Below, one piece after another: positions 1 to 54,924 of a stretch of 54,924 nucleotides of DNA. The translations under genes were made by a program, and so were the position numbers. Position 1 is the first letter of the stretch, and each line of letters opens with the position of its first letter. This DNA is from Candidatus Limnocylindria bacterium (lineage in GTDB: Bacteria; Chloroflexota; Limnocylindria; P2-11E). The DNA is taken from the NCBI GenBank assembly GCA_036555955.1, contig DATBKH010000170.1, positions 1-54,924 on the forward strand, read 5' to 3'. The notes under the pieces are model-generated. The model saw only the letters and a program-made list of their open reading frames with translations, ran no database searches and was not told where the DNA came from.

Positions 1-2
1 GC

Positions 3-1676
3 GCGCTCAACACGTTCGAGCTGACCCGCCAGGACTCGAGCACGCTGGGGCAGCACTGGGCCGGCTCTCTGCCGCTCGCCGGCCGCGATCCGTCGAACGT
101 TCGCTACATGCTGCAAGCCGTGAACGGGGCCGGCCGCGTACAGGTGGTCGACAACTTCGGGCTGGGCTTCGCGGCAGAGACACCGCCGACGCTGCAAACG
201 CCACTCGCGGACACTGCGCTCTCGTTCGTCGCACCGCCGACGCCGACCAGCACCTTCTCCGGCCGGACCATCACGGTCGCGGCCAAGTTGACGCGGAACG
301 ACACCGACGCGTCGGTCGCCGGCAAGCGACTCGTCTTCCGGCTGACCGGTGTGAGTGGAGCGAAGGCGTTCGCGTACACCGGTTCGGATGGCGTCGCGAC
401 GACACAGCTGAAGGTCGCCGCGCTTCCGGGGACCCTGTTCGCCCAAGTCGAATTCGACGGCGACGACGATCTGGCCGGGAGCAGCGCGCGGTCGGCCGAG
501 ATCGCGGTGGCGCGCGAGACCGCCAGCTTCACCGCGACGGGAATCACGCCGTCGAGCCAGCAGGTCGGCGGGGTCGTGCAGGTGACCGCACGGCTGCAAG
601 ACGGGCTCGGCCGCCGCCTCCGGGAACAAGGCGTGCTCTTCCTGGTCACCGCACCGGCGTGCACGGCGTACGTCGCCGGTCCCGGGTGTGCCGTGCTGCA
701 GGCGCAAGCCTCGGAAACGGACTTCCGGGGCGACGCGCGCGCGAGCTTCACGCTCGCGCTCGGCATCGGCTCGTACAACATCCATGCGGTCTTCGCGAGC
801 GTGGTCCAGCTGCCGCCCGCGATCACGGTCGATCTGCAGAACGCGCGCTACACGCCGGCACGCGCAAATCTCGGAGCGCTGACCGTCGCCAACCAGCGGA
901 TCCTGTTCACGAGCAGCCGCACCGGCTTCGGCGACATCTACGCCATGAACGTCGACGGCTCCAACCCGCAGCGCCTCACGACGGCCAACGCGATCGACGC
1001 CGATCCGGATTGGTCCCCGGACCGGACGCGGATCGCGTTCACGAGCAGCCGCACCGGGAACGGCGACGTTTACGTGATGGGCTCGGATGGAACGGGCGCC
1101 ACGCGGCTTACGACCAGCAGCGGCATCGACACGTTCGGCAGCTGGTCGCCGGACGGTACGAAGATCGCCTTCACCAGCACGCGCGACGGCAACGCCGAGA
1201 TCTACGTGATGAACGCAGACGGCAGCGGCCAGACACGCCTCACGAACAACCCGCGGATCGACGCCGATCCGTACTGGTCGCCTGACGGGACGAAGATCGC
1301 GTTCACGAGCACCCGCGACGGGAACTCAGAGATCTATGTGATGAACGCGAACGGCAGCAACGTGAAGCGGCTCACGAACGATCCCGGCGTCGACACGCTC
1401 GGCAGCTGGTCGCCGGACGGAACGAAGATCGCATTCACGAGCGGCCGGACGGGGAACGGCGACATCTACACGATGAACTCCGATGGCACCGGCCTCACGC
1501 GTCTCACGACGAGCTCGGCCATCGACGCGACGCCCGATTGGTCACCGGACGGGACCAAGATCGTGTTCGCGACGACCCGGGACGGCAACTCCGAGATCTA
1601 CGTGATGAACGCCAACGGCACGGGGCAGACCAGGCTCACCACGAACTCCGCCCTCGACACGCTCCCCAGCTGGTAG
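3..1676 (+). CDS. Ig-like region plus six-bladed PD40 (TolB-like) beta-propeller protein; 5' end probably lies outside the window
   Basis: The frame is open from nt 3, with no stop upstream of the ATG at 108. The C-terminal half is six tandem 44-aa units (IAFTS.R.GN.EIYVMN.DG....RLT....D....WSPDGTK) typical of PD40 repeats. Stop TAG at 1674-1676. Confidence 0.8.
   Translation, partial: ALNTFELTRQDSSTLGQHWAGSLPLAGRDPSNVRYMLQAVNGAGRVQVVDNFGLGFAAETPPTLQTPLADTALSFVAPPTPTSTFSGRTITVAAKLTRNDTDASVAGKRLVFRLTGVSGAKAFAYTGSDGVATTQLKVAALPGTLFAQVEFDGDDDLAGSSARSAEIAVARETASFTATGITPSSQQVGGVVQVTARLQDGLGRRLREQGVLFLVTAPACTAYVAGPGCAVLQAQASETDFRGDARASFTLALGIGSYNIHAVFASVVQLPPAITVDLQNARYTPARANLGALTVANQRILFTSSRTGFGDIYAMNVDGSNPQRLTTANAIDADPDWSPDRTRIAFTSSRTGNGDVYVMGSDGTGATRLTTSSGIDTFGSWSPDGTKIAFTSTRDGNAEIYVMNADGSGQTRLTNNPRIDADPYWSPDGTKIAFTSTRDGNSEIYVMNANGSNVKRLTNDPGVDTLGSWSPDGTKIAFTSGRTGNGDIYTMNSDGTGLTRLTTSSAIDATPDWSPDGTKIVFATTRDGNSEIYVMNANGTGQTRLTTNSALDTLPSW
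900..1673 (+). repeat. Six in-frame tandem copies of a 132-nt (44-codon) PD40 blade unit inside the CDS
   Basis: The ATC codon opening each unit is at 900, 1032, 1164, 1296, 1428 and 1560, an exact 132-nt period. The last unit is cut to 38 codons by the stop. Confidence 0.85.
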
Positions 1677-1681
1677 AGGCC

Positions 1682-4600
1682 TTAGCGGGCCGAGATCGGC
1701 GAGGGTGGCGCGAGCAGGCGCTCGACGCCGCGACGGTCGGTCGTCGCGCCCAGTTCCGCGAAGATCGTTACGGCTTCGCGAACGAGCGCGAGGTCGTCGC
1801 CTTCGAGCCGGCCCGCCGTGGCGTGCACTTGAGCGAGCGCGGCGAGGCTCCGGGCGAGCTCCAAACGGTTCTGAGCGAGCCTGAGAATGCTCACGCTCTC
1901 TGTAAGCTCGGCGGCCGCCTGGGTCCGCATCCCCAGCGCGTGGTGCACGGTACCCAGTACTTGGAGCGCCACGCCCTCCTCGTCGCGCGCTTTGATCTCC
2001 CGCGCCACGTCGAGCGATCGCAGCGCCCAGCCGAGCGCGACGGCCGGCTCCTTCGCGAGTTCGACCTTCGCGAGCGTTCGATATAGCTCGGGCAGGAACA
2101 GCCGCGAGTCGAGCTTCTCCCACTCGGCGAGCGCGCTCCCCAGCGAAGTGCGCGCTTCGTCGAGGTGACCGTCTTCGTAGTGGAGGATGCCGAGGTTCAT
2201 ATGGACCGTCGCCACGCCGACGGCGTTCCCGACCTGCGACCAGCTCTGCAGCGCTTCTTCCGACGCCGCGATCGCACCTGGGTAGTCGCGGCGATTTCGA
2301 AGGGTCTCGGCCAGATTTGCTTGCGTCATGCCGACGCCCCACAGGTCTCCGATGCGCCGTGCGAGCGTCAGCGCCTGCCGCTGCTCCTCCAGCGCTTCGT
2401 CCCAGCGCGATTGTCGGCGGAAGACGATGCCGAGGTTGTTGCGAACGTTCATCAGTCCCTGCGGATCGTCGAGCGACTCGTAGATCGAGAGCGCGCGGCG
2501 ATACAGATCCACGCCTCGCGCGTGATCGCCCTTGAGCACGCTAGCCGTACCGAGGTGTTTGTACCCCTCCGCAACGAGCTGGCGTGACCCTGCGGCGTCC
2601 GCCATGCCAACGCCGCGCTCACCGGCGACGAGCGCGTCGTCATAGCGGCCCTGGCGCCAGGCCACGTGAGCCAGCTCGATCCACACCGCGGCGGTGTCCG
2701 CATGTACGAGGTCGCCCGCGCTCGCGCCGGCACGCTCGAGCCAGCGGAGGGCGAGCTGGTAGTCGCCCTCGCGCTGATAGGTGACGGCCACCTTGCGTTC
2801 CAAGCGAGATTTCACGATCGCCGCAGCCGCAAGGTCATACGCTTCCCGGTACGAGTCGCGGGCCCGGGGCAGCTGGCCGATCGTCGTCCGCACGTCGCCG
2901 ATGCCTTCGAGTGCCGCTGCCCTTTGCGTATCGTCGGGCGCGAGCGCCAGTGCCGATTCGTACGCGCGGACGGCCTGATCGTTGGCGTACAGGCGCTGCG
3001 CGCGCGCGCCGGCTATGAGCAGATACCGGCACGCGCTGGCGCGGTCGTCGCTTCGCTCGTAGTGATACGCGAGAAAGTCCACGAACTCGTCGAGCCGCTC
3101 CGTATAGAGCGCTTCCATCGCGGCCGCGATCGATCCGTGCAGCCGCCGCCGGTCCGCCTGCAGCTGCGTCTCGTACGCGACCTCTTGGATCAGGATCTGC
3201 CGGAATCCGTAGGTGACCTCCGGCGACACGGTCTGGAGATCGACGAAGCTCCCGTGTTCGAGCGTCACGAGATGCTCGGCAAGGGCGACGTCGGGAAGGA
3301 GTCTTTCGAGAACGCGGACCCAGAAGGTCCGCCCGCACACGGCCCCGGCGTTCAGCGTCCGTCGCGTATCGAGCGAAAGCCGATCGATGCGCGCCTCGAT
3401 GAGTTCCTGAATCGTCGCGGGCACCGGCGCGGTCGCGCCCGGTACGAGCGCGACCCGACCCTTCCGTTCGATGAGGAGCGTCGATGCCTTCAACGCACGT
3501 ACCACCTCCTCAATGAAGAAAGGATTTCCCGCGGTGCGCCCGATGATCGTCTCGGCGAGCTGGTCCTCGACGGGAACCTCGAACACGGTCTCGATCAGGT
3601 CTCTCGCCGCGGCTCCCTCGAGCGCGCGGATCGCGAGCGTTTCGGTCTGCCACGGCGGCGTCCATCCTGGGCGCGCCGTCGTCGTGAAGAGAAGCGGCAG
3701 CGACGGAATGACCGTCACGAGATCGCCAAGGACGCGCAGGCTCGCGCCGTCGACCCAGTGCAGGTCCTCCGCGGTGAGCACCAGCGGCGCGCGGCGAGCC
3801 GCTAGCGTGAGCAGCGTCCGCAGCAAGGTGACGAGGATGCGTGGCTTGACCTCGGGGTCGAGCGGCGAGCGCACCCCGTAGCCGAGGATGTCGAGGAGCA
3901 GATCCGCGTGCGTCGACTCGAGCTCGGCGCCGAGAGCCGCGAATCCAGTCGTGATCGCCGTTCGCGCCACCGTCTCGTCGTCGGCCGCGTGAATGGAAAA
4001 GGCTCCGCGGATGAAATCCGCGATCAGCGCGTACGGAGTGTTCGTCTCGAACGAGGCGCACCGGACCGTGAGCCGGTCGATGCCCGAGACGAGGTTCGCG
4101 CGGAGCTCGCCGACGAGGCGTGACTTTCCAATGCCGGCCTCGCCAACGACGTTCACGACCCGCCCGCGGCCCTGCACCGCGTCCGCGACCGCGGCGCGGA
4201 GGAACTCGAGCTCGGCGTCGCGACCGATGAAGTGCGTCGATTCCGGGGCGATCTCGTCGTAGCGGCGACGGATGACGCGGTAGCCGACCACGCGCTCCGC
4301 CTTGCCCTTCAGGGTGAGCGGCGCGGTCTCCTCGAACTCGAATGAATGGATGGCGAGCCGTCTCGTGTCGGCGCTCACGAGGACCTCGCCGGGCGGCGCG
4401 GCGGACTCGAATCGCTGCGCCGTGTTCACCGCGTCGCCGACCACCGTGAACGCGGTCTGGACGTCGCCGGCCAGCAATCCGGCGACCACCTCGCCGGTGT
4501 TGATGCCGATGCGCAGCGAGAGCCGCACGCCGTGACGTCGCGACAGATCGTCGTTCAGGTGCCCGATCGACTGCTGCATGGCGAGGGCGGCGTTGATGGC

Positions 4601-4996
4601 GCGCTCGGCGTCGTCCTCGTGTGAGATCGGCGCGCCGAACACCGCCATGACCGCGTCGCCGATGTACTTGTCGATCGTCCCCTCGTAGCGGCGTATCTGA
4701 CGGGCCAGCTCGTTGAAGTAGGAACCGAGGATCCCGCGGAGCTCCTCGGGGTCAAGGCGCTCGCCGAGCGCCGTCGAACCGGAAAGGTCCGCGAAGAGGA
4801 TCGTCACGACCTTGCGCTGCTCGCCGAATGCCGCGGCCGCGACCGAGTCGACCTGCAGCGAGGTGCTCGTCGTCGCGAGCGACTGCGCGCGCGTGACCGA
4901 TACGTCCAGCGCCGCGCCGCACGACGAGCAGAAACGGTCGCGTGCGCGGGCGGCCGCGCCGCAGTTCGCGCAACGGCGTTTTACGGCTGGCGGCAT
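1682..4996 (-). CDS. Zinc-ribbon / class III adenylate(guanylate) cyclase / P-loop STAND ATPase / TPR protein (paralog 1)
   Basis: N-terminal CANCG...CSSCG zinc ribbon. Cyclase motifs ILFADLSGST, DKYIGDAVMAVFGAP and GDAVNTAQR. Walker A GEAGIGKS. About 450 aa of C-terminal TPR-like helical repeats. Confidence 0.9.
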   Translation of the reverse strand: MPPAVKRRCANCGAAARARDRFCSSCGAALDVSVTRAQSLATTSTSLQVDSVAAAAFGEQRKVVTILFADLSGSTALGERLDPEELRGILGSYFNELARQIRRYEGTIDKYIGDAVMAVFGAPISHEDDAERAINAALAMQQSIGHLNDDLSRRHGVRLSLRIGINTGEVVAGLLAGDVQTAFTVVGDAVNTAQRFESAAPPGEVLVSADTRRLAIHSFEFEETAPLTLKGKAERVVGYRVIRRRYDEIAPESTHFIGRDAELEFLRAAVADAVQGRGRVVNVVGEAGIGKSRLVGELRANLVSGIDRLTVRCASFETNTPYALIADFIRGAFSIHAADDETVARTAITTGFAALGAELESTHADLLLDILGYGVRSPLDPEVKPRILVTLLRTLLTLAARRAPLVLTAEDLHWVDGASLRVLGDLVTVIPSLPLLFTTTARPGWTPPWQTETLAIRALEGAAARDLIETVFEVPVEDQLAETIIGRTAGNPFFIEEVVRALKASTLLIERKGRVALVPGATAPVPATIQELIEARIDRLSLDTRRTLNAGAVCGRTFWVRVLERLLPDVALAEHLVTLEHGSFVDLQTVSPEVTYGFRQILIQEVAYETQLQADRRRLHGSIAAAMEALYTERLDEFVDFLAYHYERSDDRASACRYLLIAGARAQRLYANDQAVRAYESALALAPDDTQRAAALEGIGDVRTTIGQLPRARDSYREAYDLAAAAIVKSRLERKVAVTYQREGDYQLALRWLERAGASAGDLVHADTAAVWIELAHVAWRQGRYDDALVAGERGVGMADAAGSRQLVAEGYKHLGTASVLKGDHARGVDLYRRALSIYESLDDPQGLMNVRNNLGIVFRRQSRWDEALEEQRQALTLARRIGDLWGVGMTQANLAETLRNRRDYPGAIAASEEALQSWSQVGNAVGVATVHMNLGILHYEDGHLDEARTSLGSALAEWEKLDSRLFLPELYRTLAKVELAKEPAVALGWALRSLDVAREIKARDEEGVALQVLGTVHHALGMRTQAAAELTESVSILRLAQNRLELARSLAALAQVHATAGRLEGDDLALVREAVTIFAELGATTDRRGVERLLAPPSPISAR

Positions 4997-5094
4997 GCGG
5001 CCAGCCTACGAGTCGCGGCAAGTCTCGGGTGTAACGAACCGAACGATGGGTTTGCGTCTGCGGGCGAAGCCGGCTCCTCGTAACCTTCGGCGCC

Positions 5095-7242
5095 ATGACC
5101 GTCGAGACCGCCGACATCTGGGGGTTGCTGCGCGACAAGCTCGACTACGCCTCGTTCGTCCCGACGCCCCTGCCGGACATCGAGCGCGCCGACCTGCGGC
5201 GGCGCGATGGCACTCCCTACACCGTTATCAAGAATCCGCACGGCGACAACGGCGCCGGCCGTTACCTTCGCCTGGAGCCCGCCGACGTCGCGCTCATGCA
5301 GCTGATGGACGGGCGGCGGACCGTGCAGGAGATCCTCGTCGCGAACCTCGAGAACGGCGGCGGCTTCGCGCTCGAGAGGCTCGCTCGCTTGACCGCCGCG
5401 ATGCGCACGAATGGGTTCTTCGGCGAGGAGCCGCCGCCGCTCTACGAGAAGCTTCGCGCCATGGCGGCGCGCCGCGACCCGATGGCGCAGGCGTCGATCC
5501 TGTTGCGCCGCCTCGTCCTTTGGGACATCGCCCGCTGGTCGAACGCGGACCGCTTCGTCGACCGGGCGTACCGGACAGTGGGGTGGCTGGCGTTCACGCG
5601 CATCGGCGCCGCGCTCCTCGTCGTCTTCGGGCTCGCGGGTCTGGTGCTCTGGTTCGAGGAGACGAAGATCCCCACGCTGCAGCTCGTCACGCTGAACGGC
5701 TCGTACACCCTGGGCCTGCTCGCGCTGACTCTCCTGCAGGTCCTCTCGATCTCGATACACGAGGCCGGGCATGCTCTGGCGATACGGCATTTCGGCCGAC
5801 GCGTCCGGCGCTTCGGTCTGGCGATGTATTACCTCTTTCCCTGCTGCTACGTGGACTCGACGGACATGAGCCTTTCGTCGCGATGGAAGCGCGTCATCGT
5901 TTCGCTCGCCGGGCCGTTCGCGGGTCTCGTCGTCGCGGCGGCCTGCGCGGTCGTGGCGTGGTTCTCGCCGCACACGCTGCTCGGCGAGTTCGCGTTCAAG
6001 GGCGCGAGCCTCCTCGTGTTCCAGTTCGTGCTGAACCTCTTACCCATCCTCGAGCTCGACGGTTATCACGTGCTGGTCGACGCGCTCGACGCGCCACTGC
6101 TCCGACAGCGTGCGCTCGCGTTCGCGCGTGGCCAGGTCGTCCGGAAGATCCGGCAGCGCGCGAAGTGGACGCGTGAAGAGATCGGCCTCGCGCTGTTCGG
6201 TGGATTCGCGATCGTCATCTCGCTCGCGACGCTGTTCCTCTCGCTCGTGATCTGGCGGTCGCGCATCGAGGTCGCGGCGCGGGAGCTGATCCGTCTGGGC
6301 TGGCCGGGGCTCCTGATCCTCGCGCTGATCGCGCTCGTGTTCATCGGTCCGCTCGCGGTGGCGCTCGCCGCACGGGCCCTCGGGACGGCTCGCCTCGCGG
6401 CGAGGCTGGCCGCCGCGCGGAGCGCGCGGGTCGCCCAGCTCGAGCTCGAGGAGCGGGTCAACGTCCTCTCGCGGGTGCGCTTCCTCGCGGGCCTTCCGCG
6501 CCAGTCGCTCCTGGTGATGGCGTCGCATCAGGAGATCGAGCGCTTCCAAGCCGGAGACATCGTCTTCACCGCCGGCGATGCCGGGGACCGGTTCTATCTG
6601 GTCCGGTCCGGTCGCCTTCGCGCGACCGGCGCCGACGGCACGGTCTTCGGGACGATCGTGCCGGGTGAAGGCTTCGGCGAGCTCGCGCTGCTCGATCACA
6701 CCGTGCGTTCCGCGACGGTCCAGGCGATCGAGCCGGTGGAGGTCTGGTCGCTGCGGCGCGGCCACTTCAATCGCTGGGTTCGCGAGCGGTACGAGGTCGC
6801 GGCCCGCATCCGTGCCTCGCGAGGCGAGCGGAACGCCCTCTCCTCGCTTCCGTTCTTCAAGGGGCTGAGTGGCCAGGAGCTCGACCGGATCGCGGCGCGC
6901 ATGCGGACCATTCGGTATGGCGACCGCCAGCCGGTGTTCCTCGCGGGGGATCCCGGGGACCGCTACTACGTCATCCGCGAAGGCAAGGCGCTGGTGACGC
7001 TCCCCGACGGGCGCCCGATCAGGACGCTCGGGCCGGGCGACGCCTTCGGCGAGCTCGCCCTCCTGTTCCGGAAGCCGCGCACGGCGACCGTTACAGCGGT
7101 CGGCACGCTCGTCGTGGCGGCTTTGGAGCGGGTCGACTTCCTAGCTTTGGTGAAGGCTTCCGGAGAAAAAGAGGGTGCGTTCCGCGCGAGAACGGGCCAT
7201 TATGTCGGCGCTGGTCTGGGGGAGGCCATTGCGGGGAGCTAG
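5095..7242 (+). CDS. Membrane protein: PqqD-like (RRE-like) domain + M50 site-2-protease core + two cyclic-nucleotide-binding domains
   Basis: Residues ~45-110 (LRLEPADVALMQLMDGRRTVQEILVANL...LERLARLTAAMRTNGFF) resemble the PqqD winged helix. The multi-TM core carries HEAGH (nt 5758-5772) and NLLPILELDG (nt 6034-6063). The C-terminus has two cNMP domains with FGELAL..RSATV and FGELALL..RTATV cassettes. Confidence 0.85.
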   Translation: MTVETADIWGLLRDKLDYASFVPTPLPDIERADLRRRDGTPYTVIKNPHGDNGAGRYLRLEPADVALMQLMDGRRTVQEILVANLENGGGFALERLARLTAAMRTNGFFGEEPPPLYEKLRAMAARRDPMAQASILLRRLVLWDIARWSNADRFVDRAYRTVGWLAFTRIGAALLVVFGLAGLVLWFEETKIPTLQLVTLNGSYTLGLLALTLLQVLSISIHEAGHALAIRHFGRRVRRFGLAMYYLFPCCYVDSTDMSLSSRWKRVIVSLAGPFAGLVVAAACAVVAWFSPHTLLGEFAFKGASLLVFQFVLNLLPILELDGYHVLVDALDAPLLRQRALAFARGQVVRKIRQRAKWTREEIGLALFGGFAIVISLATLFLSLVIWRSRIEVAARELIRLGWPGLLILALIALVFIGPLAVALAARALGTARLAARLAAARSARVAQLELEERVNVLSRVRFLAGLPRQSLLVMASHQEIERFQAGDIVFTAGDAGDRFYLVRSGRLRATGADGTVFGTIVPGEGFGELALLDHTVRSATVQAIEPVEVWSLRRGHFNRWVRERYEVAARIRASRGERNALSSLPFFKGLSGQELDRIAARMRTIRYGDRQPVFLAGDPGDRYYVIREGKALVTLPDGRPIRTLGPGDAFGELALLFRKPRTATVTAVGTLVVAALERVDFLALVKASGEKEGAFRARTGHYVGAGLGEAIAGS

Positions 7243-7245
7243 GGA

Positions 7246-7461
7246 TTGGATTGCTGGGTCTGCGAAAGGACCGCGCTTGCCGCGTGCCGCTTCTGCGGGC
7301 GCGGGACCTGTCGCGAGCACTCCCGGAATCACCCGTTCGTTCTCGAGCTCTTCCGTGGCAACCGTCACGACGTCATCAGGGCGCTAGTGGTCGAAGACGC
7401 GATCCACTGCGGGGTCTGCCGCCCGCGTGGTGAACCGGTGCAGATGCCGGAGCTCGAGTAG
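7246..7461 (+). CDS. 71-aa Cys-rich zinc-finger mini-protein (B-box-like spacing)
   Basis: TTG start lies 7 nt after RBS GGGGAG (7233-7238), which sits in the last codons of the upstream gene (stop TAG 7240-7242). Pattern CxxC-x7-CxxC-x4-CxxH (CWVC..CRFC..CREH) plus a C-terminal HCGVC. Confidence 0.6.
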   Translation: MDCWVCERTALAACRFCGRGTCREHSRNHPFVLELFRGNRHDVIRALVVEDAIHCGVCRPRGEPVQMPELE

Positions 7462-7589
7462 GCACGAGCTGCGGAGGGAGGGCGAAGGTTAGGTAGATCA
7501 CACGGACCGAGTGACACGGGGCGACGAGCCGCAGCACCCGAGCGGCGCAGAGTCACCGCCTACCGATAGCGGTGAAAAAGGAGCAGGTA

Positions 7590-8792
7590 ATGAGCAAGAA
7601 CCTCGAGAAAGTGATCCAGCGGGCGATCAGTGACGCGGCATTCCGCCGTCAGCTCCAGTCGAACCCCGAAGCGGCGCTACGCGGCTTCAACCTCACGGGT
7701 GACGAGGTTGCCGCACTCCGCAGCGGAGACGCCGGGAAGCTGATGTCCCTCGGCATCGACCAGCGCATGAGCAAGACATTCCAGGTCGGCGGCGAGTCCT
7801 TCTCAAGCATGGCCAGCCGCGCGGCCATCGGTGGCGACCTGACCACGACGAGCGGGTCGCTCATCGACCAGGACACCGGCCGTCTCGCGGCCGCGGACAC
7901 CATCGGCGCGACGAGCGGAAGCACCGCCTCGATCGACCCCGGCAACGTCGACGGCACCCCGCGCGCTTTCGGCGACCCGCTGAGCACGGCGACGGCGGCG
8001 TCCGACGCGCTCGAGGACCAGAGCCACGCGATCGCGGGCCGTCAGATGGGCGACGCCACCGGCACCGTCCGGAGCTCCGTCCGCGACTTCGAGCCGGCCG
8101 CGCAGATCGGCACGAGCGACTACAGCTCGGCGTACCCCGCCCATGGCGGCCTGGCAGGCCCAAGCGGCACGAACCTGAGCGCCGGCAACGTCGCTCCGGT
8201 CGAGGGCAGCCCCGAGGCGTTCGCATTCCGCGACCAGGGCGAGACCGCGGTCCGCAGCAACGTTCGCGACTTCGAGCCCGCTGCCGGATCCGCGCCGACA
8301 TCCGACGCGATCGAGGACCAGAGTCACGCGATCGCCGGCCGGCTGGCTGGTGAGACCGCGGTCCGCAGCAACGTTCGGGACTTCGAGCCCGCCGCGCAGC
8401 TCAGCAACAGCGAAGTGGCGAGCGATGAGGGCCAGGTCATCTCGCGGATCCGCGACAACGCTCCCGCGGACGTTGGCTCTTCGGCGACGATCAGCGGTGA
8501 CGACGCGGCAGGCCCCGGCTATCTCGCCGCCTCGGACGACATGACCATCTCACGCGTTCGCGACATCGCGCCCGCCGACACGATGGGCTCGGACGTCGCG
8601 GCGAGCTCCGCGGCGACCTCGGACGCGTTCCTCACGGAGGGCGAGGTCAGCCAGTACGCAGCGACCGACCCGAACTGGAGCTCGGACGCGGCGGAGGACA
8701 CGAGCCACGCGTTCAACCCGGACGTCAGCGACGCGGCCGTGGACGGCGGGACCGACTCGACCGCCAACCACGACTCGGAGCTCACGAGCTAA
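7590..8792 (+). CDS. Acidic tandem-repeat protein with an NHLP/Nif11/LigA-like helical N-terminal leader ending in Gly-Gly
   Basis: ATG 7590 is 6 nt after AAGGAG (7578-7583); the track ORF starts at GTG 7572. The N-terminus MSKNLEKVIQRAISDAAFRRQLQSNPEAALRGFNLTGDEVAALRSGD...TFQVGG resembles RiPP-type leaders. The rest is S/T/A/D/E-rich with repeated SDA[LI]EDQSHAIAGR and VRS.VRDFEPAA units. No signal peptide or TM segment. Confidence 0.7.
   Translation: MSKNLEKVIQRAISDAAFRRQLQSNPEAALRGFNLTGDEVAALRSGDAGKLMSLGIDQRMSKTFQVGGESFSSMASRAAIGGDLTTTSGSLIDQDTGRLAAADTIGATSGSTASIDPGNVDGTPRAFGDPLSTATAASDALEDQSHAIAGRQMGDATGTVRSSVRDFEPAAQIGTSDYSSAYPAHGGLAGPSGTNLSAGNVAPVEGSPEAFAFRDQGETAVRSNVRDFEPAAGSAPTSDAIEDQSHAIAGRLAGETAVRSNVRDFEPAAQLSNSEVASDEGQVISRIRDNAPADVGSSATISGDDAAGPGYLAASDDMTISRVRDIAPADTMGSDVAASSAATSDAFLTEGEVSQYAATDPNWSSDAAEDTSHAFNPDVSDAAVDGGTDSTANHDSELTS
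8001..8396 (+). repeat. Near-identical intragenic DNA repeats encoding the repeated peptide modules
   Basis: Unit A, tccgacgcg(c/a)tcgaggaccagag(c/t)cacgcgatcgc(g/c)ggcc, occurs at 8001 and 8301 (exactly 300 nt apart, 37/40 identical). Unit B, gagaccgcggtccgcagcaacgttcg(c/g)gacttcgagcccgc, occurs at 8241 and 8352 (111 nt apart, 1 mismatch in 41). A diverged copy lies at about 8064-8105. Confidence 0.85.
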
Positions 8793-8811
8793 CAGGGCAC
8801 ACACGAGGGGC

Positions 8812-8850
8812 GAAGGAGCGGCTCCGCGAGGGGCCGCTTCTTTCGTTTCT
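8812..8850 (+). terminator. Intrinsic-terminator-like hairpin between the convergent repeat-protein and Crp genes
   Basis: GAAGGAGCGGC (8812-8822), a ~10-nt loop, then GCCGCTTCTTT (8833-8843), giving about 10 bp including G-U pairs. It runs into the T-rich tract CTTTCGTTTCT. No U-tract on the opposite strand. Confidence 0.5.
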
Positions 8851-9520
8851 AATAGCGGATGTCGCCGCGCAGCAGCTCTCGATCGACGAGCTCGATGTGG
8901 CGGCGCCCCAGACGGATCGCCTTCCGGTGCTCGAGGTCCGCGAGGACCCTGTTCACCGACACGCGGGCGGCGCCGACGAACCCGGCGATGTCCTCCTGGG
9001 TGAGCTCGACGCTGTCCGAGCCTGACGCGTCCGCGATGTCGAGGAGGCACTTCGCGACACGGCCGGGGAGGTCGAGGAACACGAGGTCCTCGACGTGTCC
9101 GGTGCTGCGGCGGACGGTCTTCGCAAGGAGGCCGAGCATGCGTTTCATCGCATCGGGGTTTCGCTCGAGCACCGCCATGAAGTCCGCACGCCCGAGCGCC
9201 AGCGCCGACGTCTCGGTCACCGCCGTGACCGTCGCCGAACGCTGAGCGTCGTCGAAGAGCGCGAGCTCGCCGAACACGTCGCCGCCTCGCTCGAGCGCGA
9301 TGACGACCTCGCGGCCCGCCTCGTCGGGCACGGAGACCTTCACCGTGCCGGCCATGATGAGAAAGACCTGACCGGCCTCGTCGTCGCGGTGAAAGATGAC
9401 CTCGTCCCGGCCGAAATGACGTGGGCGCATGCGCGCCGCGAGCGCGAGGCGGTCATTCGCACCGAGCGCGGCGAAGAGGGGGTGCTCCACGAGGTAGTCG
9501 GCGATCCGCGAGGCGTCCAC
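8849..9520 (-). CDS. Crp/Fnr-family transcriptional regulator (cNMP-binding domain + HTH)
   Basis: cNMP cassette GDVFGELALFDDAQRSATVTAV. C-terminal HTH LTQEDIAGFVGAARVSVNRVLADLE. Confidence 0.9.
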   Translation of the reverse strand: MDASRIADYLVEHPLFAALGANDRLALAARMRPRHFGRDEVIFHRDDEAGQVFLIMAGTVKVSVPDEAGREVVIALERGGDVFGELALFDDAQRSATVTAVTETSALALGRADFMAVLERNPDAMKRMLGLLAKTVRRSTGHVEDLVFLDLPGRVAKCLLDIADASGSDSVELTQEDIAGFVGAARVSVNRVLADLEHRKAIRLGRRHIELVDRELLRGDIRY

Positions 9521-9749
9521 CGGCGGTGATTTTGTGCTCTGCGTCCAAATGGCGCCCTTCGCGCGTCCTGGGTCTGTGCGCTCCGGGGCCCTCGCGGCGC
9601 TCCTTCTCGCAAGGGCCTGTGGCGTCCCGGCCGGCGGCGGCCCAGCGACGCCGCCGATATCACAATCGGTGTCGGCGACGCCCTCGGCCTGGCCGCCCTG
9701 ACCGATCGGGATTCGCGGCTCGCGAGCGGAGGCCGTAGTTTGCTCGGAG

Positions 9750-10916
9750 ATGGCAGAGTTTCCCGGCGCCGCGCTGCCGCTCCTCTTCTACGCGGACGGA
9801 TACAAGTTCCCCGACGTCTATCACGCGACGCGTTTCCTCGCGCCGGACCCGATCATCGCCCTCGAGGGGGTCGAGGAGCTCGTGCTGGCCGTGAGCTCGC
9901 TCGAGGAGGGCCGCGCTCGTAAAGAGTCACGGGCCACCGAGATCATCAACATCAACGCGCTCGGAGCGCAGGAGCTGACCGCGCGCGGCGTCGTCGGCAC
10001 CGAGCTCACCGCCGCGCTCATCAAGCGGCTCCTCGACGATCGCGGCGTGCGCCACGTCGCCGTCCCTTCGTACTTCCCGCTCGGGCTCGGAGACCGGCTC
10101 CGCGCGCTCGGGATCGAGCTCCGCATCGCCACGAACATGAGCGAGCGCAGGCGCACGAAGCGACCGGACGAGATCGAGGCCATCGAAGCCGCGCAACGGG
10201 CGACGGAGGAGGCCTGGCAGCGCGGCGTCGACGCGCTGCGGCGCGCGAGTGTCGAACGAGACAAGACGCTCACGCTGGACGGCGCGACACTCACGGCCGA
10301 GCGCCTCCGCGCGATCGTCGAGTCGGCGCTGCTCGAGCGCGGTTACGCGTCCGATGGCGCGATCATCGCGCCCGGTCCGCAGGGCGCGAATCCGCACGAG
10401 ATCGGGACCGGCCCGCTGCACGCGAACGAGCCGATCGTCATGGACATCTTCCCGCAGCACAAGACGAACCGGTACTGGTCGGACATGACACGCACGGTCT
10501 CGAAAGGCGAACCCGCCCCCGCGATCCGGAAGATGTACGACGTCGTCATGAAGGCGCAGGACGCGGGCATCGCAGCGCTCCGCCCGGGCGTGACCGGCCG
10601 CGAGGTGCACGAGCTCGTCGAGGACGTCATCTTCGCCGCGGGCTACGACACGCTCCGGCCGGGCCAGAAGCGCGACCCCGGCGACGCCACGCCACGCGGC
10701 TTCATCCACGGGACCGGACACGGCGTCGGTCTCGAGATCCACGAGCCACCCGATGTGAACCGCGCGGGGAAAGCGCTCAAGGAGGGCGACGTCGTGACGG
10801 TCGAGCCCGGGATCTACGACCCGGCGATCGGCGGCGTGCGCCTCGAGGACATCCTGGTCATCACGCGCGACGGCGCCCGCGACCTCACGCGGGCCCCGCG
10901 CGAGCTCATCGTCTAG
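9750..10916 (+). CDS. M24-family Xaa-Pro aminopeptidase/dipeptidase
   Basis: Creatinase-like N-terminal domain and pita-bread motifs DMTRT and HGTGHGVGLEIHEPP, then VEPGIY...GGVRLED. Confidence 0.9.
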   Translation: MAEFPGAALPLLFYADGYKFPDVYHATRFLAPDPIIALEGVEELVLAVSSLEEGRARKESRATEIININALGAQELTARGVVGTELTAALIKRLLDDRGVRHVAVPSYFPLGLGDRLRALGIELRIATNMSERRRTKRPDEIEAIEAAQRATEEAWQRGVDALRRASVERDKTLTLDGATLTAERLRAIVESALLERGYASDGAIIAPGPQGANPHEIGTGPLHANEPIVMDIFPQHKTNRYWSDMTRTVSKGEPAPAIRKMYDVVMKAQDAGIAALRPGVTGREVHELVEDVIFAAGYDTLRPGQKRDPGDATPRGFIHGTGHGVGLEIHEPPDVNRAGKALKEGDVVTVEPGIYDPAIGGVRLEDILVITRDGARDLTRAPRELIV

Positions 10917-10954
10917 CACCGCTGGAAGCGCTCCTTCTCGGCGTCGCCGCCGCC

Positions 10955-11782
10955 GTGGTCTGGGGATTCGCCGACTACGCGGCCGGGCTCTGCGCGCGCC
11001 GCGTCGGCGCTGTGCGCACCGCGTTCGCCATGCAGGCGACCGGCCTGACCTCGTTCGCGCTCGTCACCTGGCTCCTCGGACGATGGCCCGCCTTCGAGCC
11101 GGGCATGGTGCCGTTCGCGCTCGCGCTGGGCGTCCTGGGCGTCGTCGCGGTGGCGGCGCTCTATCGCGGGCTCGCGCTCGGCCCGGTCGCCGTCGTCGCG
11201 CCGGTCGTCGCCTCCTACGTCGTGATCACCGTGATCCTCGTCGTGATCTTCCTCGGCGAGCGGTTGTCGATCGCGCAGATCGTCGCGGCGTCCGTGGTCT
11301 TCGTCGGAGTCGTGCTCACGTCGACGGACGCGCGCGAGCTGCGCGTGACGCTCGGACGGCCCGTCCCCGGCGTGCGCATCGGTCTGGTCGCGACCCTCGG
11401 ATTCGGGCTGTGGAGCGCGGTCTTCGCCATCGCGACCCGCCAGTACGACTGGATCCCGATGATCCTGCTCCTGCGCGCGACGAGCTTCGTCTTCATCGGC
11501 TCGTTCATCGCCGCGCGGCGCATCGACCTCCGCGTGTTCCGCGCGAGGGTCGCCCTCCTGCTCGGCACGATCGTGGGCGTGCTCGACACGCTCGCGAACG
11601 TCTTCTTCGCTCTCGGCATCGAGTCGGGCTACGCGTCGCTCGCCGCGACCGGAACGGGCATGTACCCGATAGTGCCGGCGGTGCTGGGAATGCTCGCGCT
11701 GGGCGAGCGGCTCGCGCCGAATCAGCTCGCGGGGATCGTGCTGCTGGTCGTCGGCCTCGCGGCGCTCGGTGCGGTGAGCTAA
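10955..11782 (+). CDS. EamA/DMT-family transporter
   Basis: Highly hydrophobic, about 9-10 TM segments, EamA-like VVWGFADY start. The true start may be the in-frame CTG at 10922 (LEALLLGVAAAVVWG), because GTG 10955 truncates the first helix. Confidence 0.75.
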   Translation: MVWGFADYAAGLCARRVGAVRTAFAMQATGLTSFALVTWLLGRWPAFEPGMVPFALALGVLGVVAVAALYRGLALGPVAVVAPVVASYVVITVILVVIFLGERLSIAQIVAASVVFVGVVLTSTDARELRVTLGRPVPGVRIGLVATLGFGLWSAVFAIATRQYDWIPMILLLRATSFVFIGSFIAARRIDLRVFRARVALLLGTIVGVLDTLANVFFALGIESGYASLAATGTGMYPIVPAVLGMLALGERLAPNQLAGIVLLVVGLAALGAVS

Positions 11783-13143
11783 GCGGCGAGGAGCAGCGCC
11801 GGCGCGACGCTGGAGCGTGCGACCTTCGTCCGGAGGTACGCGACCGCCGCGTCGAGCTGCGGATCGCCCTGCGCGCCGGTTGGCTGATCGACGATCTGGT
11901 CGGGCACGATGCCGCGGCCGGGACCGTTCAGGTCCTCGCCGGTCTTGGCGTCCTGGATCTTCGTGATCGTCACGAGAAGAAGTCCCCCGTCCGGCAGATC
12001 GCGCGGCTGGCCGGTCCCGACGCATCCCGCGGTCTGTGAGCCCATGACGAGACCGGCGCCGTTCGCGCGGATCCCAGCGGCGATGATCTCCGCTCCGGAC
12101 GCCGAGCTCTTGTTCACGAGGACCACGAGCGGCTTGTTGCTGTCGATGTAGAAGCGGCGGTTCACGTCGAGCGGAGTGCGGTTGCCGTCGCGGCCCGTCT
12201 GGTACACGAGCGTGCCCTGCCGGACGAAGATGCTCGCGATGTCGACCGCGGCGGAGAGATCTCCACCCGGATCGCCGCGCAGGTCGAGCACGAGCGCCTC
12301 GGCGCCGTTCGCATCGAGCCGCTTCACCGCGTTGGAGACCTCGTCGGCGACCGCGCCCACGAGCTGCGGGACCTCGATGCGGCCGATGTTGCCGTCGATG
12401 ATCGACTCGGTCTCCAGGGGCACCGAGAAGCGCGCCCGGTTCATCGTCAGCGACAGCGTGTCGGAGCCGCGCAGGATGCCGATCGTCACGCTCGTGCCCT
12501 CCGGACCCTTCACCTTCGTCGCCACCTCGTCCGTCTGGAGCTTGGTGACGTCGACGCCGTCGACGGTCACGATCTTGTCGCCGGCCTTCACGCCCGCGCG
12601 CTGCGCCGGCGTGTTCGGGATCACTCGCACGACCTCGATGGGGTCGTCCACGCCCGGCTTGCTGATGGTGACGCCGATCCCCGAGACCGGTGGCTGGGGC
12701 TGGTTGAAGGTCTTGGCCCGGGAGGGGTCGAGGTAGTAGGTGTGGCACTCGTTCATGGAGCGCGCCATGCCGTCCACGGCGGCCCGCTCGAGGGCCGTCT
12801 TGTCGGCGTTCGGCGTCGCGCTGACGATGGCGTCGAGGCGGTCGGAGAACTTCGCGAAGTCGGACCAGGTGCTGCCGGTGAGCGCCAGGTCGCCCGACGG
12901 GAGCGCGCCGTCCGAGGCGCCTTCCTTCTTCGCTTCGGTCACCACGCTGGCGAGCGCGCCGGTCAGAAGCACCTTCGAGGTGGGCTTGTCCACGTGCCGC
13001 TCGATGAGGACCTGGTAGGCGGCCTCCGCGGTCTTGTACGCGGTGTTGGAGGGGAGGAGCTCCCGCTGCAGCTCCGCCGGAACGAGCGAGCATGCCGCCG
13101 CGACGAACGCGACCAAGGGAAGAAGAGAGCGGAGGCGGATCAC
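11779..13143 (-). CDS. S41 C-terminal-processing peptidase lipoprotein with PDZ domain
   Basis: GTG start at 13143 gives (M)IRLRSLLPLVAFVAAAC, a lipobox signal. PDZ segment VVRVIPNTPAQRAGVKAGDKIVTVDG. S41 motifs LVLDLRGDPGG and NKSSASGAEI. The track ORF extension to 13515 is Arg-rich and judged an artefact. Confidence 0.85.
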   Translation of the reverse strand: MIRLRSLLPLVAFVAAACSLVPAELQRELLPSNTAYKTAEAAYQVLIERHVDKPTSKVLLTGALASVVTEAKKEGASDGALPSGDLALTGSTWSDFAKFSDRLDAIVSATPNADKTALERAAVDGMARSMNECHTYYLDPSRAKTFNQPQPPVSGIGVTISKPGVDDPIEVVRVIPNTPAQRAGVKAGDKIVTVDGVDVTKLQTDEVATKVKGPEGTSVTIGILRGSDTLSLTMNRARFSVPLETESIIDGNIGRIEVPQLVGAVADEVSNAVKRLDANGAEALVLDLRGDPGGDLSAAVDIASIFVRQGTLVYQTGRDGNRTPLDVNRRFYIDSNKPLVVLVNKSSASGAEIIAAGIRANGAGLVMGSQTAGCVGTGQPRDLPDGGLLLVTITKIQDAKTGEDLNGPGRGIVPDQIVDQPTGAQGDPQLDAAVAYLRTKVARSSVAPALLLAA

Positions 13144-13187
13144 GAGATACCTATCGAGCAGTCTACGGGCCCACCCCCGGAGCGGGT

Positions 13188-13814
13188 TCAGGCCACTTCG
13201 CTCGTTAAGAGCTTTCTTAAGCGACCGAGCGCTCGGAACTGCAATGCGCGGATGGCGCCCTCGTTCTTTCCGAGGACCTGCGCGACTTGACGGCTCGACA
13301 TGTTCTCGACGAAGCGGAGGACGATGACCTCCTGCTGCTCGGTGGTGAGGTGCTTCACCGCGCCGCGCAGCGCGTCGACCGCCTCGCCGTGCACCGCGCG
13401 ATCGTGCGCGCTCGGTCCGTCCTCGGCGACGCCGTACGCGTTGTCGAGATCGACGGTCGGGCGATCGCGACGCCGGCGGTCGGTCACCGCGTTGCGCGCG
13501 ATCGTGTAGAGCCACGCGAGGAAGGACTTGCCCTGCCAGCGATAGCGATGGATGTTCGCGAAAGCGCGCGTGAATACCTCGCTCGCGAGGTCCTCCGCAT
13601 CCGAAGGCTCGCGGACGCGGTAGAGGAGGTAGCGGTACACGGAGTCGACGTGTCGGTCGTAGAGCTCGGCGAACGCCGTGCGGTCACCGGCCTTCGCGCG
13701 CGCGATCACGTCGGGTACCGGACCCACGACATCGAGCGAGAGCGCGGTGACTTTCGCGACGCTTGGCCGCAAGCGGTCGTCCCTTCCCTTCCTCACAGTG
13801 CGCAGGCCGACCAT
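13188..13814 (-). CDS. ECF (sigma-70 family) RNA polymerase sigma factor
   Basis: Region 2 FAELYDRHVDSVYRYLLYRV..DLASEVFTRAF. Region 4 LTTEQQEVIVLRFVENMSSRQVAQVLGKNEGAIRALQFRALGRLR. ATG at 13814 chosen; the GTG giving VTALSLD is an alternative. The upstream part of the track ORF is an artefact. Confidence 0.85.
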   Translation of the reverse strand: MVGLRTVRKGRDDRLRPSVAKVTALSLDVVGPVPDVIARAKAGDRTAFAELYDRHVDSVYRYLLYRVREPSDAEDLASEVFTRAFANIHRYRWQGKSFLAWLYTIARNAVTDRRRRDRPTVDLDNAYGVAEDGPSAHDRAVHGEAVDALRGAVKHLTTEQQEVIVLRFVENMSSRQVAQVLGKNEGAIRALQFRALGRLRKLLTSEVA

Positions 13815-13947
13815 ATCGGCGGCGCCACTGTTCGCCAATGGCCCACAGGTACCAAAACCGTCCCAGGGACCACGCTGATTCGGACCGCTTTGACCTCGCG
13901 GGCGAGCAGCCAGACGGATCGGCTGTTCGATTGTCGAACGCGCGTGC

Positions 13948-15060
13948 CTACCCGCCGGCGATCTTCTGCTTGAGGATCTCGATCGCTTTGTCGACGGCCG
14001 TCGCATCGTCCGACTGCACGTCCGGCGGGATGCCTTTGTTGTTGTAGCGGCTTCCGCTGACCGCGCCGACGACCTCCTGCGTGACGATCGAGAAGAGCGC
14101 GTTGTCCGGCGCGCGGAACTCGTCGGCGCCACCGACGCAGCCGGTGGTCGTCGATCCCACGAGCGTCATCCGCTTTCCCTCTTTCAGATCGAGGATGAAA
14201 TGCTCCGACCCGGACGCGGTGCGGTCGTTCGCGATGATCACCATCGGCAGCTGGTACGCGGCGGGCAGCCGAAGGTCCTTGTTCGCCGTGGCGGTGCCGC
14301 CGTTCCCGTTCTTCAGCAACACGGTCCGCGTCGGCTCGCCGTTCAGGAAGAAGCTCGAGATGTCGACGGGGAAGCCGCCGAGATTGCCGCGGAGATCGAT
14401 GAGCCACGCCTTCGCGCCTTGCGCGAGCGCCTTGTCGAGGATCGACCGTAGCGCGTCGTTCAGGCGGTACGTGCCGGTGTTGATCCAGGCGTGGAACGTG
14501 ATGTAGGCGATGCCGTCGGGAAGCATCTTCCCGGTCATGCCCGCTTCGTCGGGACCGCCGAGGCTCGTTCCCTGCGACGGGACCATCGCCTGGCTGCCCT
14601 TCGGCGTGTAGGCGAGCGAGTGGAAGACGCTGCCGCTCGCCGTCACGTAGTAGGTGTGGCAATCGGGACTTGCCGCGAGCATTCCCGTGATCGCGGCGTC
14701 GGCGATCTGGTCGGCGGAGAGATCCGCGCGGCTCGCGAGCTGTGAGACCGCGTCGGCGAACTTGTTGAAGTCGGCGGTCTGCGGCGAGTCCGTGTCCTGG
14801 AATTCGGGCGTGCCCACGTCGTCCTTGCCACCGGCCTTGCGGACCGCGGCGCGAACGCCATCGAGAGCGGCCTCCAGCGCTTTCTTGCTGGTGACATGGT
14901 GAAGATCGTCGTCTACGAATCCGCTGTACGCGATGTCCAGCTTCGTCCGTTTGATGTCGGCGGTCTTCGAGGGGGATTGAGAGGCCGAGCCGGTCGGCCC
15001 CGGCGTGCACGCCGCGAGCACGAGCGTCGCCGTGACGATGAGCATGAGCGCGCGGCGCAT
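13948..15060 (-). CDS. S41-like peptidase lipoprotein (no obvious PDZ), paralog of 11779-13143
   Basis: Lipoprotein signal MRRALMLIVTATLVLAAC. S41 motifs WLIDLRGNLGGF and NDRTASGSEHF. Shares the CHTYY motif with the neighbouring S41 protein. Confidence 0.8.
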   Translation of the reverse strand: MRRALMLIVTATLVLAACTPGPTGSASQSPSKTADIKRTKLDIAYSGFVDDDLHHVTSKKALEAALDGVRAAVRKAGGKDDVGTPEFQDTDSPQTADFNKFADAVSQLASRADLSADQIADAAITGMLAASPDCHTYYVTASGSVFHSLAYTPKGSQAMVPSQGTSLGGPDEAGMTGKMLPDGIAYITFHAWINTGTYRLNDALRSILDKALAQGAKAWLIDLRGNLGGFPVDISSFFLNGEPTRTVLLKNGNGGTATANKDLRLPAAYQLPMVIIANDRTASGSEHFILDLKEGKRMTLVGSTTTGCVGGADEFRAPDNALFSIVTQEVVGAVSGSRYNNKGIPPDVQSDDATAVDKAIEILKQKIAGG

Positions 15061-15078
15061 CGGCTCAAGAATAGGGCG

Positions 15079-16287
15079 CTAGTCGGCGGGAGTGCCCACC
15101 TTCACGGCCTGATGCTGCGCGCGCCACTCGCTCGGTGAGGCGCAGAAGCCCTCGTAGTCGATGTAGTCGGTGATCGTCGGGTGCTCTCCGCAGACCGGGC
15201 ACTCGGGGTCGCGGCGCAGCCGGACCTCGCGAAAGCTTCCCTCGAGCGCGTCATACAGGAGGTAACGGCCGACGAGGGGCTCGCCGATCCCGAGGAGCAG
15301 CTTGATGGCTTCGGTCGCCTGGATCGTGCCGATCACGCCCGGCAGCACACCCAGCACGCCTGCCTCCGCACAGGAGGGCGCGAGCTCGGGCGGCGGCGGC
15401 TCGGGGAAGAGGCAGCGGTAGCACGGTCCGTCGAACGGCTTGAAGATCGTGACCTGGCCCTCGAAGCGGTAGATCGACCCGTGCACGACGGGGATGCGGT
15501 GCTTGATCGACGCGTCGTTCAGGAGATAGCGCGTCGGGAAGTTATCGGCGCCGTCCACGACGACGTCGTACCCCGCGATGATGCGATCGATGTTCGCCGC
15601 CGAGAGGCGCTCCTCGTAGCCGACGATCTTCACCTCGGGGTTGAGGGCTTCGAGCGTCTCCTTCGCTGAGGACACCTTCGGCTCGCCGATGCGGTCGGTC
15701 GAATGCAGGATCTGCCGCTGGAGGTTCGTGAGGTCGACGACGTCCGAGTCGACGATGCCGATCGTCCCCACGCCGGCGGATGCGAGGTAATACGCCGCCG
15801 GCGATCCGAGACCGCCCGCTCCGATGAGCAGCACCTTGCTCTGCATGAGCTTGTGCTGTCCGGCCTCGCCGACCTCGGGGATGAGCAGATGGCGCGAGTA
15901 GCGCTGCGCCTGGTCCGGCGTGAAGCTCGCCGGCTGGGTCCAGGGCTTCCCCGAATCCTTCCACCGGTTGAATCCGCCGGTCATCGAGATGACGTTCGTG
16001 TATCCGAGCTTCGCGAGCGTGTCCGCGGCCATGGCGGAGCGAACACCGGCGGCGCAGTACAGGACGGTGGTCTTGTCCTTCTCCGGAAGCCGGTCCTCGG
16101 CCCACTGCTCGAGGTAGCTCTTGGGGACGTGGACCGCGCCCGGGATGTGACCGGTGTTCCATTCGTCCTTCTCGCGCACGTCGCCGAGCTGTATCTCGCC
16201 GCGCGCCATCAGGTCCTGGACCTGCTCCGGCGTGGCTTCCTGGATGCGCTTTCTGACGTCGGCGAAGTAGTCGCGGTAGGTCGGCAT
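15079..16287 (-). CDS. Rhodanese-ThiF/MoeB adenylyltransferase-sulfurtransferase with the rhodanese domain at the N-terminus
   Basis: N-terminal rhodanese with active-site loop CAAGVRS. ThiF/MoeB core LLIGAGGLGSPAAYYLASAGVGTIGIVDSDVVDLTNLQRQ. Zinc cysteines CYRC and CPVC. Confidence 0.9.
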   Translation of the reverse strand: MPTYRDYFADVRKRIQEATPEQVQDLMARGEIQLGDVREKDEWNTGHIPGAVHVPKSYLEQWAEDRLPEKDKTTVLYCAAGVRSAMAADTLAKLGYTNVISMTGGFNRWKDSGKPWTQPASFTPDQAQRYSRHLLIPEVGEAGQHKLMQSKVLLIGAGGLGSPAAYYLASAGVGTIGIVDSDVVDLTNLQRQILHSTDRIGEPKVSSAKETLEALNPEVKIVGYEERLSAANIDRIIAGYDVVVDGADNFPTRYLLNDASIKHRIPVVHGSIYRFEGQVTIFKPFDGPCYRCLFPEPPPPELAPSCAEAGVLGVLPGVIGTIQATEAIKLLLGIGEPLVGRYLLYDALEGSFREVRLRRDPECPVCGEHPTITDYIDYEGFCASPSEWRAQHQAVKVGTPAD

Positions 16288-16357
16288 GTCGCTCCTTTGC
16301 GCTCAATGCTAAACCGAGCAAGCCGGTCGGAAATTCCCGGTATGCTCGGATTTCCCC

Positions 16358-16843
16358 GTGGAGACGCTGTCCTATGACCTTCTTCAGTTCGTGTACCACC
16401 TCGCGCTCGCCGTGCTCGTGGGAGGCTCGCTCGCGCTCGGGACCGCGGTAGCGCCCGCTCTCTTCGCGACCGGGCGCACGCGGAGCGAGGCCGGGACCCT
16501 GTTCTCCGCAGTCCTCGCGCGCTTCGACGGCCTCGCGATCTTCTCCGTGATCGTGCTCGTCATCACGACCGTCCTGAAAGCCGTCACGTTCGACGTCACC
16601 GGGACGCCCGAGCCGCGGCTCATCCTGCGCTGGATCATGGTCGCGATCGTCGGTGCGGCGACGCTCTTCTCGAGCGGCTGGGCCAATCCCGTCGCCCGCG
16701 CGATCCGCGCGCAAACGCCCGCGTTCGACGAGCAGCCGGCGGCATCGCCGGCGCGTGTGGAGTTCGTCCGCCTGCACGAGCGGTCACGCCGCGCGATGAG
16801 CGTCGCCATCGTCGCCGGGCTCATCGCGCTCTTCCTCTCCTGA
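16358..16843 (+). CDS. Four-TM membrane protein, DUF4149-like
   Basis: GTG start. Hydrophobic pattern YHLALAVLVGGSLALGTAVAPALF resembles DUF4149/TMEM205-like proteins. The stop TGA overlaps the next ATG (TGATG). Confidence 0.55.
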   Translation: METLSYDLLQFVYHLALAVLVGGSLALGTAVAPALFATGRTRSEAGTLFSAVLARFDGLAIFSVIVLVITTVLKAVTFDVTGTPEPRLILRWIMVAIVGAATLFSSGWANPVARAIRAQTPAFDEQPAASPARVEFVRLHERSRRAMSVAIVAGLIALFLS

Positions 16844-17673
16844 TGGCGCGCACCGCCGCGCCGCCGAGGGACCTCGCGCGCGCTCTTGCCCGCCATCGCG
16901 AGAAGCTCGCGACGCGTCACTCGGTCCGTACGGCGGATGCGCTCGTTCGGATGGTCGACGATCTCGGGTTCTGCTTCGCGTTCACGGGCGAAGCCAGCTA
17001 TCCGGTCCCGGCGGCGTTCGACCATCTCGACACGCGCAGCGACGGCCGCAAGTGGGAATGGATGTGGGGCTGGAAGGACGAGCTCGCGGAGCGCAAGCGC
17101 GTCTACTACGGAAAGCTCCTCGTCCGGAAACCGACCTTCGTCTCGATGAGGATGCTGCCGACGTTCTACGCCACGTTCGGCCGCGCCGGCGAGGACGACG
17201 ATCATCTCGAAGACGTGCGTGCCGGGCGGCTCTCCGACGTCGCGCGCCGGATCATCGAGTTCCTCGCGCAGAACGGCGAGACGCAGACCAAGCGCATGCG
17301 CTCCGCGCTCGGGATCACCTCGCAGGAGGGAAAGGCCGATTACGCGAAGGCGATCGAGGAGCTGCAGCGGCTGATGTACGTCGCGCGAGTCCGAGCGGTC
17401 GGCGAAGGACGCGAGGACTACAACTACACGTACGACCTGTTCGTGCGCCGGTATCCCGAGACGGTGCGCGCGGCGGAACGGGCCACCTCCACCGACGCGA
17501 TGACGGCGGTCCTGGGGCGCCTGCTCGAGCTCGCGGGCGGTGTCACCGAACGTCAGGTGGGCAAGCTGTTCGACTGGACCGACGATCGCGTCGCGCATGC
17601 GACGCGAAGGCTCGAGGCGGCGCGCGCGCTCTCGCGCGCCGACGGCTTGCTCGTTCTTCCGACGTTAGGATAG
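16843..17673 (+). CDS. Conserved hypothetical protein (possible winged-helix segment)
   Basis: Protein-like, non-repetitive composition, 1-nt stop/start coupling to the upstream gene, and a helix-turn-helix-like stretch RIIEFLAQNGETQTKRMRSALGI. I do not recognise the family. Confidence 0.6.
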   Translation: MARTAAPPRDLARALARHREKLATRHSVRTADALVRMVDDLGFCFAFTGEASYPVPAAFDHLDTRSDGRKWEWMWGWKDELAERKRVYYGKLLVRKPTFVSMRMLPTFYATFGRAGEDDDHLEDVRAGRLSDVARRIIEFLAQNGETQTKRMRSALGITSQEGKADYAKAIEELQRLMYVARVRAVGEGREDYNYTYDLFVRRYPETVRAAERATSTDAMTAVLGRLLELAGGVTERQVGKLFDWTDDRVAHATRRLEAARALSRADGLLVLPTLG

Positions 17674-17682
17674 GCGCGCCCC

Positions 17683-20448
17683 GTGGATATCCATCAGCTT
17701 CGTTCGTGGATCTTCGAGCTGTTCGAGCCTCTCGAGAACGAGCGTCAGTACATCGTCTACGACGACGATCGCGGCAACCTCCTCATCGATGCGCCTCCGT
17801 TCAGCGAGCGCGCGCTTCGGCTCGTCCGTGGCGCCGGCGCGGCCTCCCTGCTCGTCGCGACGAACGCGGCGCGAGCGGCCGACGCGGCCAAGTACCGCGA
17901 GGCGCTGGGTCTTCAGGTCGCGGTCCACGCGGACGACGCGGAAGCCATACCCGGTGGCCCGGACCTGGTGTTGCGTGACGACGAGCTGGTGCGGCCCGAC
18001 GCGCGTGCGATCCGGGTGCGCTCGAACGGCCAGGGCGCGACGGTCGTGCTCCTCCGGAAGGCGGGCGGCGTCCTCGTCTGCGGCGACCTCGATCTCGCGA
18101 GCGACGCCGCGCGGTCACTCGTGCCCCTGAGCTTCTCCGCGGTCCTCTCGGCACGGCAGGCGCCGATGTGGAACGCCGGAAAGGACACCCTGCTCGCGCT
18201 GCAGGACGAGCTGCCGAAGCCGCGCAAGCAGTTCGGCATCCTCCTCCAGGCGCCGTGGGACCGCGAATACAAAGGACGGCTCGAGGACAAGCTCGTTCCT
18301 CACGATCCGATCGTTCCGCGCGAGGTCACGACGGCGCGCGAGGCCGCGATGGGGCCCGAGACGCTCGTCGTCGCATCCGCGGCGCGCGAGCTCGTCGAAC
18401 GACCGCGCCGTCCCGAGACCGCGCGGCCCGCGCCGGCCGAGCCCGCCCAGCCGGCGGCGGCGGCCCGCGAACGGGCGCCGGCCTCGGCGCAGCGTCCGCG
18501 CAGCTTCGCGGAGGATTGGAAGGCGCGCGGGACGGCGAGACCGCCGACGACGATCGCGAACCCGGAAGAGGACATCCAGCCGCGGGCGGCCGCACTTGCA
18601 CCGCGCTCGATCGGCGATCGCTATCGCAGGCTCGGCGTCGAAGAGCTCGCGGGTGTCCCGTACGTGGACTACGTGTGGGGCGGGATCGATCTGTCGCCGG
18701 ACGGCACCGAGGTCGCGCTGTCGTGGAACCGGTCGGGGACCTTCGAGGTGTACAGCGCGCCGCTCGACGGACAGCGCATCTTCCAGCTCACCGACGCGAA
18801 AGAGCGCTCGGTCTGGCCGCGCTGGTCGCCCGACGCGCGCCAGCTCGCGTTCCTGCGCGACAAGGGTGGCGACGAGCGATTCGACGTCTGGCTCGTCGAC
18901 CGCGACGGCGAGCACGAGCGCAATCTCACGAACGAGCCGGACGTGATGCATCGCGACATCGCGTGGTCGCCTGACGGCACGAAGCTCGCGTACACGGCGA
19001 ACGCCGCGGGCAAGGGTTTCGCCGTCCACGTGATCGATGTCGCGACGGGCGCGAAGACCGCGCTCACCGACGGCGCGCGCGACGATTACCAGCCACGCTG
19101 GTCGCCCGATGGTGACCGTCTCGTCTTCTGGTCGCGCCGTGACGCGAAGAGGACGAACGCCGATCTCTACGTGATCGGCGTCGCGGGCGGCGACGCGAAG
19201 CGTCTCGAGACGCGCGGCGGGGTCGACGGAGAGTCGAACGATCCGCGCTGGTCGCCCGACGGCGGGCGGATCTCGTTCACCACGGACACGCGCGGCCGTC
19301 AGGAGATCGCTCTCGTCACGTACGCGGACGCCGAAGTGGGCCGCGTCGAGCGGATGACCGAAAGCATCCACGACGAGTACGGCGCGGTGTGGCGTCCCGA
19401 TGGTCGGGCGCTTGCCTACCTCCACAACGAGGACGCCGCCGTCTCGCTGCGCCGCGTCTTCGCCGTTTCGCACGCCGACCACGCCGTCGCCGACCTCCCG
19501 GGGATGCATTCGTCTCCGGACATCGGTCCGGACAGCGATACGACCGCCTTCCTGTTCTCGAGCCCGACGCGGCCCTGGGACGTGTTCGTCACGCGCGAAC
19601 GCGCGACCGAGGCGCGAGCGATCACCCGATCGCTGCCGGCGTCGATCGATCCGGCGCTCCTCGTCGAGCCCGCGCATATCCGCTATCCCGGCGCCGACGG
19701 CGAAGATGTCCCGGCGCTCCTGTTCGTTCCGTACGCCGAAGCGCTCCGCGGAGAGACCTCGCCGCCGGCGATCATCAACATCCACGGCGGGCCGACCGCC
19801 CAGCATCATCGTGAGTGGAACGTCGCCACGCAGGTCTTCGTGAACGCCGGCTTCGTCGTGCTCGCCCCGAACCCGCGCGGATCGACGGGCTACGGCAAGA
19901 AGTGGCGCGAGGCGAACCGGCGCGACTGGGGCGGGAAGGACCTCGAGGACGTCGCGCGCGGCGCGCAGTGGCTCGGTGAGCAGAAGGTCGCCGACGCCGC
20001 GCGCATCGGCGTGTACGGCGGAAGCTACGGCGGCTACCTCACGCTCATGTCTCTCGCGATGCGACCGGACCGCTTCGCCGCCGGCGTTTCCGTCGTGGGG
20101 GTCGTGTCCTGGAAGACCATGGCCGAGACGACGCGCGGGGATCTCCGCGAGTACCTGCTCCGCGAGCTCGGCGATCCGACCGCCGACGCGGAGCTCTATC
20201 GCGAGCGCTCGCCCCTGACGCACGCGTCGAAGATCCGCGCTCCGCTCTTGATCTTGCAGGGCGAGAACGACCCACGCGTCCCGCGCAGCGAGGCCGAGCA
20301 GGTGGTGAAGGCGCTCCGTGACGGGAAGAAGACCCACGAGTACCACGTGTATCCGCGCGAGGGTCACGGTTTCCGTGTGACGGAGAACCGCATCGATTCG
20401 CTGCGCCGCGCGCTCGACTGGTTCGAACGGCACCTGCGTCGAGCTTGA
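17683..20448 (+). CDS. Multidomain S9 prolyl-oligopeptidase-family serine peptidase: degenerate MBL-like N-domain + Pro/Ala linker + PD40 propeller + S9 catalytic domain
   Basis: S9 motifs GVYGGSYGGYLT, LILQGENDPRVP and EGHGF. PD40-type WSPDG repeats in the middle. The N-terminal ~200 aa is MBL-fold-like but has ATNAARAAD where HxHxDH would be. Confidence 0.85.
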   Translation: MDIHQLRSWIFELFEPLENERQYIVYDDDRGNLLIDAPPFSERALRLVRGAGAASLLVATNAARAADAAKYREALGLQVAVHADDAEAIPGGPDLVLRDDELVRPDARAIRVRSNGQGATVVLLRKAGGVLVCGDLDLASDAARSLVPLSFSAVLSARQAPMWNAGKDTLLALQDELPKPRKQFGILLQAPWDREYKGRLEDKLVPHDPIVPREVTTAREAAMGPETLVVASAARELVERPRRPETARPAPAEPAQPAAAARERAPASAQRPRSFAEDWKARGTARPPTTIANPEEDIQPRAAALAPRSIGDRYRRLGVEELAGVPYVDYVWGGIDLSPDGTEVALSWNRSGTFEVYSAPLDGQRIFQLTDAKERSVWPRWSPDARQLAFLRDKGGDERFDVWLVDRDGEHERNLTNEPDVMHRDIAWSPDGTKLAYTANAAGKGFAVHVIDVATGAKTALTDGARDDYQPRWSPDGDRLVFWSRRDAKRTNADLYVIGVAGGDAKRLETRGGVDGESNDPRWSPDGGRISFTTDTRGRQEIALVTYADAEVGRVERMTESIHDEYGAVWRPDGRALAYLHNEDAAVSLRRVFAVSHADHAVADLPGMHSSPDIGPDSDTTAFLFSSPTRPWDVFVTRERATEARAITRSLPASIDPALLVEPAHIRYPGADGEDVPALLFVPYAEALRGETSPPAIINIHGGPTAQHHREWNVATQVFVNAGFVVLAPNPRGSTGYGKKWREANRRDWGGKDLEDVARGAQWLGEQKVADAARIGVYGGSYGGYLTLMSLAMRPDRFAAGVSVVGVVSWKTMAETTRGDLREYLLRELGDPTADAELYRERSPLTHASKIRAPLLILQGENDPRVPRSEAEQVVKALRDGKKTHEYHVYPREGHGFRVTENRIDSLRRALDWFERHLRRA

Positions 20449-21869
20449 GCGCGGACGCGGTCGTCGTCGGCTCGGGTCCGAACGGACTCGCCGCGGCGAT
20501 CGAGATCGCGCGCAACGGCCGCTCGGTCGCCGTCTACGAAGCGAACGCCACGATCGGCGGAGGCTGCCGCTCCGCGGAGCTCACGCTTCCCGGGTTCGTC
20601 CACGACCTCTGCTCGGCCTTCCATCCGCTCGCCGCGGCCTCGCCCTACCTGAGCTCGCTCGAGCTGGAGCGCGACGGCCTGGAATGGATCGAGCCTCCCG
20701 CCGCGCTCGCGCATCCGCTCGACGACGGGACCGCGGTCGTCCTCGAGCGTTCGCTCGGCGCGACGGCAGAGAGCCTCGGCGAGGACGCGCGCGCGTACCG
20801 TCGTCTCGTCGCTCCGCTCGTCGCGGAGTGGACCGACCTCGCCTCCGACGCCCTCGGCCCGCTCGTGCGCATCCCGCGCCACCCGCTCGTGCTCGCGCGC
20901 CTCGGTCTGCCGGGGATCCTGCCGGCGCGGGTGCTCGCACGGCTCGCGTTCCGGGGCGAGCGTGCCCGCGCGCTCTTCGCCGGGCTGGCCGCGCACTCGG
21001 TCATGCCGCTCGACGCGCCGCTCACCGGGTCGTTCGCGCTGCTCTTCGCGGTGGTCACGCACATCGTCGGATGGCCCGTGGCGCGCGGCGGATCGCAGCG
21101 CATCGTCGACGCGCTCGCGACCCGGCTACGTTCGCTCGGCGGGACGATCGAGACCGGACGACGCGTCGGGGCGCTCGACGAGGTCGGTCCGGCGCGCGCG
21201 TACCTCTGTGACGTGACGCCGCGGCAGCTCGACGACATCGCCGGCGCGCGGCTGTCGGACGGCTATCGCCGCCGGCTGCGCTCGTTTCGCTACGGGCCCG
21301 GCGTGTTCAAGCTCGATTACGCGATCGACGGGCCGATCCCCTGGCGCGCGAGGGAGTGTCTGCGTGCGGGAACGGTCCACCTCGGCGGGACGATGGACGA
21401 GGTGGCCGCGAGCGAAGCGAGCGTCGCGCGCGGAACGCCGGCCGAGAGGCCCTTCGTGCTCGTCGGTCAGCAGAGCCTGTTCGACCCGTCACGCGCGCCG
21501 GCGGGCAAGAACACGGTCTGGGCGTACTGCCACGTACCGAACGCGTCCACGTTCGACATGACGGAGCGCATCGAGGCGCAGATCGAGCGGTTCGCGCCGG
21601 GGTTCCGCGAGCGGGTCCTCGCGCGATCGGTCATGGGACCCGCCGAGGTCGCGTCGCACAACGAGAATTACATCGGCGGCGACATCGGCGGAGGCGCCAA
21701 CACGCTCTTCCAGTTCATGACGCGCCCCTTCTTCCGGCTCGACCCGTACGCGACCTCGGCGCGCGATATCTACCTCTGCTCCGCATCGACACCGCCCGGC
21801 GGCGGCGTGCACGGCATGTGCGGATACCACGCCGCTCGCAGCGCGCTGCGCGGAGCGCTGCGGGACTAG
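20445..21869 (+). CDS. Phytoene-desaturase (CrtI)-family NAD(P)/FAD-dependent oxidoreductase
   Basis: The TTG start overlaps the upstream TGA by 4 nt. Dinucleotide-binding VVVGSGPNGLAAAIEIARNGRSVAVYEANATIGGG. The C-terminal GGGVHGMCGY is typical of the family. Confidence 0.85.
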   Translation: MSADAVVVGSGPNGLAAAIEIARNGRSVAVYEANATIGGGCRSAELTLPGFVHDLCSAFHPLAAASPYLSSLELERDGLEWIEPPAALAHPLDDGTAVVLERSLGATAESLGEDARAYRRLVAPLVAEWTDLASDALGPLVRIPRHPLVLARLGLPGILPARVLARLAFRGERARALFAGLAAHSVMPLDAPLTGSFALLFAVVTHIVGWPVARGGSQRIVDALATRLRSLGGTIETGRRVGALDEVGPARAYLCDVTPRQLDDIAGARLSDGYRRRLRSFRYGPGVFKLDYAIDGPIPWRARECLRAGTVHLGGTMDEVAASEASVARGTPAERPFVLVGQQSLFDPSRAPAGKNTVWAYCHVPNASTFDMTERIEAQIERFAPGFRERVLARSVMGPAEVASHNENYIGGDIGGGANTLFQFMTRPFFRLDPYATSARDIYLCSASTPPGGGVHGMCGYHAARSALRGALRD

Positions 21870-22042
21870 CCGGATCGCGCCGCGGGTGGCACGGGCGATC
21901 GGGTCGCGTACGAGCCGCGGGTGCCCCGGGGACCCGCCTGCGGGCGGAGCGAAGCGACGGCCGCGTGGTGGGGAGGGTGCGGCGAGGGCGCGTGCCCGAT
22001 CGCCCGGGACAGGACCCGCGGTGGGGGCCCGCGCAAGGTCAG

Positions 22043-25000
22043 CTAGGTCGGAACGGCGACCTGCTCGACGGCGTTCCGTAGCGCGACCGCCCCGAGGCGG
22101 TCGGCGATCGCGCGCGCCTCGTCGCACTCCGGCTGATGGTCCTCGCGGCCCAGCGCGGCCAGAACGCGCGCGTGATCGGCGAGCGCGACGGCGCGCTCGT
22201 AATCCAGGCGCAGCGTGGCGAACGCCTGGACCGCGTCGAAGATGAGCTTCTCGGCCTTCGCGAGCTCGCCGCGCTCCATCGCGCGAACGCCCTCGGCTTG
22301 CGTGAGCAGTGCGCGGCCGCGCGCGTGCCCGGTCTTCTCGACGACCGCTTCGATGCGCTCGACGAACGGGTGGTCGTCGACCCGCCAGCGGGCGGCGGCG
22401 AGCACCGCGAGCGGGCCGATGAGGGCGAGATCGACGATGCCCTTCGGATAGCCCGCGCTGCGGATCGCGTGGTAGCTCGACTCGCTCTCGCGGAGCCCGT
22501 AGACCGCGGTGAGAAAGTCGCACGCCGCCAGCTCCACCGGCGTCGCCTCGGCCTCGACGAGCTGATCGCGGTACGACTTCTCCTCCGGCGAGTTCACCGC
22601 CGCCGCGGCCGCGCTCGCCACGACGAGCGTCATCTGCCAGCGCGTGCTCGCGCGGAGGCTGTCGCGCCGGGCGGCCGTCCCGAGCGCGCCCATGAAGTCG
22701 CCGGAGAGCAGATGCGCGAGCGCCTCCGTGTGCAGCGCGTGCCAGCCGAGCCGCGGCTTCTCGGTCTCGAGCGCGAGCGCCCGGGCCGTCGAAGCGTGCT
22801 CGATCGCCTCGGCGAAGTTGCCCAGCACGAGCGCGGAGAGCGCGACCATGGTGTGGGCGTCGATGAGCTCGTCGCTGTCCTGCAGCGATTGCGCGATCGG
22901 CAGGCGCCGCATGTTCTGCGCGAGGGCCTCGCGGAAGTTGCCGAGCTCGCGGTACGCGTATCCGACCGCGTCGAGGCAGAGCGAGACCTCGCGGAGCGTG
23001 CCGAGATTCTCGGCGATCCCGAGTGCCTCCTTCGCCGTCTCCAGCGAGGCCTTCCAGTCTTCATCGGTCGACTTCGCGCCGCGGCGGGACATGAACGACT
23101 TCGCCGCGAGCAACAGGACCTTCTCGCGGTTCTGCTTGCCGTCGACGATCGCGAGGCCGCGCGCGATGAGACCCTCGAGATCGGGATGCTTCGCATCCCA
23201 GCGCGTGCAGAGCTCGGCCATGTGAGCGATGACCGTCGCGACGGCGTCGCTCTTCGGGTCGCGCGTCTCGAGCATCGACAGCGCGCGCTCGTATGCGCTC
23301 AGGGCCGCGTCGTTCTCGCCGCGGTAGCGCCGCACCCGCGCGATCAGGTACAGCGCCTTCACCGCTTCGTCGGTGCGCTCGAGCTTTTCGAAGAGCTCGA
23401 GCGCCTGTTCCGCCAGACGCACCGCCTCGAGATGCGCGTGGATCGCCGTCGCGCGCTCCGCGGCCTTCCACGAGTACTCCGCCGCCTTGTCGGGGACGTC
23501 GCCGAGCAGGTAGTGGTGCGCGAGGGCGGGGTAGAAGTCCTTCAGGCTCTCGCCCAGGGTGCTCTCGTACGCGGCCGCGACCCGCCGGTGGAGCTCGACG
23601 CGTCGCCTGACGAGAAGCGTGTTGTAGGCGACCTCTTGGACCACGGCGTGCTTGAAGCGATAGCGGCCCTCGCGCCGCTCGCCGGGCGCGGCCTCCAGCA
23701 CGAGGTCGGCGGCGATGAGCTCGTCGACCGAATCGGCGAGGCGCTGCCCGCCGGCTTCGCGCAGCACGCGGTCGCCGAAGCGCTGGCCGATCACCGACGC
23801 GACCTGGATCGTCTCCTTGGCCGTCGGCGGCAGCCGGTCGATGCGCGCCGCGACGACACCGTGCAGCGTCGCCGGCACCTCGAGGGCCGCGGGCCGCTCG
23901 CGCAGCTGCCATTCGCCCTTGTCGTCCTTGGCCACCGCGCCGGACTCCACGAGGGAGCGGATGGACTCCTCGATGAAGAAGGGGTTCCCGCCGGCGCGCG
24001 CGACGATCTTGTCGCGCAGCTCGTCCGGGATCCAATCGAAGGTCGCGTCGATGATCCGCGCGGCCTCCTCGTCGGAGAGCGGCTCCAACACGAGCTGGCT
24101 GAAGTTCGTCCGGACCGGGCGCGGCTCCGGCGAGCCGGGGCCGGCGCGCTGCGCGAGCAGGAGAAGGATCGGCACGCGCGACGCGCGCGACGCCACGAAC
24201 CAGAGCAGCTCGAGGGAGGCCGAATCGGCGAAGTGAAGGTCCTCGAGCACGTACAGGAGCGGGCGCTCGCGCGCGAGCGACGCGATCACGTCGTACACGA
24301 CGATGAACATGGAGCGCTTCCACTCCTCCGAGTCGCTCGGCGGCTCCGTCGCGCCGGAGATGTGGAAGAACTGCGCGAGGGTCGGCGACACGAGCTCCGG
24401 ATTGGCGAAGTTCAGCTCGCGAAGCTTCGTCGTGATCTTCGCGGCTGCCTCCGGGTCGTTCGGGTCGACGCGGAGCTCGACCAGGAGCGGCTCGATGAAG
24501 CCGGCGTAGCTCCGCTGGTTCACGCGCGAGAAAGTCCAGCGCAGCACGCGCGGCGCGTCGCTGCGGACGCCGTCCTCCGCCGACGTCGCGAGACCGATGA
24601 ACTCGCTGAGCAGCCGGCTCTTCCCGATGCCGGGCTCGCCCGCGATCAGCACCACCTCGGTCCGGCCGACGCGCGCCGACTGGAACGCGAGGTCGAGGCG
24701 GGAGAGCTCCATCCAACGACCGACGAGGGGCGCTTGGATGTCGATCGACGTCCGCGGCGTCGTGCGCTCGCCCGTCAAGGCGTAGGCGAGGATCGGCCGG
24801 TCCTTGCCCTTCATGTCGATCGGACCGACCTCGCGGAAGCTGAACTCGCGGTTCGTGAGCCGGAACGTGGCCTGCGTGACGTACGTCTCGGCGGGCGCCG
24901 CCGCCTGCTGGAGCCGCGCGGCGGTGTTGACCGTGTCGCCCATGACGCCGTACTCGGCCGGAGCGCGGACCGCGCCGGCGACCACCATCCCGGTGTGCAC

Positions 25001-25429
25001 GCCGATCCGCAGCCCGAGCTCGATGCCGAGCTGCGCCTTCACCCGCGCCGAGTGCTCGGCGAAGATCTTCTGCATGCCGAGCGCGCAGCGGAGCGCGCGC
25101 TGCGGGTCGTCCTCGTGCGCGATCGGCGCGCCGAATATCACGAAGATCGCGTCTCCGATGAACTTCTCGATGGTCCCGTCGTAGCGGAGCGCCTCTTCGG
25201 CGAGGTCCTCGAAGATGCCCGAAACGAGCATCTGCAGCTCCTCCGGGTCGAGGTCGTCGGCGAGCGAGGTGAAGCCCACAAAGTCGGCGAAGAGCACCGT
25301 CACCAGGCGGCGCTCCTGCTGCGCGCTCTGCGTGCCTACGGATGGGACCAGGGCCGGCACTCCCTTCGGGTCACTCCTGAAGTATCGGGGGCGCTCCACC
25401 TGCCTCGGCCCGAACGTCGCCAAGGCCAC
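22043..25429 (-). CDS. Class III adenylate(guanylate) cyclase / P-loop STAND ATPase / TPR protein (paralog 2)
   Basis: Cyclase motifs VLFADFVGFT, EKFIGDAIFVIFGAP and GDTVNTAAR. Walker A GEPGIGKS. Long TPR-like C-terminus. The GTG start at 25429 is uncertain by a few codons. Confidence 0.9.
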   Translation of the reverse strand: MALATFGPRQVERPRYFRSDPKGVPALVPSVGTQSAQQERRLVTVLFADFVGFTSLADDLDPEELQMLVSGIFEDLAEEALRYDGTIEKFIGDAIFVIFGAPIAHEDDPQRALRCALGMQKIFAEHSARVKAQLGIELGLRIGVHTGMVVAGAVRAPAEYGVMGDTVNTAARLQQAAAPAETYVTQATFRLTNREFSFREVGPIDMKGKDRPILAYALTGERTTPRTSIDIQAPLVGRWMELSRLDLAFQSARVGRTEVVLIAGEPGIGKSRLLSEFIGLATSAEDGVRSDAPRVLRWTFSRVNQRSYAGFIEPLLVELRVDPNDPEAAAKITTKLRELNFANPELVSPTLAQFFHISGATEPPSDSEEWKRSMFIVVYDVIASLARERPLLYVLEDLHFADSASLELLWFVASRASRVPILLLLAQRAGPGSPEPRPVRTNFSQLVLEPLSDEEAARIIDATFDWIPDELRDKIVARAGGNPFFIEESIRSLVESGAVAKDDKGEWQLRERPAALEVPATLHGVVAARIDRLPPTAKETIQVASVIGQRFGDRVLREAGGQRLADSVDELIAADLVLEAAPGERREGRYRFKHAVVQEVAYNTLLVRRRVELHRRVAAAYESTLGESLKDFYPALAHHYLLGDVPDKAAEYSWKAAERATAIHAHLEAVRLAEQALELFEKLERTDEAVKALYLIARVRRYRGENDAALSAYERALSMLETRDPKSDAVATVIAHMAELCTRWDAKHPDLEGLIARGLAIVDGKQNREKVLLLAAKSFMSRRGAKSTDEDWKASLETAKEALGIAENLGTLREVSLCLDAVGYAYRELGNFREALAQNMRRLPIAQSLQDSDELIDAHTMVALSALVLGNFAEAIEHASTARALALETEKPRLGWHALHTEALAHLLSGDFMGALGTAARRDSLRASTRWQMTLVVASAAAAAVNSPEEKSYRDQLVEAEATPVELAACDFLTAVYGLRESESSYHAIRSAGYPKGIVDLALIGPLAVLAAARWRVDDHPFVERIEAVVEKTGHARGRALLTQAEGVRAMERGELAKAEKLIFDAVQAFATLRLDYERAVALADHARVLAALGREDHQPECDEARAIADRLGAVALRNAVEQVAVPT

Positions 25430-25540
25430 AGACAGACGCCAGAAGCGTACGTCCCGGCCGAAATCACGAAGGGACCCTGGCCTTCCCGAGAATGAGTGCG
25501 TGATGAACGCGGGCCCCCTCGCAGAGCCCAGGGTGAGGTG

Positions 25541-26440
25541 ATGGCGACGCGAGTGGGCGTGATCCTGTTCGACCTCGACAACACGCTGCTCCTCGAGGAC
25601 GAGTCCACGACACGGGCACTCGAGCGGACGTGCGCGGCGATCGCTCCCCAGGTCGGCGCGGCGCCCGCCGCGCTGGCCGCGGCGGCGCGGGCCGCGGCGG
25701 AGGAGCTCTTTCGCGGATCGCCGGTCTACACGTACGCCGACGCGATGGGCATCTGGTGGGGCGAGGCGCTCTGGGGCGATTTCGCGGGGGAGTCAGAGGG
25801 TCTTCGTGCGATGCGCGCGTTCGTGCCCGGGTTCCGCCAGCGCGTGTGGGAGCGAGCGACCGGCGCCTCGGGGACGGCCGAGCCCACGCTTATCGAGGCA
25901 GCCATCGAAGCGTTTCGCTCGGCCCGCCTCGCCACGCAGCTCGTCGACCCCGACGCGGAGACGGTCGTGGTCGATCTCGCTCGGGACCATCGGCTTGTCC
26001 TCGTGACCAACGGCGCACCGGACGTCCAGCGTGCGAAGCTCGCACGCACGTCACTGGCGCCGCACTTCGCCGCGACGGTCATCTCGGCCGAGATCGAGAT
26101 CGGCAAGCCGGATCCGCGCATCTTCGAACGCGCCCTCGCAGCGGTGGGTGCCGAGGCGGACGAAGCCGTCATGGTCGGCGACAGCCTCGCGCGCGACGTC
26201 GCGGGCGCGCAGGCGGCCGGAGTCCGCGCGATCTGGTTCGATCGAGGCGCCGCGCGGGTGGAGCCCGTAGCGCCGGTGCCCGACGCGCGGATCACCAGCC
26301 TCAGGGAGGTCCGGCCTGCTCTCTCCGCGCTGGCGCCTGCCGGCGCTTCTCCTCGAGGCTCGCCCGGACCTCGTCCGGCTGGAGCTCGAGATGCGTCGCC
26401 AGGACGAGCATCACGTACAGGAGATCCGTCAGCTCGCTGA
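25541..26440 (+). CDS. HAD-superfamily hydrolase
   Basis: ATG 25541 follows GGTGAGGTG. Motif I ILFDLDNTLL and motif IV MVGDSLARDV. The first in-frame stop is at 26438-26440, so the 3' tail overlaps hisIE by 140 nt. Confidence 0.8.
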   Translation: MATRVGVILFDLDNTLLLEDESTTRALERTCAAIAPQVGAAPAALAAAARAAAEELFRGSPVYTYADAMGIWWGEALWGDFAGESEGLRAMRAFVPGFRQRVWERATGASGTAEPTLIEAAIEAFRSARLATQLVDPDAETVVVDLARDHRLVLVTNGAPDVQRAKLARTSLAPHFAATVISAEIEIGKPDPRIFERALAAVGAEADEAVMVGDSLARDVAGAQAAGVRAIWFDRGAARVEPVAPVPDARITSLREVRPALSALAPAGASPRGSPGPRPAGARDASPGRASRTGDPSAR

Positions 26441-26936
26441 TCGCGCGCTCGCGGCTCTCCTCACGCAGCGCGATGGCGGTTTCGCCCGCCTCCTCGAGCA
26501 GCTTCGCGGCGATCGCCGGCGCGCCGCCCGCGAAGAGTCGCGCCGAGAACGAGCCCGCGGGCAGGTCGCGCCGCCGCTGCCGGAGAAGCGCCGCGAGCTC
26601 GGTGAGGAAGCGCGCGAGCGAGGCAGCGTTCTCGGGCCCGAAGCAGGTCGCGCTCCCGGTATGGCACGCCGGCCCGGCGGGGTGCGCCGCGACGAGCAAC
26701 GCGTCGCCGTCGCAGTCGGTCCGCATGTCGACGAGCCGCAGGACGTTGCCGCTCGTCTCCCCCTTTCTCCAGAGCCGTCCACGGGAGCGGCTGTGGAAGT
26801 GGACCTCGCGGGTGCGCAGGGTCGCGTCGATCGCCTCGCGATCCATGTAGGCGAGCATCAGCACCGCTCCGGTCGCGGCATCCTGGACGACGGCGGGGAC
26901 GAGGCCGCGTTCGTCGAACCGCACCCGGTCGATCAC
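26301..26936 (-). CDS. hisIE: Bifunctional phosphoribosyl-AMP cyclohydrolase / phosphoribosyl-ATP pyrophosphatase
   Basis: HisI part LVPAVVQD...MLAYMDREA...SRSRGRLWRKGETSGN...DCDGDALL. HisE part ...LLEEAGE...ELTDLLYV. The GTG start overlaps the hisF stop (GTGA). Confidence 0.9.
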   Translation of the reverse strand: MIDRVRFDERGLVPAVVQDAATGAVLMLAYMDREAIDATLRTREVHFHSRSRGRLWRKGETSGNVLRLVDMRTDCDGDALLVAAHPAGPACHTGSATCFGPENAASLARFLTELAALLRQRRRDLPAGSFSARLFAGGAPAIAAKLLEEAGETAIALREESRERAISELTDLLYVMLVLATHLELQPDEVRASLEEKRRQAPARREQAGPP

Positions 26937-27715
26937 GCGGCCTCCTCGACCGGTCGCACGGGTATCCCGCGCGCGACGAGCGCGCGCTTGAGGTCGGAGA
27001 CGGCGACCTCGCCGCTATGGAAGATCGAGGCGGCGAGGGCCGCGTCGCTTTCGGTCTGGGTGAAGAGGTCGACGAAGTCGCCGACGGCGCCCGCGCCGCC
27101 CGATGCGATCACGGGAACGCGAACGGCGTCCGCGACACGCATGACCAGCTCCAGGTCGAAGCCGTCGCGCGTGCCGTCTCGATCGATCGACGTGAGGAGG
27201 ATCTCGCCGGCGCCCGCGGCCACGCCGCGCCGCGCCCAGTCGACCGCATCCAACCCGGTGGGCGCGCGCCCTCCCTCGATGACGACCTCGAAGCCGCCGT
27301 CGGCGCCGCGCCGCGCGTCGATCGCGAGCACCGCGGCCTGCGATCCGGCTCGCCCCGCGATCTCGCCGAGGAGCGCCGGACGTCGCACGGCGGCGCTGTT
27401 GACCGCGACCTTGTCGGCGCCCGCGCGCAGGATGGCCGCGGCGAGGTCGGCCGAGGCGATCCCGCCACCAACGCAGAACGGGATGCTCAGCTTCTCCGCG
27501 ACGCGGCGCGCGAGCTCGACCACCGTGCGCCGACGCTCGACGGATGCCGCGATGTCGAGAAGCACGACCTCGTCGGCGCCCTCGTGGTCGTATCGGGTCG
27601 CAAGCTCGACCGGATCGCCGGCGTCGCGCAGGTCCACGAATCGCGTTCCCTTCACCACGCGGCCGTCGTCGACGTCGAGACAGGGAATGATGCGTTTCGC
27701 GAGCAGCGTCCTCAC
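26933..27715 (-). CDS. hisF: Imidazole glycerol phosphate synthase cyclase subunit
   Basis: (V)RTLLAKRIIPCLDVDDGRVVKG..., GADEVVLLDI, VGGGI and TSIDRDGT motifs. GTG at 27715 overlaps the hisH stop. Confidence 0.95.
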   Translation of the reverse strand: MRTLLAKRIIPCLDVDDGRVVKGTRFVDLRDAGDPVELATRYDHEGADEVVLLDIAASVERRRTVVELARRVAEKLSIPFCVGGGIASADLAAAILRAGADKVAVNSAAVRRPALLGEIAGRAGSQAAVLAIDARRGADGGFEVVIEGGRAPTGLDAVDWARRGVAAGAGEILLTSIDRDGTRDGFDLELVMRVADAVRVPVIASGGAGAVGDFVDLFTQTESDAALAASIFHSGEVAVSDLKRALVARGIPVRPVEEAA

Positions 27716-28320
27716 GCCGTGGCTCGCACGAACGCGCGAAGCGCGAGCGTCCCCATCGCGCCGCTCTTCTCCGGATGGAACTGGAGACCGAGCACGGCGC
27801 CGCTGTGGACGGCTGCGGTGAGGCTCGCACCATGGCGGACCGTCGCGAGCACGACGCTCGGGTCGGCGGGCTCGGCGGCGTACGCGTGCACGAAGTAGAA
27901 GTAGGCCTCGTCGGGAAGACCGGCGAGCCATGGATGCGGCCGCGCCATCCGCACTCGGTTCCATCCGGTGTGCGGCACGCGCACGTCGTCGCGCAGCCGT
28001 CGGACGCGGCCGCGGAACACGCCGAGGCCCGGCGTTCCGGGATCTTCTTCGCTCTCGTCGAAGAGCAGCTGCATGCCGACGCAGAGCCCGAGCAGCGGGA
28101 TGCCCCGATCGCGAGCGACGCGGACCATGACGTCGAGCCCAAGCCGGCGGAGCTCCGTCGCGCAATGACCGAACCGGCCGACCCCGGGGAGCACCACGGC
28201 CCTCGCCGACAGGATGTCGACGTGCGATCGCGTGACGCGGACGTCTTCGGCGCCTGCTCGCCGTAACGCGGATTCCAGGCTCGCCAGGTTCCCGACGCCG
28301 TAATCGACTATCGCGATCAC
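27712..28320 (-). CDS. hisH: Imidazole glycerol phosphate synthase glutamine amidotransferase subunit
   Basis: (V)IAIVDYGVGNLASL, LPGVG, GLCVGMQLL (catalytic Cys), HTGWN and FHPEKS. GTG at 28320 overlaps the hisB stop. Confidence 0.95.
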   Translation of the reverse strand: MIAIVDYGVGNLASLESALRRAGAEDVRVTRSHVDILSARAVVLPGVGRFGHCATELRRLGLDVMVRVARDRGIPLLGLCVGMQLLFDESEEDPGTPGLGVFRGRVRRLRDDVRVPHTGWNRVRMARPHPWLAGLPDEAYFYFVHAYAAEPADPSVVLATVRHGASLTAAVHSGAVLGLQFHPEKSGAMGTLALRAFVRATA

Positions 28321-28913
28321 CCGATGCGCCCCTTCGAGCTCGGCACGCCTTGGCGTCGCGGATCCCGCTGCGCGGCCTCGTCGAGCGCGCGGCCGAACGC
28401 CTTGAACGTCGCCTCGAGGAGGTGATGCGTGTTGCCGCTGCGCCGCTGCGTCACGTGCAGCGTGCAGCGCGCGCTCTGGGTGAGCGCCGAGAAGAAGTCC
28501 GGGACGAGCGTCGAGTCGAACGAGCCGACGATCCGCGTCTTGGGCCGGAGATCGTGCGCGAAGTACGGTCGCCCTCCGAGGTCGAGCGCGACGCCGACGA
28601 GGCACTCGTCCATCGGCAGCTCGATCGAGGCGTAACGGCGCAGCCCCTTGCGGTCGCCGAGCGCCTCGTCGATGGCGGCCCCCAGCACGAGCCCGATGTC
28701 CTCCACGGTGTGGTGCTGATCGACCTCGATGTCGCCCTTCGCGCGGAGGGACAGGTCGAAGAGCCCGTGGACGGCGAACAGCTCGAGCATGTGATCGAGG
28801 AACGGCATCCCCGTCTGGACGTCCGCCGCACCTGTCCCGTCGCAGGTGAAGCGGATGCGAACGTCGGTCTCCTTCGTCCGGCGCGCGCGCCGCGCACTCC
28901 GTGCTGCGGTCAT
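28317..28913 (-). CDS. hisB: Imidazoleglycerol-phosphate dehydratase
   Basis: RRTKETDV...GTGAADVQTGMPFLDHML...DQHHTVEDIG...GNTHHLLEATFKA. ATG at 28913 overlaps the hisC stop (ATGA). Confidence 0.95.
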   Translation of the reverse strand: MTAARSARRARRTKETDVRIRFTCDGTGAADVQTGMPFLDHMLELFAVHGLFDLSLRAKGDIEVDQHHTVEDIGLVLGAAIDEALGDRKGLRRYASIELPMDECLVGVALDLGGRPYFAHDLRPKTRIVGSFDSTLVPDFFSALTQSARCTLHVTQRRSGNTHHLLEATFKAFGRALDEAAQRDPRRQGVPSSKGRIG

Positions 28914-29989
28914 GCGGCGCCCCTCGCGACCGCGCCACGGACGGCGGCGAGAAAGCGATCGTTGTCCGACGGCGTCCCGATGGTCACGCGGAGCGCTTCG
29001 CCCGCGTCGGGCCACGTCGAGACATCGCGCACCAGCACGCGTCGCTCGCGGAGCTCGCCATGGAGCGCCGCGGCACGCACGAGGCGATGACGGAACAGGA
29101 CGAAGTTCGCGGCCGACGGATAGACGACCACGTCATTCAATCGGCCGAGCTCGCTCTCGACCCGAGCACGCTCCGCGATCACGCATGCGACACGCGCGTC
29201 GAGTCCCGCCTCGTCGGCGAGGACCCGGCTCGCGACGAGCTGCGTCAGGGCGCCGACGTTGTAGGGGAGCCGGGCCGCGTCCAAGATCGCCGCCAGCCGG
29301 CGGTCCGCGACCAGTGCGCCGAGCCGCAGCCCGGCCGCCGCGTGCGCCTTCGAGAGCGTCCGCGCGACCACGATGTTCGGCCGCTCGGCGATGCGCGGCA
29401 GAACGGTGTGCCGTGCGAACTCCGCGTAGGCCTCGTCGACGACGACGAGGATCCGCCCGTTCTCGGCCGCGGCGAGGATCGTCTCGTCGCCGACGAGATT
29501 CCCCGTCGGATTGTTCGGCGAGGAGAAGCAGACGACGTCCGGACGCAGGCGCGCGACCGTCTCGCGCACGCGCGCGGCGTCGAGCGCATAGGGGAGCCCC
29601 ACCGGCTCTTCGTGCACGCGCATGCCGGTGAGCCGGCCGAGCCGCCCGTACATGGTGTACGTCGGCGTGAAGACGAGCAGCGTGCGGTCGGGCCCCCCGA
29701 ACGCGAGGAAGGTGTAGAGAAGGATCTCGTTGCTGCCGTTCCCCACGACGACCTGCTCAGGTTCGACCGACCAGCGCCCCGCGAGAAGCGTCCGCAGCGC
29801 GGATGCCGCGATCTCGGGATAGCGGTTGATCGCCGTTGCATCCAGGTCGGCGGCGTTCAGGTAATGGCCGAGCGGCGTGGGCTCCGTCCACTCGTTGGAC
29901 TGCAGACGGGTCTCGGCGGCCTGAGCGTCGGTGCGATACGGGGTCGCGCCGATGAGCCAGTCACGCGGCCGCGGCAGATCGGAGGTCAC
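28910..29989 (-). CDS. hisC: Histidinol-phosphate aminotransferase
   Basis: Class II aminotransferase pattern LQSNEW..., SSPNNPTG, VVVDEAY, and TLSKAHAAAGLRLG (PLP lysine). Positioned between hisD and hisB. Confidence 0.9.
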   Translation of the reverse strand: MTSDLPRPRDWLIGATPYRTDAQAAETRLQSNEWTEPTPLGHYLNAADLDATAINRYPEIAASALRTLLAGRWSVEPEQVVVGNGSNEILLYTFLAFGGPDRTLLVFTPTYTMYGRLGRLTGMRVHEEPVGLPYALDAARVRETVARLRPDVVCFSSPNNPTGNLVGDETILAAAENGRILVVVDEAYAEFARHTVLPRIAERPNIVVARTLSKAHAAAGLRLGALVADRRLAAILDAARLPYNVGALTQLVASRVLADEAGLDARVACVIAERARVESELGRLNDVVVYPSAANFVLFRHRLVRAAALHGELRERRVLVRDVSTWPDAGEALRVTIGTPSDNDRFLAAVRGAVARGAA

Positions 29990-31218
29990 GCGCGCGCCTC
30001 CAGAGACGCCTGGTGGAAACGCATCGCTTCGTGCCCGGCGATCGCCGCTCCGGCGCGGACGAGCGCGCGAAGATCGCCACGCATCGAGACGCGGCTCGAC
30101 CAGCGGACGAAGTCGTCGACGCGCAACGCCGACGCCCAGCGTGCCGTCCCTCCCGTGGGAAGCGCGTGGTTCGTTCCGGCGACGTAATCGCCGAACGCCA
30201 CCGCCGAGCGCTCCCCGACGAAGAGCGCGCCCGCGCGGCCGATCTCGTCCGCGAGCGCCGCCGCGCGGCGGCCCGCGAGCAGCACGTGCTCAGGCGCGAT
30301 GCCGTTCGTCGCGCGGAGCGCGTCGCGGAGCGACCTCGCGCGATACGCGCGGACGCGACGGGCGGCAGCGCCCGGGAGCGCCGCACCGACGGCCCGCAGC
30401 AGCGTGACGTCGTCGCTGATGACGGCCGCGAAGGCGCCGCCGCCGTGCTCCGCCTGCGCGAGCAGATCGAGCGCGATCGCTTTGCGGTCCGCACCCCGGG
30501 AGGCGACGACCACGAGCTCGCTCGGGCCCTGGAGCGCGTCGATCCCCACGTCCGCCGACACGAGCCACTTCGCCGCGGCGGTGAACGCGTTGCCCGGGCC
30601 GACGATCTTGTCCACGCGCGGCAGCGATCGCGTGCCGTACGCGAGTGCGGCGACCGCGGCCGCCCCGCCGGCCCGATAGACGGCGGCCGCGCCGACCAGC
30701 TCGAGCGCATAGGCGAAGGCGGGGTCGATCGATCCGTCCGCCGGCATCGGCGACACGACGGTGAGGGCGGCGACGCCCGCGATCCCCGCGGGCACGCCGG
30801 TCATGAGCACCGTCGAGGGGTACGCCGTTCGACCGCGCGGCACCAGGGCGCCGACCCGATCGAGCGCGGTCGGCACGAGACGCAGATCCGCCGCCGCGTC
30901 GCGGCGCTGCGCCGCACGCGGCCGCTGCCGCTCGTGGAAGGCGCGGACGCGCGCGTAGGCCAGGTCGAGCGCCCCGCGGACGTCACGCGGGCACGAACGC
31001 GCGGCCCTGCGGAGCGCCTCCCGCTCGACGACGATGTCGCGAAGCCGCGCGTGCGGGTTGTCGAAGCGCCGCACCGACTCGAGCACCGCGGCGTCCCCGC
31101 GCCGGCGCACCGCGCGGATCACCGCTGCCGCGGCCTCGCGCTCGGCAGTGCCGAACGCGCCGCCGCTCCGGGCGCGAGCGACGTCGCCGGCGAGCGCCGA
31201 CAGCGGCGCGATCCTCAT
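29986..31218 (-). CDS. hisD: Histidinol dehydrogenase
   Basis: ...IVGPGNAFTAAAK...GPSELVVVA...QAEHG...AGTNHALPTGGTAR motifs. ATG at 31218 overlaps the hisG stop. Confidence 0.95.
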   Translation of the reverse strand: MRIAPLSALAGDVARARSGGAFGTAEREAAAAVIRAVRRRGDAAVLESVRRFDNPHARLRDIVVEREALRRAARSCPRDVRGALDLAYARVRAFHERQRPRAAQRRDAAADLRLVPTALDRVGALVPRGRTAYPSTVLMTGVPAGIAGVAALTVVSPMPADGSIDPAFAYALELVGAAAVYRAGGAAAVAALAYGTRSLPRVDKIVGPGNAFTAAAKWLVSADVGIDALQGPSELVVVASRGADRKAIALDLLAQAEHGGGAFAAVISDDVTLLRAVGAALPGAAARRVRAYRARSLRDALRATNGIAPEHVLLAGRRAAALADEIGRAGALFVGERSAVAFGDYVAGTNHALPTGGTARWASALRVDDFVRWSSRVSMRGDLRALVRAGAAIAGHEAMRFHQASLEARA

Positions 31219-31859
31219 CGAGCCGCGGCCCAGGCCGTGAGGCGTTCGGCGACGAGCGCGATCTCCTGCCGGCGGAGGTGATACGCCGCCGGATTCGCGA
31301 CGAGGCGGGCGGTGCTGCCTTCGATCTCCTCGACGACCTCCAGATCGTTCGCGCGCAAGGTGCTTCCGGTCGCGACGAGGTCGACGATCCAGTCCGCCAG
31401 CCCGACGAGCGGCGCGACCTCGGCCGACCCGGACACGCGCACGATCTCCACGGCGATGCCCCGCGCCCGGAAGTGCCGCTCGGTGACGTTGGGGTACTTC
31501 GTCGCGACCTCGAGCGTTCCGAGATGGCGGTACTCGTCGAGCGAGCGCTCCATCGCTCCGCGAGGCGCGGCCACGACGAAGCGGCAGGCGCCGAATCGGA
31601 GATCGGCGAGCTCCATGACGCGTGCGCCGGTCTCGAGAAGCACGTCCTTGCCGACGATGGCCACGTCCGCCGCGCCGCGTTCGACGTAGGTCGCGATGTC
31701 GCTCGGCCGCGCGAGGACGTATTCGACGTCGCCACCGTCCACGACGAGCCGCCGGCCGCCCGGAGTGATGCGCGAGACGTCGAGCCCGACCGCACGCAGC
31801 GCTGCGAGCGCCTCGTTCAGCAGAAGGCCTTGCGCGAGCGCGAAACGCAGGGGCCTCAC
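31215..31859 (-). CDS. hisG: ATP phosphoribosyltransferase, short (HisZ-dependent) form
   Basis: (V)RPLRFALAQGLL...ARPSDIATYVERGAADVAIVGKDVL...VATKYPN...DLVATGSTLRAN. About 214 aa with no C-terminal regulatory domain. GTG at 31859 overlaps the hisZ stop. Confidence 0.9.
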   Translation of the reverse strand: MRPLRFALAQGLLLNEALAALRAVGLDVSRITPGGRRLVVDGGDVEYVLARPSDIATYVERGAADVAIVGKDVLLETGARVMELADLRFGACRFVVAAPRGAMERSLDEYRHLGTLEVATKYPNVTERHFRARGIAVEIVRVSGSAEVAPLVGLADWIVDLVATGSTLRANDLEVVEEIEGSTARLVANPAAYHLRRQEIALVAERLTAWAAAR

Positions 31860-33016
31860 GTGCCGACCTGGCCGGCCGCGACGGCCTCGATCACGCGCCC
31901 GTCCGCGAGCCGCACGAGATGCTCGTCCACGACGTCCGCGCGAATCACCGGGCGGCCGGCGGCCTCGACCACGTCGCCGAGCGCCACGGCGATCCCCGCG
32001 GCCCGCACGCGAGCGGCGCAGCGCATGGTCGCGCCCGCATCGTCGCTGGCACGCAGCAGCCAGAGCGGACGGTCGCGCCGGGGACGCCAGCCGTCGGCGA
32101 ACAGCGCGCGATGTAGCTGCAGCACGTCGATCGCGAAGCCGATGGCGGGGCGCGGCGTCCCGTACGCGCCGATGAGGAGGTCGTAGCGACCGCCTGACGC
32201 GATGACGCCCGCGCGCGGGTGGATCGCCTCGAAGACGATGCCCGTGTAGTAGGGGAGCGCGGGCACGAGCGCGAGGTTCGGCGCGCCCCACACCGACCCC
32301 GTCCCGGGCCACCGGGCGCGCGCGAGCTCGATCGTGCGGCGGAGCTCGTCCGCCGCGCCGGCGTCGCTCGCGCTCGTCAGGGCAACACGCGCGTTCTCGA
32401 GCGCGACCGCCGGCATGTTCGCGTCCGCCGCGCGCTGGAGCGCGGCCGCGATGTCACCGGCCCGCAGCGCCCGCAGGACCCCGTCTCGTGCCCGGTCGTC
32501 GAGAACGCGAAAGAGCGCGTTCACGAGACGGATGTTCCCGACCTGCAGCGTCGACTCGCACAGCTGGAGCCCGCAGCGCTCGAGCGATTCCGCGAGCACG
32601 GCGAGGGTCTCGGCATCGGCAAGCGGTCCGTCCCCTCCGACGAGCTCGATGCCGGCCTGCAGCACCTCGCGCGATCCGCCGCTCATGGCGGGCTCCTCGC
32701 GGAACACCGGAGCGACGTACGAAAGGCGAAGGACGCCGGCGACGTCCCGATAGCGGCTCGCGACGAGGCGCGCCACGCTCGTGGTCAGGTCCGGTCGGAG
32801 AGCGACGAGGCTGCCGTCGGAATCGAGGAACCGGATGGAGCGCCGGCCGATCGAGCCCGGCGCCCCGTATTCGAGCAACGGCGGGTGAAGCGGAGTGAAC
32901 CCGGAGTCGCCGAAGACCTGCGCGAGCGTTTGCTCGATCGCGGCGAGCTCGCGCGCCTCGGTCGGCAGGATGTCTCGGAACCCCCGCGGCGGTCCGACCC
33001 AGGTCTCTTGGTCCAT
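31856..33016 (-). CDS. hisZ: ATP phosphoribosyltransferase regulatory subunit (HisRS-like)
   Basis: PRGFRDILPTEAREL...FTPLHPPLLEY...RLSYVAPVFR is a class II HisRS-like core without an anticodon domain. ATG 33016 has GGAG 6 nt upstream. GTG 33037 (the track start) is an alternative. Confidence 0.85.
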   Translation of the reverse strand: MDQETWVGPPRGFRDILPTEARELAAIEQTLAQVFGDSGFTPLHPPLLEYGAPGSIGRRSIRFLDSDGSLVALRPDLTTSVARLVASRYRDVAGVLRLSYVAPVFREEPAMSGGSREVLQAGIELVGGDGPLADAETLAVLAESLERCGLQLCESTLQVGNIRLVNALFRVLDDRARDGVLRALRAGDIAAALQRAADANMPAVALENARVALTSASDAGAADELRRTIELARARWPGTGSVWGAPNLALVPALPYYTGIVFEAIHPRAGVIASGGRYDLLIGAYGTPRPAIGFAIDVLQLHRALFADGWRPRRDRPLWLLRASDDAGATMRCAARVRAAGIAVALGDVVEAAGRPVIRADVVDEHLVRLADGRVIEAVAAGQVGT

Positions 33017-33037
33017 ATGCAGCTCCGAGCCCTCCAC

Positions 33038-33072
33038 AAAACGAAAGGACCTCCCTTCCGGGAGGCCCTTTT
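33038..33072 (-). terminator. Terminator/attenuator hairpin immediately upstream of hisZ
   Basis: Minus strand reads AAAA-GGGCCUCCC-GGAA-GGGAGGUCC-UUUCGUUUU. That is a 9-bp stem (one G-U pair), a GNRA tetraloop and a U-rich tail ending 0-21 nt before the hisZ start. Confidence 0.55.
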
Positions 33073-33099
33073 CCTAGCGCTAAGGCGTGGTGTCGGCGG

Positions 33100-33171
33100 T
33101 TAGCTTCCCGGACGCACGGCAAGCCCCGAGATCGGGGCGTTGGAGCTATGCGTGTGGTGCAGACACCGCAT
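33100..33171 (-). CDS. Candidate 23-codon his leader peptide (MRCLHHTHSSNAPISGLAVRPGS)
   Basis: ATG at 33171, with His codons CAC CAC (ACG) CAT at 33159-33148 and stop TAA at 33102-33100. An internal hairpin GCCCCG-AUCU-CGGGGC lies at 33138-33123. Its 3' end CCGGGA can pair with UCCCGG of the terminator 5' arm/loop. The RBS is weak (GGGGCGG). Confidence 0.35.
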   Translation of the reverse strand: MRCLHHTHSSNAPISGLAVRPGS

Positions 33172-33272
33172 CCGCCCCAACGTAGGAGGCGCCGCGCCGG
33201 GATTCAAATCGCGTCATGCACGATGCACAGGCGCGCTGACCGGATCCGCGCCTCGGCGTCGGCGGCGGGCGC

Positions 33273-33294
33273 ATTACCGACCGGTAGGTAATAT
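33273..33294 (+). promoter_or_regulatory. Palindromic operator-like site overlapping a -10-like hexamer just upstream of the TetR gene
   Basis: ATTACCGACCGGTAGGTAAT (33273-33292) is symmetric at 18 of 20 positions. TAATAT (33289-33294) ends 6 nt before the GTG at 33301. Confidence 0.55.
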
Positions 33295-33300
33295 CCGGCC

Positions 33301-33882
33301 GTGCCCACGGACGGGACGCCGGCAAACGCGACGCGGGAACGCGTACTGCGCGCCGCCGAGCGCCTGTGGGCCGAGCGCGGCGTCCACGGCGCGTCGTTGG
33401 ACGAGATCGCGAAAGAGGCGGCCGTGACGAAGCCGACCGTCTATTACTACTTCGCCGACAAGAGCTCCCTGTTCACGGCAGTGATCGCGAGCGCGCTCGA
33501 AGAGCTCGGTGCCGGGCTCCGGCCCGCTGCCCGGCGCGGTGGCCGAGCGCGCGACCGTCTCGCGTCGGCGCTCGGCTACCTCGTGAGCGCGCGCTGCTCG
33601 GGGCCGCGCCTGCTTCGCGACGGCGGCGTCGCGCTCACGGTGGACCAGACGAGCCAGGCCCGGAGCGCGTTCTTCCGGCACCTCTTCTCGCCGGTGCAGC
33701 AGATCCTCGACGAGGGCGTGCGGAGCGGCGAGCTTCGCCAGATGGACACGGCGTTCGCGACGCAGGCGCTCCTCAACCTCGTGGATCCATGGACCGGCCG
33801 CGATCCGCTCCCCGGCGGCCGCGACGCGCAGCAGATCGCCGCGGACGTCGTCGGCGTGGTCGTCGACGGGATCGGGGTCTAG
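33301..33882 (+). CDS. TetR/AcrR-family transcriptional regulator
   Basis: N-terminal HTH RERVLRAAERLWAERGVHGASLDEIAKEAAVTKPTVYYYFADKSSLF. Confidence 0.9.
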   Translation: MPTDGTPANATRERVLRAAERLWAERGVHGASLDEIAKEAAVTKPTVYYYFADKSSLFTAVIASALEELGAGLRPAARRGGRARDRLASALGYLVSARCSGPRLLRDGGVALTVDQTSQARSAFFRHLFSPVQQILDEGVRSGELRQMDTAFATQALLNLVDPWTGRDPLPGGRDAQQIAADVVGVVVDGIGV

Positions 33883-33890
33883 CTGGTTTT

Positions 33891-35078
33891 CTAACCGGTC
33901 GGTATAGGCGCGAGGCGCGACGACCAGTCCGCGATGCGGGAGACCGCCTTTTCGAGGTTGGCGAGAGAGTTCGCGTACGAGAGCCTCAGGTAGCCCTCTC
34001 CAGCTGCGCCGAAGCACGTGCCCGCGAGCGTCGCGACCCCCGCTTCGTTCAGCAGGCGATCGGCGACGTCGGCGCTCGACCGCAGGCCGAGCCGGCTCAC
34101 ATTTGGGAAGACGTAGAACGCGCCCTGGGGCGAACGGCAGCTGATTCCCGTGACGGCGCTCAACCCCTTCACCACGGCGTCGCGGCGGCGGCGGAACTCG
34201 CCGATCATCCGGTCGACCTCGGGTGGGCGCGCGGCGAGCGCGGCCGTCCCGGCGCGCTGCACGAACGTCGCGGTGCAGGAGACGGAGTTCGTTACGAGCT
34301 TCGTGACCGGATCCACGAGCGGGCGGGGGAACACGCCGTAACCGAGGCGCCATCCCGTCATCGCGAAGGTCTTGCTGAACCCGTCCAGGAGGATGGTGCG
34401 TTCGGCCATCCCGTCCTCCAGCGCGATGGAGCGATGCTCGCCCTCGTAGACGAGCTCGCCGTAGATCTCGTCGGTGAGGACCCACAGATCCTGTTCGCGC
34501 GCGATGCGCGCGATCTCGGCGAGCGCTTCGCGCGACAGGACCGCGCCGGTCGGGTTGTTCGGGCTGTTCAGGATGATGAGCTTCGTACGGGAGTTGACCA
34601 GCCGCCCGAGCTCGTCGAGATCGGGCTGGAACGCGCGCTCCTCGCGGAGCGCGAGCGGCACTCCGCGGGCGCCGGCGAAGTCGATCATCGACGAGTAGAT
34701 CGGGAACCCCGGATCGGGATAGATCGCCTCGTCGCCCTCGTCGAGTATCGCGAGCAGGGCGTAGAACATGATCGGCTTCGCGCCCGGCGTGACGATGACC
34801 TGCGACGGATCGACCTTCACGTTGCGGCGTGCGCGGAGATACTCCGCGATCGCTTCGCGCAGCTCGACGACACCGGCCGACGGCGTGTAGTGCGTCTCGC
34901 CGCGCTCCAGCGCCGCGACGCCGGCGGCCACGATCGACGGCGGCGTGTCGAAGTCGGGCTCGCCGATCTCGAGGTGGACGATGTCGCGGCCCTTCGCCTC
35001 GAGAGCCCGCGCCTTCGCCAGGACCTCGAAGGCCGTCTCGGTGCCGAGGCGCGACATGCGCGATGCGAGCGGTCGCAT
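33891..35078 (-). CDS. Class I pyridoxal-phosphate-dependent (aspartate-type) aminotransferase
   Basis: ILNSPNNPTG, DEIYGELVY, and FSKTFAMTGWRLGY (PLP lysine), with a C-terminal R..YA motif. Confidence 0.9.
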   Translation of the reverse strand: MRPLASRMSRLGTETAFEVLAKARALEAKGRDIVHLEIGEPDFDTPPSIVAAGVAALERGETHYTPSAGVVELREAIAEYLRARRNVKVDPSQVIVTPGAKPIMFYALLAILDEGDEAIYPDPGFPIYSSMIDFAGARGVPLALREERAFQPDLDELGRLVNSRTKLIILNSPNNPTGAVLSREALAEIARIAREQDLWVLTDEIYGELVYEGEHRSIALEDGMAERTILLDGFSKTFAMTGWRLGYGVFPRPLVDPVTKLVTNSVSCTATFVQRAGTAALAARPPEVDRMIGEFRRRRDAVVKGLSAVTGISCRSPQGAFYVFPNVSRLGLRSSADVADRLLNEAGVATLAGTCFGAAGEGYLRLSYANSLANLEKAVSRIADWSSRLAPIPTG

Positions 35079-35093
35079 GGAAGCGCGATGAGT

Positions 35094-35390
35094 CTACGGC
35101 CGCAGCTTTCCCTCGACGCAGGCGCACCCCTCCGGGCCCACGACCGCGGAGTGACGGGTCCCCGGCGGAAGGACGAGGCGGTCGCCGGCGCGAAGCGCGA
35201 CGTGGCGACCGTCGGCGAGAACGAAGTCGATCGAGCCGCGCGTGCAGTACAGGACTTTCGTGTACGAGTGCTCGTGCTGGGCGTAGGTGTCGCCCGGCGC
35301 GTTCGACCATCCGTACACGTCGCTCGCCTCCTCGCGGAGGGCTGATTCGATCGCGCGGGGGTCGGGGCTCGAGCCGGGCATCGATGCCAT
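35094..35390 (-). CDS. Small cupin-domain protein
   Basis: Cupin motifs GDTYAQHEHSY and PPGTRHSAV. ATG at 35390, with an alternative ATG at 35381. The rest of the track ORF to 35762 is antisense to the LLM gene. Confidence 0.7.
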   Translation of the reverse strand: MASMPGSSPDPRAIESALREEASDVYGWSNAPGDTYAQHEHSYTKVLYCTRGSIDFVLADGRHVALRAGDRLVLPPGTRHSAVVGPEGCACVEGKLRP

Positions 35391-35399
35391 GATGCGACG

Positions 35400-36269
35400 A
35401 TGCGCGTCGGCGTCGTGTTCCCGCATCAGGAGATCGGCGACGATCCGATGCGGATCGCCGCGTTCGCGCAGGCCGCGGAAGACCTCGGATACGCGCACCT
35501 TGTCGCGTACGACCACGTCATCGGCGCCGAGCCCTCCGGCCGGCCGTCGTGGTGGCGGGGCGTGTACACCGATCGCGACGCCTTCCACGAGCCGTTCGTG
35601 CTCTTCGGATTCCTCGCCGCGGTCACCCGGCGGCTCGAGCTCGCCTTCGGCATCGTCATCCTCCCGCAGCGGCAGGCCGTGCTGGTGGCGAAGCAGGCCG
35701 CGACGCTCGACGTGCTGTCGAACGGACGGGTCCGGTTCGGTGCGGGGATCGGCTGGAACCATGTGGAGTACGAAGCTCTCGGCATGGGCTGGCGCGATCG
35801 CGCGAAACGCATCGAGGAGCAGATCGCGGTGCTGCGTCTCCTATGGACGAACGAGGTGGTCGACTTCACCGGGACATGGCATCGCATCGACCGCGCGGGG
35901 ATCCGTCCGCTTCCGGTGCAGCGCCCGATCCCCGTGTGGATGGGCGCGGACGCGGAGATCGGCGTCCGTCGCATCGCACGGCTCGCCGACGGCTGGTTCT
36001 CGCACCTCCCGCCGACCGAGGAAGGCCGCGAGGCGCTCGCGCGCTTCCGCGGTTACGTGCGCGAGGCCGGACGCGATCCGGCGCTGGTCGGTGTCGAGGG
36101 ACGCGTGCCCGCGACTGGATCTCCGGACGAGTGGGCTCGTCGTGCCGAAGCGTTCCGCGACATGGGCATGACCCACCTCGAGCTTCGGACCGGCGGCTCG
36201 CACCTGCCCGACGTCGACGCGCACATCAACGCGATGCGTGTCTTCCGCGAGACCGCCCCCGTGTTCTAG
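35400..36269 (+). CDS. Luciferase-like monooxygenase (LLM) class, probably F420-dependent, oxidoreductase
   Basis: MRVGVVFPHQEIG...FAQAAEDLGYAHLVAYDHV...FHEPFVLFGFLAA.T.RLELAFGIVILPQR is typical of LLM-class F420-linked enzymes. Confidence 0.85.
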   Translation: MRVGVVFPHQEIGDDPMRIAAFAQAAEDLGYAHLVAYDHVIGAEPSGRPSWWRGVYTDRDAFHEPFVLFGFLAAVTRRLELAFGIVILPQRQAVLVAKQAATLDVLSNGRVRFGAGIGWNHVEYEALGMGWRDRAKRIEEQIAVLRLLWTNEVVDFTGTWHRIDRAGIRPLPVQRPIPVWMGADAEIGVRRIARLADGWFSHLPPTEEGREALARFRGYVREAGRDPALVGVEGRVPATGSPDEWARRAEAFRDMGMTHLELRTGGSHLPDVDAHINAMRVFRETAPVF

Positions 36270-37417
36270 CGGGACGCTCCTCGGCGGATCCATACGTCCG
36301 CGCTGATCACGGCGTCGAGCAGGACGACGAAGGCGTTCGATGCCGGCGCGAATCCGCGAGAGAGATCGACGCGCACGATGCGCGGCGCGCCCAGGCCGAG
36401 CGCGGATCGGCGGTCCGGAGCGAGCACCGCGCGGCGCAACAGGCTCTGCGGTGCGAGCCCGACGAGGCTCGGCCCGGCGAGGTATTGGGTGGAGTCCTTC
36501 GACACGTGCATGAGGTACCGGCCGTCCGGCCAGAGCCCGTCGAGCTTCATCGGCCCCTGCGCCTGCAGCCGTGTCTCGCGGCGCGAATCGGTGCCGTCGG
36601 GGAGAACGCTCCAGATGGTCGGGCTGGCCACGAAGAGGCCCGACGCATCGCTGCCCGCGATCGGTCCGGCGAGGAAGTAGATGCGTCCGCCGTCGATGAC
36701 CGGGGAGGCGGCGGATTGGTCGACGAGCTTCCGTAGCGACGGTTGCGTCGGTCCGCCCTCAATTCCGGGGAAAACCTCGACGAGGCGGAGCGCACCGAGC
36801 ACGCCGGTGTCGGATTCGACGAGCACCTCGTCGTCGCTGAGCCACTCGCCGGTGAACGTGTTCCCCGAGAGATTGAGGACGGGGCCGAGGCTTCCGCCTC
36901 CGAAGCGCGAGAAGCCGCCAAGGTAGACGGTCGTCTTTCCATCCGTCGAGCGCTGCACGGTGGCCGCGACGCGCGTTCCCGACGGCGACCAGCGCTGATC
37001 GATGATCCGGAAGCCGGCGGCGCGGACCTCCTGCGGGAGAATGATGTCGTTGCGCGACCCGTCGAGGTCGAAGACGCCGATGCCGAAGTCGGCCACGTAC
37101 GCGACCCGACTTCCGTCGCCCGTCCAGCGGGTCCCGTAGGGTCGCGAGCTGTTCGCGGCCGCGCGGGCTATCGTCCGCGCCTGCGATCCGTCGAGGTTCG
37201 CGACCGAGAGGACGAACGCACCGCTCGGCTCCTGTCGCCAGTACGCGAGCCGCCCCGTGGTGGAGAGCTCGAAACCCGATCCGCCTCTGGGGGGCGGCGG
37301 CGCCACCACGGCTGCGCCGCCGCCGACGTCGACCGTCGCGAAGACCAGCCCGATCGAGGCCCCCGCGACGAACACGGCGACCGCGACGTACGGCAGGAGC
37401 GCTTTGGCGTGCCGCAC
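36266..37417 (-). CDS. Membrane-anchored PD40/TolB-like beta-propeller protein
   Basis: N-terminal anchor (V)RHAKALLPYVAVAVFVAGASIGLVFATV followed by propeller-like repeats. GTG 37417 is preferred, with ATTATT 6 nt upstream. ATG 37471 is an alternative but would overlap the divergent ATG at 37470. Confidence 0.7.
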   Translation of the reverse strand: MRHAKALLPYVAVAVFVAGASIGLVFATVDVGGGAAVVAPPPPRGGSGFELSTTGRLAYWRQEPSGAFVLSVANLDGSQARTIARAAANSSRPYGTRWTGDGSRVAYVADFGIGVFDLDGSRNDIILPQEVRAAGFRIIDQRWSPSGTRVAATVQRSTDGKTTVYLGGFSRFGGGSLGPVLNLSGNTFTGEWLSDDEVLVESDTGVLGALRLVEVFPGIEGGPTQPSLRKLVDQSAASPVIDGGRIYFLAGPIAGSDASGLFVASPTIWSVLPDGTDSRRETRLQAQGPMKLDGLWPDGRYLMHVSKDSTQYLAGPSLVGLAPQSLLRRAVLAPDRRSALGLGAPRIVRVDLSRGFAPASNAFVVLLDAVISADVWIRRGASR

Positions 37418-37469
37418 CTCCCCAATAATCGCTCTAGTGCCGGACCCGCTATCGGCTGCGAAGACGTTC

Positions 37470-37769
37470 ATGGCCGCGCTCGAGGCGAACGACGCCGACG
37501 GTGCGGCGGCGGTGTGCGCCGAGGACGTGGCGATCGACCTGCCCGGCGCGGAGGCCCAGATCGAGGGCCGTGAGGGCGCCAAGAGGCTCGTGCGCATGGC
37601 GCCGGCGTTCGTGCGCGTGATCCGGGAGGAGTCGGTCCTCGGGAACACGGTCATCCTGCGCGGGCTCACGAGATCGCCGGGGCACTTCGCGAACTACACG
37701 ACCTGGACGTTCGAGACGAACGGCGATCTCATCACGCACGTCAGCTTCGCCTGGCGCCCGGCGAACTAG
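37470..37769 (+). CDS. SnoaL/NTF2-like small protein
   Basis: 99 aa beginning MAALEANDADGAAAVCAEDVAIDLPG, the typical opening of SnoaL-like/NTF2-fold proteins. Confidence 0.6.
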   Translation: MAALEANDADGAAAVCAEDVAIDLPGAEAQIEGREGAKRLVRMAPAFVRVIREESVLGNTVILRGLTRSPGHFANYTTWTFETNGDLITHVSFAWRPAN

Positions 37770-37772
37770 CCC

Positions 37773-38261
37773 GTGATCCTCGATGTCGTCGTCGGCGGCG
37801 CCGGGCCGAAGGGCCTTGGCGTGTTCGCTCGACGGAGATTTCGCCGTGGCGAATTCATCTTCCGCCGACGTCATGGCCGGGTCGTCCACAGGCACGAGCT
37901 CAGTTCGTTGTCGCCGATCGAGCGGCGCCACCTGTGTGAGCTCGACGCCGATCGCAGCGCGGTGCTTCTCCCGCCGGGCTGCTATCTGAATCACTCGTGT
38001 GACCCAAACGCGATGCGCAGCGGGGTCAAGGTGTTCGCGTGGCGACCGATCCGACCGGACGAGGAGATCACGATCGACTACCGGCTCAACGCGCTCGGCG
38101 GCGGCGCCTCGCGATGCTTCTGTGGCGGACCGTCCTGCACGGGAACAGTCCGCGACGACTTCTTCTCCCTCCCGCCGGCGCGCCAGCGCGCATACCTCCG
38201 CTACGCGCCGCCCTACATCAAGCGCGAGTACCGCAGGCGGTCCGCTCAGGTCTCGATGTAG
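37773..38261 (+). CDS. SET-domain protein (putative lysine methyltransferase)
   Basis: GxG-type N-SET GPKGLGVFA, NHSCDPN, EEITIDY, and the post-SET cysteine cluster CFCGGPSC. Confidence 0.8.
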   Translation: MILDVVVGGAGPKGLGVFARRRFRRGEFIFRRRHGRVVHRHELSSLSPIERRHLCELDADRSAVLLPPGCYLNHSCDPNAMRSGVKVFAWRPIRPDEEITIDYRLNALGGGASRCFCGGPSCTGTVRDDFFSLPPARQRAYLRYAPPYIKREYRRRSAQVSM

Positions 38262-38542
38262 CGGAACGAGCGGGGGATCTTCGCGAGGCCGAACTCGGCG
38301 ACCGGGCGCGGCTTCCGGTAACGGCGCGCCTTGCTCACGGGGAGCGCCCAGCCCTTGGCGGTGTGCCGCTCGGCGGGTCCGAGCTCGCACTCCCCGACGA
38401 CCGAGCCGGTGCCGACGACCGCGAGATACGCGCGCGCCGGCAGCCTCTTCGGCGGGAACCGGCGATGATCGCGGTCGCGTTCGCCGGAGAGCAGCGCGTC
38501 GGCGTTCTCCGCGGTGGTCGCAAGGACGATGGCAGAGGCCAT
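38246..38542 (-). CDS. Small PUA-like protein, ASCH-domain-like
   Basis: ATG at 38542 with GGAGGGAG just upstream. 98 aa with a ...VVGECEL...W...PRSFRYI pattern resembling ASCH domains. The 3' end overlaps the SET gene by 16 nt. Confidence 0.5.
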   Translation of the reverse strand: MASAIVLATTAENADALLSGERDRDHRRFPPKRLPARAYLAVVGTGSVVGECELGPAERHTAKGWALPVSKARRYRKPRPVAEFGLAKIPRSFRYIET

Positions 38543-38572
38543 GACTCCCTCCAGGAAGGCGTGCTCCTCTTC

Positions 38573-39145
38573 CTAGCGGACGCCTCTTGCGCGGTAGCGC
38601 TTGCCGATCGCCGCCAGGTCCCCAGGGGCGAGACCCGCGAAGAAGCCGAACGCCTCCTGGAGGTACGCGGTCTCGGACGGCGCGCGCTCGCGATCGTCGG
38701 CGGTGTCCTCCGCGGCCACGGCCTGCACCTGCCAGGCGAAACCCAGCACGTGCCGGAACACGACGAGCGCGCGCTCCAGATGGAACGGTGAGGTCACCAG
38801 ATAGATCGGTCGTGGGTCGATGCGCGCCAGATAGCGCTCCGCCACCTCGATCGCGTTGCCGATCGTGTCCCGCGAGCGCTCCTCGAGGAAGATGCGCTCG
38901 CGTGCGATGCCCGCATCCGCGATGAGGTCGGCCATCACCGCGGCCTCGGTCCTCCCCGGCGCCGGTCCGTCGCCGTGGCTTCCCGACGCGATCACCGCGA
39001 GATCGTCGCGGGTGTGCGCGAGCTGCGCGGCGGCGCGGGCGCGTGCCGCGGTCGAGTCGGTCGGCTCGCCGGTGTCGCGGACCCCTCCACCAAGCACGAC
39101 GGCGACCTCGGGAAAGCCCTCGAGGTCGCCGTCGTCGTTCGTCAC
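38573..39145 (-). CDS. YdcF/DUF218 (ElyC/SanA-like) family protein
   Basis: VVLGGG near the N-terminus, E.RS.DT.GNA, and TSPFHLERA motifs. Confidence 0.8.
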   Translation of the reverse strand: MTNDDGDLEGFPEVAVVLGGGVRDTGEPTDSTAARARAAAQLAHTRDDLAVIASGSHGDGPAPGRTEAAVMADLIADAGIARERIFLEERSRDTIGNAIEVAERYLARIDPRPIYLVTSPFHLERALVVFRHVLGFAWQVQAVAAEDTADDRERAPSETAYLQEAFGFFAGLAPGDLAAIGKRYRARGVR

Positions 39146-39154
39146 TCGCGTCGC

Positions 39155-40933
39155 TTAGATCTTGTGGAGCGTTCCGTCCATGAGCATGACGACGGTGAAG
39201 TTGTCGCCGCCGCCCTGGTTGTAGATCGGGTCGCCGTCCGGCTTCCAGCCGGCGACGCGCGCCTTGTCGTTGATCGGGTTGTTGTTGAGCCGCTCGTAGA
39301 TCGGGACGCACGGGAGCAGCTCGTTGAAGGCGAGCGCGATCTTCGTCACGGGGTCCTTCTGCTTCGCCGTGTCGAACCCGGCGATGGCGTCGTCGAGCAC
39401 CGTGTCGAAGTTGATCTGCCCGCCGGAGTACGTCTGCGTGAGCGGGTACTTCATGCCGCCGCCCGGCGCGTCCTTGCTGAACTCGCGGAACGGCCGCACC
39501 AGCGAAGCTTGCGGGTGCGGGTTACCGATGCCCCACGGGTTCATGGCGATCTGGAACTTGCCTGCGTTCGTGTCCGGCAGCTGCGTCGAGCGGATCGCGC
39601 CACGCGGCGTGATCTTGATGCCGAACTTGTTCAGCGCGTCCGAGGCGTAGGTCGCGGCCGCGGCCCAGTCCTGGAAGTCGCTCGGGAAGTACAGCTCGAA
39701 CGCGAGAGGCTTGCCGCCCTTCGCGTAGATGCCGTCGCCGCCCTTCGCGTATCCGGCGTCCTTCATGAGCTGGTCGGCCTTCGCGGCGTCGAAGGCGTAC
39801 GCGTTCAGCTTGCTCTGGTCCGCCGAGTTCACCCAGTTCGGGACGAGGCTGTCGGCGAAGCCGGCCATGTACTTCGGTGCGCGTGCCGATGTGCCGTAGA
39901 AGATCTTCCCGGCCTCCTCGCGGTTGAAGGCCATGGCGACGGCTTGCCGGAGGCGCTTGTCCTGGAATTCCGGCGCGTTCTCCCAGTGGAAGTACAGCGC
40001 CGGTCCGGTGAAGATCGGACCGCGGACGATGCGGAAGCCCTTGTCCTGGAACGCCTTGTCCGTCGCCAGCGGGAAGCCGTGCGTCGCGTAGTCGACGTCG
40101 CCGTTCAGCACGAGCGGCGTGATCTCCGCGGTCTCGCCCTGATAGACGACGACCTTGTCGAAGTTCACTTGATCCGCGAAGAGACCGCCCGGGTTCTTCA
40201 CGAGGGTCATCTGCGCGGCCGTGACGCTGGCCGTGTCGATCTTGTACGGGCCGACCGAGTACGGCTTGTCGGGGCGGAACGCGTTCATCTCGGCGATGAG
40301 CGCTTTTCCGGCGTCGGTGGTGTTCGTCCCGCCGCCGGTGTAGAAGTCCTGCGCCTTCTTCGCGAGCGCGCCGAAGACGGAGTCCGGCTTGATGCCGTTG
40401 CGAAGGATGAGCCGCTCGCCGAGGCTCGTCGGGCGCGTGTAGTGGAAGCGCACGTTGAGGTCGTCGATCGCCTCGACCTTGTCGATGAAGTTCCAGATGC
40501 CGTAGGCGGCGAGACGGCCGACCCAGTACGTGGTGACCACGTCCTTGGAGGTGAAGGCCTTGCCGTCGTCCCACTTCAGACCGGAACGGAGCTTGACCTC
40601 GTAGTTGTCGCCGTTCTGCTTCGCCGACTCGGCGAGCCAGTACTGCCACTTGTTGTCGTTCCACAGGTACACGCCGAGCGACGGCACGAAGAGATCGCTG
40701 TAGATGCTCCCGAACAGGATGGCGTTCGTCGCGAAGTAGTTGTAGTGACCCTGCGGCGGCAGGACGTAGGGCCAGCCGCCGTGGAACTCGCCGCCCTTCG
40801 CGGCCGTCCCGCCGCTGGGCGTGCCACCCGGCGTCGGCGCGCAAGCTGCCGCGACGAGGCCGAGAGATGTCAGGGTCGCATCCCGCAGGAAGCGCCGTCG
40901 CGTGACGGAATACCTGGTCGCTGAGTCGGTCAT
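39155..40933 (-). CDS. ABC transporter substrate-binding lipoprotein, peptide/nickel (family 5) type, Tat signal
   Basis: TRRRFLRDATLTSLGLVAAAC combines a twin-arginine motif with a lipobox. Its ~590-aa length and content fit a DppA/OppA-like protein. Confidence 0.9.
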   Translation of the reverse strand: MTDSATRYSVTRRRFLRDATLTSLGLVAAACAPTPGGTPSGGTAAKGGEFHGGWPYVLPPQGHYNYFATNAILFGSIYSDLFVPSLGVYLWNDNKWQYWLAESAKQNGDNYEVKLRSGLKWDDGKAFTSKDVVTTYWVGRLAAYGIWNFIDKVEAIDDLNVRFHYTRPTSLGERLILRNGIKPDSVFGALAKKAQDFYTGGGTNTTDAGKALIAEMNAFRPDKPYSVGPYKIDTASVTAAQMTLVKNPGGLFADQVNFDKVVVYQGETAEITPLVLNGDVDYATHGFPLATDKAFQDKGFRIVRGPIFTGPALYFHWENAPEFQDKRLRQAVAMAFNREEAGKIFYGTSARAPKYMAGFADSLVPNWVNSADQSKLNAYAFDAAKADQLMKDAGYAKGGDGIYAKGGKPLAFELYFPSDFQDWAAAATYASDALNKFGIKITPRGAIRSTQLPDTNAGKFQIAMNPWGIGNPHPQASLVRPFREFSKDAPGGGMKYPLTQTYSGGQINFDTVLDDAIAGFDTAKQKDPVTKIALAFNELLPCVPIYERLNNNPINDKARVAGWKPDGDPIYNQGGGDNFTVVMLMDGTLHKI

Positions 40934-41205
40934 CTATCCCCTCCCGAACGCGAATCTGGTCCCACGTAGTAAGCCTTCTCAGACGCTTTGTCGACTGAGT
41001 TCGACCTCCCTGTTCGCGGCGGCGGTGGGAGCGACGAACGCGCGAGGACCGTGACGATCCCCACGAACAGCGCGCCTACCACCAGAGCCAGAACGGTCGC
41101 GACGAACTCCGGCGACGAGCGATCCTCAAAAGGAAGTACCAGCAGGGCCATGAACAAGATCAAGAAACCGAGCCGGAACGCGCTCCGGAGGAGGATCGGA
41201 TCCAT
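40930..41205 (-). CDS. 91-aa two-TM membrane protein embedded in the ABC operon
   Basis: MDPILLRSAFRLGFLILFMALLVLPF...FVATVLALVVGALFVGIVTVLA. The start overlaps the upstream ATPase stop (TGATG) and the stop overlaps the SBP start (ATGA). Confidence 0.55.
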   Translation of the reverse strand: MDPILLRSAFRLGFLILFMALLVLPFEDRSSPEFVATVLALVVGALFVGIVTVLARSSLPPPPRTGRSNSVDKASEKAYYVGPDSRSGGDR

Positions 41206-42242
41206 CAGGCGGTGGCGGCGGCGCGCTCCAGGGTCCGCTCGCGCACGGCGACGTGGCACGCCACCTCCCGGTCGGCGCTGGGCCCCTGGGCGCTCGGCCC
41301 TCCGGGGATCGCAAGGAGCTCGGGCACCTTCACGTCGCACAGTCCGGCTTCGAAGAGCGGGCAGCGGGGATGGAACGTGCACCCCGAAGGGAGCCGGAGA
41401 AGGCTCGGGATCTCGGCGCTTCGGAGCTCGACGCGCCGCTTGGAGCGGGTGATGTCGGGGTCCGCCTCGGGGATCGCCGCGATAAGCGCGGCGGAGTAGG
41501 GGTGGGCCGGATCCGCCACGAGCGGCTCGGTGTCGGCGAGCTCGACCACGCGGCCGAGGTACATGACGCCGATGCGTCCCTGTCGAGCGAAGTACCGGGC
41601 AACGGCGAGGTCGTGCGTGATGAGCACGATCGTCACGCCGAACTCGCGTCCGAGCGCGAGCAGCAGGTTCAGGAGGCTGATGCGGATGGAGACGTCGACC
41701 ATGGAGACCGCCTCGTCGGCCACGATGACCTTCGGATCGACCGTGAGCGCTCGCGCGATGGCGACGCGCTGGCGCTGCCCGCCGGAGAGCTGATGCGGGT
41801 ACTTCGCGATGAAGTTCTCGGTCGGGGTGAGATCGACCCGCTGCAGGAGCTCCGTCACCGACGCGAGCGCCTGCCGTCCGGAGCGCGCCTTCTTGTGCCG
41901 GTAGAGCGGCGCCGAGAGCGTCTGGAACACGGTGCGCGTCGGATTCAGCGACGCGTACGGATCCTGGTGAACGAGCTGCACCGCGCGGCGGAAGCGCGCG
42001 AGGTCCGCGCCCTTCGTGAGCCACACGTCCTTTCCCTCGTAGAGGAGCCGGCCACCGGTCGGGCGCAGGAGGCCGGTGAGGAGCCTGCCCGTCGTCGTTT
42101 TGCCGCACCCGCTCTCGCCGACGAGGCACATGGCTTCGCCGGCCTGGAGCGCGAGCGACACCGAGTCGACGGCGGTGATCAGCCCGCCCGGCGTCTGAAA
42201 CGTGCGACTGACGCGATCGAGCTCGATGAGCGGCGTGCTCAC
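41205..42242 (-). CDS. Peptide ABC transporter ATP-binding protein (DppF/OppF-like)
   Basis: Walker A GESGCGKTT, signature LSGGQRQR, Walker B VIVADE, and a C-terminal Cys-containing oligopeptide-ATPase extension. GTG at 42242 overlaps the upstream stop. Confidence 0.9.
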   Translation of the reverse strand: MSTPLIELDRVSRTFQTPGGLITAVDSVSLALQAGEAMCLVGESGCGKTTTGRLLTGLLRPTGGRLLYEGKDVWLTKGADLARFRRAVQLVHQDPYASLNPTRTVFQTLSAPLYRHKKARSGRQALASVTELLQRVDLTPTENFIAKYPHQLSGGQRQRVAIARALTVDPKVIVADEAVSMVDVSIRISLLNLLLALGREFGVTIVLITHDLAVARYFARQGRIGVMYLGRVVELADTEPLVADPAHPYSAALIAAIPEADPDITRSKRRVELRSAEIPSLLRLPSGCTFHPRCPLFEAGLCDVKVPELLAIPGGPSAQGPSADREVACHVAVRERTLERAAATA

Positions 42243-43264
42243 GCGAGCTTCTCGGCGACGGGAATCTCGCTCGAGCCGATGACCCCGGCGACGTGCTTCC
42301 AGCGGATGCACGCGGCGGCGTGGTTCGGCGTGTCGACCGTCAGGAGCGGCGGGTCGGCCGCGCGGCATTCCTCGATCGCGTACGGGCAGCGCGGCGCGTA
42401 GGTGCACCCCTTCGGCAGCCGGATGAGGTCGGGCGGCGAACCGGGGATCGAGGCGACGCTCCCGAGCGCGCCGGACACGCGCGGCACCGCGCGGAGAAGA
42501 CCGACCGAGTAAGGGTGCCGCGGCCGGTAGAACATGTCGTCGACGCTCGCCTGCTCGACCACGCGTCCCGCGTACATCGTGATCATCCGGTCCGCGAGCT
42601 CGGCCGCGATCGACAGGTCGTGCGAGATGAAGATCATCGAGAACCCCAGGCGCTGACGGAGCTGCCGGAGCAGATCGATGATCGATCGCTGCGTCAGGAT
42701 GTCGAGCGCCGTCGTCGGCTCGTCGAGGATGACGAGCTGCGGCTCGAGCATGAGCGAGAGCGCGATGAGCACGCGCTGCTTCATGCCGCCCGAAAGCTCG
42801 TGCGGGAACGCCGGAAGCACGCGCTTCGCGTCGAGGTGCACGAGGTCGAGCAGCTCGGCGGCGCGGTCCCGCACGCGGTGCCGGTCCTTCATCCCGTGCG
42901 CGCGCGCCGTGTCCAGGAACTGCTCCCAGATCGAGATGACCGGATTGAAGGAATTCAGTGCGGCCTGGAAGACCATCGCGCACTCCGCCCAGCGGTACTC
43001 GCGCAGGTCGTCGTCGTCGAGCTTGCGCACGTCGCTGGTCTGGCCGTCCTTCGTGTAGAGGATCTCCCCGCTCGTCACCTTCGTCCCTCGCGGCGAAAGG
43101 CGGATGAGTCCGACGGCGAGCGTGGTCTTTCCGGAGCCGCTCTCGCCGATGATCGCGAGGGTCTCGCTCTTCTCGAGGTCGAACGAGACGCTGCGCACGG
43201 CGTGCACCGCGCCGCGGCGGGTGAGGTAATCGATGGACAGGTCGCGCACCGAGAGGACCGGCAC
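42239..43264 (-). CDS. Peptide ABC transporter ATP-binding protein (DppD/OppD-like)
   Basis: Walker A GESGSGKTT, signature LSGGMKQR, Walker B LVILDEPT. GTG start at 43264, 2 nt after the permease stop. Confidence 0.9.
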   Translation of the reverse strand: MPVLSVRDLSIDYLTRRGAVHAVRSVSFDLEKSETLAIIGESGSGKTTLAVGLIRLSPRGTKVTSGEILYTKDGQTSDVRKLDDDDLREYRWAECAMVFQAALNSFNPVISIWEQFLDTARAHGMKDRHRVRDRAAELLDLVHLDAKRVLPAFPHELSGGMKQRVLIALSLMLEPQLVILDEPTTALDILTQRSIIDLLRQLRQRLGFSMIFISHDLSIAAELADRMITMYAGRVVEQASVDDMFYRPRHPYSVGLLRAVPRVSGALGSVASIPGSPPDLIRLPKGCTYAPRCPYAIEECRAADPPLLTVDTPNHAAACIRWKHVAGVIGSSEIPVAEKLA

Positions 43265-43266
43265 GA

Positions 43267-44172
43267 TCAGGCCCCGCGCAGGCGTGGGTTGAAGATGTCC
43301 TCCAGCGCCGAAGCGAACGACACGAGGGAGAGCTGGACGAGCGCGATCGCGGTGATCGGGCTGAGGATGTACCAGAGGCTGTCGCGGAAGAACAGCGCGC
43401 CCTGATCGCGCGCGAAGTACAGCATGATGCCCCAGTTCGATCCGGTGAGCGGCAGGAGCCCCAGCAGGATGATGCCGACCTGCGCGTACATCGCCTCGGT
43501 CATCGCGAGGATGAAGTGGATGACGATGTAGCTCCGCATCGTCGGCAGGATCTCGCGGAACACGATGTGGAAGAGACCGAGGTCGAGCGATCGCGCCGCC
43601 TCCACGTAGTCGCGCTCCTTCAGGGACAGCACCTGCGCGCGCACTTGCCGGAGCAGGCTCGACCACTGGATGGCGGCGAGGATGAACGCGAGCACGACGA
43701 AGCTCGTCGGTCGCAGGATCGCCGCGATGGCGATGAGGAGGATCAGCTTCGGCAGCGTGAGCGTGACGTCGGTGATCGCGAGGATCGCCGCGTCGAGCCG
43801 GCCGCCGACGGTCGCCGAGATCGAGCCGAAGGTGATCGCGATGAGCGTCGAGAAGAACGCGGCGAGGATCGCGACGATGAGGATCGGCTGGCCGCCGTAG
43901 ACGATCTGGTTCAGGACGTCCTTGCCCTGGAAGTCCGTGCCGAGCGGATGGGCCGGCGAGGGCGTCTGGTAGATCTCGGCGAGGCTCGGATCGTTCCGCA
44001 GCGGCACGAAGAACGGCACGATGAACGCGAGGACGAGGAAGAAGACGATGCCGATGAAGCCGGCGAGGCCCACCGGACGCTTCGCGAGAAGCCGCAGGAA
44101 GTCGATCGCTCCGGCGAGCGGTCCGGAGATCCGCTGACCGATGGTCGGTCGCGCGATGACCGCGGTCGTCAT
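43267..44172 (-). CDS. Peptide ABC transporter permease (DppC/OppC-like)
   Basis: Six hydrophobic segments and a BPD-transport EAA-like region EAARSLDLGLFHIVFREILP. Confidence 0.9.
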   Translation of the reverse strand: MTTAVIARPTIGQRISGPLAGAIDFLRLLAKRPVGLAGFIGIVFFLVLAFIVPFFVPLRNDPSLAEIYQTPSPAHPLGTDFQGKDVLNQIVYGGQPILIVAILAAFFSTLIAITFGSISATVGGRLDAAILAITDVTLTLPKLILLIAIAAILRPTSFVVLAFILAAIQWSSLLRQVRAQVLSLKERDYVEAARSLDLGLFHIVFREILPTMRSYIVIHFILAMTEAMYAQVGIILLGLLPLTGSNWGIMLYFARDQGALFFRDSLWYILSPITAIALVQLSLVSFASALEDIFNPRLRGA

Positions 44173-45263
44173 CCCGCGGCGCCACCCGCTCGGCCGATGC
44201 GCGGGTCGAGCTTCGAGTACAGAAGATCCGCCGCCAGGTTCGCGATTACGACGGTGATCGTCGTCAGCAGCACGATCCCCTGGATCACCGGATAGTCGCG
44301 CTGGGTCACCGCCGCGAGAAGCCGCAGGCCGACGCCCTGGTACGCGAAGATCTGCTCGATGATCGCGGCGCCCCCGACGATGAACCCGACGCTGATCGCG
44401 AGCTGCGTCACGAGCGGCAGCACCGCGTTACGGCCAACGTAGGCGCTGCGGATGCGGCCGTCGGAGAGGCCGCGAGCCCGCGCGGCGGTGACGTAGTCCT
44501 CCTCGAGCGCGGAGAGCGTCGCCGATCGCATCGACAGGATCCAGTGGCCGATCTGCGTGAGGAAGTAGATCGTCACCGGAAGTGCCGCGTGATAGAAGAT
44601 GTCGCCGATGAACTGAGGCGTGAACCCCGGCTGGAGTCCGGGTGAGTACGCGCCGCGCATGGACGTGAAGTTGATGATGTGGCTCTGCACGCCCAGGAAC
44701 ACGATCATCAGGAGCGCGATCAGGTAGTTCGGGACCGAGCTCACGAACGAGCCCGTGGTCGAGACGACGTGGTCGAGGAGCGAGTTGCGGCGGTAGGCGG
44801 CCAGGAGGCCGAGCGCGATGCCGACGACGAAGCTCAATAGAAGTCCCGTGCCGACGGAGAAGAGCGTCCACGGCAGCACCGCGAGGATGATCGCCGTCAC
44901 GCTCGTGCCCGCCGACAGGAACGAGTTTCCGAGATCGAGGTGCAGCAGGCTCCAGATGAAGGAGAGGTACTGCTGATGCAGCGGCGCGCTGAGATCGATC
45001 GCGAACAGCCCTGAGGCGATCGCCTTCGCGTCGTCGTACGTCAACGCCCCGTTCGCCGTCTGGATGAGCTCGTCGATCTTCAGCTCGACTGGGCTGCCCG
45101 GCATCAGCCGGATGAGGAAGAACGTGATCGACGTCGTCACCCAGATCGTGAGCGCCGCTTTGAAGAACGCGCGCGCGATGGGATGCCGCCAGAAGCCGCC
45201 GAAATAGCGGCGCGGGTTCCAGCGGACGCCGATGGGCTTGGCGGCGACCGGGACCGCGGTCAT
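44169..45263 (-). CDS. Peptide ABC transporter permease (DppB/OppB-like)
   Basis: N-terminal ...ALTIWVTTSITFFLIRLMPGSP and EAA-like region YVTAARARGLSDGRIRSAYVGRNA. 4-nt overlap with the next permease. Confidence 0.9.
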   Translation of the reverse strand: MTAVPVAAKPIGVRWNPRRYFGGFWRHPIARAFFKAALTIWVTTSITFFLIRLMPGSPVELKIDELIQTANGALTYDDAKAIASGLFAIDLSAPLHQQYLSFIWSLLHLDLGNSFLSAGTSVTAIILAVLPWTLFSVGTGLLLSFVVGIALGLLAAYRRNSLLDHVVSTTGSFVSSVPNYLIALLMIVFLGVQSHIINFTSMRGAYSPGLQPGFTPQFIGDIFYHAALPVTIYFLTQIGHWILSMRSATLSALEEDYVTAARARGLSDGRIRSAYVGRNAVLPLVTQLAISVGFIVGGAAIIEQIFAYQGVGLRLLAAVTQRDYPVIQGIVLLTTITVVIANLAADLLYSKLDPRIGRAGGAAG

Positions 45264-45272
45264 ATCGAGAGA

Positions 45273-45959
45273 TTAACCCTCGGCCGGGCGAGCGAGCCGC
45301 GCCAGGAGCTCGCCGAGCGGGACCTCCGCGCAGGATGCGAGACGGCAATCGGCACGCGAGAGGTCGAGCGTGCCTGTCACCTCGTTCGGCACGGCGACCA
45401 CGCGCAGACCCGCGGCTTTCGCGGCGGCGATACCGTTCGGCGAGTCCTCGATGGCGACGGCTTCGGCGGGCGCGACGCCGAGTTCCTCGACCGCCCGTAC
45501 GTACAAATCCGGAGCCGGCTTGGCGCGCGGCGCGTCCTCGCGGCAGACGACGGCGTCCCAGGCGCCGACGAGGCCGAGGCGCTCGACGTGCCCGTGCACG
45601 TACGCGCGTGGCGAGCTCGAGGCGATCGCGAGGCGCAATCCGAGCCGGCGGCCCTCCGCGATGTAGTCGCGCACGCCGGCCATCACGTCGAGGCGCGCGA
45701 TGAGGTCGGACTTCAGCGCGTCGCGACGTGATCGCACCGAGTCGCGGTCGAACGACGTGCCGACGAGCGACTCGAGATGAGCGAGCGCGTCGAACCAGCC
45801 GGCCTCGCGACCGATGTAGTCGAGCCACCGATCCATCGGAAGCTCGTGACCGTGCTCGCGATAGATCTCGGACCACGAGCGGTACGACGGCGTCTCCGTT
45901 TCGAGGATCAGGCCGTCGAAGTCGAAGACGATCGCGCGGATCGCGTGGGTCGTGGTCAG
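45273..45959 (-). CDS. HAD-superfamily hydrolase (beta-phosphoglucomutase-like subfamily)
   Basis: AIVFDFDGLILETE (DxD motif), ASSS, and EDSPNGIAAAKAAG. The start is uncertain: the nearest candidate is a CTG at 45959 overlapping the upstream TGA. There is no ATG/GTG/TTG between it and the DxD motif. Confidence 0.7.
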   Translation of the reverse strand: MTTTHAIRAIVFDFDGLILETETPSYRSWSEIYREHGHELPMDRWLDYIGREAGWFDALAHLESLVGTSFDRDSVRSRRDALKSDLIARLDVMAGVRDYIAEGRRLGLRLAIASSSPRAYVHGHVERLGLVGAWDAVVCREDAPRAKPAPDLYVRAVEELGVAPAEAVAIEDSPNGIAAAKAAGLRVVAVPNEVTGTLDLSRADCRLASCAEVPLGELLARLARPAEG

Positions 45960-46696
45960 CGGCTGCGCAGCCTCGAGAGGAGCCGGAGCAGCTCGATGTA
46001 GAGCCAGACGAGCGTGACGAGCAACGCGAACGCGCCGTACCACTCCATGTACTTCGGAGCCCGCGCCGCGACGCCGCGCTCGACGAGATCGAAGTCGAGC
46101 AGCAGGTTGAACGCCGCGATCCCGATGACGATCACGTTCACCGCGATGCCGAGCGCGCCGGATCCGGCCACGGCCTCGTTCAGGTATGCGACCTGGACGC
46201 CGATCACGTTCAGGACGAGCGACGCGAGATAGACGAGCGCCACGGCGCCGGTCGCCGCGAACACCGCGATCCGGAGCTTGTCCGTGACGCGGATGAGGTG
46301 AGTGCGGTAGATGACGAGGAACGCGATGAAGATCGCGACCGTCAGCGAGACGGCCGGGATGACGATGCCCGGGAAGGCCGTCTCCAGGAGCACCGAGATG
46401 CCACCGACGAAGAGGCCCTCGGCGAACGCGTAGAGCGGGGCGGTGACCGGCGCCCACGCCTTGCGGAACACCGTGACGAGAGAAAGGACCAGACCGGCGA
46501 CCGCGCCGATGAGCCAGTAGCCGGGACCCGCCCACATGGAGACGAACGCGCCTGCCATGAGGATGAACACGAGCGCGAACGCGCGGTTGACCGTCCCGTC
46601 CAGCGTCATGGCCTCGCCGCTGGTGGTCGTGAGACCGTCGAACGTCTTGTCGTTGAAGGCCGGATTGGCCGAACGGCGTGGCAGGAGTTCCTTCAA
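45956..46696 (-). CDS. Bax-inhibitor-1/YccA-family membrane protein
   Basis: Seven hydrophobic segments. The N-terminal SANPAF...NRAFALVFILMAG and the C-terminal basic tail LLRLLSRLRSR are typical of the family. Confidence 0.85.
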   Translation of the reverse strand: MKELLPRRSANPAFNDKTFDGLTTTSGEAMTLDGTVNRAFALVFILMAGAFVSMWAGPGYWLIGAVAGLVLSLVTVFRKAWAPVTAPLYAFAEGLFVGGISVLLETAFPGIVIPAVSLTVAIFIAFLVIYRTHLIRVTDKLRIAVFAATGAVALVYLASLVLNVIGVQVAYLNEAVAGSGALGIAVNVIVIGIAAFNLLLDFDLVERGVAARAPKYMEWYGAFALLVTLVWLYIELLRLLSRLRSR

Positions 46697-46737
46697 TTTC
46701 GCCCCCTCTCATTCGATTATGGGGGGCTCAGTTCGGG

Positions 46738-48102
46738 TCAGCGCTGTTCGGCGAAAGCGGAGTACAGCCGTGCCGTCGCGCGGAGCGCGCGCCAGTAGTT
46801 ATCGAGCAGGATGTGCTCGTTCGGGGCGTGCGCGCCCGCGCCGGGGTGGCCCATGCCGAGCGTCACGTTCGCCATCCGCCGCTCGTGGCAGACGACCCAC
46901 ATCGGACTCGTTCCGCCGCTCGACGGAACGAGTACGGCCGGTTTGCCGAAAGCCTCCTCGGCCACCTCGGCGACCGCGCGCACCAGCGGCGCGTCTGCGG
47001 GACCGCGATACGGATGCTCGCCCTCCTCGGCGCTGAACTCGACGTCGCTGAACCCATGCCGGTCGAGATGCGCGCGGAGGAGCTCGGCGACCTTCGCGGG
47101 GTCCTGATCCGGGACGAGGCGGAAATCGATCTTGCCCGTCGCCTCCGCGGGGATGACGGTCTTCGAGCCCGGTCCGTTGTAGCCGGATTCGATCCCGCAC
47201 ACGTTACAGGTGGGCTCGAACACGGACGCGCGCTTCGCGTCGGCGTCCGCGCGCCCGAACGCGAATCGCTCGATGCCGACGACCTGACGCGTCGCCGCGG
47301 CGTCGAACGGCATCTCGTCGAGCATGCGGCGATCGGCGGCGCTCGGTTCGCGCACGTCGTCGTAGAACCCGTCGATGAGCACGCGGCCCCGCGGGTCCAT
47401 GAGCGACGCGAAGGCGTGCGCGAGCCGCCACGCGGCGTTCGGGTAGTGCGTCGCGCCTCCGGAATGCGCGTCGCGCGCCATCGTGCGGACGCGGAAGTGG
47501 CAGTACAGGATGCCCTTGCCGCCGAGGGAGAGGATCGGCCGGCCCTCGCTGTCGAGCGCACCGCCCTCCTTGAGCGCGCCGTGCGCGTCGGTGAGTCCCG
47601 GTTCGAGCGCGAGCAGCCGCGCGAGATTCGGGCTGCCGGATTCCTCTTCGCCCTCGATGAGGAAGCGCACCCTGATCGGGAGGTCGCCGAACACGGCGCG
47701 GTGCGCCTCGACCGCCTGGATGCGCAGCAGGAGATGTCCTTTGTTGTCGTCGACGCCGCGCGCGTACATGGCGCCGTCGCGGAGCGTGGGCTCGTAAGGC
47801 GGCGTCTTCCAGAGGTCGAGCGGCACCGCCGGCTGCACGTCGTAGTGCTGGACGCCGACGAGCGTCCGCTTACCGCTGCCGGTCTCGCCGGCGACGAGCG
47901 GCGGCGCTTCCTCGGACCGCAGCTCACGCGCGTCGGCGAAGCCTGCCGCGTACAGGCGCTCGCGGCACCAGCGCGCCGCGGCGCGCAGAGCAGCGGGGTC
48001 CGAAGCTTCGCAGGGGATCGCACAGAGCTGCTGCAGCTCGTCGACGAAGCGGTCGCGCTGGGACGCGATGAACCGATCGAGATCGTCACGTGGATCGGGC
48101 AT
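46738..48102 (-). CDS. M20-family dipeptidase/deacylase
   Basis: Metal-ligand motifs VQHYDVQP, VDDNKGH, IEGEEESGS, and a C-terminal ...HAPNEH. Confidence 0.85.
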   Translation of the reverse strand: MPDPRDDLDRFIASQRDRFVDELQQLCAIPCEASDPAALRAAARWCRERLYAAGFADARELRSEEAPPLVAGETGSGKRTLVGVQHYDVQPAVPLDLWKTPPYEPTLRDGAMYARGVDDNKGHLLLRIQAVEAHRAVFGDLPIRVRFLIEGEEESGSPNLARLLALEPGLTDAHGALKEGGALDSEGRPILSLGGKGILYCHFRVRTMARDAHSGGATHYPNAAWRLAHAFASLMDPRGRVLIDGFYDDVREPSAADRRMLDEMPFDAAATRQVVGIERFAFGRADADAKRASVFEPTCNVCGIESGYNGPGSKTVIPAEATGKIDFRLVPDQDPAKVAELLRAHLDRHGFSDVEFSAEEGEHPYRGPADAPLVRAVAEVAEEAFGKPAVLVPSSGGTSPMWVVCHERRMANVTLGMGHPGAGAHAPNEHILLDNYWRALRATARLYSAFAEQR

Positions 48103-48143
48103 GTTTCGCAGTATGCCCGCGGGAGTTTCGGCATGATGATCCG

Positions 48144-48473
48144 GTGGGCGAGGTCGCGTGGACGCGAGAGGTGCGGGAGGTGGTGCGCCGCATACCGCGC
48201 GGGCGCGTGGCGACGTACGGCCTCGTTGGAGTGATCGCGGGGCGGCCCCTCGCCGCGCGCGCCGTCGGCAACGTCATGCGCGCGTGCGACGATCCCGCGG
48301 TGCCGTGCCACCGCGTCGTGCGGTCCGACGGGCGCCCGGCGTTCCCGCGTCACCGCGCGCGGCTGCGGCGCGAGGGAGTCGGGTTCGTCGGCGCGCGCGT
48401 CGACCTGGCGCGCCACCTCTGGAGTCCCCGCCTTCCGAGCCGTGGACTAGCATCCGGACGGGCGAATCGCTAG
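48144..48473 (+). CDS. MGMT-family single-domain protein (methylated-DNA-protein-cysteine methyltransferase DNA-binding domain)
   Basis: VVRRIPRGRVATYGLVG...A.AVGNVM... and PCHRVV (active-site Cys present). GTG 48144 chosen, because the track start GTG 48090 would overlap the divergent M20 gene start. Confidence 0.7.
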   Translation: MGEVAWTREVREVVRRIPRGRVATYGLVGVIAGRPLAARAVGNVMRACDDPAVPCHRVVRSDGRPAFPRHRARLRREGVGFVGARVDLARHLWSPRLPSRGLASGRANR

Positions 48474-48485
48474 CGAGGGAGCGCA

Positions 48486-49325
48486 ATGACGACGGTGAAA
48501 GCCGCGCTGGTGCAGTGCGCGTGGACCGGCGACAAGGACTCCATGATCGAACGCCACGCGAAGTACATCGCGGATGCCGCGAAGCAGGGCGCGCAGGTGC
48601 TGTGCCTGCAGGAGCTCTTTTACGGACCGTACTTCTGCCAGGTGCAGGACACCAAGCACTACAGCTACACCGAGAAGATCCCCGACGGTCCGACCACCAA
48701 GCTCATGCAGGAGCTGGCGAAGAAGCACTCCATGGTGCTCATCGTCCCCATGTACGAGGAAGACCAGGTCGGCGTGTACTACAACACCGCGGCCGTGATC
48801 GACGCCGACGGGAAGTACCTCGGCAAGTACCGCAAGACGCACATCCCGCACGTGAACGGGTTCTGGGAGAAGTTCTACTTCCGTCCCGGCAACATGGGCT
48901 ACCCGGTCTTCGACACGGCCGTCGGCAAGGTCGGCGTGTACATCTGCTACGACCGGCACTTCCCCGAGGGCGCGCGCATGCTCGGTCTCCACGGCGCGGA
49001 GCTCGTCTTCATACCGTCGGCGACGTCACGCGGTCTCTCCATGCACCTCTGGTTCATCGAACAGACCGCGCACGCGATCGCGAACGGCTACTGGGTCGGC
49101 ACGATCAACCGGGTGGGGCAGGAGAAGGAATTCGGACCGAACGAGTACTACGGCTCGAGCTACTTCGCGGACCCGCGCGGCAAGATCGTCGCGCAGGCGT
49201 CCGACAAGGAGGAGCAGCTGCTCGTCGCCGATCTGAACATGGATCTCGTGCGCGAGGTCCGGAACACGTGGCAGTTCTATCGTGACCGCCGGCCGGACAT
49301 GTACGAGGACATGGTGAAGCCCTAG
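48486..49325 (+). CDS. Carbon-nitrogen hydrolase (nitrilase superfamily; beta-ureidopropionase / N-carbamoyl-amide amidase-like)
   Basis: RBS GAGGGAG. Catalytic E-K-C contexts LCLQELF, KYRKTHIP and VYICYDRHFPE. Confidence 0.9.
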   Translation: MTTVKAALVQCAWTGDKDSMIERHAKYIADAAKQGAQVLCLQELFYGPYFCQVQDTKHYSYTEKIPDGPTTKLMQELAKKHSMVLIVPMYEEDQVGVYYNTAAVIDADGKYLGKYRKTHIPHVNGFWEKFYFRPGNMGYPVFDTAVGKVGVYICYDRHFPEGARMLGLHGAELVFIPSATSRGLSMHLWFIEQTAHAIANGYWVGTINRVGQEKEFGPNEYYGSSYFADPRGKIVAQASDKEEQLLVADLNMDLVREVRNTWQFYRDRRPDMYEDMVKP

Positions 49326-49345
49326 TGACGGGAGCGGACTGAGCG

Positions 49346-50821
49346 ATGGCGACGACGGCCCCCGCGATCGCGGTGGAGCAGATGCTCATCGGCGGCGAGT
49401 GGGTCCGCGCCGCGGACGGCCGCACGTTCGACGTCGACACGCCCGCGCATCGCGGCCGCGCGATCGCGCGGGTGCCCGCGTCCGGTGCCGAGGACGTCGA
49501 CCGCGCGGTGCGGGCGGCGCACGCCGCGTTCCCCGGTTGGCGCGCGGTGGCGCCGCGCGAGCGCGGCCGCATCCTCACCCGCATCGCGGACGATCTCGAC
49601 GCGGCGGTCGAGGACCTGAGCCGCACGCTCGCGTCCGAGACGGGGAACGCGATCCGAACGCAGGCGCGTCCCGAGGCGAAGGTCACGGCCGACCTCTTCC
49701 GCTACTTCGGCGGTCTCGGCGGGGAGCTCAAGGGCGAGACCGAGGCGCTCGGCGAAGGGATGCTTTCGTACACGCGGCGCGAGCCCTACGGCGTCGTGGC
49801 GGCGATCGTCCCCTGGAACGTGCCGATCCAGATCTCGGCCTGGAAAGTCGCGCCGGCGCTGCTTGCCGGGAACACCGTCGTGCTCAAGCCGTCGGCGAGC
49901 GCGCCGCTCGCGGTGCTCGAGCTCGCGAAGATCGCGCAGCGCCACCTCCCGAAGGGCGTCCTGAACGTCGTCACCGGGACCGGCGACGCGGTCGGAACCC
50001 CGCTCGCGTCGCATCCGCTCGTCGCGAAGGTCTCGTTCACCGGGAACACCGAGACGGGCAAGGCGATCCTCCGGGCCGCCGCCGACCGGATCGTCCCGGT
50101 CACGCTCGAGCTCGGCGGCAAGAGCCCCCAGATCCTCTTCCCCGACGCCGACACCGACCGCACCGCCGACGGCGTCATCGCCGCCATGCGCTTCGCCCGT
50201 CAGGGCCAGTCGTGCACCGCGGGTTCGCGGCTGTTCGTGCACGAGGACGTGTACGAGTCGTTCCTCGCGCGGCTCGCGGGGAAGCTCGCCAAGCTGAAGG
50301 TCGGAGACCCGCTCGATGAGACGAGCGACATGGGCGCGATCGTGAGCCGGCAGCAGTTCGAGAAGGTCTGCGCCTACATCGACGAGGGCACTCGCCAGCG
50401 GGGCGCGCGCACGCTCGCCGGCGGCCTCCCGCCGAAGGAGGGCGCGCTCGCGGAGGGCTACTACCTCGAGCCGACGCTCTTCGCCGACATGCGCAACGAC
50501 TGGCGCCTCGCGAAGGAGGAGATCTTCGGCCCGGTGCTCGTCGCGATCCGGTGGCGCGATGAGGCCGAGGCGATCCGGATGGCGAACGACACGCATTTCG
50601 GGCTGGCGGCGTACGTCTGGTGCAACGACCTCGGTCGCGCGGTCCGCACCGCGCACGCGCTGGACGCCGGGTGGGTGCAGGTGAACCAGGGCGGCGGACA
50701 GGTCGTCGGCCAGCCGTACGGTGGCTTCAAGCAGAGCGGCCTCGGACGCGAGAACTCGCTCGAGGGGATGCTCGAGTCGTTCACGCAACGCAAGAGCGTG
50801 AACATCAACATCGCTCCGTGA
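49346..50821 (+). CDS. NAD(P)-dependent aldehyde dehydrogenase
   Basis: FTGNTETGK, ELGGKSP, and QGQSCTAGSR (catalytic Cys). EEIFGPV near the C-terminus. Confidence 0.9.
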   Translation: MATTAPAIAVEQMLIGGEWVRAADGRTFDVDTPAHRGRAIARVPASGAEDVDRAVRAAHAAFPGWRAVAPRERGRILTRIADDLDAAVEDLSRTLASETGNAIRTQARPEAKVTADLFRYFGGLGGELKGETEALGEGMLSYTRREPYGVVAAIVPWNVPIQISAWKVAPALLAGNTVVLKPSASAPLAVLELAKIAQRHLPKGVLNVVTGTGDAVGTPLASHPLVAKVSFTGNTETGKAILRAAADRIVPVTLELGGKSPQILFPDADTDRTADGVIAAMRFARQGQSCTAGSRLFVHEDVYESFLARLAGKLAKLKVGDPLDETSDMGAIVSRQQFEKVCAYIDEGTRQRGARTLAGGLPPKEGALAEGYYLEPTLFADMRNDWRLAKEEIFGPVLVAIRWRDEAEAIRMANDTHFGLAAYVWCNDLGRAVRTAHALDAGWVQVNQGGGQVVGQPYGGFKQSGLGRENSLEGMLESFTQRKSVNINIAP

Positions 50822-51279
50822 ATGGCGGCGTCATCGTCGACCTCGACGCCGAGGACGTACCGCCGGGTCGCGACCGCCGTCGCGCCATCGCCTACGGCTT
50901 CGCGATCTGCCTCGCGCTCAGCGCCGCGGCCGTGGGACGCGACGGCCCCGCCGCGACGGCGCCGAGCAAAGCGCTGACGACGACCGTCTTCGACCGATCG
51001 GGTATGACGATCATCGGAGCCCAGCCGCGCACGCTGACGCTGCCGCCCGGTACGGCGGACGCGCGCCTGTTCACCATGCCCGACCGGATCGCGAACGAGC
51101 CGCTCGTGAACCTCCCGTTCGTACGCGTGCGGATCCGCGGCACCGACGGTTTGGGCGTCCGTGTCGGCTCTCCGGAGGGCGCGTGGGTCATGTGGACCGA
51201 GGACGGGACCGCGTACTGGTTGAGCTCGGAGCATCGCGACCTCTCCGATCTCGCGGACCTGGCGGGGTCGCTGCGCTAG
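50818..51279 (+). CDS. Single-TM hypothetical protein with a DUF4367-like C-terminus
   Basis: The GTG overlaps the ALDH stop (GTGA). TM segment AIAYGFAICLALSAAAV. The C-terminal WVMWTEDGTAYWLSSEHRDLSDLADLAGSL resembles the DUF4367 pattern of anti-sigma-type proteins (weak call). Confidence 0.45.
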   Translation: MNGGVIVDLDAEDVPPGRDRRRAIAYGFAICLALSAAAVGRDGPAATAPSKALTTTVFDRSGMTIIGAQPRTLTLPPGTADARLFTMPDRIANEPLVNLPFVRVRIRGTDGLGVRVGSPEGAWVMWTEDGTAYWLSSEHRDLSDLADLAGSLR

Positions 51280-51289
51280 GAGCGCGGTG

Positions 51290-54277
51290 ATGCGCCGGGA
51301 GGAGCGCCGTCTGGTGGCGTGCCTCTTCATCGACGTCGTGGGGTCCACCGAGCACACCCTCCGCCTGGGGCCGGAGCGTCTGAAGGCGGCGCTCGGCGCG
51401 GTGTTCGGCGAGCTTCGGGCGCTGATCGAGCGCGAGGGCGGGACCGTGGAGAAGTACATCGGCGACGAGATCTACGCGCTGTTCGGCGCGCCGATCGGTC
51501 ACGAGGACGATCCGGCGCGCGGCCTCCGCGCGGCCGAGGGCGCTCGGCGCTGGGCCCACGAGCGACAGAGCTCGGACGTCGCGTTCGACATACGCGTCGG
51601 TCTCGAGACCGGCGAGGCCGTCGTCGACCTCGCAGCCACCGAAGTAGCACATCAGCAGATGAGCGTCGGGGCCGTGGTGAACGTCGCCTCGCGGCTGTGC
51701 CACCAGGCGGAGCCCGGCCAGGTCCTCGTCGGGCCGACGGCCCACGCCGCGACCGAGGACCTCGGTGACTTCCGCGCGGTCGGATCGGTCCCGCTAAAGG
51801 GCATCGGCCCCACCGCCGTCTGGGAGCTCCTCGCGCTGAAGACCGCGCCACAACGGAGACGGCTGCCGTTCGTCGGCCGCCAGAGCGAGCTCGAGTTGCT
51901 CGCGATCGCGCGCCGGCGCGCGCGCGATCGGTCGGTGCTGGTCCTCGTCTCGGGACCGCCCGGCCAGGGGAAGACTCGGCTCGTCGAAGAGTTCCTCGCC
52001 GGCCGCGGCGATGCGCTGGTGCTCGCCGCGCGCTGCCGCCCCGGCGGCGAGATCGCGGCGCTCGCCCCGCTCCGGGAGCTCGTGCTCGGCGCTCGCTCCG
52101 ACGCCGACCTCGGCGCCGTGATCGCCGAGGCGGTCGCCCCGCCGGAACGCGACCGGGTGCGCGAGACCCTCGCCTACTCGATCGGGATCCCCTCGAGCTC
52201 TGCGCTCGCCTCCGTCGGCAAGGACGAACGCGACGACGAGATCGTGAACGCGTGGCGCACATTCCTCGGCGGCCTCTCGTCGCGGCAGCCGGTGGTCATC
52301 TGGATCGAAGATCTGCACTGGGCCGACCCGGAGATCGTCCGCCTCATCGACCGGCTCTCGCACGCCGACGACCCACTCCTATTGATAGCGACGGCGCGGC
52401 CTGAGTTCGCGGAGGCGGCCGGGCTTCGGCCCACGGGCGACCGTTTCTTCATCGAGCTCGAGGGCCTCGAGCCCGGCGCGGCCGGCGAGCTCGCCGCGAG
52501 CGCGGGCAACACCGACGAGCAGACCGTCGCCCGGGCCGAGGGGAATCCGCTCTTCATCGTCGAGCTGGCGCGGGCTCGCGAGCTGCGAGGCGAGCTTCCG
52601 ATCACGCTCCAGGGTGCTCTCGGCGCGCGGCTCGACGAGCTCGACACGGAGGATCGCTCGCTGCTCGCCCATGCCGCGGTCGTCGGCGAGACGTTCTCGG
52701 CGAGCGACGCGGCCGCCCTCACCCGCCGCGAGGCGAGCGCCGTCGGCTCGGCGCTCCTGCGCCTCGTCGACCGCCACTACATCGCTCGGGTCGACGGGCG
52801 CTACCGCTTCCATCACTCACTCCTCCGCGACGTGGCCTACGGACGGCTCCTCGTCGCGGACCGCATGCGGCTCCATGCGCGCTGCGCCGCGGAGCGCGCG
52901 GCCATCGACGATCCGGAGGTCGTCGCGCACCACTGGTGGTCGGCGCTCGGCGGCCCGGACGCCGAGTGGGTCTGGCGCGACGACCCCGAGCTTCCGGCCA
53001 TGCGGCGGGCGGCGTTCGCCGCGCACATCGTGGCGGGCTCGCGAAGCGCCGAGGTCTTCGCGCTCGACCGCGCGGTGCCGCTCCTGGAGCGCGCGTTCTC
53101 CTTCGCGTCGAACGACACCGAGCGCGGCGAGGCGAAGCGCGCGCTCGGCGATGCGTACGCGAACGACCTCCGCGGCGACCCGGCGTGGCGCGCCTACCTC
53201 GAGGCGCGCGATCACTTCAGGATGGCGGGCGCGGTCCCCTCGAGCGTCTACCTGGGTGCGCTGAAGGTCCGCATGCGCGTCGGCGCGTTCACCAAGAAGC
53301 TCGACGAGAACGAGGTCGAGGCGATGTACGCGGAGGCGGAAGCCGCCGCCCGCGCGTCCCACGATGCCGGCGCGCTCGCACGCACGCTGGTGTACGGAGC
53401 GTTCCGCGACATGGACCCGGCGACCGCCCCCGGCGATCGCGCGAAGCTGAACGAGGCGCTTCGGATCTCCGAGGGCTCCGATCCGGCGACCCGCCGGGAA
53501 GTCCTCGGCTGGTACGCGAACGAGCTCCTGCGCGACTCCGAGCTCGACGCCGCGCGCCGGGTCATGGACGACATGGACGCGCTCGCCGTCCCGACGAACG
53601 AGCTCGATCGGATGGAGCACTTCCGCGGCAAGGCGCTGCTGGCCCAGCGCACCGGCGATCTGCCGCTCCTCGAGAGCATCGCCGCCGAGCTCGTCGCGAT
53701 GAGCCGTCGCATGGGTCCGCACCTGCGAACGCACGCGGACGTCTACGCGGTCTGGGCCGCCGTGGATCGCGGCGACTGGGCGAAGGTGCGCGAGCTCGCG
53801 CGTGAGACCAGGCGACTGGTGACGACGTCGCCGGGGACGGCGTTCTGCTCGTCCGCCGCGATCCTTCTCGCGTTCGGCGCCGCCATGGAGGCGCGTGCCG
53901 GTCGTGGCGACGAGGCGCGCGCACTCGCGACCCCGATCGCGGCGGCCACCTACGACGCCTGGGTGCGCAGCGACCTCGCCGCCTTCGCGCTGATCTACAC
54001 CGGAGAGAGAGCCGCCGGGACGAACAGAGAGCTCTCGTCCGTCGCCATCCCGTTCGCCGCGGTCGTCGCCGTCGCGGCCGGCGACCACGACCGCGCGCTG
54101 GCCATCGCGTCGGACCTGGAGCGGCGCTCACACGGCGGCGCGCGCTTCTTCGCGGCTCTGGCCGAGGCCATCCGTGAGGAGGTCGCGCGTGACCGCACCG
54201 GCGCGACCCCGGCGCACGCGAATCTCCGGGCGCTCGGGTACGTGGGCTGGAGCGAGCTCTTGGAGGCTCGTGCGTGA
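51290..54277 (+). CDS. Class III adenylate(guanylate) cyclase / P-loop STAND ATPase / helical-repeat protein (paralog 3, most divergent)
   Basis: ATG 51290 is 7 nt after AGGAG (51278-51282); the track start is GTG 51287. Cyclase motifs CLFIDVVGST, EKYIGDEIYALFGAP and GAVVNVASR. Walker A GPPGQGKT. Confidence 0.85.
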   Translation: MRREERRLVACLFIDVVGSTEHTLRLGPERLKAALGAVFGELRALIEREGGTVEKYIGDEIYALFGAPIGHEDDPARGLRAAEGARRWAHERQSSDVAFDIRVGLETGEAVVDLAATEVAHQQMSVGAVVNVASRLCHQAEPGQVLVGPTAHAATEDLGDFRAVGSVPLKGIGPTAVWELLALKTAPQRRRLPFVGRQSELELLAIARRRARDRSVLVLVSGPPGQGKTRLVEEFLAGRGDALVLAARCRPGGEIAALAPLRELVLGARSDADLGAVIAEAVAPPERDRVRETLAYSIGIPSSSALASVGKDERDDEIVNAWRTFLGGLSSRQPVVIWIEDLHWADPEIVRLIDRLSHADDPLLLIATARPEFAEAAGLRPTGDRFFIELEGLEPGAAGELAASAGNTDEQTVARAEGNPLFIVELARARELRGELPITLQGALGARLDELDTEDRSLLAHAAVVGETFSASDAAALTRREASAVGSALLRLVDRHYIARVDGRYRFHHSLLRDVAYGRLLVADRMRLHARCAAERAAIDDPEVVAHHWWSALGGPDAEWVWRDDPELPAMRRAAFAAHIVAGSRSAEVFALDRAVPLLERAFSFASNDTERGEAKRALGDAYANDLRGDPAWRAYLEARDHFRMAGAVPSSVYLGALKVRMRVGAFTKKLDENEVEAMYAEAEAAARASHDAGALARTLVYGAFRDMDPATAPGDRAKLNEALRISEGSDPATRREVLGWYANELLRDSELDAARRVMDDMDALAVPTNELDRMEHFRGKALLAQRTGDLPLLESIAAELVAMSRRMGPHLRTHADVYAVWAAVDRGDWAKVRELARETRRLVTTSPGTAFCSSAAILLAFGAAMEARAGRGDEARALATPIAAATYDAWVRSDLAAFALIYTGERAAGTNRELSSVAIPFAAVVAVAAGDHDRALAIASDLERRSHGGARFFAALAEAIREEVARDRTGATPAHANLRALGYVGWSELLEARA

Positions 54278-54303
54278 GACCACGAAGCTGAACGCTTCGC
54301 CGG

Positions 54304-54906
54304 TCAGGCTGTCGCCTTCGCTCCCGCCGCACCGATGCGGCGCGCCTCCGCGATCGGAAGCTGCCACAGCGTGCTCTGCCAGGCGTGCTTGAAGCCGAGC
54401 TTCGTGTTGATCGCGAGCATCTGCGCGTTCACGTTCGCGTTCCCGGTGCGGATGAATCGAGAGTCCGTCCGCTCGGCGAGGATCCGCTCGAGCATCGCGG
54501 CCTTCATCCACATCCCGAGGTTGTGGCCGCGGTGCGCCGCGATGACCGCGGTGCCTTCCTGCTCGATGGAGTGCGGGTCGCGTGGATCGAAGTCGACCTC
54601 GGTGAAGCCGACGCCCTGCCCGGTCGCCTCGTGGATGGCGAGGATCAGCCACCAGCGCCGGCCAGACTGCTGGAACCAGCTTTCGCGCTGGCGGATCTGC
54701 GTCTCGGTCAGCGTGAAGTCGTTGAAGGCGATGTCGCCTTTCGGCATGTCGTTGATCCCGCGAGAGGCTTGGATGTACGGCTCGACGAGCTCGGCCGGGA
54801 CGCGGTCGTCGATACGGACGAGGCGGTATCCCGCCGGATCGAGCCGCGCCCACTCGGCGACCCTCGCGCGGTCGACGCCTCGCAGGTCGAGTTGGTTGAT
54901 CCTCAT
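54304..54906 (-). CDS. GNAT-family N-acetyltransferase
   Basis: About 200 aa with an acetyl-CoA-binding-like segment [24 protein letters not shown] and a C-terminal NA.M..IN.KLGF. Confidence 0.75.
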
Positions 54907-54924
54907 AGGGAGCCCGGGCGTCGC

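Follow-up and report, generated by a model that had tools for sequence, protein, structure and literature searches.

A candidate cAMP-responsive maturation module around an M50 protease with tandem cyclic-nucleotide-binding domains in a Limnocylindria bacterium

Does a group of five linked genes in a soil Chloroflexota bacterium of the class Limnocylindria couple a cyclic-nucleotide signal to the processing of a ribosomally made peptide or protein? The original prediction, made from a DNA stretch of 54,924 nucleotides (the window), had read these genes as one cNMP-linked peptide/protein-processing unit. All five open reading frames were found on the strands and at the positions listed below, and profile-HMM annotation of the five proteins confirmed the cyclase/STAND/TPR protein, the M50 protein with two cNMP-binding (CNB) domains, the NHLP-clan leader and the Crp regulator. 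The observation of genes, coordinates and domains was confirmed, and the overall reading was partly supported: the neighbourhood is conserved, the leader HMM match lies above its cutoff and the RRE-like domain gained support, but four points were corrected. The features were as follows (supporting evidence in parentheses).

1682..4996 (-): Zn-ribbon / class III cyclase / AAA_16 (STAND) / TPR protein, 1104 aa (Pfam)
4997..5094: divergent intergenic region between the cyclase and M50 fusion genes, 98 bp (sequence read)
5095..7242 (+): RRE-like / M50 site-2-protease (S2P) / tandem CNB fusion, 715 aa (Pfam, NF041824, AF2, Foldseek)
5170..5409 (+): RRE-like (PqqD-like) domain, residues about 26-105 (AF2 topology, family profile)
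5588..6384 (+): M50 membrane core, residues about 165-430, with HEAGH 222-226 and NLLPILELDG 314-323 (family alignment, AF2)
6478..7194 (+): two CNB domains, residues about 462-575 and 585-700 (Pfam, conserved columns, fold)
7246..7461 (+): 71-aa mini-protein, eight-ligand cross-brace zinc finger (start position, invariant ligands, AF2)
7487..7502 (+): Crp-type box GGTTAGGTAGATCACA, about 100 nt upstream of the leader-protein start (conserved position)
7590..7775 (+): leader domain, residues 1-62, Os1348/Frankia_peptide (LigA/NHLP-clan) family (NF038399, 6LK7)
7776..8792 (+): acidic low-complexity tail, 338 residues, Lys-free and Cys-free (composition, shared k-mers)
8812..8843: terminator-like hairpin between the convergent leader-protein and Crp genes (14-pair stem, T-rich tail)
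8849..9520 (-): Crp/Fnr-family regulator, 223 aa (Pfam cNMP_binding, HTH_Crp_2, Crp)

Products of the five genes

The zinc-ribbon/cyclase/STAND/TPR architecture was borne out by Pfam domains in that order: Zn-ribbon at 6-30, Guanylate_cyc at 61-234 (E 3e-30), AAA_16 at 256-437 and TPRs at about 740-1000. The cyclase domain matched best to the adenylate cyclases CyaB and Cya2/IlaC, and its metal-binding Asp, Asn and Arg are intact. The substrate position in TIDKYIGD is Lys, where the guanylate cyclase Cya2 has Glu, and the FTVVG motif carries Thr, like CyaB; from these residues the product is predicted to be an adenylate cyclase. Mycobacterial Rv0386-type proteins likewise combine a class III cyclase, an AAA/NB-ARC-like ATPase and TPRs (STAND) in equal domain order, but the window cyclase has an N-terminal zinc ribbon, no C-terminal LuxR-type HTH detectable by Pfam search, and Lys/Thr as its substrate-specifying pair. 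In the 98-bp divergent region, neither a sigma-70-like promoter nor a Crp box at ≤2 mismatches was found.

The M50 fusion scored 53.8 bits for Peptidase_M50 (cutoff 27.2) and 140 bits for its two cNMP_binding domains. It was predicted to have 6 TM segments with both termini cytoplasmic, which places the RRE and CNBs on one, cytoplasmic, side (AF2 model, pLDDT 76.7). The HExxH motif (H222/E223/H226) and N314xxP317xxxxD322G323 are conserved family-wide in the alignment, and the modelled core consists of helices with a beta-hairpin at 239-253. Both CNB phosphate-binding cassettes are canonical (FGELALL..RSA in the first, FGELALL..PRTA in the second), with the columns FGE, R and [ST]A conserved across the family, and the CNB tail matched the tandem CNBs of the PKA regulatory subunit (PKA-R) by Foldseek (E 1.7e-21), so that the claimed M50 core with two cNMP-binding domains was upheld. 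These phyla are rich in CNB domains (44,594 matches at E≤0.001, mostly via CNB domains), and fusions of the M50-CNB family with FHA and AhpC domains exist.

A PqqD-like domain had also been claimed for this protein. Because the window protein gave no Pfam PqqD match at E<0.1, the call rests on other evidence: the daptide RRE-peptidase model NF041824 aligned over residues 53-420 (136 bits, E 1e-39, below its 300-bit cutoff), the AF2 topology is beta3-alpha3 (strands 30-35, 41-47 and 56-60, then helices 62-70, 77-88 and 93-105), the family profile gave weak PDB matches (14 in all, among them PaaA at E 0.0085, TfuB1 and PqqD), and Pfam PqqD matches were obtained in homologs (P0225 and 2/27 family members). 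An RRE-like identity for the N-terminal domain, which is kept throughout the M50-CNB family, was supported by these data.

The mini-protein gene begins with TTG 3 nt beyond the M50 stop and is likely to be translationally coupled to it. Its product is 76-79% identical in homologous loci where the M50 protein is only 67-68% identical, and is therefore taken as a real gene; gene callers often miss or shorten it. Seven Cys and one His serve as ligands (C3, C14, C17, C22, H25, C55 and C58 invariant in the family, C6 near-invariant), with a long beta-hairpin and an acidic C-terminal tail. The protein is soluble and lacks a TM segment, and its model (AF2 pLDDT 81) had no significant PDB fold match; the earlier label "B-box-like" was replaced by that of an unclassified eight-ligand cross-brace zinc finger, as it is not a Pfam B-box.

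In the 400-aa leader protein (7590-8792, (+)), residues 3-61 scored 68 bits (curated cutoff 40) against NF038399, "Os1348 family NHLP clan protein", and by sequence the leader also matched the crystal structure of Os1348 (6LK7, E 1.4e-5) as well as SonA RiPP precursors. The expected NHLP-clan leader is thus present, but it is of the Os1348/Frankia_peptide type rather than TIGR03793-NHLP or Nif11, and it ends in IDQRMSK rather than GG. This DxRxSK boundary is conserved in all leader-bearing ORFs, with hypervariable sequence beyond it, whereas the GG at residues 67-68 is not conserved in orthologs. In the tail, the motifs SDAxEDQSHAxA, VRDFEPAA and ISRxRDxAPAD recur (k-mers shared across 15 orthologs) and a strongly biased composition is kept across orthologs; no DNA-level tandem repeat was found in it except one 12-nt doublet.

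The convergent Crp regulator carries cNMP_binding and HTH_Crp_2 as predicted, the shared terminator was found as a 14-pair hairpin with a T-rich tail, and the phosphate-binding cassette of the regulator is canonical, as are the two of the M50 fusion. With 2 mismatches, the Crp box falls short of significance when the window is taken by itself, but a Crp-like box occupies the same position in 15/15 Limnocylindria intergenic regions extracted, one of which (L103) carries the perfect box TGTGATCAGGATCACA upstream of its leader-protein gene.

Conservation of the gene neighbourhood

The neighbourhood recurred among homologs of the M50 fusion. In 84 loci drawn from 437 genome hits, the M50-CNB and mini-protein genes were adjacent in 76 (Chloroflexota, Actinomycetota and allies; four or more phyla), a Crp-HTH gene lay ≤1.8 kb from M50-CNB in 51, and an Os1348-type leader was detected beside only 13 in this first survey. 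In Limnocylindria, the order M50-CNB, mini-protein, leader protein, Crp was kept in 8/8 annotated contexts, with Crp regulators 73-75% identical in homologous loci.

Of the 16 Limnocylindria loci whose upstream DNA reached 3 kb or more, 12 have a cyclase within about 6 kb upstream. Three unrelated cyclase types fill this position, with architectures including STAND-cyclase and RR-cyclase with GAF kinases, and only 3/22 cyclase ORFs lay elsewhere, in 332 kb; cyclases are strongly enriched upstream of M50-CNB. The proposed cyclase adjacency is accordingly convincing across the clade but weak in the window alone, as domain searches identified three cyclase-AAA_16 paralogs in the 55 kb, two besides the linked one, in a cyclase-rich genome.

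In other Chloroflexota, the protease/mini-protein pair belongs to real RiPP clusters. At one Anaerolineae locus (L009), two M50-CNB/mini-protein copies lie on either side of precursors of 78 and 117 aa that score above the NF038399 cutoff and so belong to the Os1348 family; beside one copy is a TIGR03975 RiPP rSAM C-methyltransferase (651 bits), beside the other a RimK-type ATP-grasp. A Dehalococcoidia locus holds an FHA-cyclase, six ORFs of 60-66 aa (5/6 matching the leader HMM), M50-CNB and the mini-protein. The precursors beside the pair in these two classes (60-120 aa) share the leader of the 400-aa protein. No modifying enzyme or exporter was found anywhere in the 55-kb window; secreted peptidases (S41 x2, S9, M24 and M20) are encoded near the module.

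Relation to known systems

The suggestion that no S2P carrying an RRE had been described did not hold, since daptide MpaP (2023, PMC10036551; NCBIfam NF041824) is a known RRE-S2P fusion. The two share an N-terminal RRE and M50 membrane core, and the proposed logic is alike, with leader docking by the RRE and leader removal by the S2P. The window protein nevertheless reaches 136 of the 300 bits set as equivalog cutoff, its window lacks daptide precursors (ELExMEAP leader, C-terminal Thr) and MpaB/C/D/M genes, and neither the two C-terminal CNB domains nor the conserved zinc-finger partner is reported for MpaP. The epipeptide proteases EpeP/YydH and LiaK and the pearlin proteases TglG/TmoG (review PMC10885120) are also membrane M50 enzymes for RiPP processing, and NF058609 matched the catalytic core of the window protein weakly (64.8 vs 225 bits cutoff); these enzymes, however, lack both RRE and CNB domains and are encoded in clusters with rSAM epimerases or PEARL enzymes, which are absent here.

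SpoIVFB (CBS domain) and RseP (PDZ domains) similarly join an M50 core to a regulatory domain thought to control substrate access, but their substrates are membrane-anchored rather than soluble leader-bearing proteins, and in the window protein this regulatory part is a tandem CNB of PKA-R type. No description of an S2P with such a module was found in the literature searched, in line with the original prediction. Among structures, PKA-R (tandem CNB-A/B) came closest to residues about 450-700, aligning over about 240 residues at 25-31% identity and with a nearly identical phosphate-binding cassette; PKA-R inhibits a separate kinase subunit, whereas these CNBs are covalently fused to the protease. 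The first 62 residues of the 400-aa protein belong to the family of Os1348 from Pseudomonas sp. Os17, an 85-aa antibiotic-related precursor (PDB 6LK7; PMC7726476), and of the Frankia_peptide/LigA-like RiPP leaders (Pfam; PMC12353581). Os1348 has GNAT, gluzincin-like peptidase and SagB-type genes as cluster neighbours and is controlled by Gac/Rsm, whereas the window leader is followed by the 338-aa acidic tail and clustered with M50-CNB, zinc finger and Crp.

A cAMP-responsive module and its alternatives

To a cAMP-responsive peptide/protein-maturation module built around an RRE-S2P-type leader peptidase we assign a probability of roughly 0.5. We infer its mechanism, from how the leader is bound and where the cut falls to the role of cAMP and what becomes of the tail and what the tail does. 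The inner-membrane protease would have three cytoplasmic parts, namely the N-terminal RRE, a basic juxtamembrane helix and the C-terminal PKA-R-like CNB pair. The RRE would dock the folded Os1348-type leader domain, and the M50 site would cut at or near the DxRxSK boundary, splitting the leader and the Lys-free acidic tail. On the model of PKA-R and of S2Ps gated by CBS or PDZ domains, the tandem CNBs may make the cut cAMP-dependent, the neighbouring class III adenylate-type cyclase would supply the cAMP, and the two-zinc finger of 71 aa is taken as an obligate partner of the protease. Crp would also sense cAMP and, given the box conserved ahead of the leader-protein gene, would govern how the substrate is made, so that its production and processing would both need cAMP. 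This reading is favoured by the domain identities, the conserved gene linkage and the place of the protease/mini-protein pair in real RiPP clusters elsewhere, and leader peptidases that fuse an RRE to an S2P are already established as a mechanism (PMC10036551); against it stand the lack of a modifying enzyme or exporter in the window, a tail far above the usual RiPP core size, the detection of an Os1348-type leader beside only 13 of the 84 loci first surveyed, Actinomycetota trios with no recognisable precursor, the daptide score below cutoff, the missing PqqD match, the cyclase-rich genome and the weak window Crp box.

Alternatively, M50-CNB, mini-protein and Crp could form a cAMP signalling device or regulated-proteolysis switch, in which the target that the protease processes or sequesters in response to cAMP could be, for example, the mini-protein, Crp itself or a membrane protein with a single TM pass, while RiPP-like precursors such as the 400-aa protein would serve in particular clades as outputs or cargo under its control. 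In Actinomycetota, Crp follows the mini-protein on the same strand, and in about 45 loci the three genes stand as a cassette complete in itself on one strand, where neither a precursor nor a tailoring enzyme was detected; what the trio does across its range may therefore be something other than precursor processing. One such trio (L106), with a perfect Crp box, is inserted in a rimM/trmD housekeeping operon, and directly upstream of the trio in 35 loci lies a conserved signal-peptide protein with one TM helix that resembles a classical S2P substrate. The higher conservation of the mini-protein than of the protease and the FHA and AhpC fusions, which suggest signalling or redox contexts, point the same way. 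We nevertheless regard this alternative as possible but rather unlikely, because the family-wide RRE-like domain is of a kind known to bind peptide leaders, the pair sits in Chloroflexota clusters with precursors and RiPP enzymes, and the soluble mini-protein lacks a TM segment of the kind S2Ps normally cut.

It seems improbable that the 400-aa protein is no substrate, its Os1348-like domain serving dimerisation or folding and its tail acting as a functional disordered region (e.g. metal/mineral binding, chaperone or matrix), with the gene merely Crp-regulated and placed beside the protease through shared regulation. Os1348, to which the window leader aligns, crystallises as a stable homodimer (PMC7726476), short linear motifs and biased composition are kept in the tail as in functional disordered proteins, and tailoring enzymes are missing from the window; but the leader-protein gene always lies between mini-protein and Crp (8/8 Limnocylindria contexts), short same-leader proteins adjoin the pair in other classes, and a sharply conserved DxRxSK boundary with hypervariable residues after it is what a leader/core junction looks like. 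Still less credible is a multi-core RiPP precursor whose ~35-aa repeats (SDAxEDQSHAxAG...VRDFEPAA) are excised and modified by enzymes encoded elsewhere, M50 removing only the leader: motifs recur 2-4 times per protein and are shared across orthologs, and several secreted peptidases are nearby, but the repeats are imperfect and not tandem at the DNA level, flanking recognition or cleavage motifs of known multi-core type are lacking, and of these peptidases only M24, in L105, recurs beside the module at another Limnocylindria locus. Chance co-location, suggested by three cyclase-AAA_16 paralogs in 55 kb and by the abundance of CNB domains, is effectively refuted by the upstream enrichment of cyclases and by a gene order conserved at 57-83% protein identity and across phyla.

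For the maturation module, three elements appear undescribed: the fusion of CNB domains to the protease, the mini-protein as protease partner and the giant Lys-free acidic "precursor". The grouping of these genes suggests, short of proof, that cleavage of a ribosomally made peptide or protein may be under direct cAMP control.

The five-gene module and its protease

All five reading frames named in the original prediction were found exactly as placed, in DNA with a G+C content of about 69% whose close homologs carry the name Candidatus Limnocylindria, phylum Chloroflexota. The module consists of the following features.

1682-4996, minus strand: class III cyclase protein, 1104 aa
5095-7242, plus strand: M50-CNB, 715 aa, with an RRE-like N-domain (RRE, PqqD-like RiPP recognition element), a site-2 protease (S2P) core and tandem cyclic-nucleotide-binding (CNB) domains
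7246-7461, plus strand: mini-protein, 71 aa, predicted zinc finger
7487-7502: candidate Crp site
7590-8792, plus strand: leader protein, 400 aa
8812-8843: terminator-like hairpin
8849-9520, minus strand: Crp regulator, 223 aa

The Crp protein is a standard member of the Crp/Fnr family (PF00027, 78 bits; PF13545, 59 bits; PF00325, 34 bits), and the hairpin proposed as a terminator shared with this convergent gene was present as a 14-pair stem with a T-rich tail between the two genes. No Rfam match was obtained in 4900-9700 of the window.

M50-CNB belongs to the Peptidase M50/S2P family (PF02163, 53.8 bits, cutoff 27.2), and its H222-E223-xx-H226 and N314..P317..D322-G323 motifs, conserved family-wide, both lie within long helices of an AlphaFold2 model (pLDDT 76.7). 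Two cNMP_binding domains (PF00027, 140 bits) were detected with the cassettes GFGELALLDHTVRSA and AFGELALLFRKPRTA, and in a Foldseek search the C-terminal half matched PKA regulatory subunits with tandem CNB-A/B (E 1.7e-21); cAMP is the predicted ligand of the CNB pair. In 27 family members of 26-56% identity, HExxH, NxxPxxxxDG and both FGE...R[ST]A phosphate-binding cassettes are conserved. Beyond the N-domain, the model continues with six hydrophobic helices, all long, and a beta-hairpin at 239-253; a strongly basic helix (336-354) and two beta-barrels complete it. With six transmembrane (TM) segments, the N-domain and the CNBs would both be cytoplasmic, on the same face of the membrane.

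The N-domain, which had been called PqqD-like, is modelled as strands 30-35, 41-47 and 56-60 followed by helices 62-70, 77-88 and 93-105, that is, with the beta3-alpha3 topology of the winged-helix fold, about 80 residues long, by which RREs are defined. Its family profile gave only 14 matches in the PDB, among them PaaA (E 0.0085), TfuB1 (0.18) and PqqD (0.39), and Pfam PqqD matched a domain-permuted homolog (P0225, 1e-5) and 2 of the 27 members, with no match in the window protein itself. The daptide RRE-peptidase model NF041824 aligned to residues 53-420 (E 1e-39, below its cutoff). These lines, each weak alone, converge on a putative RRE-like domain. Assignment as a DapP/MpaP equivalog was rejected, since the score of 136.5 bits is below the cutoff of 300 and daptide precursors and MpaB/C/D/M genes are absent from the window. 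Assignment as a YydH/LiaK epipeptide protease (NF058609) was likewise rejected at 64.8 bits against 225, with no radical SAM (rSAM) gene in the window. Family variants were also observed (P0133, P0149, P0225, P0129 and similar proteins), with an N-terminal FHA domain, an AhpC/TSA domain at the C-terminus (in Actinomycetota, AhpC-like genes are often found as neighbours too), the permuted order CNB-CNB-PqqD-M50, or, in a class of about 1,100 aa, an unannotated insert of about 400 residues separating M50 from the CNBs.

The mini-protein gene starts with TTG 3 nt past the M50 stop codon and is frequently missed or shortened by gene callers. It is the better conserved of the pair (76-79% identity versus 67-68% for the protease), and its homologs formed 131 clusters, every one labelled 'hypothetical'; in none of 345 family proteins was the mini domain fused to the protease. 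C3, C14, C17, C22, H25, C55 and C58 are strictly conserved, C6 almost so, and these eight ligands are predicted to bind two zinc ions. The earlier description as B-box-like holds for the ligand spacing C-x2-C-x7-C-x2-C-x4-C-x2-H...C-x2-C, which resembles B-box1 by eye only, and did not extend to a Pfam or fold assignment: Pfam zf-B_box was rejected, the only matches being sub-threshold ones to C5HCH (23.3 versus 26.3) and DUF2180 (19.9 versus 22.2). Its model (pLDDT 81) has knuckles at the N-terminus and a long beta-hairpin, and Foldseek against the PDB returned nothing significant, the best matches being local similarities to cross-brace fingers (E>0.5). The mini-protein represents an unannotated family with a clear genomic partner.

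The leader protein and its upstream region

Residues 3-61 of the leader protein belong to NF038399, 'Os1348 family NHLP clan protein' (68 bits, cutoff 40), and match the Os1348 crystal structure 6LK7 (E 1.4e-5) and SonA RiPP precursors. The 85-aa Os1348 protein of Pseudomonas sp. Os17 is an antibiotic-related precursor (PMC7726476), and Frankia_peptide, a related Pfam family, falls within the LigA-like RiPP leaders (PMC12353581). The window protein scored 35.6 bits with Frankia_peptide (PF14407) where 48 are required, and precomputed PF14407 matches were present on orthologs. The original assignment to an NHLP/Nif11-type leader ending in GG is retained as to the NHLP clan; TIGR03793 gave 16.6 bits against a cutoff of 50.9, Nif11 gave no match, and GG occurs in a subset of proteins and is missing from the orthologs at loci L093 and L102-L105. 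A classical NHLP/Nif11 leader was rejected on the TIGR03793 score, the missing GG and the absence of a C39 exporter from the window. In all 38 leader-bearing ORFs collected, the domain closes with (L/V)D(E/Q)R(L/M/V)SK.

Past this SK motif, about 5-20 residues follow in other Chloroflexota, whereas 185-477 follow in Limnocylindria, where the leader proteins have 248-539 aa. Cys is lacking from these tails (L001, L003, L084-L105 and window 7776-8792), and over their 185-477 acidic residues Lys is avoided almost completely (0.0% in 13 of 15 orthologs); Arg makes up 4-6% in most orthologs, and the net charge is -18 to -47. The motifs SDAxEDQSHAxA, FAFRDQG and VRDFEPAA are common to the tails; Tandem Repeats Finder detected no array of repeats in the DNA encoding the tail, and the repeats are diverged peptide motifs. 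At L104, an extra ORF for a 119-aa acidic protein without a Pfam match (12488-12847) lies between the mini-protein and leader-protein genes.

The scanned genes of the 55-kb window include no rSAM, YcaO, Lan or ATP-grasp enzyme, no C39 exporter and no other tailoring enzyme or exporter. Because these are absent and the tail is so large, the window locus is not a canonical RiPP cluster, and the 400-aa leader protein may be a processed protein instead of a natural-product precursor.

The surroundings of the module are dense in peptidases: genes at 108-1676, 9750-10916, 11779-13515, 13948-15060, 17683-20448 and 46738-48102 encode a PD40 beta-propeller protein, an M24 peptidase, two S41 peptidases (one with PDZ), an S9 prolyl oligopeptidase with PD40 repeats and an M20 peptidase. 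The S41, S9, M24 and M20 enzymes were rejected as site-1 or processing core partners, since their adjacency is not conserved except for M24, the sole member of the set recurring (with an EamA gene) beside Crp elsewhere, at L105. A rhodanese-ThiF (MoeZ-like) sulfur-carrier-activating enzyme is encoded 5.5 kb downstream of Crp (15079-16287, minus strand), and no link to the module was found.

Some 100 nt ahead of the leader-protein gene, all 15 Limnocylindria intergenic regions extracted contain a Crp-type box, GGTTAGGTAGATCACA at 7487-7502 in the window and a perfect TGTGATCAGGATCACA in L103. A consensus scan of the window gave 4 sites against 6.6 expected, not above chance, and the candidate site is credible only through this cross-locus footprint. 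In the 5' UTR (window 7545-7589 and orthologous regions), an invariant GCGCAG(A/G) precedes the leader-protein start by about 45 nt, and a small hairpin with apparent compensatory changes (CACCGC/GCGGTG in the window, CATCGTC/GACGATG in L093) lies just 5' of the Shine-Dalgarno sequence; RNAalifold support for the hairpin was weak (-0.98 kcal/mol), with no Rfam match.

Cyclase linkage and conservation across clades

In the cyclase protein, a zinc ribbon (6-30) precedes the class III cyclase domain (61-234, E 3e-30; PF00211, 105.7 bits), which is followed by AAA_16 (256-437) and TPRs. Alignment to CyaB and Cya2/IlaC placed both metal-binding Asp residues in FADLSG and IGDAVM and the adenine-specifying Lys in TIDKYIGD, a position held by Glu in the guanylate cyclase Cya2 and by Lys in its engineered adenylate version; the Thr of CyaB-type enzymes and the transition-state Asn/Arg pair in VNTAQR are also kept. 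Because all of these residues are retained, the protein is most likely an active adenylate cyclase.

Two further cyclase-AAA_16(-TPR) STAND paralogs (22043-25429, minus strand; 51287-54277, plus strand) bring the number in the window to three, and the genome is unusually rich in this architecture, so that adjacency in the window alone is unconvincing. Of the 16 Limnocylindria loci whose upstream sequence extends for 3 kb or more, 12 have a cyclase within about 6 kb upstream of the module. Limnocylindria DNA totalling 332 kb contained 22 cyclase ORFs, all but three of them in that position, and loci of other clades contained 4 cyclase ORFs in 1,243 kb. The cyclases at this position are non-orthologous: the window, L102 and L003 have enzymes of the STAND type, and L001, L003, L103 and L104 have response-regulator cyclases accompanied by GAF histidine kinases; in the Dehalococcoidia module the neighbour is an FHA-cyclase. 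Since one position is filled by unrelated cyclase types, the gene arrangement argues for function and not inherited synteny.

In an exhaustive HMMER search, 647 representative clusters scored E<1e-30. Proteins of 700-750 aa that share the N-domain/M50/2xCNB layout, at 30-37% identity, are numerous among these clusters, and a relative is encoded in 437 species-representative genomes. The locus search was seeded with a sub-alignment sharing PLLELDGY; a profile search of a 5.8-billion-protein set returned only the same Limnocylindria clade. The mini-protein was present in 76 of 84 loci examined, nearly always directly 3' of the protease gene, and a Crp-HTH gene was within 1.8 kb of M50-CNB in 51. 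The neighbourhood is conserved in the window's class, M50-CNB, mini-protein, leader protein (248-539 aa) and convergent Crp recurring in 8 of 8 annotated Limnocylindria contexts. When neighbouring ORFs were grouped by single linkage, spurious antisense ORFs, which arise in DNA of high GC content, blurred the result, and only a few clusters were interpretable.

In the Anaerolineae locus L009, two separate modules lie on one contig (8489-12148 and 14827-20127), one with a mini-protein, a 78-aa precursor, a RimK-type ATP-grasp and M50-CNB, the other with M50-CNB, a mini-protein, a 117-aa precursor and a TIGR03975 RiPP rSAM C-methyltransferase (651 bits); only about 13-30 core residues follow the SK motif. 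The Dehalococcoidia locus L107 (= L050; 876-10216) encodes an FHA-cyclase, six ORFs of 60-66 aa, M50-CNB and a mini-protein, then a hydrolase-Ser/Thr kinase fusion. Five of the six small ORFs, which are interleaved with unannotated proteins of 196, 371 and 554 aa, matched the leader HMM, and only 5-6 residues follow the leader motif (e.g. ...ERLSK-AMRWK). The modules of L009 and L107 are real RiPP-type clusters. No clear precursor candidate was found by eye downstream of the mini-protein in leader-negative Chloroflexota and Dormibacterota loci.

In Actinomycetota (L027-L083, L106), M50-CNB, mini-protein and Crp genes form a same-strand cassette in this order, and no precursor was detectable in these cassettes. 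The cassette is often preceded by a gene for a protein of about 230 aa with a signal peptide, a single C-terminal TM helix and a conserved cytoplasmic tail, RRPPxRLSVYxxIQRRLD (e.g. L030, 3824-4516), a candidate classical S2P substrate by its sequence features. At L106 (7772-11324) the cassette is inserted in a rimM/trmD ribosomal operon, with a perfect Crp box and a 42-aa Lys-rich ORF. The actinobacterial cassettes favour the main rival explanation, according to which the ancestral role of the M50-CNB/mini-protein/Crp trio is cAMP-dependent regulatory proteolysis and the RiPP-like precursors are clade-specific clients.

Proposed mechanism and significance

The most economical reading is that M50-CNB would be a leader peptidase of the daptide MpaP kind (PMC10036551) that has gained a cAMP sensor and a partner protein. 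The RRE would capture the Os1348-type leader, the M50 site would cleave near DxRxSK, binding of cAMP to the CNB pair would license cleavage, and the neighbouring cyclase and Crp would couple substrate synthesis to the same cAMP signal. In the most far-reaching reading, M50-CNB would be the first S2P switched directly by a cyclic nucleotide, forming with an obligate zinc-finger partner a widespread (at least 437 species), undescribed cAMP-to-proteolysis signalling and maturation module. In Limnocylindria this module would detach a RiPP-type leader from a giant acidic polypeptide free of lysine; we give this tentative reading roughly one chance in three.

RRE-S2P fusions (MpaP) and the RiPP M50 proteases EpeP, TglG/TmoG and TMcin protease are already described (PMC10036551, PMC10885120, PMC13252029), and the original prediction was outdated in stating that no S2P carrying an RRE was known (MpaP; PMC10036551). 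In full-text literature searches, no description turned up of an M50 protease that carries cNMP-binding domains, of the mini-protein family or of Os1348-type proteins of giant size. M50-CNB would, like MpaP, be an RRE-S2P leader peptidase, here equipped with a sensor for a second messenger, the PKA-R-like CNB pair, and with a new obligate partner, the zinc-finger protein.

Intramembrane proteolysis may be gated directly by cAMP, which would be a new principle. The list of S2P gating inputs is short (CBS/ATP and PDZ), and to our knowledge the control of RiPP maturation has nearly always been described at the level of transcription. If the leader peptidase senses cAMP directly, it would provide a post-translational checkpoint in RiPP maturation, and cyclic nucleotides would join the S2P gating inputs. 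Soil Chloroflexota and Actinomycetota, in which the pair of protease and mini-protein is widespread, are difficult to cultivate and harbour many silent clusters, and cAMP as a possible trigger could aid the heterologous activation of such clusters. With 250-540 aa, the acidic, lysine-free 'precursors' run counter to the view that Os1348/NHLP-type leaders precede short cores only, and if the most far-reaching reading is true, RiPP-style leader logic extends to protein-sized substrates.

Follow-up and report, generated by a model that had tools for sequence, protein, structure and literature searches.

The window, by which we mean the whole stretch of DNA analysed (54,924 nucleotides), carries a gene for a 715-aa predicted membrane protease whose neighbours are a cyclase, a Zn-ribbon protein, an NHLP protein, a Crp regulator, and M24, EamA and S41 genes. 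The features discussed here are as follows (aa, residue of the encoded protein; nt, position in the window; TM, transmembrane; S2P, site-2 protease; CNB, cyclic-nucleotide-binding; PBC, phosphate-binding cassette):

1682..4996, minus strand: 1104-aa protein with Zn-ribbon, class III nucleotidyl cyclase, AAA_16 (STAND) and TPR (Pfam)
5095..7242, plus strand: RRE - S2P/M50 - CNB - CNB protein, 715 aa, ATG start
5176..5412, plus strand: predicted RRE / PqqD-like winged helix, aa ~28-106 (AF2, Foldseek, Pfam matches of homologues)
5596..6375, plus strand: six-TM S2P core, aa ~168-427 (hydropathy, AF2 secondary structure, Peptidase_M50, daptide_HExxH)
5758..5772, plus strand: HEAGH zinc-binding/catalytic motif, aa 222-226 (H222, E223, H226)
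6034..6063, plus strand: NLLPILELDG, aa 314-323, carrying D322, the residue that S2P enzymes use as third zinc ligand
6481..6834, plus strand: CNB domain 1, aa ~463-580, with PBC at aa 527-542, nt 6673-6720 (Pfam cNMP_binding)
6847..7194, plus strand: CNB domain 2, aa ~585-700, with PBC at aa 651-666, nt 7045-7092 (Pfam cNMP_binding)
7246..7461, plus strand: 71-aa Cys/His-rich Zn-ribbon (B-box-like) protein (ORF; same ORF in locus L001)
7487..7502, plus strand: CRP-type operator-like box GGTTAGGTAGATCACA, 2 mismatches to TGTGA-N6-TCACA
7590..8792, plus strand: precursor-like protein, 400 aa from ATG 7590 (NF038399; the mechanical ORF starts at GTG 7572)
8849..9520, minus strand: Crp/Fnr-family regulator, CNB + HTH_Crp_2 (Pfam), convergent with the precursor gene

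The protease ORF (GC3 0.89) encodes six TM helices as predicted from hydropathy and AF2 secondary structure, and it matches Peptidase_M50 (PF02163) well above the Pfam cutoff (E 2e-14, 53.8 bits versus 27.2), in agreement with the multi-TM S2P core proposed in the initial annotation; the motifs that the latter had placed at nt 5758-5772 (HEAGH) and nt 6034-6063 (NLLPILELDG) lie exactly there, HEAGH being at the end of predicted TM2. A re-entrant beta-hairpin (aa 239-253) is located between TM2 and TM3 of the core, and in the AF2 secondary structure a long TM6-linker helix (H403-458) runs into CNB1. Nine residues (H222, E223, H226, D322, G528, E529, R538, G652 and R662) are invariant across 56 homologues of 63-83% identity; among distant homologues (27 sequences, 27-57% identity) P317, D322 and G323 are invariant, N314 is nearly so, and the HEAGH motif is invariant as well. 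Given six TM helices, the RRE-like N-terminus and the C-terminal CNB domains are predicted to lie on the same side of the membrane, as the proposed function demands, and this side is assigned to the cytoplasm from how positive charges are distributed (positive-inside) and because the two ends have to meet cNMP and a precursor without a signal. The best reading of the protein is a predicted cytoplasm-facing intramembrane zinc protease.

The C-terminal part is matched by cNMP_binding (PF00027) in two stretches (E 2e-41, 140 bits versus a cutoff of 27.5), and the two phosphate-binding cassettes, FGELALLDHTVRSATV at aa 527-542 and FGELALLFRKPRTATV at aa 651-666, keep their contacts intact (FGELAL..RSATV in CNB1, FGELAL..RTATV in CNB2). 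With G-E...R-[ST]-A invariant, the original claim of two CNB domains with intact cassettes is upheld. In Foldseek the tandem superposes on PKA/PKG regulatory subunits (E 5e-19), and among its best fold hits are PKA-R proteins of trypanosomes, which have been described as cAMP-independent and nucleoside-bound. Such a module would make the protease a cyclic-nucleotide effector. Transcription factors and channels make up most of the known bacterial effectors of this kind, next to a handful of enzymes including the acetyltransferase Pat, and we know of no cNMP-regulated protease among them.

At the N-terminus, a PqqD-like string (YLRLEPADVALMQLMDGRRTVQEILVANLE, aa 57-86) had led to the proposal of a PqqD-like RRE. 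Pfam PqqD (PF05402) gave no match at E<=1 on the query protein alone, so that homologues and a structure model were needed for verification. Among 43 diverse homologous N-domains, 25 match PqqD (E<=0.1, best 4.4e-6) and seven weakly match PKMT_2nd; a PDB profile search with the N-domain found PaaA, TfuB1 and PqqD at E 0.02-1.5. Structure prediction, which the initial annotation had suggested as a check, yielded for the domain alone a winged helix with pLDDT 91 and the order beta-beta-beta-alpha-alpha-alpha; the AF2 secondary structure of the protein places the strands at aa 30-35, 41-47 and 56-60 and the helices at aa 62-70, 77-88 and 93-105. The best PDB folds for this AF2 model in Foldseek are leader-bound RREs, i.e. 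TbiB1 (5v1u, probability 0.99), TfuB1 (6jx3, 0.96) and CteB (5wgg, 0.91); the E-values for so small a domain are weak (0.07-1), and one of the top matches, Rv2067c, has a winged helix that is no RRE. When the full-length model was searched for similar folds, only CNB proteins came up, so that this search is silent on the N-domain. From the modelled fold and the homologue matches, the N-terminal segment is predicted to be an RRE-type winged helix, as first claimed.

More than 345 full-length homologues of the protease were found at E<=1e-5, and the best 120 of them are all ~710 aa long with the same two Pfam domains, which takes the architecture far beyond chance. The RRE-S2P module is represented by 3,656 clusters (cluster representatives at E<=1e-10); tandem CNB domains are present in 80 of the best 150, and the fusion is seen in two architectural classes. 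The family spans Chloroflexota and Actinomycetota-type genomes, and no curated family is devoted to it. The fusion had initially been called unusual, with the proviso that it might prove both common and already characterised: it is indeed widespread in metagenomes and the RRE-S2P type is already described, but the CNB-fused form is common yet uncharacterised. A literature search on S2P/M50 proteins with cyclic-nucleotide-binding and RiPP/RRE terms, which covered few subscription journals and counts as weak evidence, found no description of the fusion. The Zn-ribbon partner and the odd cargo proteins of the cassette are likewise without names.

Related loci were collected by a genome scan with a profile made from a 6-sequence alignment, the close loci being those of Limnocylindria (Chloroflexota) MAGs; related loci are not independent, and the locus counts given below therefore overstate the support. 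The Zn-ribbon gene starts 4 nt past the protease stop codon and is translationally coupled to the protease gene. It adjoins the protease gene in 47 of 48 close (Limnocylindria-type) loci and in 18 of 24 distant ones, is also present at loci L084-L086, and is the protease's most conserved partner. In the distant loci a Zn-ribbon homologue accompanies 21 of 23 CNB-fused proteases versus 0 of 5 CNB-less ones (Fisher p 2e-4, phylogenetic relatedness ignored). The aligned proteins share the motif CWxC...CRFCGRxxCxxHA...RALVVxDAxxCGxC; their Pfam matches to C5HCH, DUF2180 and B-box are all sub-threshold, and the homologues are annotated as "hypothetical protein" in every case.

The precursor-like gene is preceded by a ribosome binding site (aaaaaggagca) ahead of ATG 7590, and its product consists of an NHLP-clan leader (aa 1-~62) ending in DQRMSK, then VGG and a Cys-free, D/S/A/T/G-rich, low-complexity C-terminal region of ~340 aa with dispersed repeats, which ends in SELTS. 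The leader passes NF038399 (Os1348-family NHLP clan; 67.9 bits versus 40) over aa 9-67 and the whole 63-position model; Pfam Frankia_peptide, a family reportedly defined by Iyer et al. in 2009, is below cutoff (1.2e-8, 35.6 versus 48). The precursor-like protein also matches the PDB entry 6lk7 (Os1348) at 1e-5, as well as SonA. A homologue search with the leader alone returned mostly short fragments. Genes with NHLP-clan (Os1348/Frankia_peptide) leaders, one to three per locus, lie downstream in 37 of 39 close loci; in distant loci such a precursor was detected downstream in only 7 of 24, and at L084-L086 the third gene encodes a basic 42-48-aa peptide without an NHLP leader. The leader-end motif G-[VI]-D-[QE]-R-[MLIV]-S-K is kept across Limnocylindria, Anaerolineae and Dehalococcoidia, and the cargo that follows ranges across loci from 3-12 aa tails up to 450-aa repeats. 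In Limnocylindria the "cores" run to 150-470 aa and are acidic and free of Cys, with variable repeats; no known RiPP core resembles them, and it is not obvious how an S2P would export such cargo. A short modified core is a criterion of the Os1348 family; the neighbour at 7590-8792 has ~340 aa of repeats and no tailoring enzyme nearby. All-against-all clustering of neighbour ORFs revealed no tailoring enzyme common to the loci. A graspetide assignment was rejected, as RimK-like ATP-grasp genes occur in one Anaerolineae subgroup only and are absent from the window's clade. Rfam and tRNA scans of the window gave no matches.

The CRP-type box lies 96 nt upstream of the precursor ATG. The CRP consensus has 4 matches across the window versus 6.6 expected, which is not significant alone, and the box gains its meaning from a position conserved across loci: with <=2 mismatches it is found in 20 of 42 intergenic regions upstream of the precursor versus 1.3 expected, at a fixed distance before the precursor, and it is perfect in loci L031, L037 and L039. 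The region upstream of the protease gene, used as negative control, is not enriched (1 of 51). Similar boxes occur ahead of the cargo gene in an actinobacterial-type lineage. The Crp regulator itself matches NCBIfam CRP at 1.3e-26, below cutoff, and a convergent Crp/Fnr regulator is present in 20 of 20 close loci with enough flank.

The cyclase gene on the other side is transcribed divergently from the protease gene, and its product matches Guanylate_cyc (2.8e-30), AAA_16 and TPR in Pfam; the best NCBIfam match, TOMM system kinase/cyclase fusion (2e-79), is below cutoff. The catalytic motifs read by eye are FADLSGST, DKYIGDAVM (Lys) and FTVVGDAVN (Thr), which we take, as a hint only, to be adenylate-cyclase-like under class III rules. 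The protein is a candidate source of the cyclic nucleotide. Two further cyclase paralogues elsewhere in the window bring the total to three, which weakens adjacency as evidence, since it could be due to chance. In 10 of 21 related loci, cyclases of other types are located upstream. Upstream cyclases occur in three different arrangements. In distant loci neither adjacency is conserved (Crp, 3 of 21; cyclase, 2 of 18).

Among known systems, the protease is closest to that of the daptides, whose RREs are fused N-terminally to an intramembrane S2P responsible for leader removal (bioRxiv 10.1101/2023.03.08.531785). Its best curated match in NCBIfam is daptide_HExxH (NF041824, E 1.2e-39, aa 53-420), which covers the RRE helices through TM6, in keeping with the N-terminal RRE and six-TM M50 core of MpaP/DapP. 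However, it scores 136.5 bits (its clade, 130-145) against an equivalog cutoff of 300, and MpaP-type proteins are ~380 aa long and without CNB domains, compared with 715 aa and two such domains here; daptide precursors have an ELExMEAP leader and an invariant final Thr, whereas the cassette precursor has an NHLP-type leader and a final Ser. Daptide membership was rejected on the score and because no set of MpaB (DUF-RRE), MpaC (ADH), aminotransferase and methyltransferase genes adjoins. The best explanation places the protease in a clade sister to that of MpaP, the daptide leader peptidase. EpeP/YydH (epipeptide) and TglG/TmoG (pearlin) are likewise M50 enzymes of the membrane with a role in maturing ribosomal peptides (PMC10885120), but they act with other precursors and tailoring enzymes, and the sources consulted mention no RRE or CNB domain for them; the YydH/LiaK match of the protease is weak (NF058609, 8.9e-18, 64.8 bits versus 225), and membership there was rejected on score and context.

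S2Ps of the SpoIVFB/mjS2P group resemble the protease in six TM helices, a TM2-TM3 re-entrant beta-hairpin and a TM6 linker to a cytoplasmic nucleotide-binding domain; for SpoIVFB this layout of hairpin and post-TM6 linker to a regulatory domain has been described (PMC11486902). The regulatory part there consists of C-terminal CBS domain(s), in contrast to the PKA-R-like CNB tandem here. The SpoIVFB substrate is a non-TM protein that loses an N-terminal pro-sequence (PMC11486902), as the putative cassette substrate would. The protease differs from SpoIVFB in its N-terminal RRE, proposed to recruit the substrate, and the partners BofA and SpoIVFA are absent from the cassette, which has the Zn-ribbon protein instead. 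The precursor side belongs with the NHLP/Nif11/Os1348/Frankia_peptide clan, since the leader encoded next door scores above the NF038399 cutoff and also matches Os1348 in its crystal structure (6lk7; PMC7726476). Through the curated names TIGR03896 (cyc_nuc_ocin) and TIGR03903 (TOMM kinase/cyclase), Haft's cNMP-linked accessories, both CNB proteins and cyclase fusions are tied to precursor systems of this type, with matches here below cutoff. The cassette differs from NHLP systems in that RRE-S2P is its only dedicated protease and its cargo, in place of a short core, has 340 aa of repeats. In NHLP systems, as reportedly described by Haft et al. 2010, it is usually an ABC exporter with a C39 peptidase that takes off the leader.

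We propose, with slightly better than even confidence, that the protein is a leader protease, guided by its RRE and controlled by cNMP, whose substrate is the adjacent precursor, and that it works within a conserved cassette, in which the order is cyclase(s), RRE-S2P-CNB2, Zn-ribbon, CRP box, NHLP-leader precursor(s) and Crp. The neighbouring cyclase would raise cAMP (or cGMP), and nucleotide-bound Crp on the TGTGA-N6-TCACA-like box, ~100 nt upstream, would turn on precursor synthesis. The N-terminal RRE would capture the folded NHLP/LigA-like leader and present the junction G-[VI]-D-[QE]-R-[MLIV]-S-K (then VGG) to the membrane-embedded HExxH/LDG site, probably with the junction joining the re-entrant beta-hairpin as an added strand, in the manner of SpoIVFB. 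Repositioning of the TM6-CNB linker would license cleavage and free the C-terminal cargo, and the co-translated Zn-ribbon protein may be a subunit present in stoichiometric amounts and associated with the CNB module. The second messenger would thus probably control both the making and the cutting of the substrate. What the analysis shows is which domains and motifs the protein has, the parity of its topology, a conserved order of genes and a conserved CRP-like box; we infer what the substrate is and where it is cut, which ligand is bound, which way regulation runs and what the Zn-ribbon does and, as first proposed from the protein alone, the cNMP control of catalysis and the leader-guided cleavage; the adjacent NHLP-clan precursor, Crp, the CRP-type box and the cyclases back this functional idea. 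If the CNB tandem does gate an RRE-guided S2P, leader-peptide removal would come under post-translational control by a second messenger, and the S2P field would gain an enzyme that is switchable by ligand in its natural form, with a substrate that is soluble and linked to it genetically. The cassette is compact (four or five genes), and the parts for reconstitution are all encoded side by side.

A further reading, which we hold tentatively and below even confidence, is that the cassette is a self-contained, second-messenger-gated proteolytic release device and not a RiPP cluster, the CNB-fused protease and Zn-ribbon protein cutting unmodified leader-tagged cargo on demand. The protease may then represent a new class of bacterial cAMP/cGMP effector, with Crp perhaps supplying the cargo in a coherent feed-forward loop; the cargo may be signalling-type tails of 5-12 aa in some lineages, basic peptides in others and, in Limnocylindria, fast-evolving disordered repeats of 150-470 aa.

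It is rather unlikely that the 71-aa Zn-ribbon protein is the protease's real client or obligatory partner and the NHLP-leader proteins a lineage-specific add-on cargo. The Zn-ribbon could in that case be a cleaved regulator, or an inhibitor or adaptor released by cNMP (compare BofA/SpoIVFA on SpoIVFB, or PKA R on C). It is the sole partner conserved in all lineages (close loci, distant loci and L084-L086), its gene is translationally coupled to the protease gene, its homologues follow the CNB fusion in distant loci, and leader proteins are missing or replaced in some lineages; however, it lacks both a TM segment and any leader-like element, characterised RREs all bind precursor leaders, leader genes are near-universal in the window's clade, and the Fisher test takes no account of relatedness. 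This idea and that of a leader protease are not exclusive.

Less probable again is that the CNB tandem is there for docking, oligomerisation or localisation, or has a ligand other than cAMP/cGMP, cNMP control being purely transcriptional via Crp. The CRP box already explains cNMP dependence, the trypanosome PKA-R fold matches are described as cAMP-independent, and SpoIVFB's CBS domain chiefly serves to position the interdomain linker and is dispensable for cleavage (PMC11486902). Against this, both cassettes keep Gly-Glu and Arg-[Ser/Thr]-Ala, invariant across homologues, and the fusion recurs (at least 80 of the best 150 representatives; two architectural classes), which argues for a selected functional coupling.

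Classical regulated intramembrane proteolysis of a TM regulator such as an anti-sigma factor, with the N-domain a generic protein/DNA-binding winged helix, is how most studied S2Ps (RseP, RasP) work and would accommodate the Rv2067c match and the weak PKMT_2nd matches, but we regard it as very improbable here, since no sigma/anti-sigma genes were found near the protease or among recurrent neighbour clusters, PqqD/RRE is the majority signal for the N-domain, the closest curated relatives are RiPP proteases (daptide, YydH/LiaK), and the adjoining genes bear RiPP-type leaders.

The open reading frame proposed in the initial annotation at 5095-7242 (+) is real: it starts with ATG, contains 715 codons and reaches 0.89 GC at third codon positions, the window as a whole having ~70% GC. 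Its product carries both site-2 protease (S2P) signatures at exactly the nucleotides claimed for them, a Peptidase_M50 match above the cutoff (Pfam, E 2e-14) and two cNMP_binding stretches (Pfam, E 2e-41). The features in and around the gene are as follows:

1682-4996, minus strand: Zn-ribbon/class III cyclase/AAA_16/TPR protein, upstream and divergent from the protease gene
5758-5772, plus strand: HEAGH motif of the protease, aa 222-226
6034-6063, plus strand: NLLPILELDG motif of the protease, aa 314-323
7246-7461, plus strand: 71-aa Cys/His-rich Zn-ribbon ORF, starting 4 nt past the protease stop codon
7487-7502: CRP-type box GGTTAGGTAGATCACA, upstream of the precursor gene
7590-8792, plus strand: 400-aa leader protein (precursor) with NHLP-clan leader, ATG at 7590, next after the Zn-ribbon gene
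8849-9520, minus strand: Crp/Fnr regulator, convergent, after the precursor gene

The Gly-Glu and Arg-[Ser/Thr]-Ala contacts are intact in both phosphate-binding cassettes, FGELALLDHTVRSATV and FGELALLFRKPRTATV; like the zinc ligands, they show no variation among 56 homologues (63-83% identity), and H222, E223, H226 and D322 are invariant too in a 27-sequence set of 27-57% identity. The three domain calls made earlier (PqqD-like RRE, S2P and tandem CNB) are supported.

PqqD gave no Pfam match on the protease sequence alone. Among curated families the top match is to daptide_HExxH of NCBIfam (E 1.2e-39), the model for daptide leader peptidases of the MpaP type, whose alignment runs from aa 53 to 420 and thus covers the putative RRE helices. 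PqqD was matched (Pfam, E<=0.1, best 4.4e-6) by 25 of 43 diverse N-domains taken from homologues; these domains share 23-37% identity with the window protease. The N-domain profile found PaaA (5ff5), TfuB1 (6jx3) and PqqD (3g2b, 5sxy) in the PDB with weak E-values of 0.02-1.5, in a match list that is not exclusively RREs, since de novo Symfoil beta-trefoil proteins (3o4c, 4f34) scored similarly or better. In the AlphaFold model of the N-terminal domain alone (pLDDT 91), the order strand-strand-strand-helix-helix-helix is that of an RRE. Its top Foldseek matches were TbiB1, TfuB1 and CteB (probability 0.91-0.99), with TglI lower in the list, all of them RREs or RRE-containing enzymes and the first two solved with leader peptides; TM was 0.60-0.66 on stand-alone RREs, and, given the small size of the domain, the E-values reached only 0.07-1. 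By these four independent lines (curated family, homologue PqqD matches, PDB profile and fold model), the N-terminal domain is a predicted RRE.

Six TM helices are predicted both from hydropathy and by the full-length model (mean pLDDT 75), at ~168-188, 203-224, 265-287, 299-321, 365-387 and 403-427. With an even number, the CNB tandem comes to lie on the same side as the RRE, which bears out the earlier architecture on the point of topology. The cytoplasmic side is favored by the Lys/Arg-rich loops 225-264 and 322-364 and by domain function; loop 388-402 breaks the positive-inside rule. A beta-hairpin (aa 239-253) is predicted between TM2 and TM3, and a single long helix (aa 403-458) is predicted to link TM6 to CNB1. 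SpoIVFB is built from six TM helices, with a re-entrant beta loop after TM2 and before TM3, and an interdomain linker leads to its C-terminal CBS domain (PMC11486902). The layout of the window protease is alike, but a CNB tandem resembling PKA/PKG R (Foldseek E 5e-19) takes the place of CBS.

Conservation of gene order was traced in six-frame searches of 83 related loci, the Limnocylindria-type loci being counted where the flank was sufficient. The Zn-ribbon partner was found in 47/48 Limnocylindria-type and 18/24 distant loci, the leader protein in 37/39 (1-3 copies) and 7/24, Crp in 20/20 and 3/21, and a cyclase within 8 kb upstream in 10/21 and 2/18. Upstream cyclases occur in three arrangements: the STAND cyclase of the window, a response-regulator cyclase behind a GAF kinase (loci of the L001 type), and a same-strand cyclase immediately upstream (L030, L034, L035, L037, L038, L042 and L044). 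The window itself holds three paralogous cyclase + AAA_16 (STAND) proteins in 55 kb, at 1682-4996 (-), 22046-25429 (-) and 51287-54274 (+), the first two with TPR repeats by Pfam. They suggest that cNMP signalling is abundant in this genome, and they make cyclase adjacency weaker as evidence in the window alone.

The translationally coupled Zn-ribbon/B-box-like protein (C-x2-C-x7-C-x2-C-x4-C-x2-H ... C-x2-C) has homologues from Chloroflexota to Actinomycetota-type MAGs, always annotated as "hypothetical". In distant loci it accompanies 21/23 CNB-fused proteases and 0/5 CNB-less ones (Fisher p 2e-4, relatedness ignored). Through it a third lineage was found (L084-L086), lying in a rpsP-rimM-trmD-rplS neighbourhood with the compact order protease, Zn-ribbon, very basic 42-48-aa ORF, Crp; the protease aligns end to end with that of the window at 29% identity, RRE included. 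Since the Zn-ribbon is kept across all lineages, it forms an invariant pair with the protease. In this actinobacterial-type lineage the peptide in the cargo position is extremely Lys/Thr-rich (L084 9385-9513, L086 9425-9571) and has no NHLP leader in L084 or L086, and Crp follows on the same strand.

The first ~62 residues of the window precursor score above the NCBIfam cutoff of the Os1348-family NHLP clan (67.9 vs 40 bits), with further matches to SonA, a RiPP precursor, and to 6lk7, the crystal structure of Os1348; translation most likely starts at ATG 7590, which has a strong RBS, and not at GTG 7572. At their ends the leaders carry a common motif, G-[VI]-D-[QE]-R-[MLIV]-S-K, which reads GIDQRMSK in the window and is followed there by TFQVGG. 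Distant-lineage leader proteins are 65-100 aa long and extend just 3-12 residues beyond this motif, with tails such as GCDWICYGYQW (L073 and L081) and LCICDF (L056). In L074, a Dehalococcoidia MAG, five leader genes of 65-66 aa, three of them tandem, occupy ~3.4 kb (12213-15566, minus strand). Each has a different basic or aromatic tail of 5-6 residues after a conserved DERL[ST/V]K (AMRWK, VAKVRP, GVKIRM, AIKFR and RKRFH), a series reminiscent of signalling-peptide families. The Limnocylindria C-terminal part is 150-470 aa, Cys-free, acidic and rich in D/S/G/A/T, with lineage-specific repeats whose copy number varies between near-identical contigs (388 aa in L001, 10394-11560, vs 319 aa in L002, 4440-5399). 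In the window these are dispersed units: ETAVRSNVRDFEPAA three times, ISR[IV]RD.APAD twice, and a second unit, SDA[LI]EDQSHAI, three times with the third copy degenerate. No tailoring enzyme recurs across the related loci.

A TGTGA-N6-TCACA-like block lies 94-113 nt before the precursor ATG in nearly all intergenic regions compared. Two or fewer mismatches were found in 20/42 non-identical regions, vs 1.3 expected (maximum 5 in 200 shuffles), and the block is perfect in L031, L037 and L039; no enrichment was seen within 250 nt ahead of the protease gene (1/51 vs 1.6 expected). In L084 and L086, CRP-like palindromes are likewise found upstream of the small cargo gene. Through this conserved putative box the adjacent Crp paralogue is tied to cargo expression.

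Of the readings considered, a leader protease guided by its RRE and controlled by cNMP has the best support. The cyclase would make the cyclic nucleotide, and Crp would switch on the cargo gene via the conserved box. The RRE would bind the NHLP-type leader and deliver the junction, the presumed cut site, to the membrane-embedded active site. Cleavage would be licensed by the CNB tandem, carried on the linker helix of TM6, once the tandem is occupied; the Zn-ribbon may be a stoichiometric subunit associated with the CNB module. The functional proposal of the initial annotation, a leader-recruited substrate and cAMP or cGMP control, holds as a reading that starts from observed domains, motifs, topology parity, gene order and box, and in which we infer the substrate, the cut site, the ligand, the direction of control and what the Zn-ribbon does. 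Three main rivals stand against it. The Zn-ribbon could be the true client or regulator of the protease and the leader proteins add-on cargo, as its presence in all lineages might suggest; the predicted RRE and the near-constant leader partner in Limnocylindria-type loci point to the leader. By analogy with the CBS domain of SpoIVFB, the CNB tandem could be structural and cNMP control transcriptional only, a role the CRP-type box would serve; the invariant contacts in both cassettes argue for nucleotide binding. The third rival, in which the enzyme would cut a TM regulator by classical intramembrane proteolysis, has little support beside a leader gene and a predicted RRE.

The initial annotation had also called the fusion unusual, which the searches do not support. 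Out of 1.84 billion cluster representatives, 9,719 matched protease aa 1-445 at E<=1e-3, 3,656 at <=1e-10 and 289 at <=1e-30. Among the best 150 representatives, 90 have at least one CNB domain and 80 two or more; 26 are window-like (560-800 aa, two CNB domains), 56 have CNB domains in at least 1000 aa, and 35 are of 400-560 aa without a CNB domain. The five larger proteins examined carry an insert of ~eight additional TM helices plus a helical cytoplasmic region, which separates the S2P core from the CNB tandem and has no match in Pfam or NCBIfam; this larger class, among representatives P0126-P0270, measures 1000-1170 aa (e.g., P0128, insert at aa 440-830). A genome scan confirmed at least 530 relatives in GTDB species representatives. 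All 80 loci retained are MAGs. Of these, ~52 belong to the Limnocylindria type (54-77% identity), and 28, with 31-41% identity, are spread over Anaerolineae, Dehalococcoidia, Thermoflexales, Dormiibacterota, Actinomycetes, Solirubrobacterales and Edwardsbacteria. Against the daptide model, with its cutoff of 300 bits, the entire clade reaches only 130-145 bits, and NCBIfam holds no model dedicated to it; source names are "putative peptide zinc metalloprotease protein" or "cyclic nucleotide-binding domain-containing protein". No published description of the fusion was found in a literature search thin on subscription journals. From the match counts, the missing model and the generic names, the RRE-S2P-CNB fusion is common yet unnamed. 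The signalling context around the window gene is unusually complete.

The protease would work like an MpaP-type RRE-S2P with a SpoIVFB-type C-terminal nucleotide sensor, but it falls below the daptide cutoff without the daptide gene set, has no CBS domain, and is likewise below the YydH cutoff without the YydH gene set. Cutoffs, gene sets and the missing CBS rule out membership in the daptide or SpoIVFB family.

The Frankia_peptide family was originally linked to ATP-grasp, a link echoed in one Anaerolineae subgroup (L056, L057, L061, L062 and L064), the only one with a RimK-like ATP-grasp directly upstream of the protease (e.g., L062 8977-9906), together with an M23 peptidase and glycosyltransferases; the window's clade lacks this gene beside the protease. 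Near the cassette in the window are peptidase genes of the M24 Xaa-Pro (9750-10916), S41-PDZ (11779-13515, minus strand), S41 (13948-15060, minus strand) and S9 prolyl oligopeptidase types (17683-20448, with PD40 repeats), and a PD40 beta-propeller protein is encoded at 108-1676; these cassette-adjacent genes are not kept beside the cassette in L001. At 26304-31218 (-) the window carries hisIE, hisB, hisC and hisD of histidine biosynthesis, an ordinary housekeeping context which indicates that the window is chromosomal.
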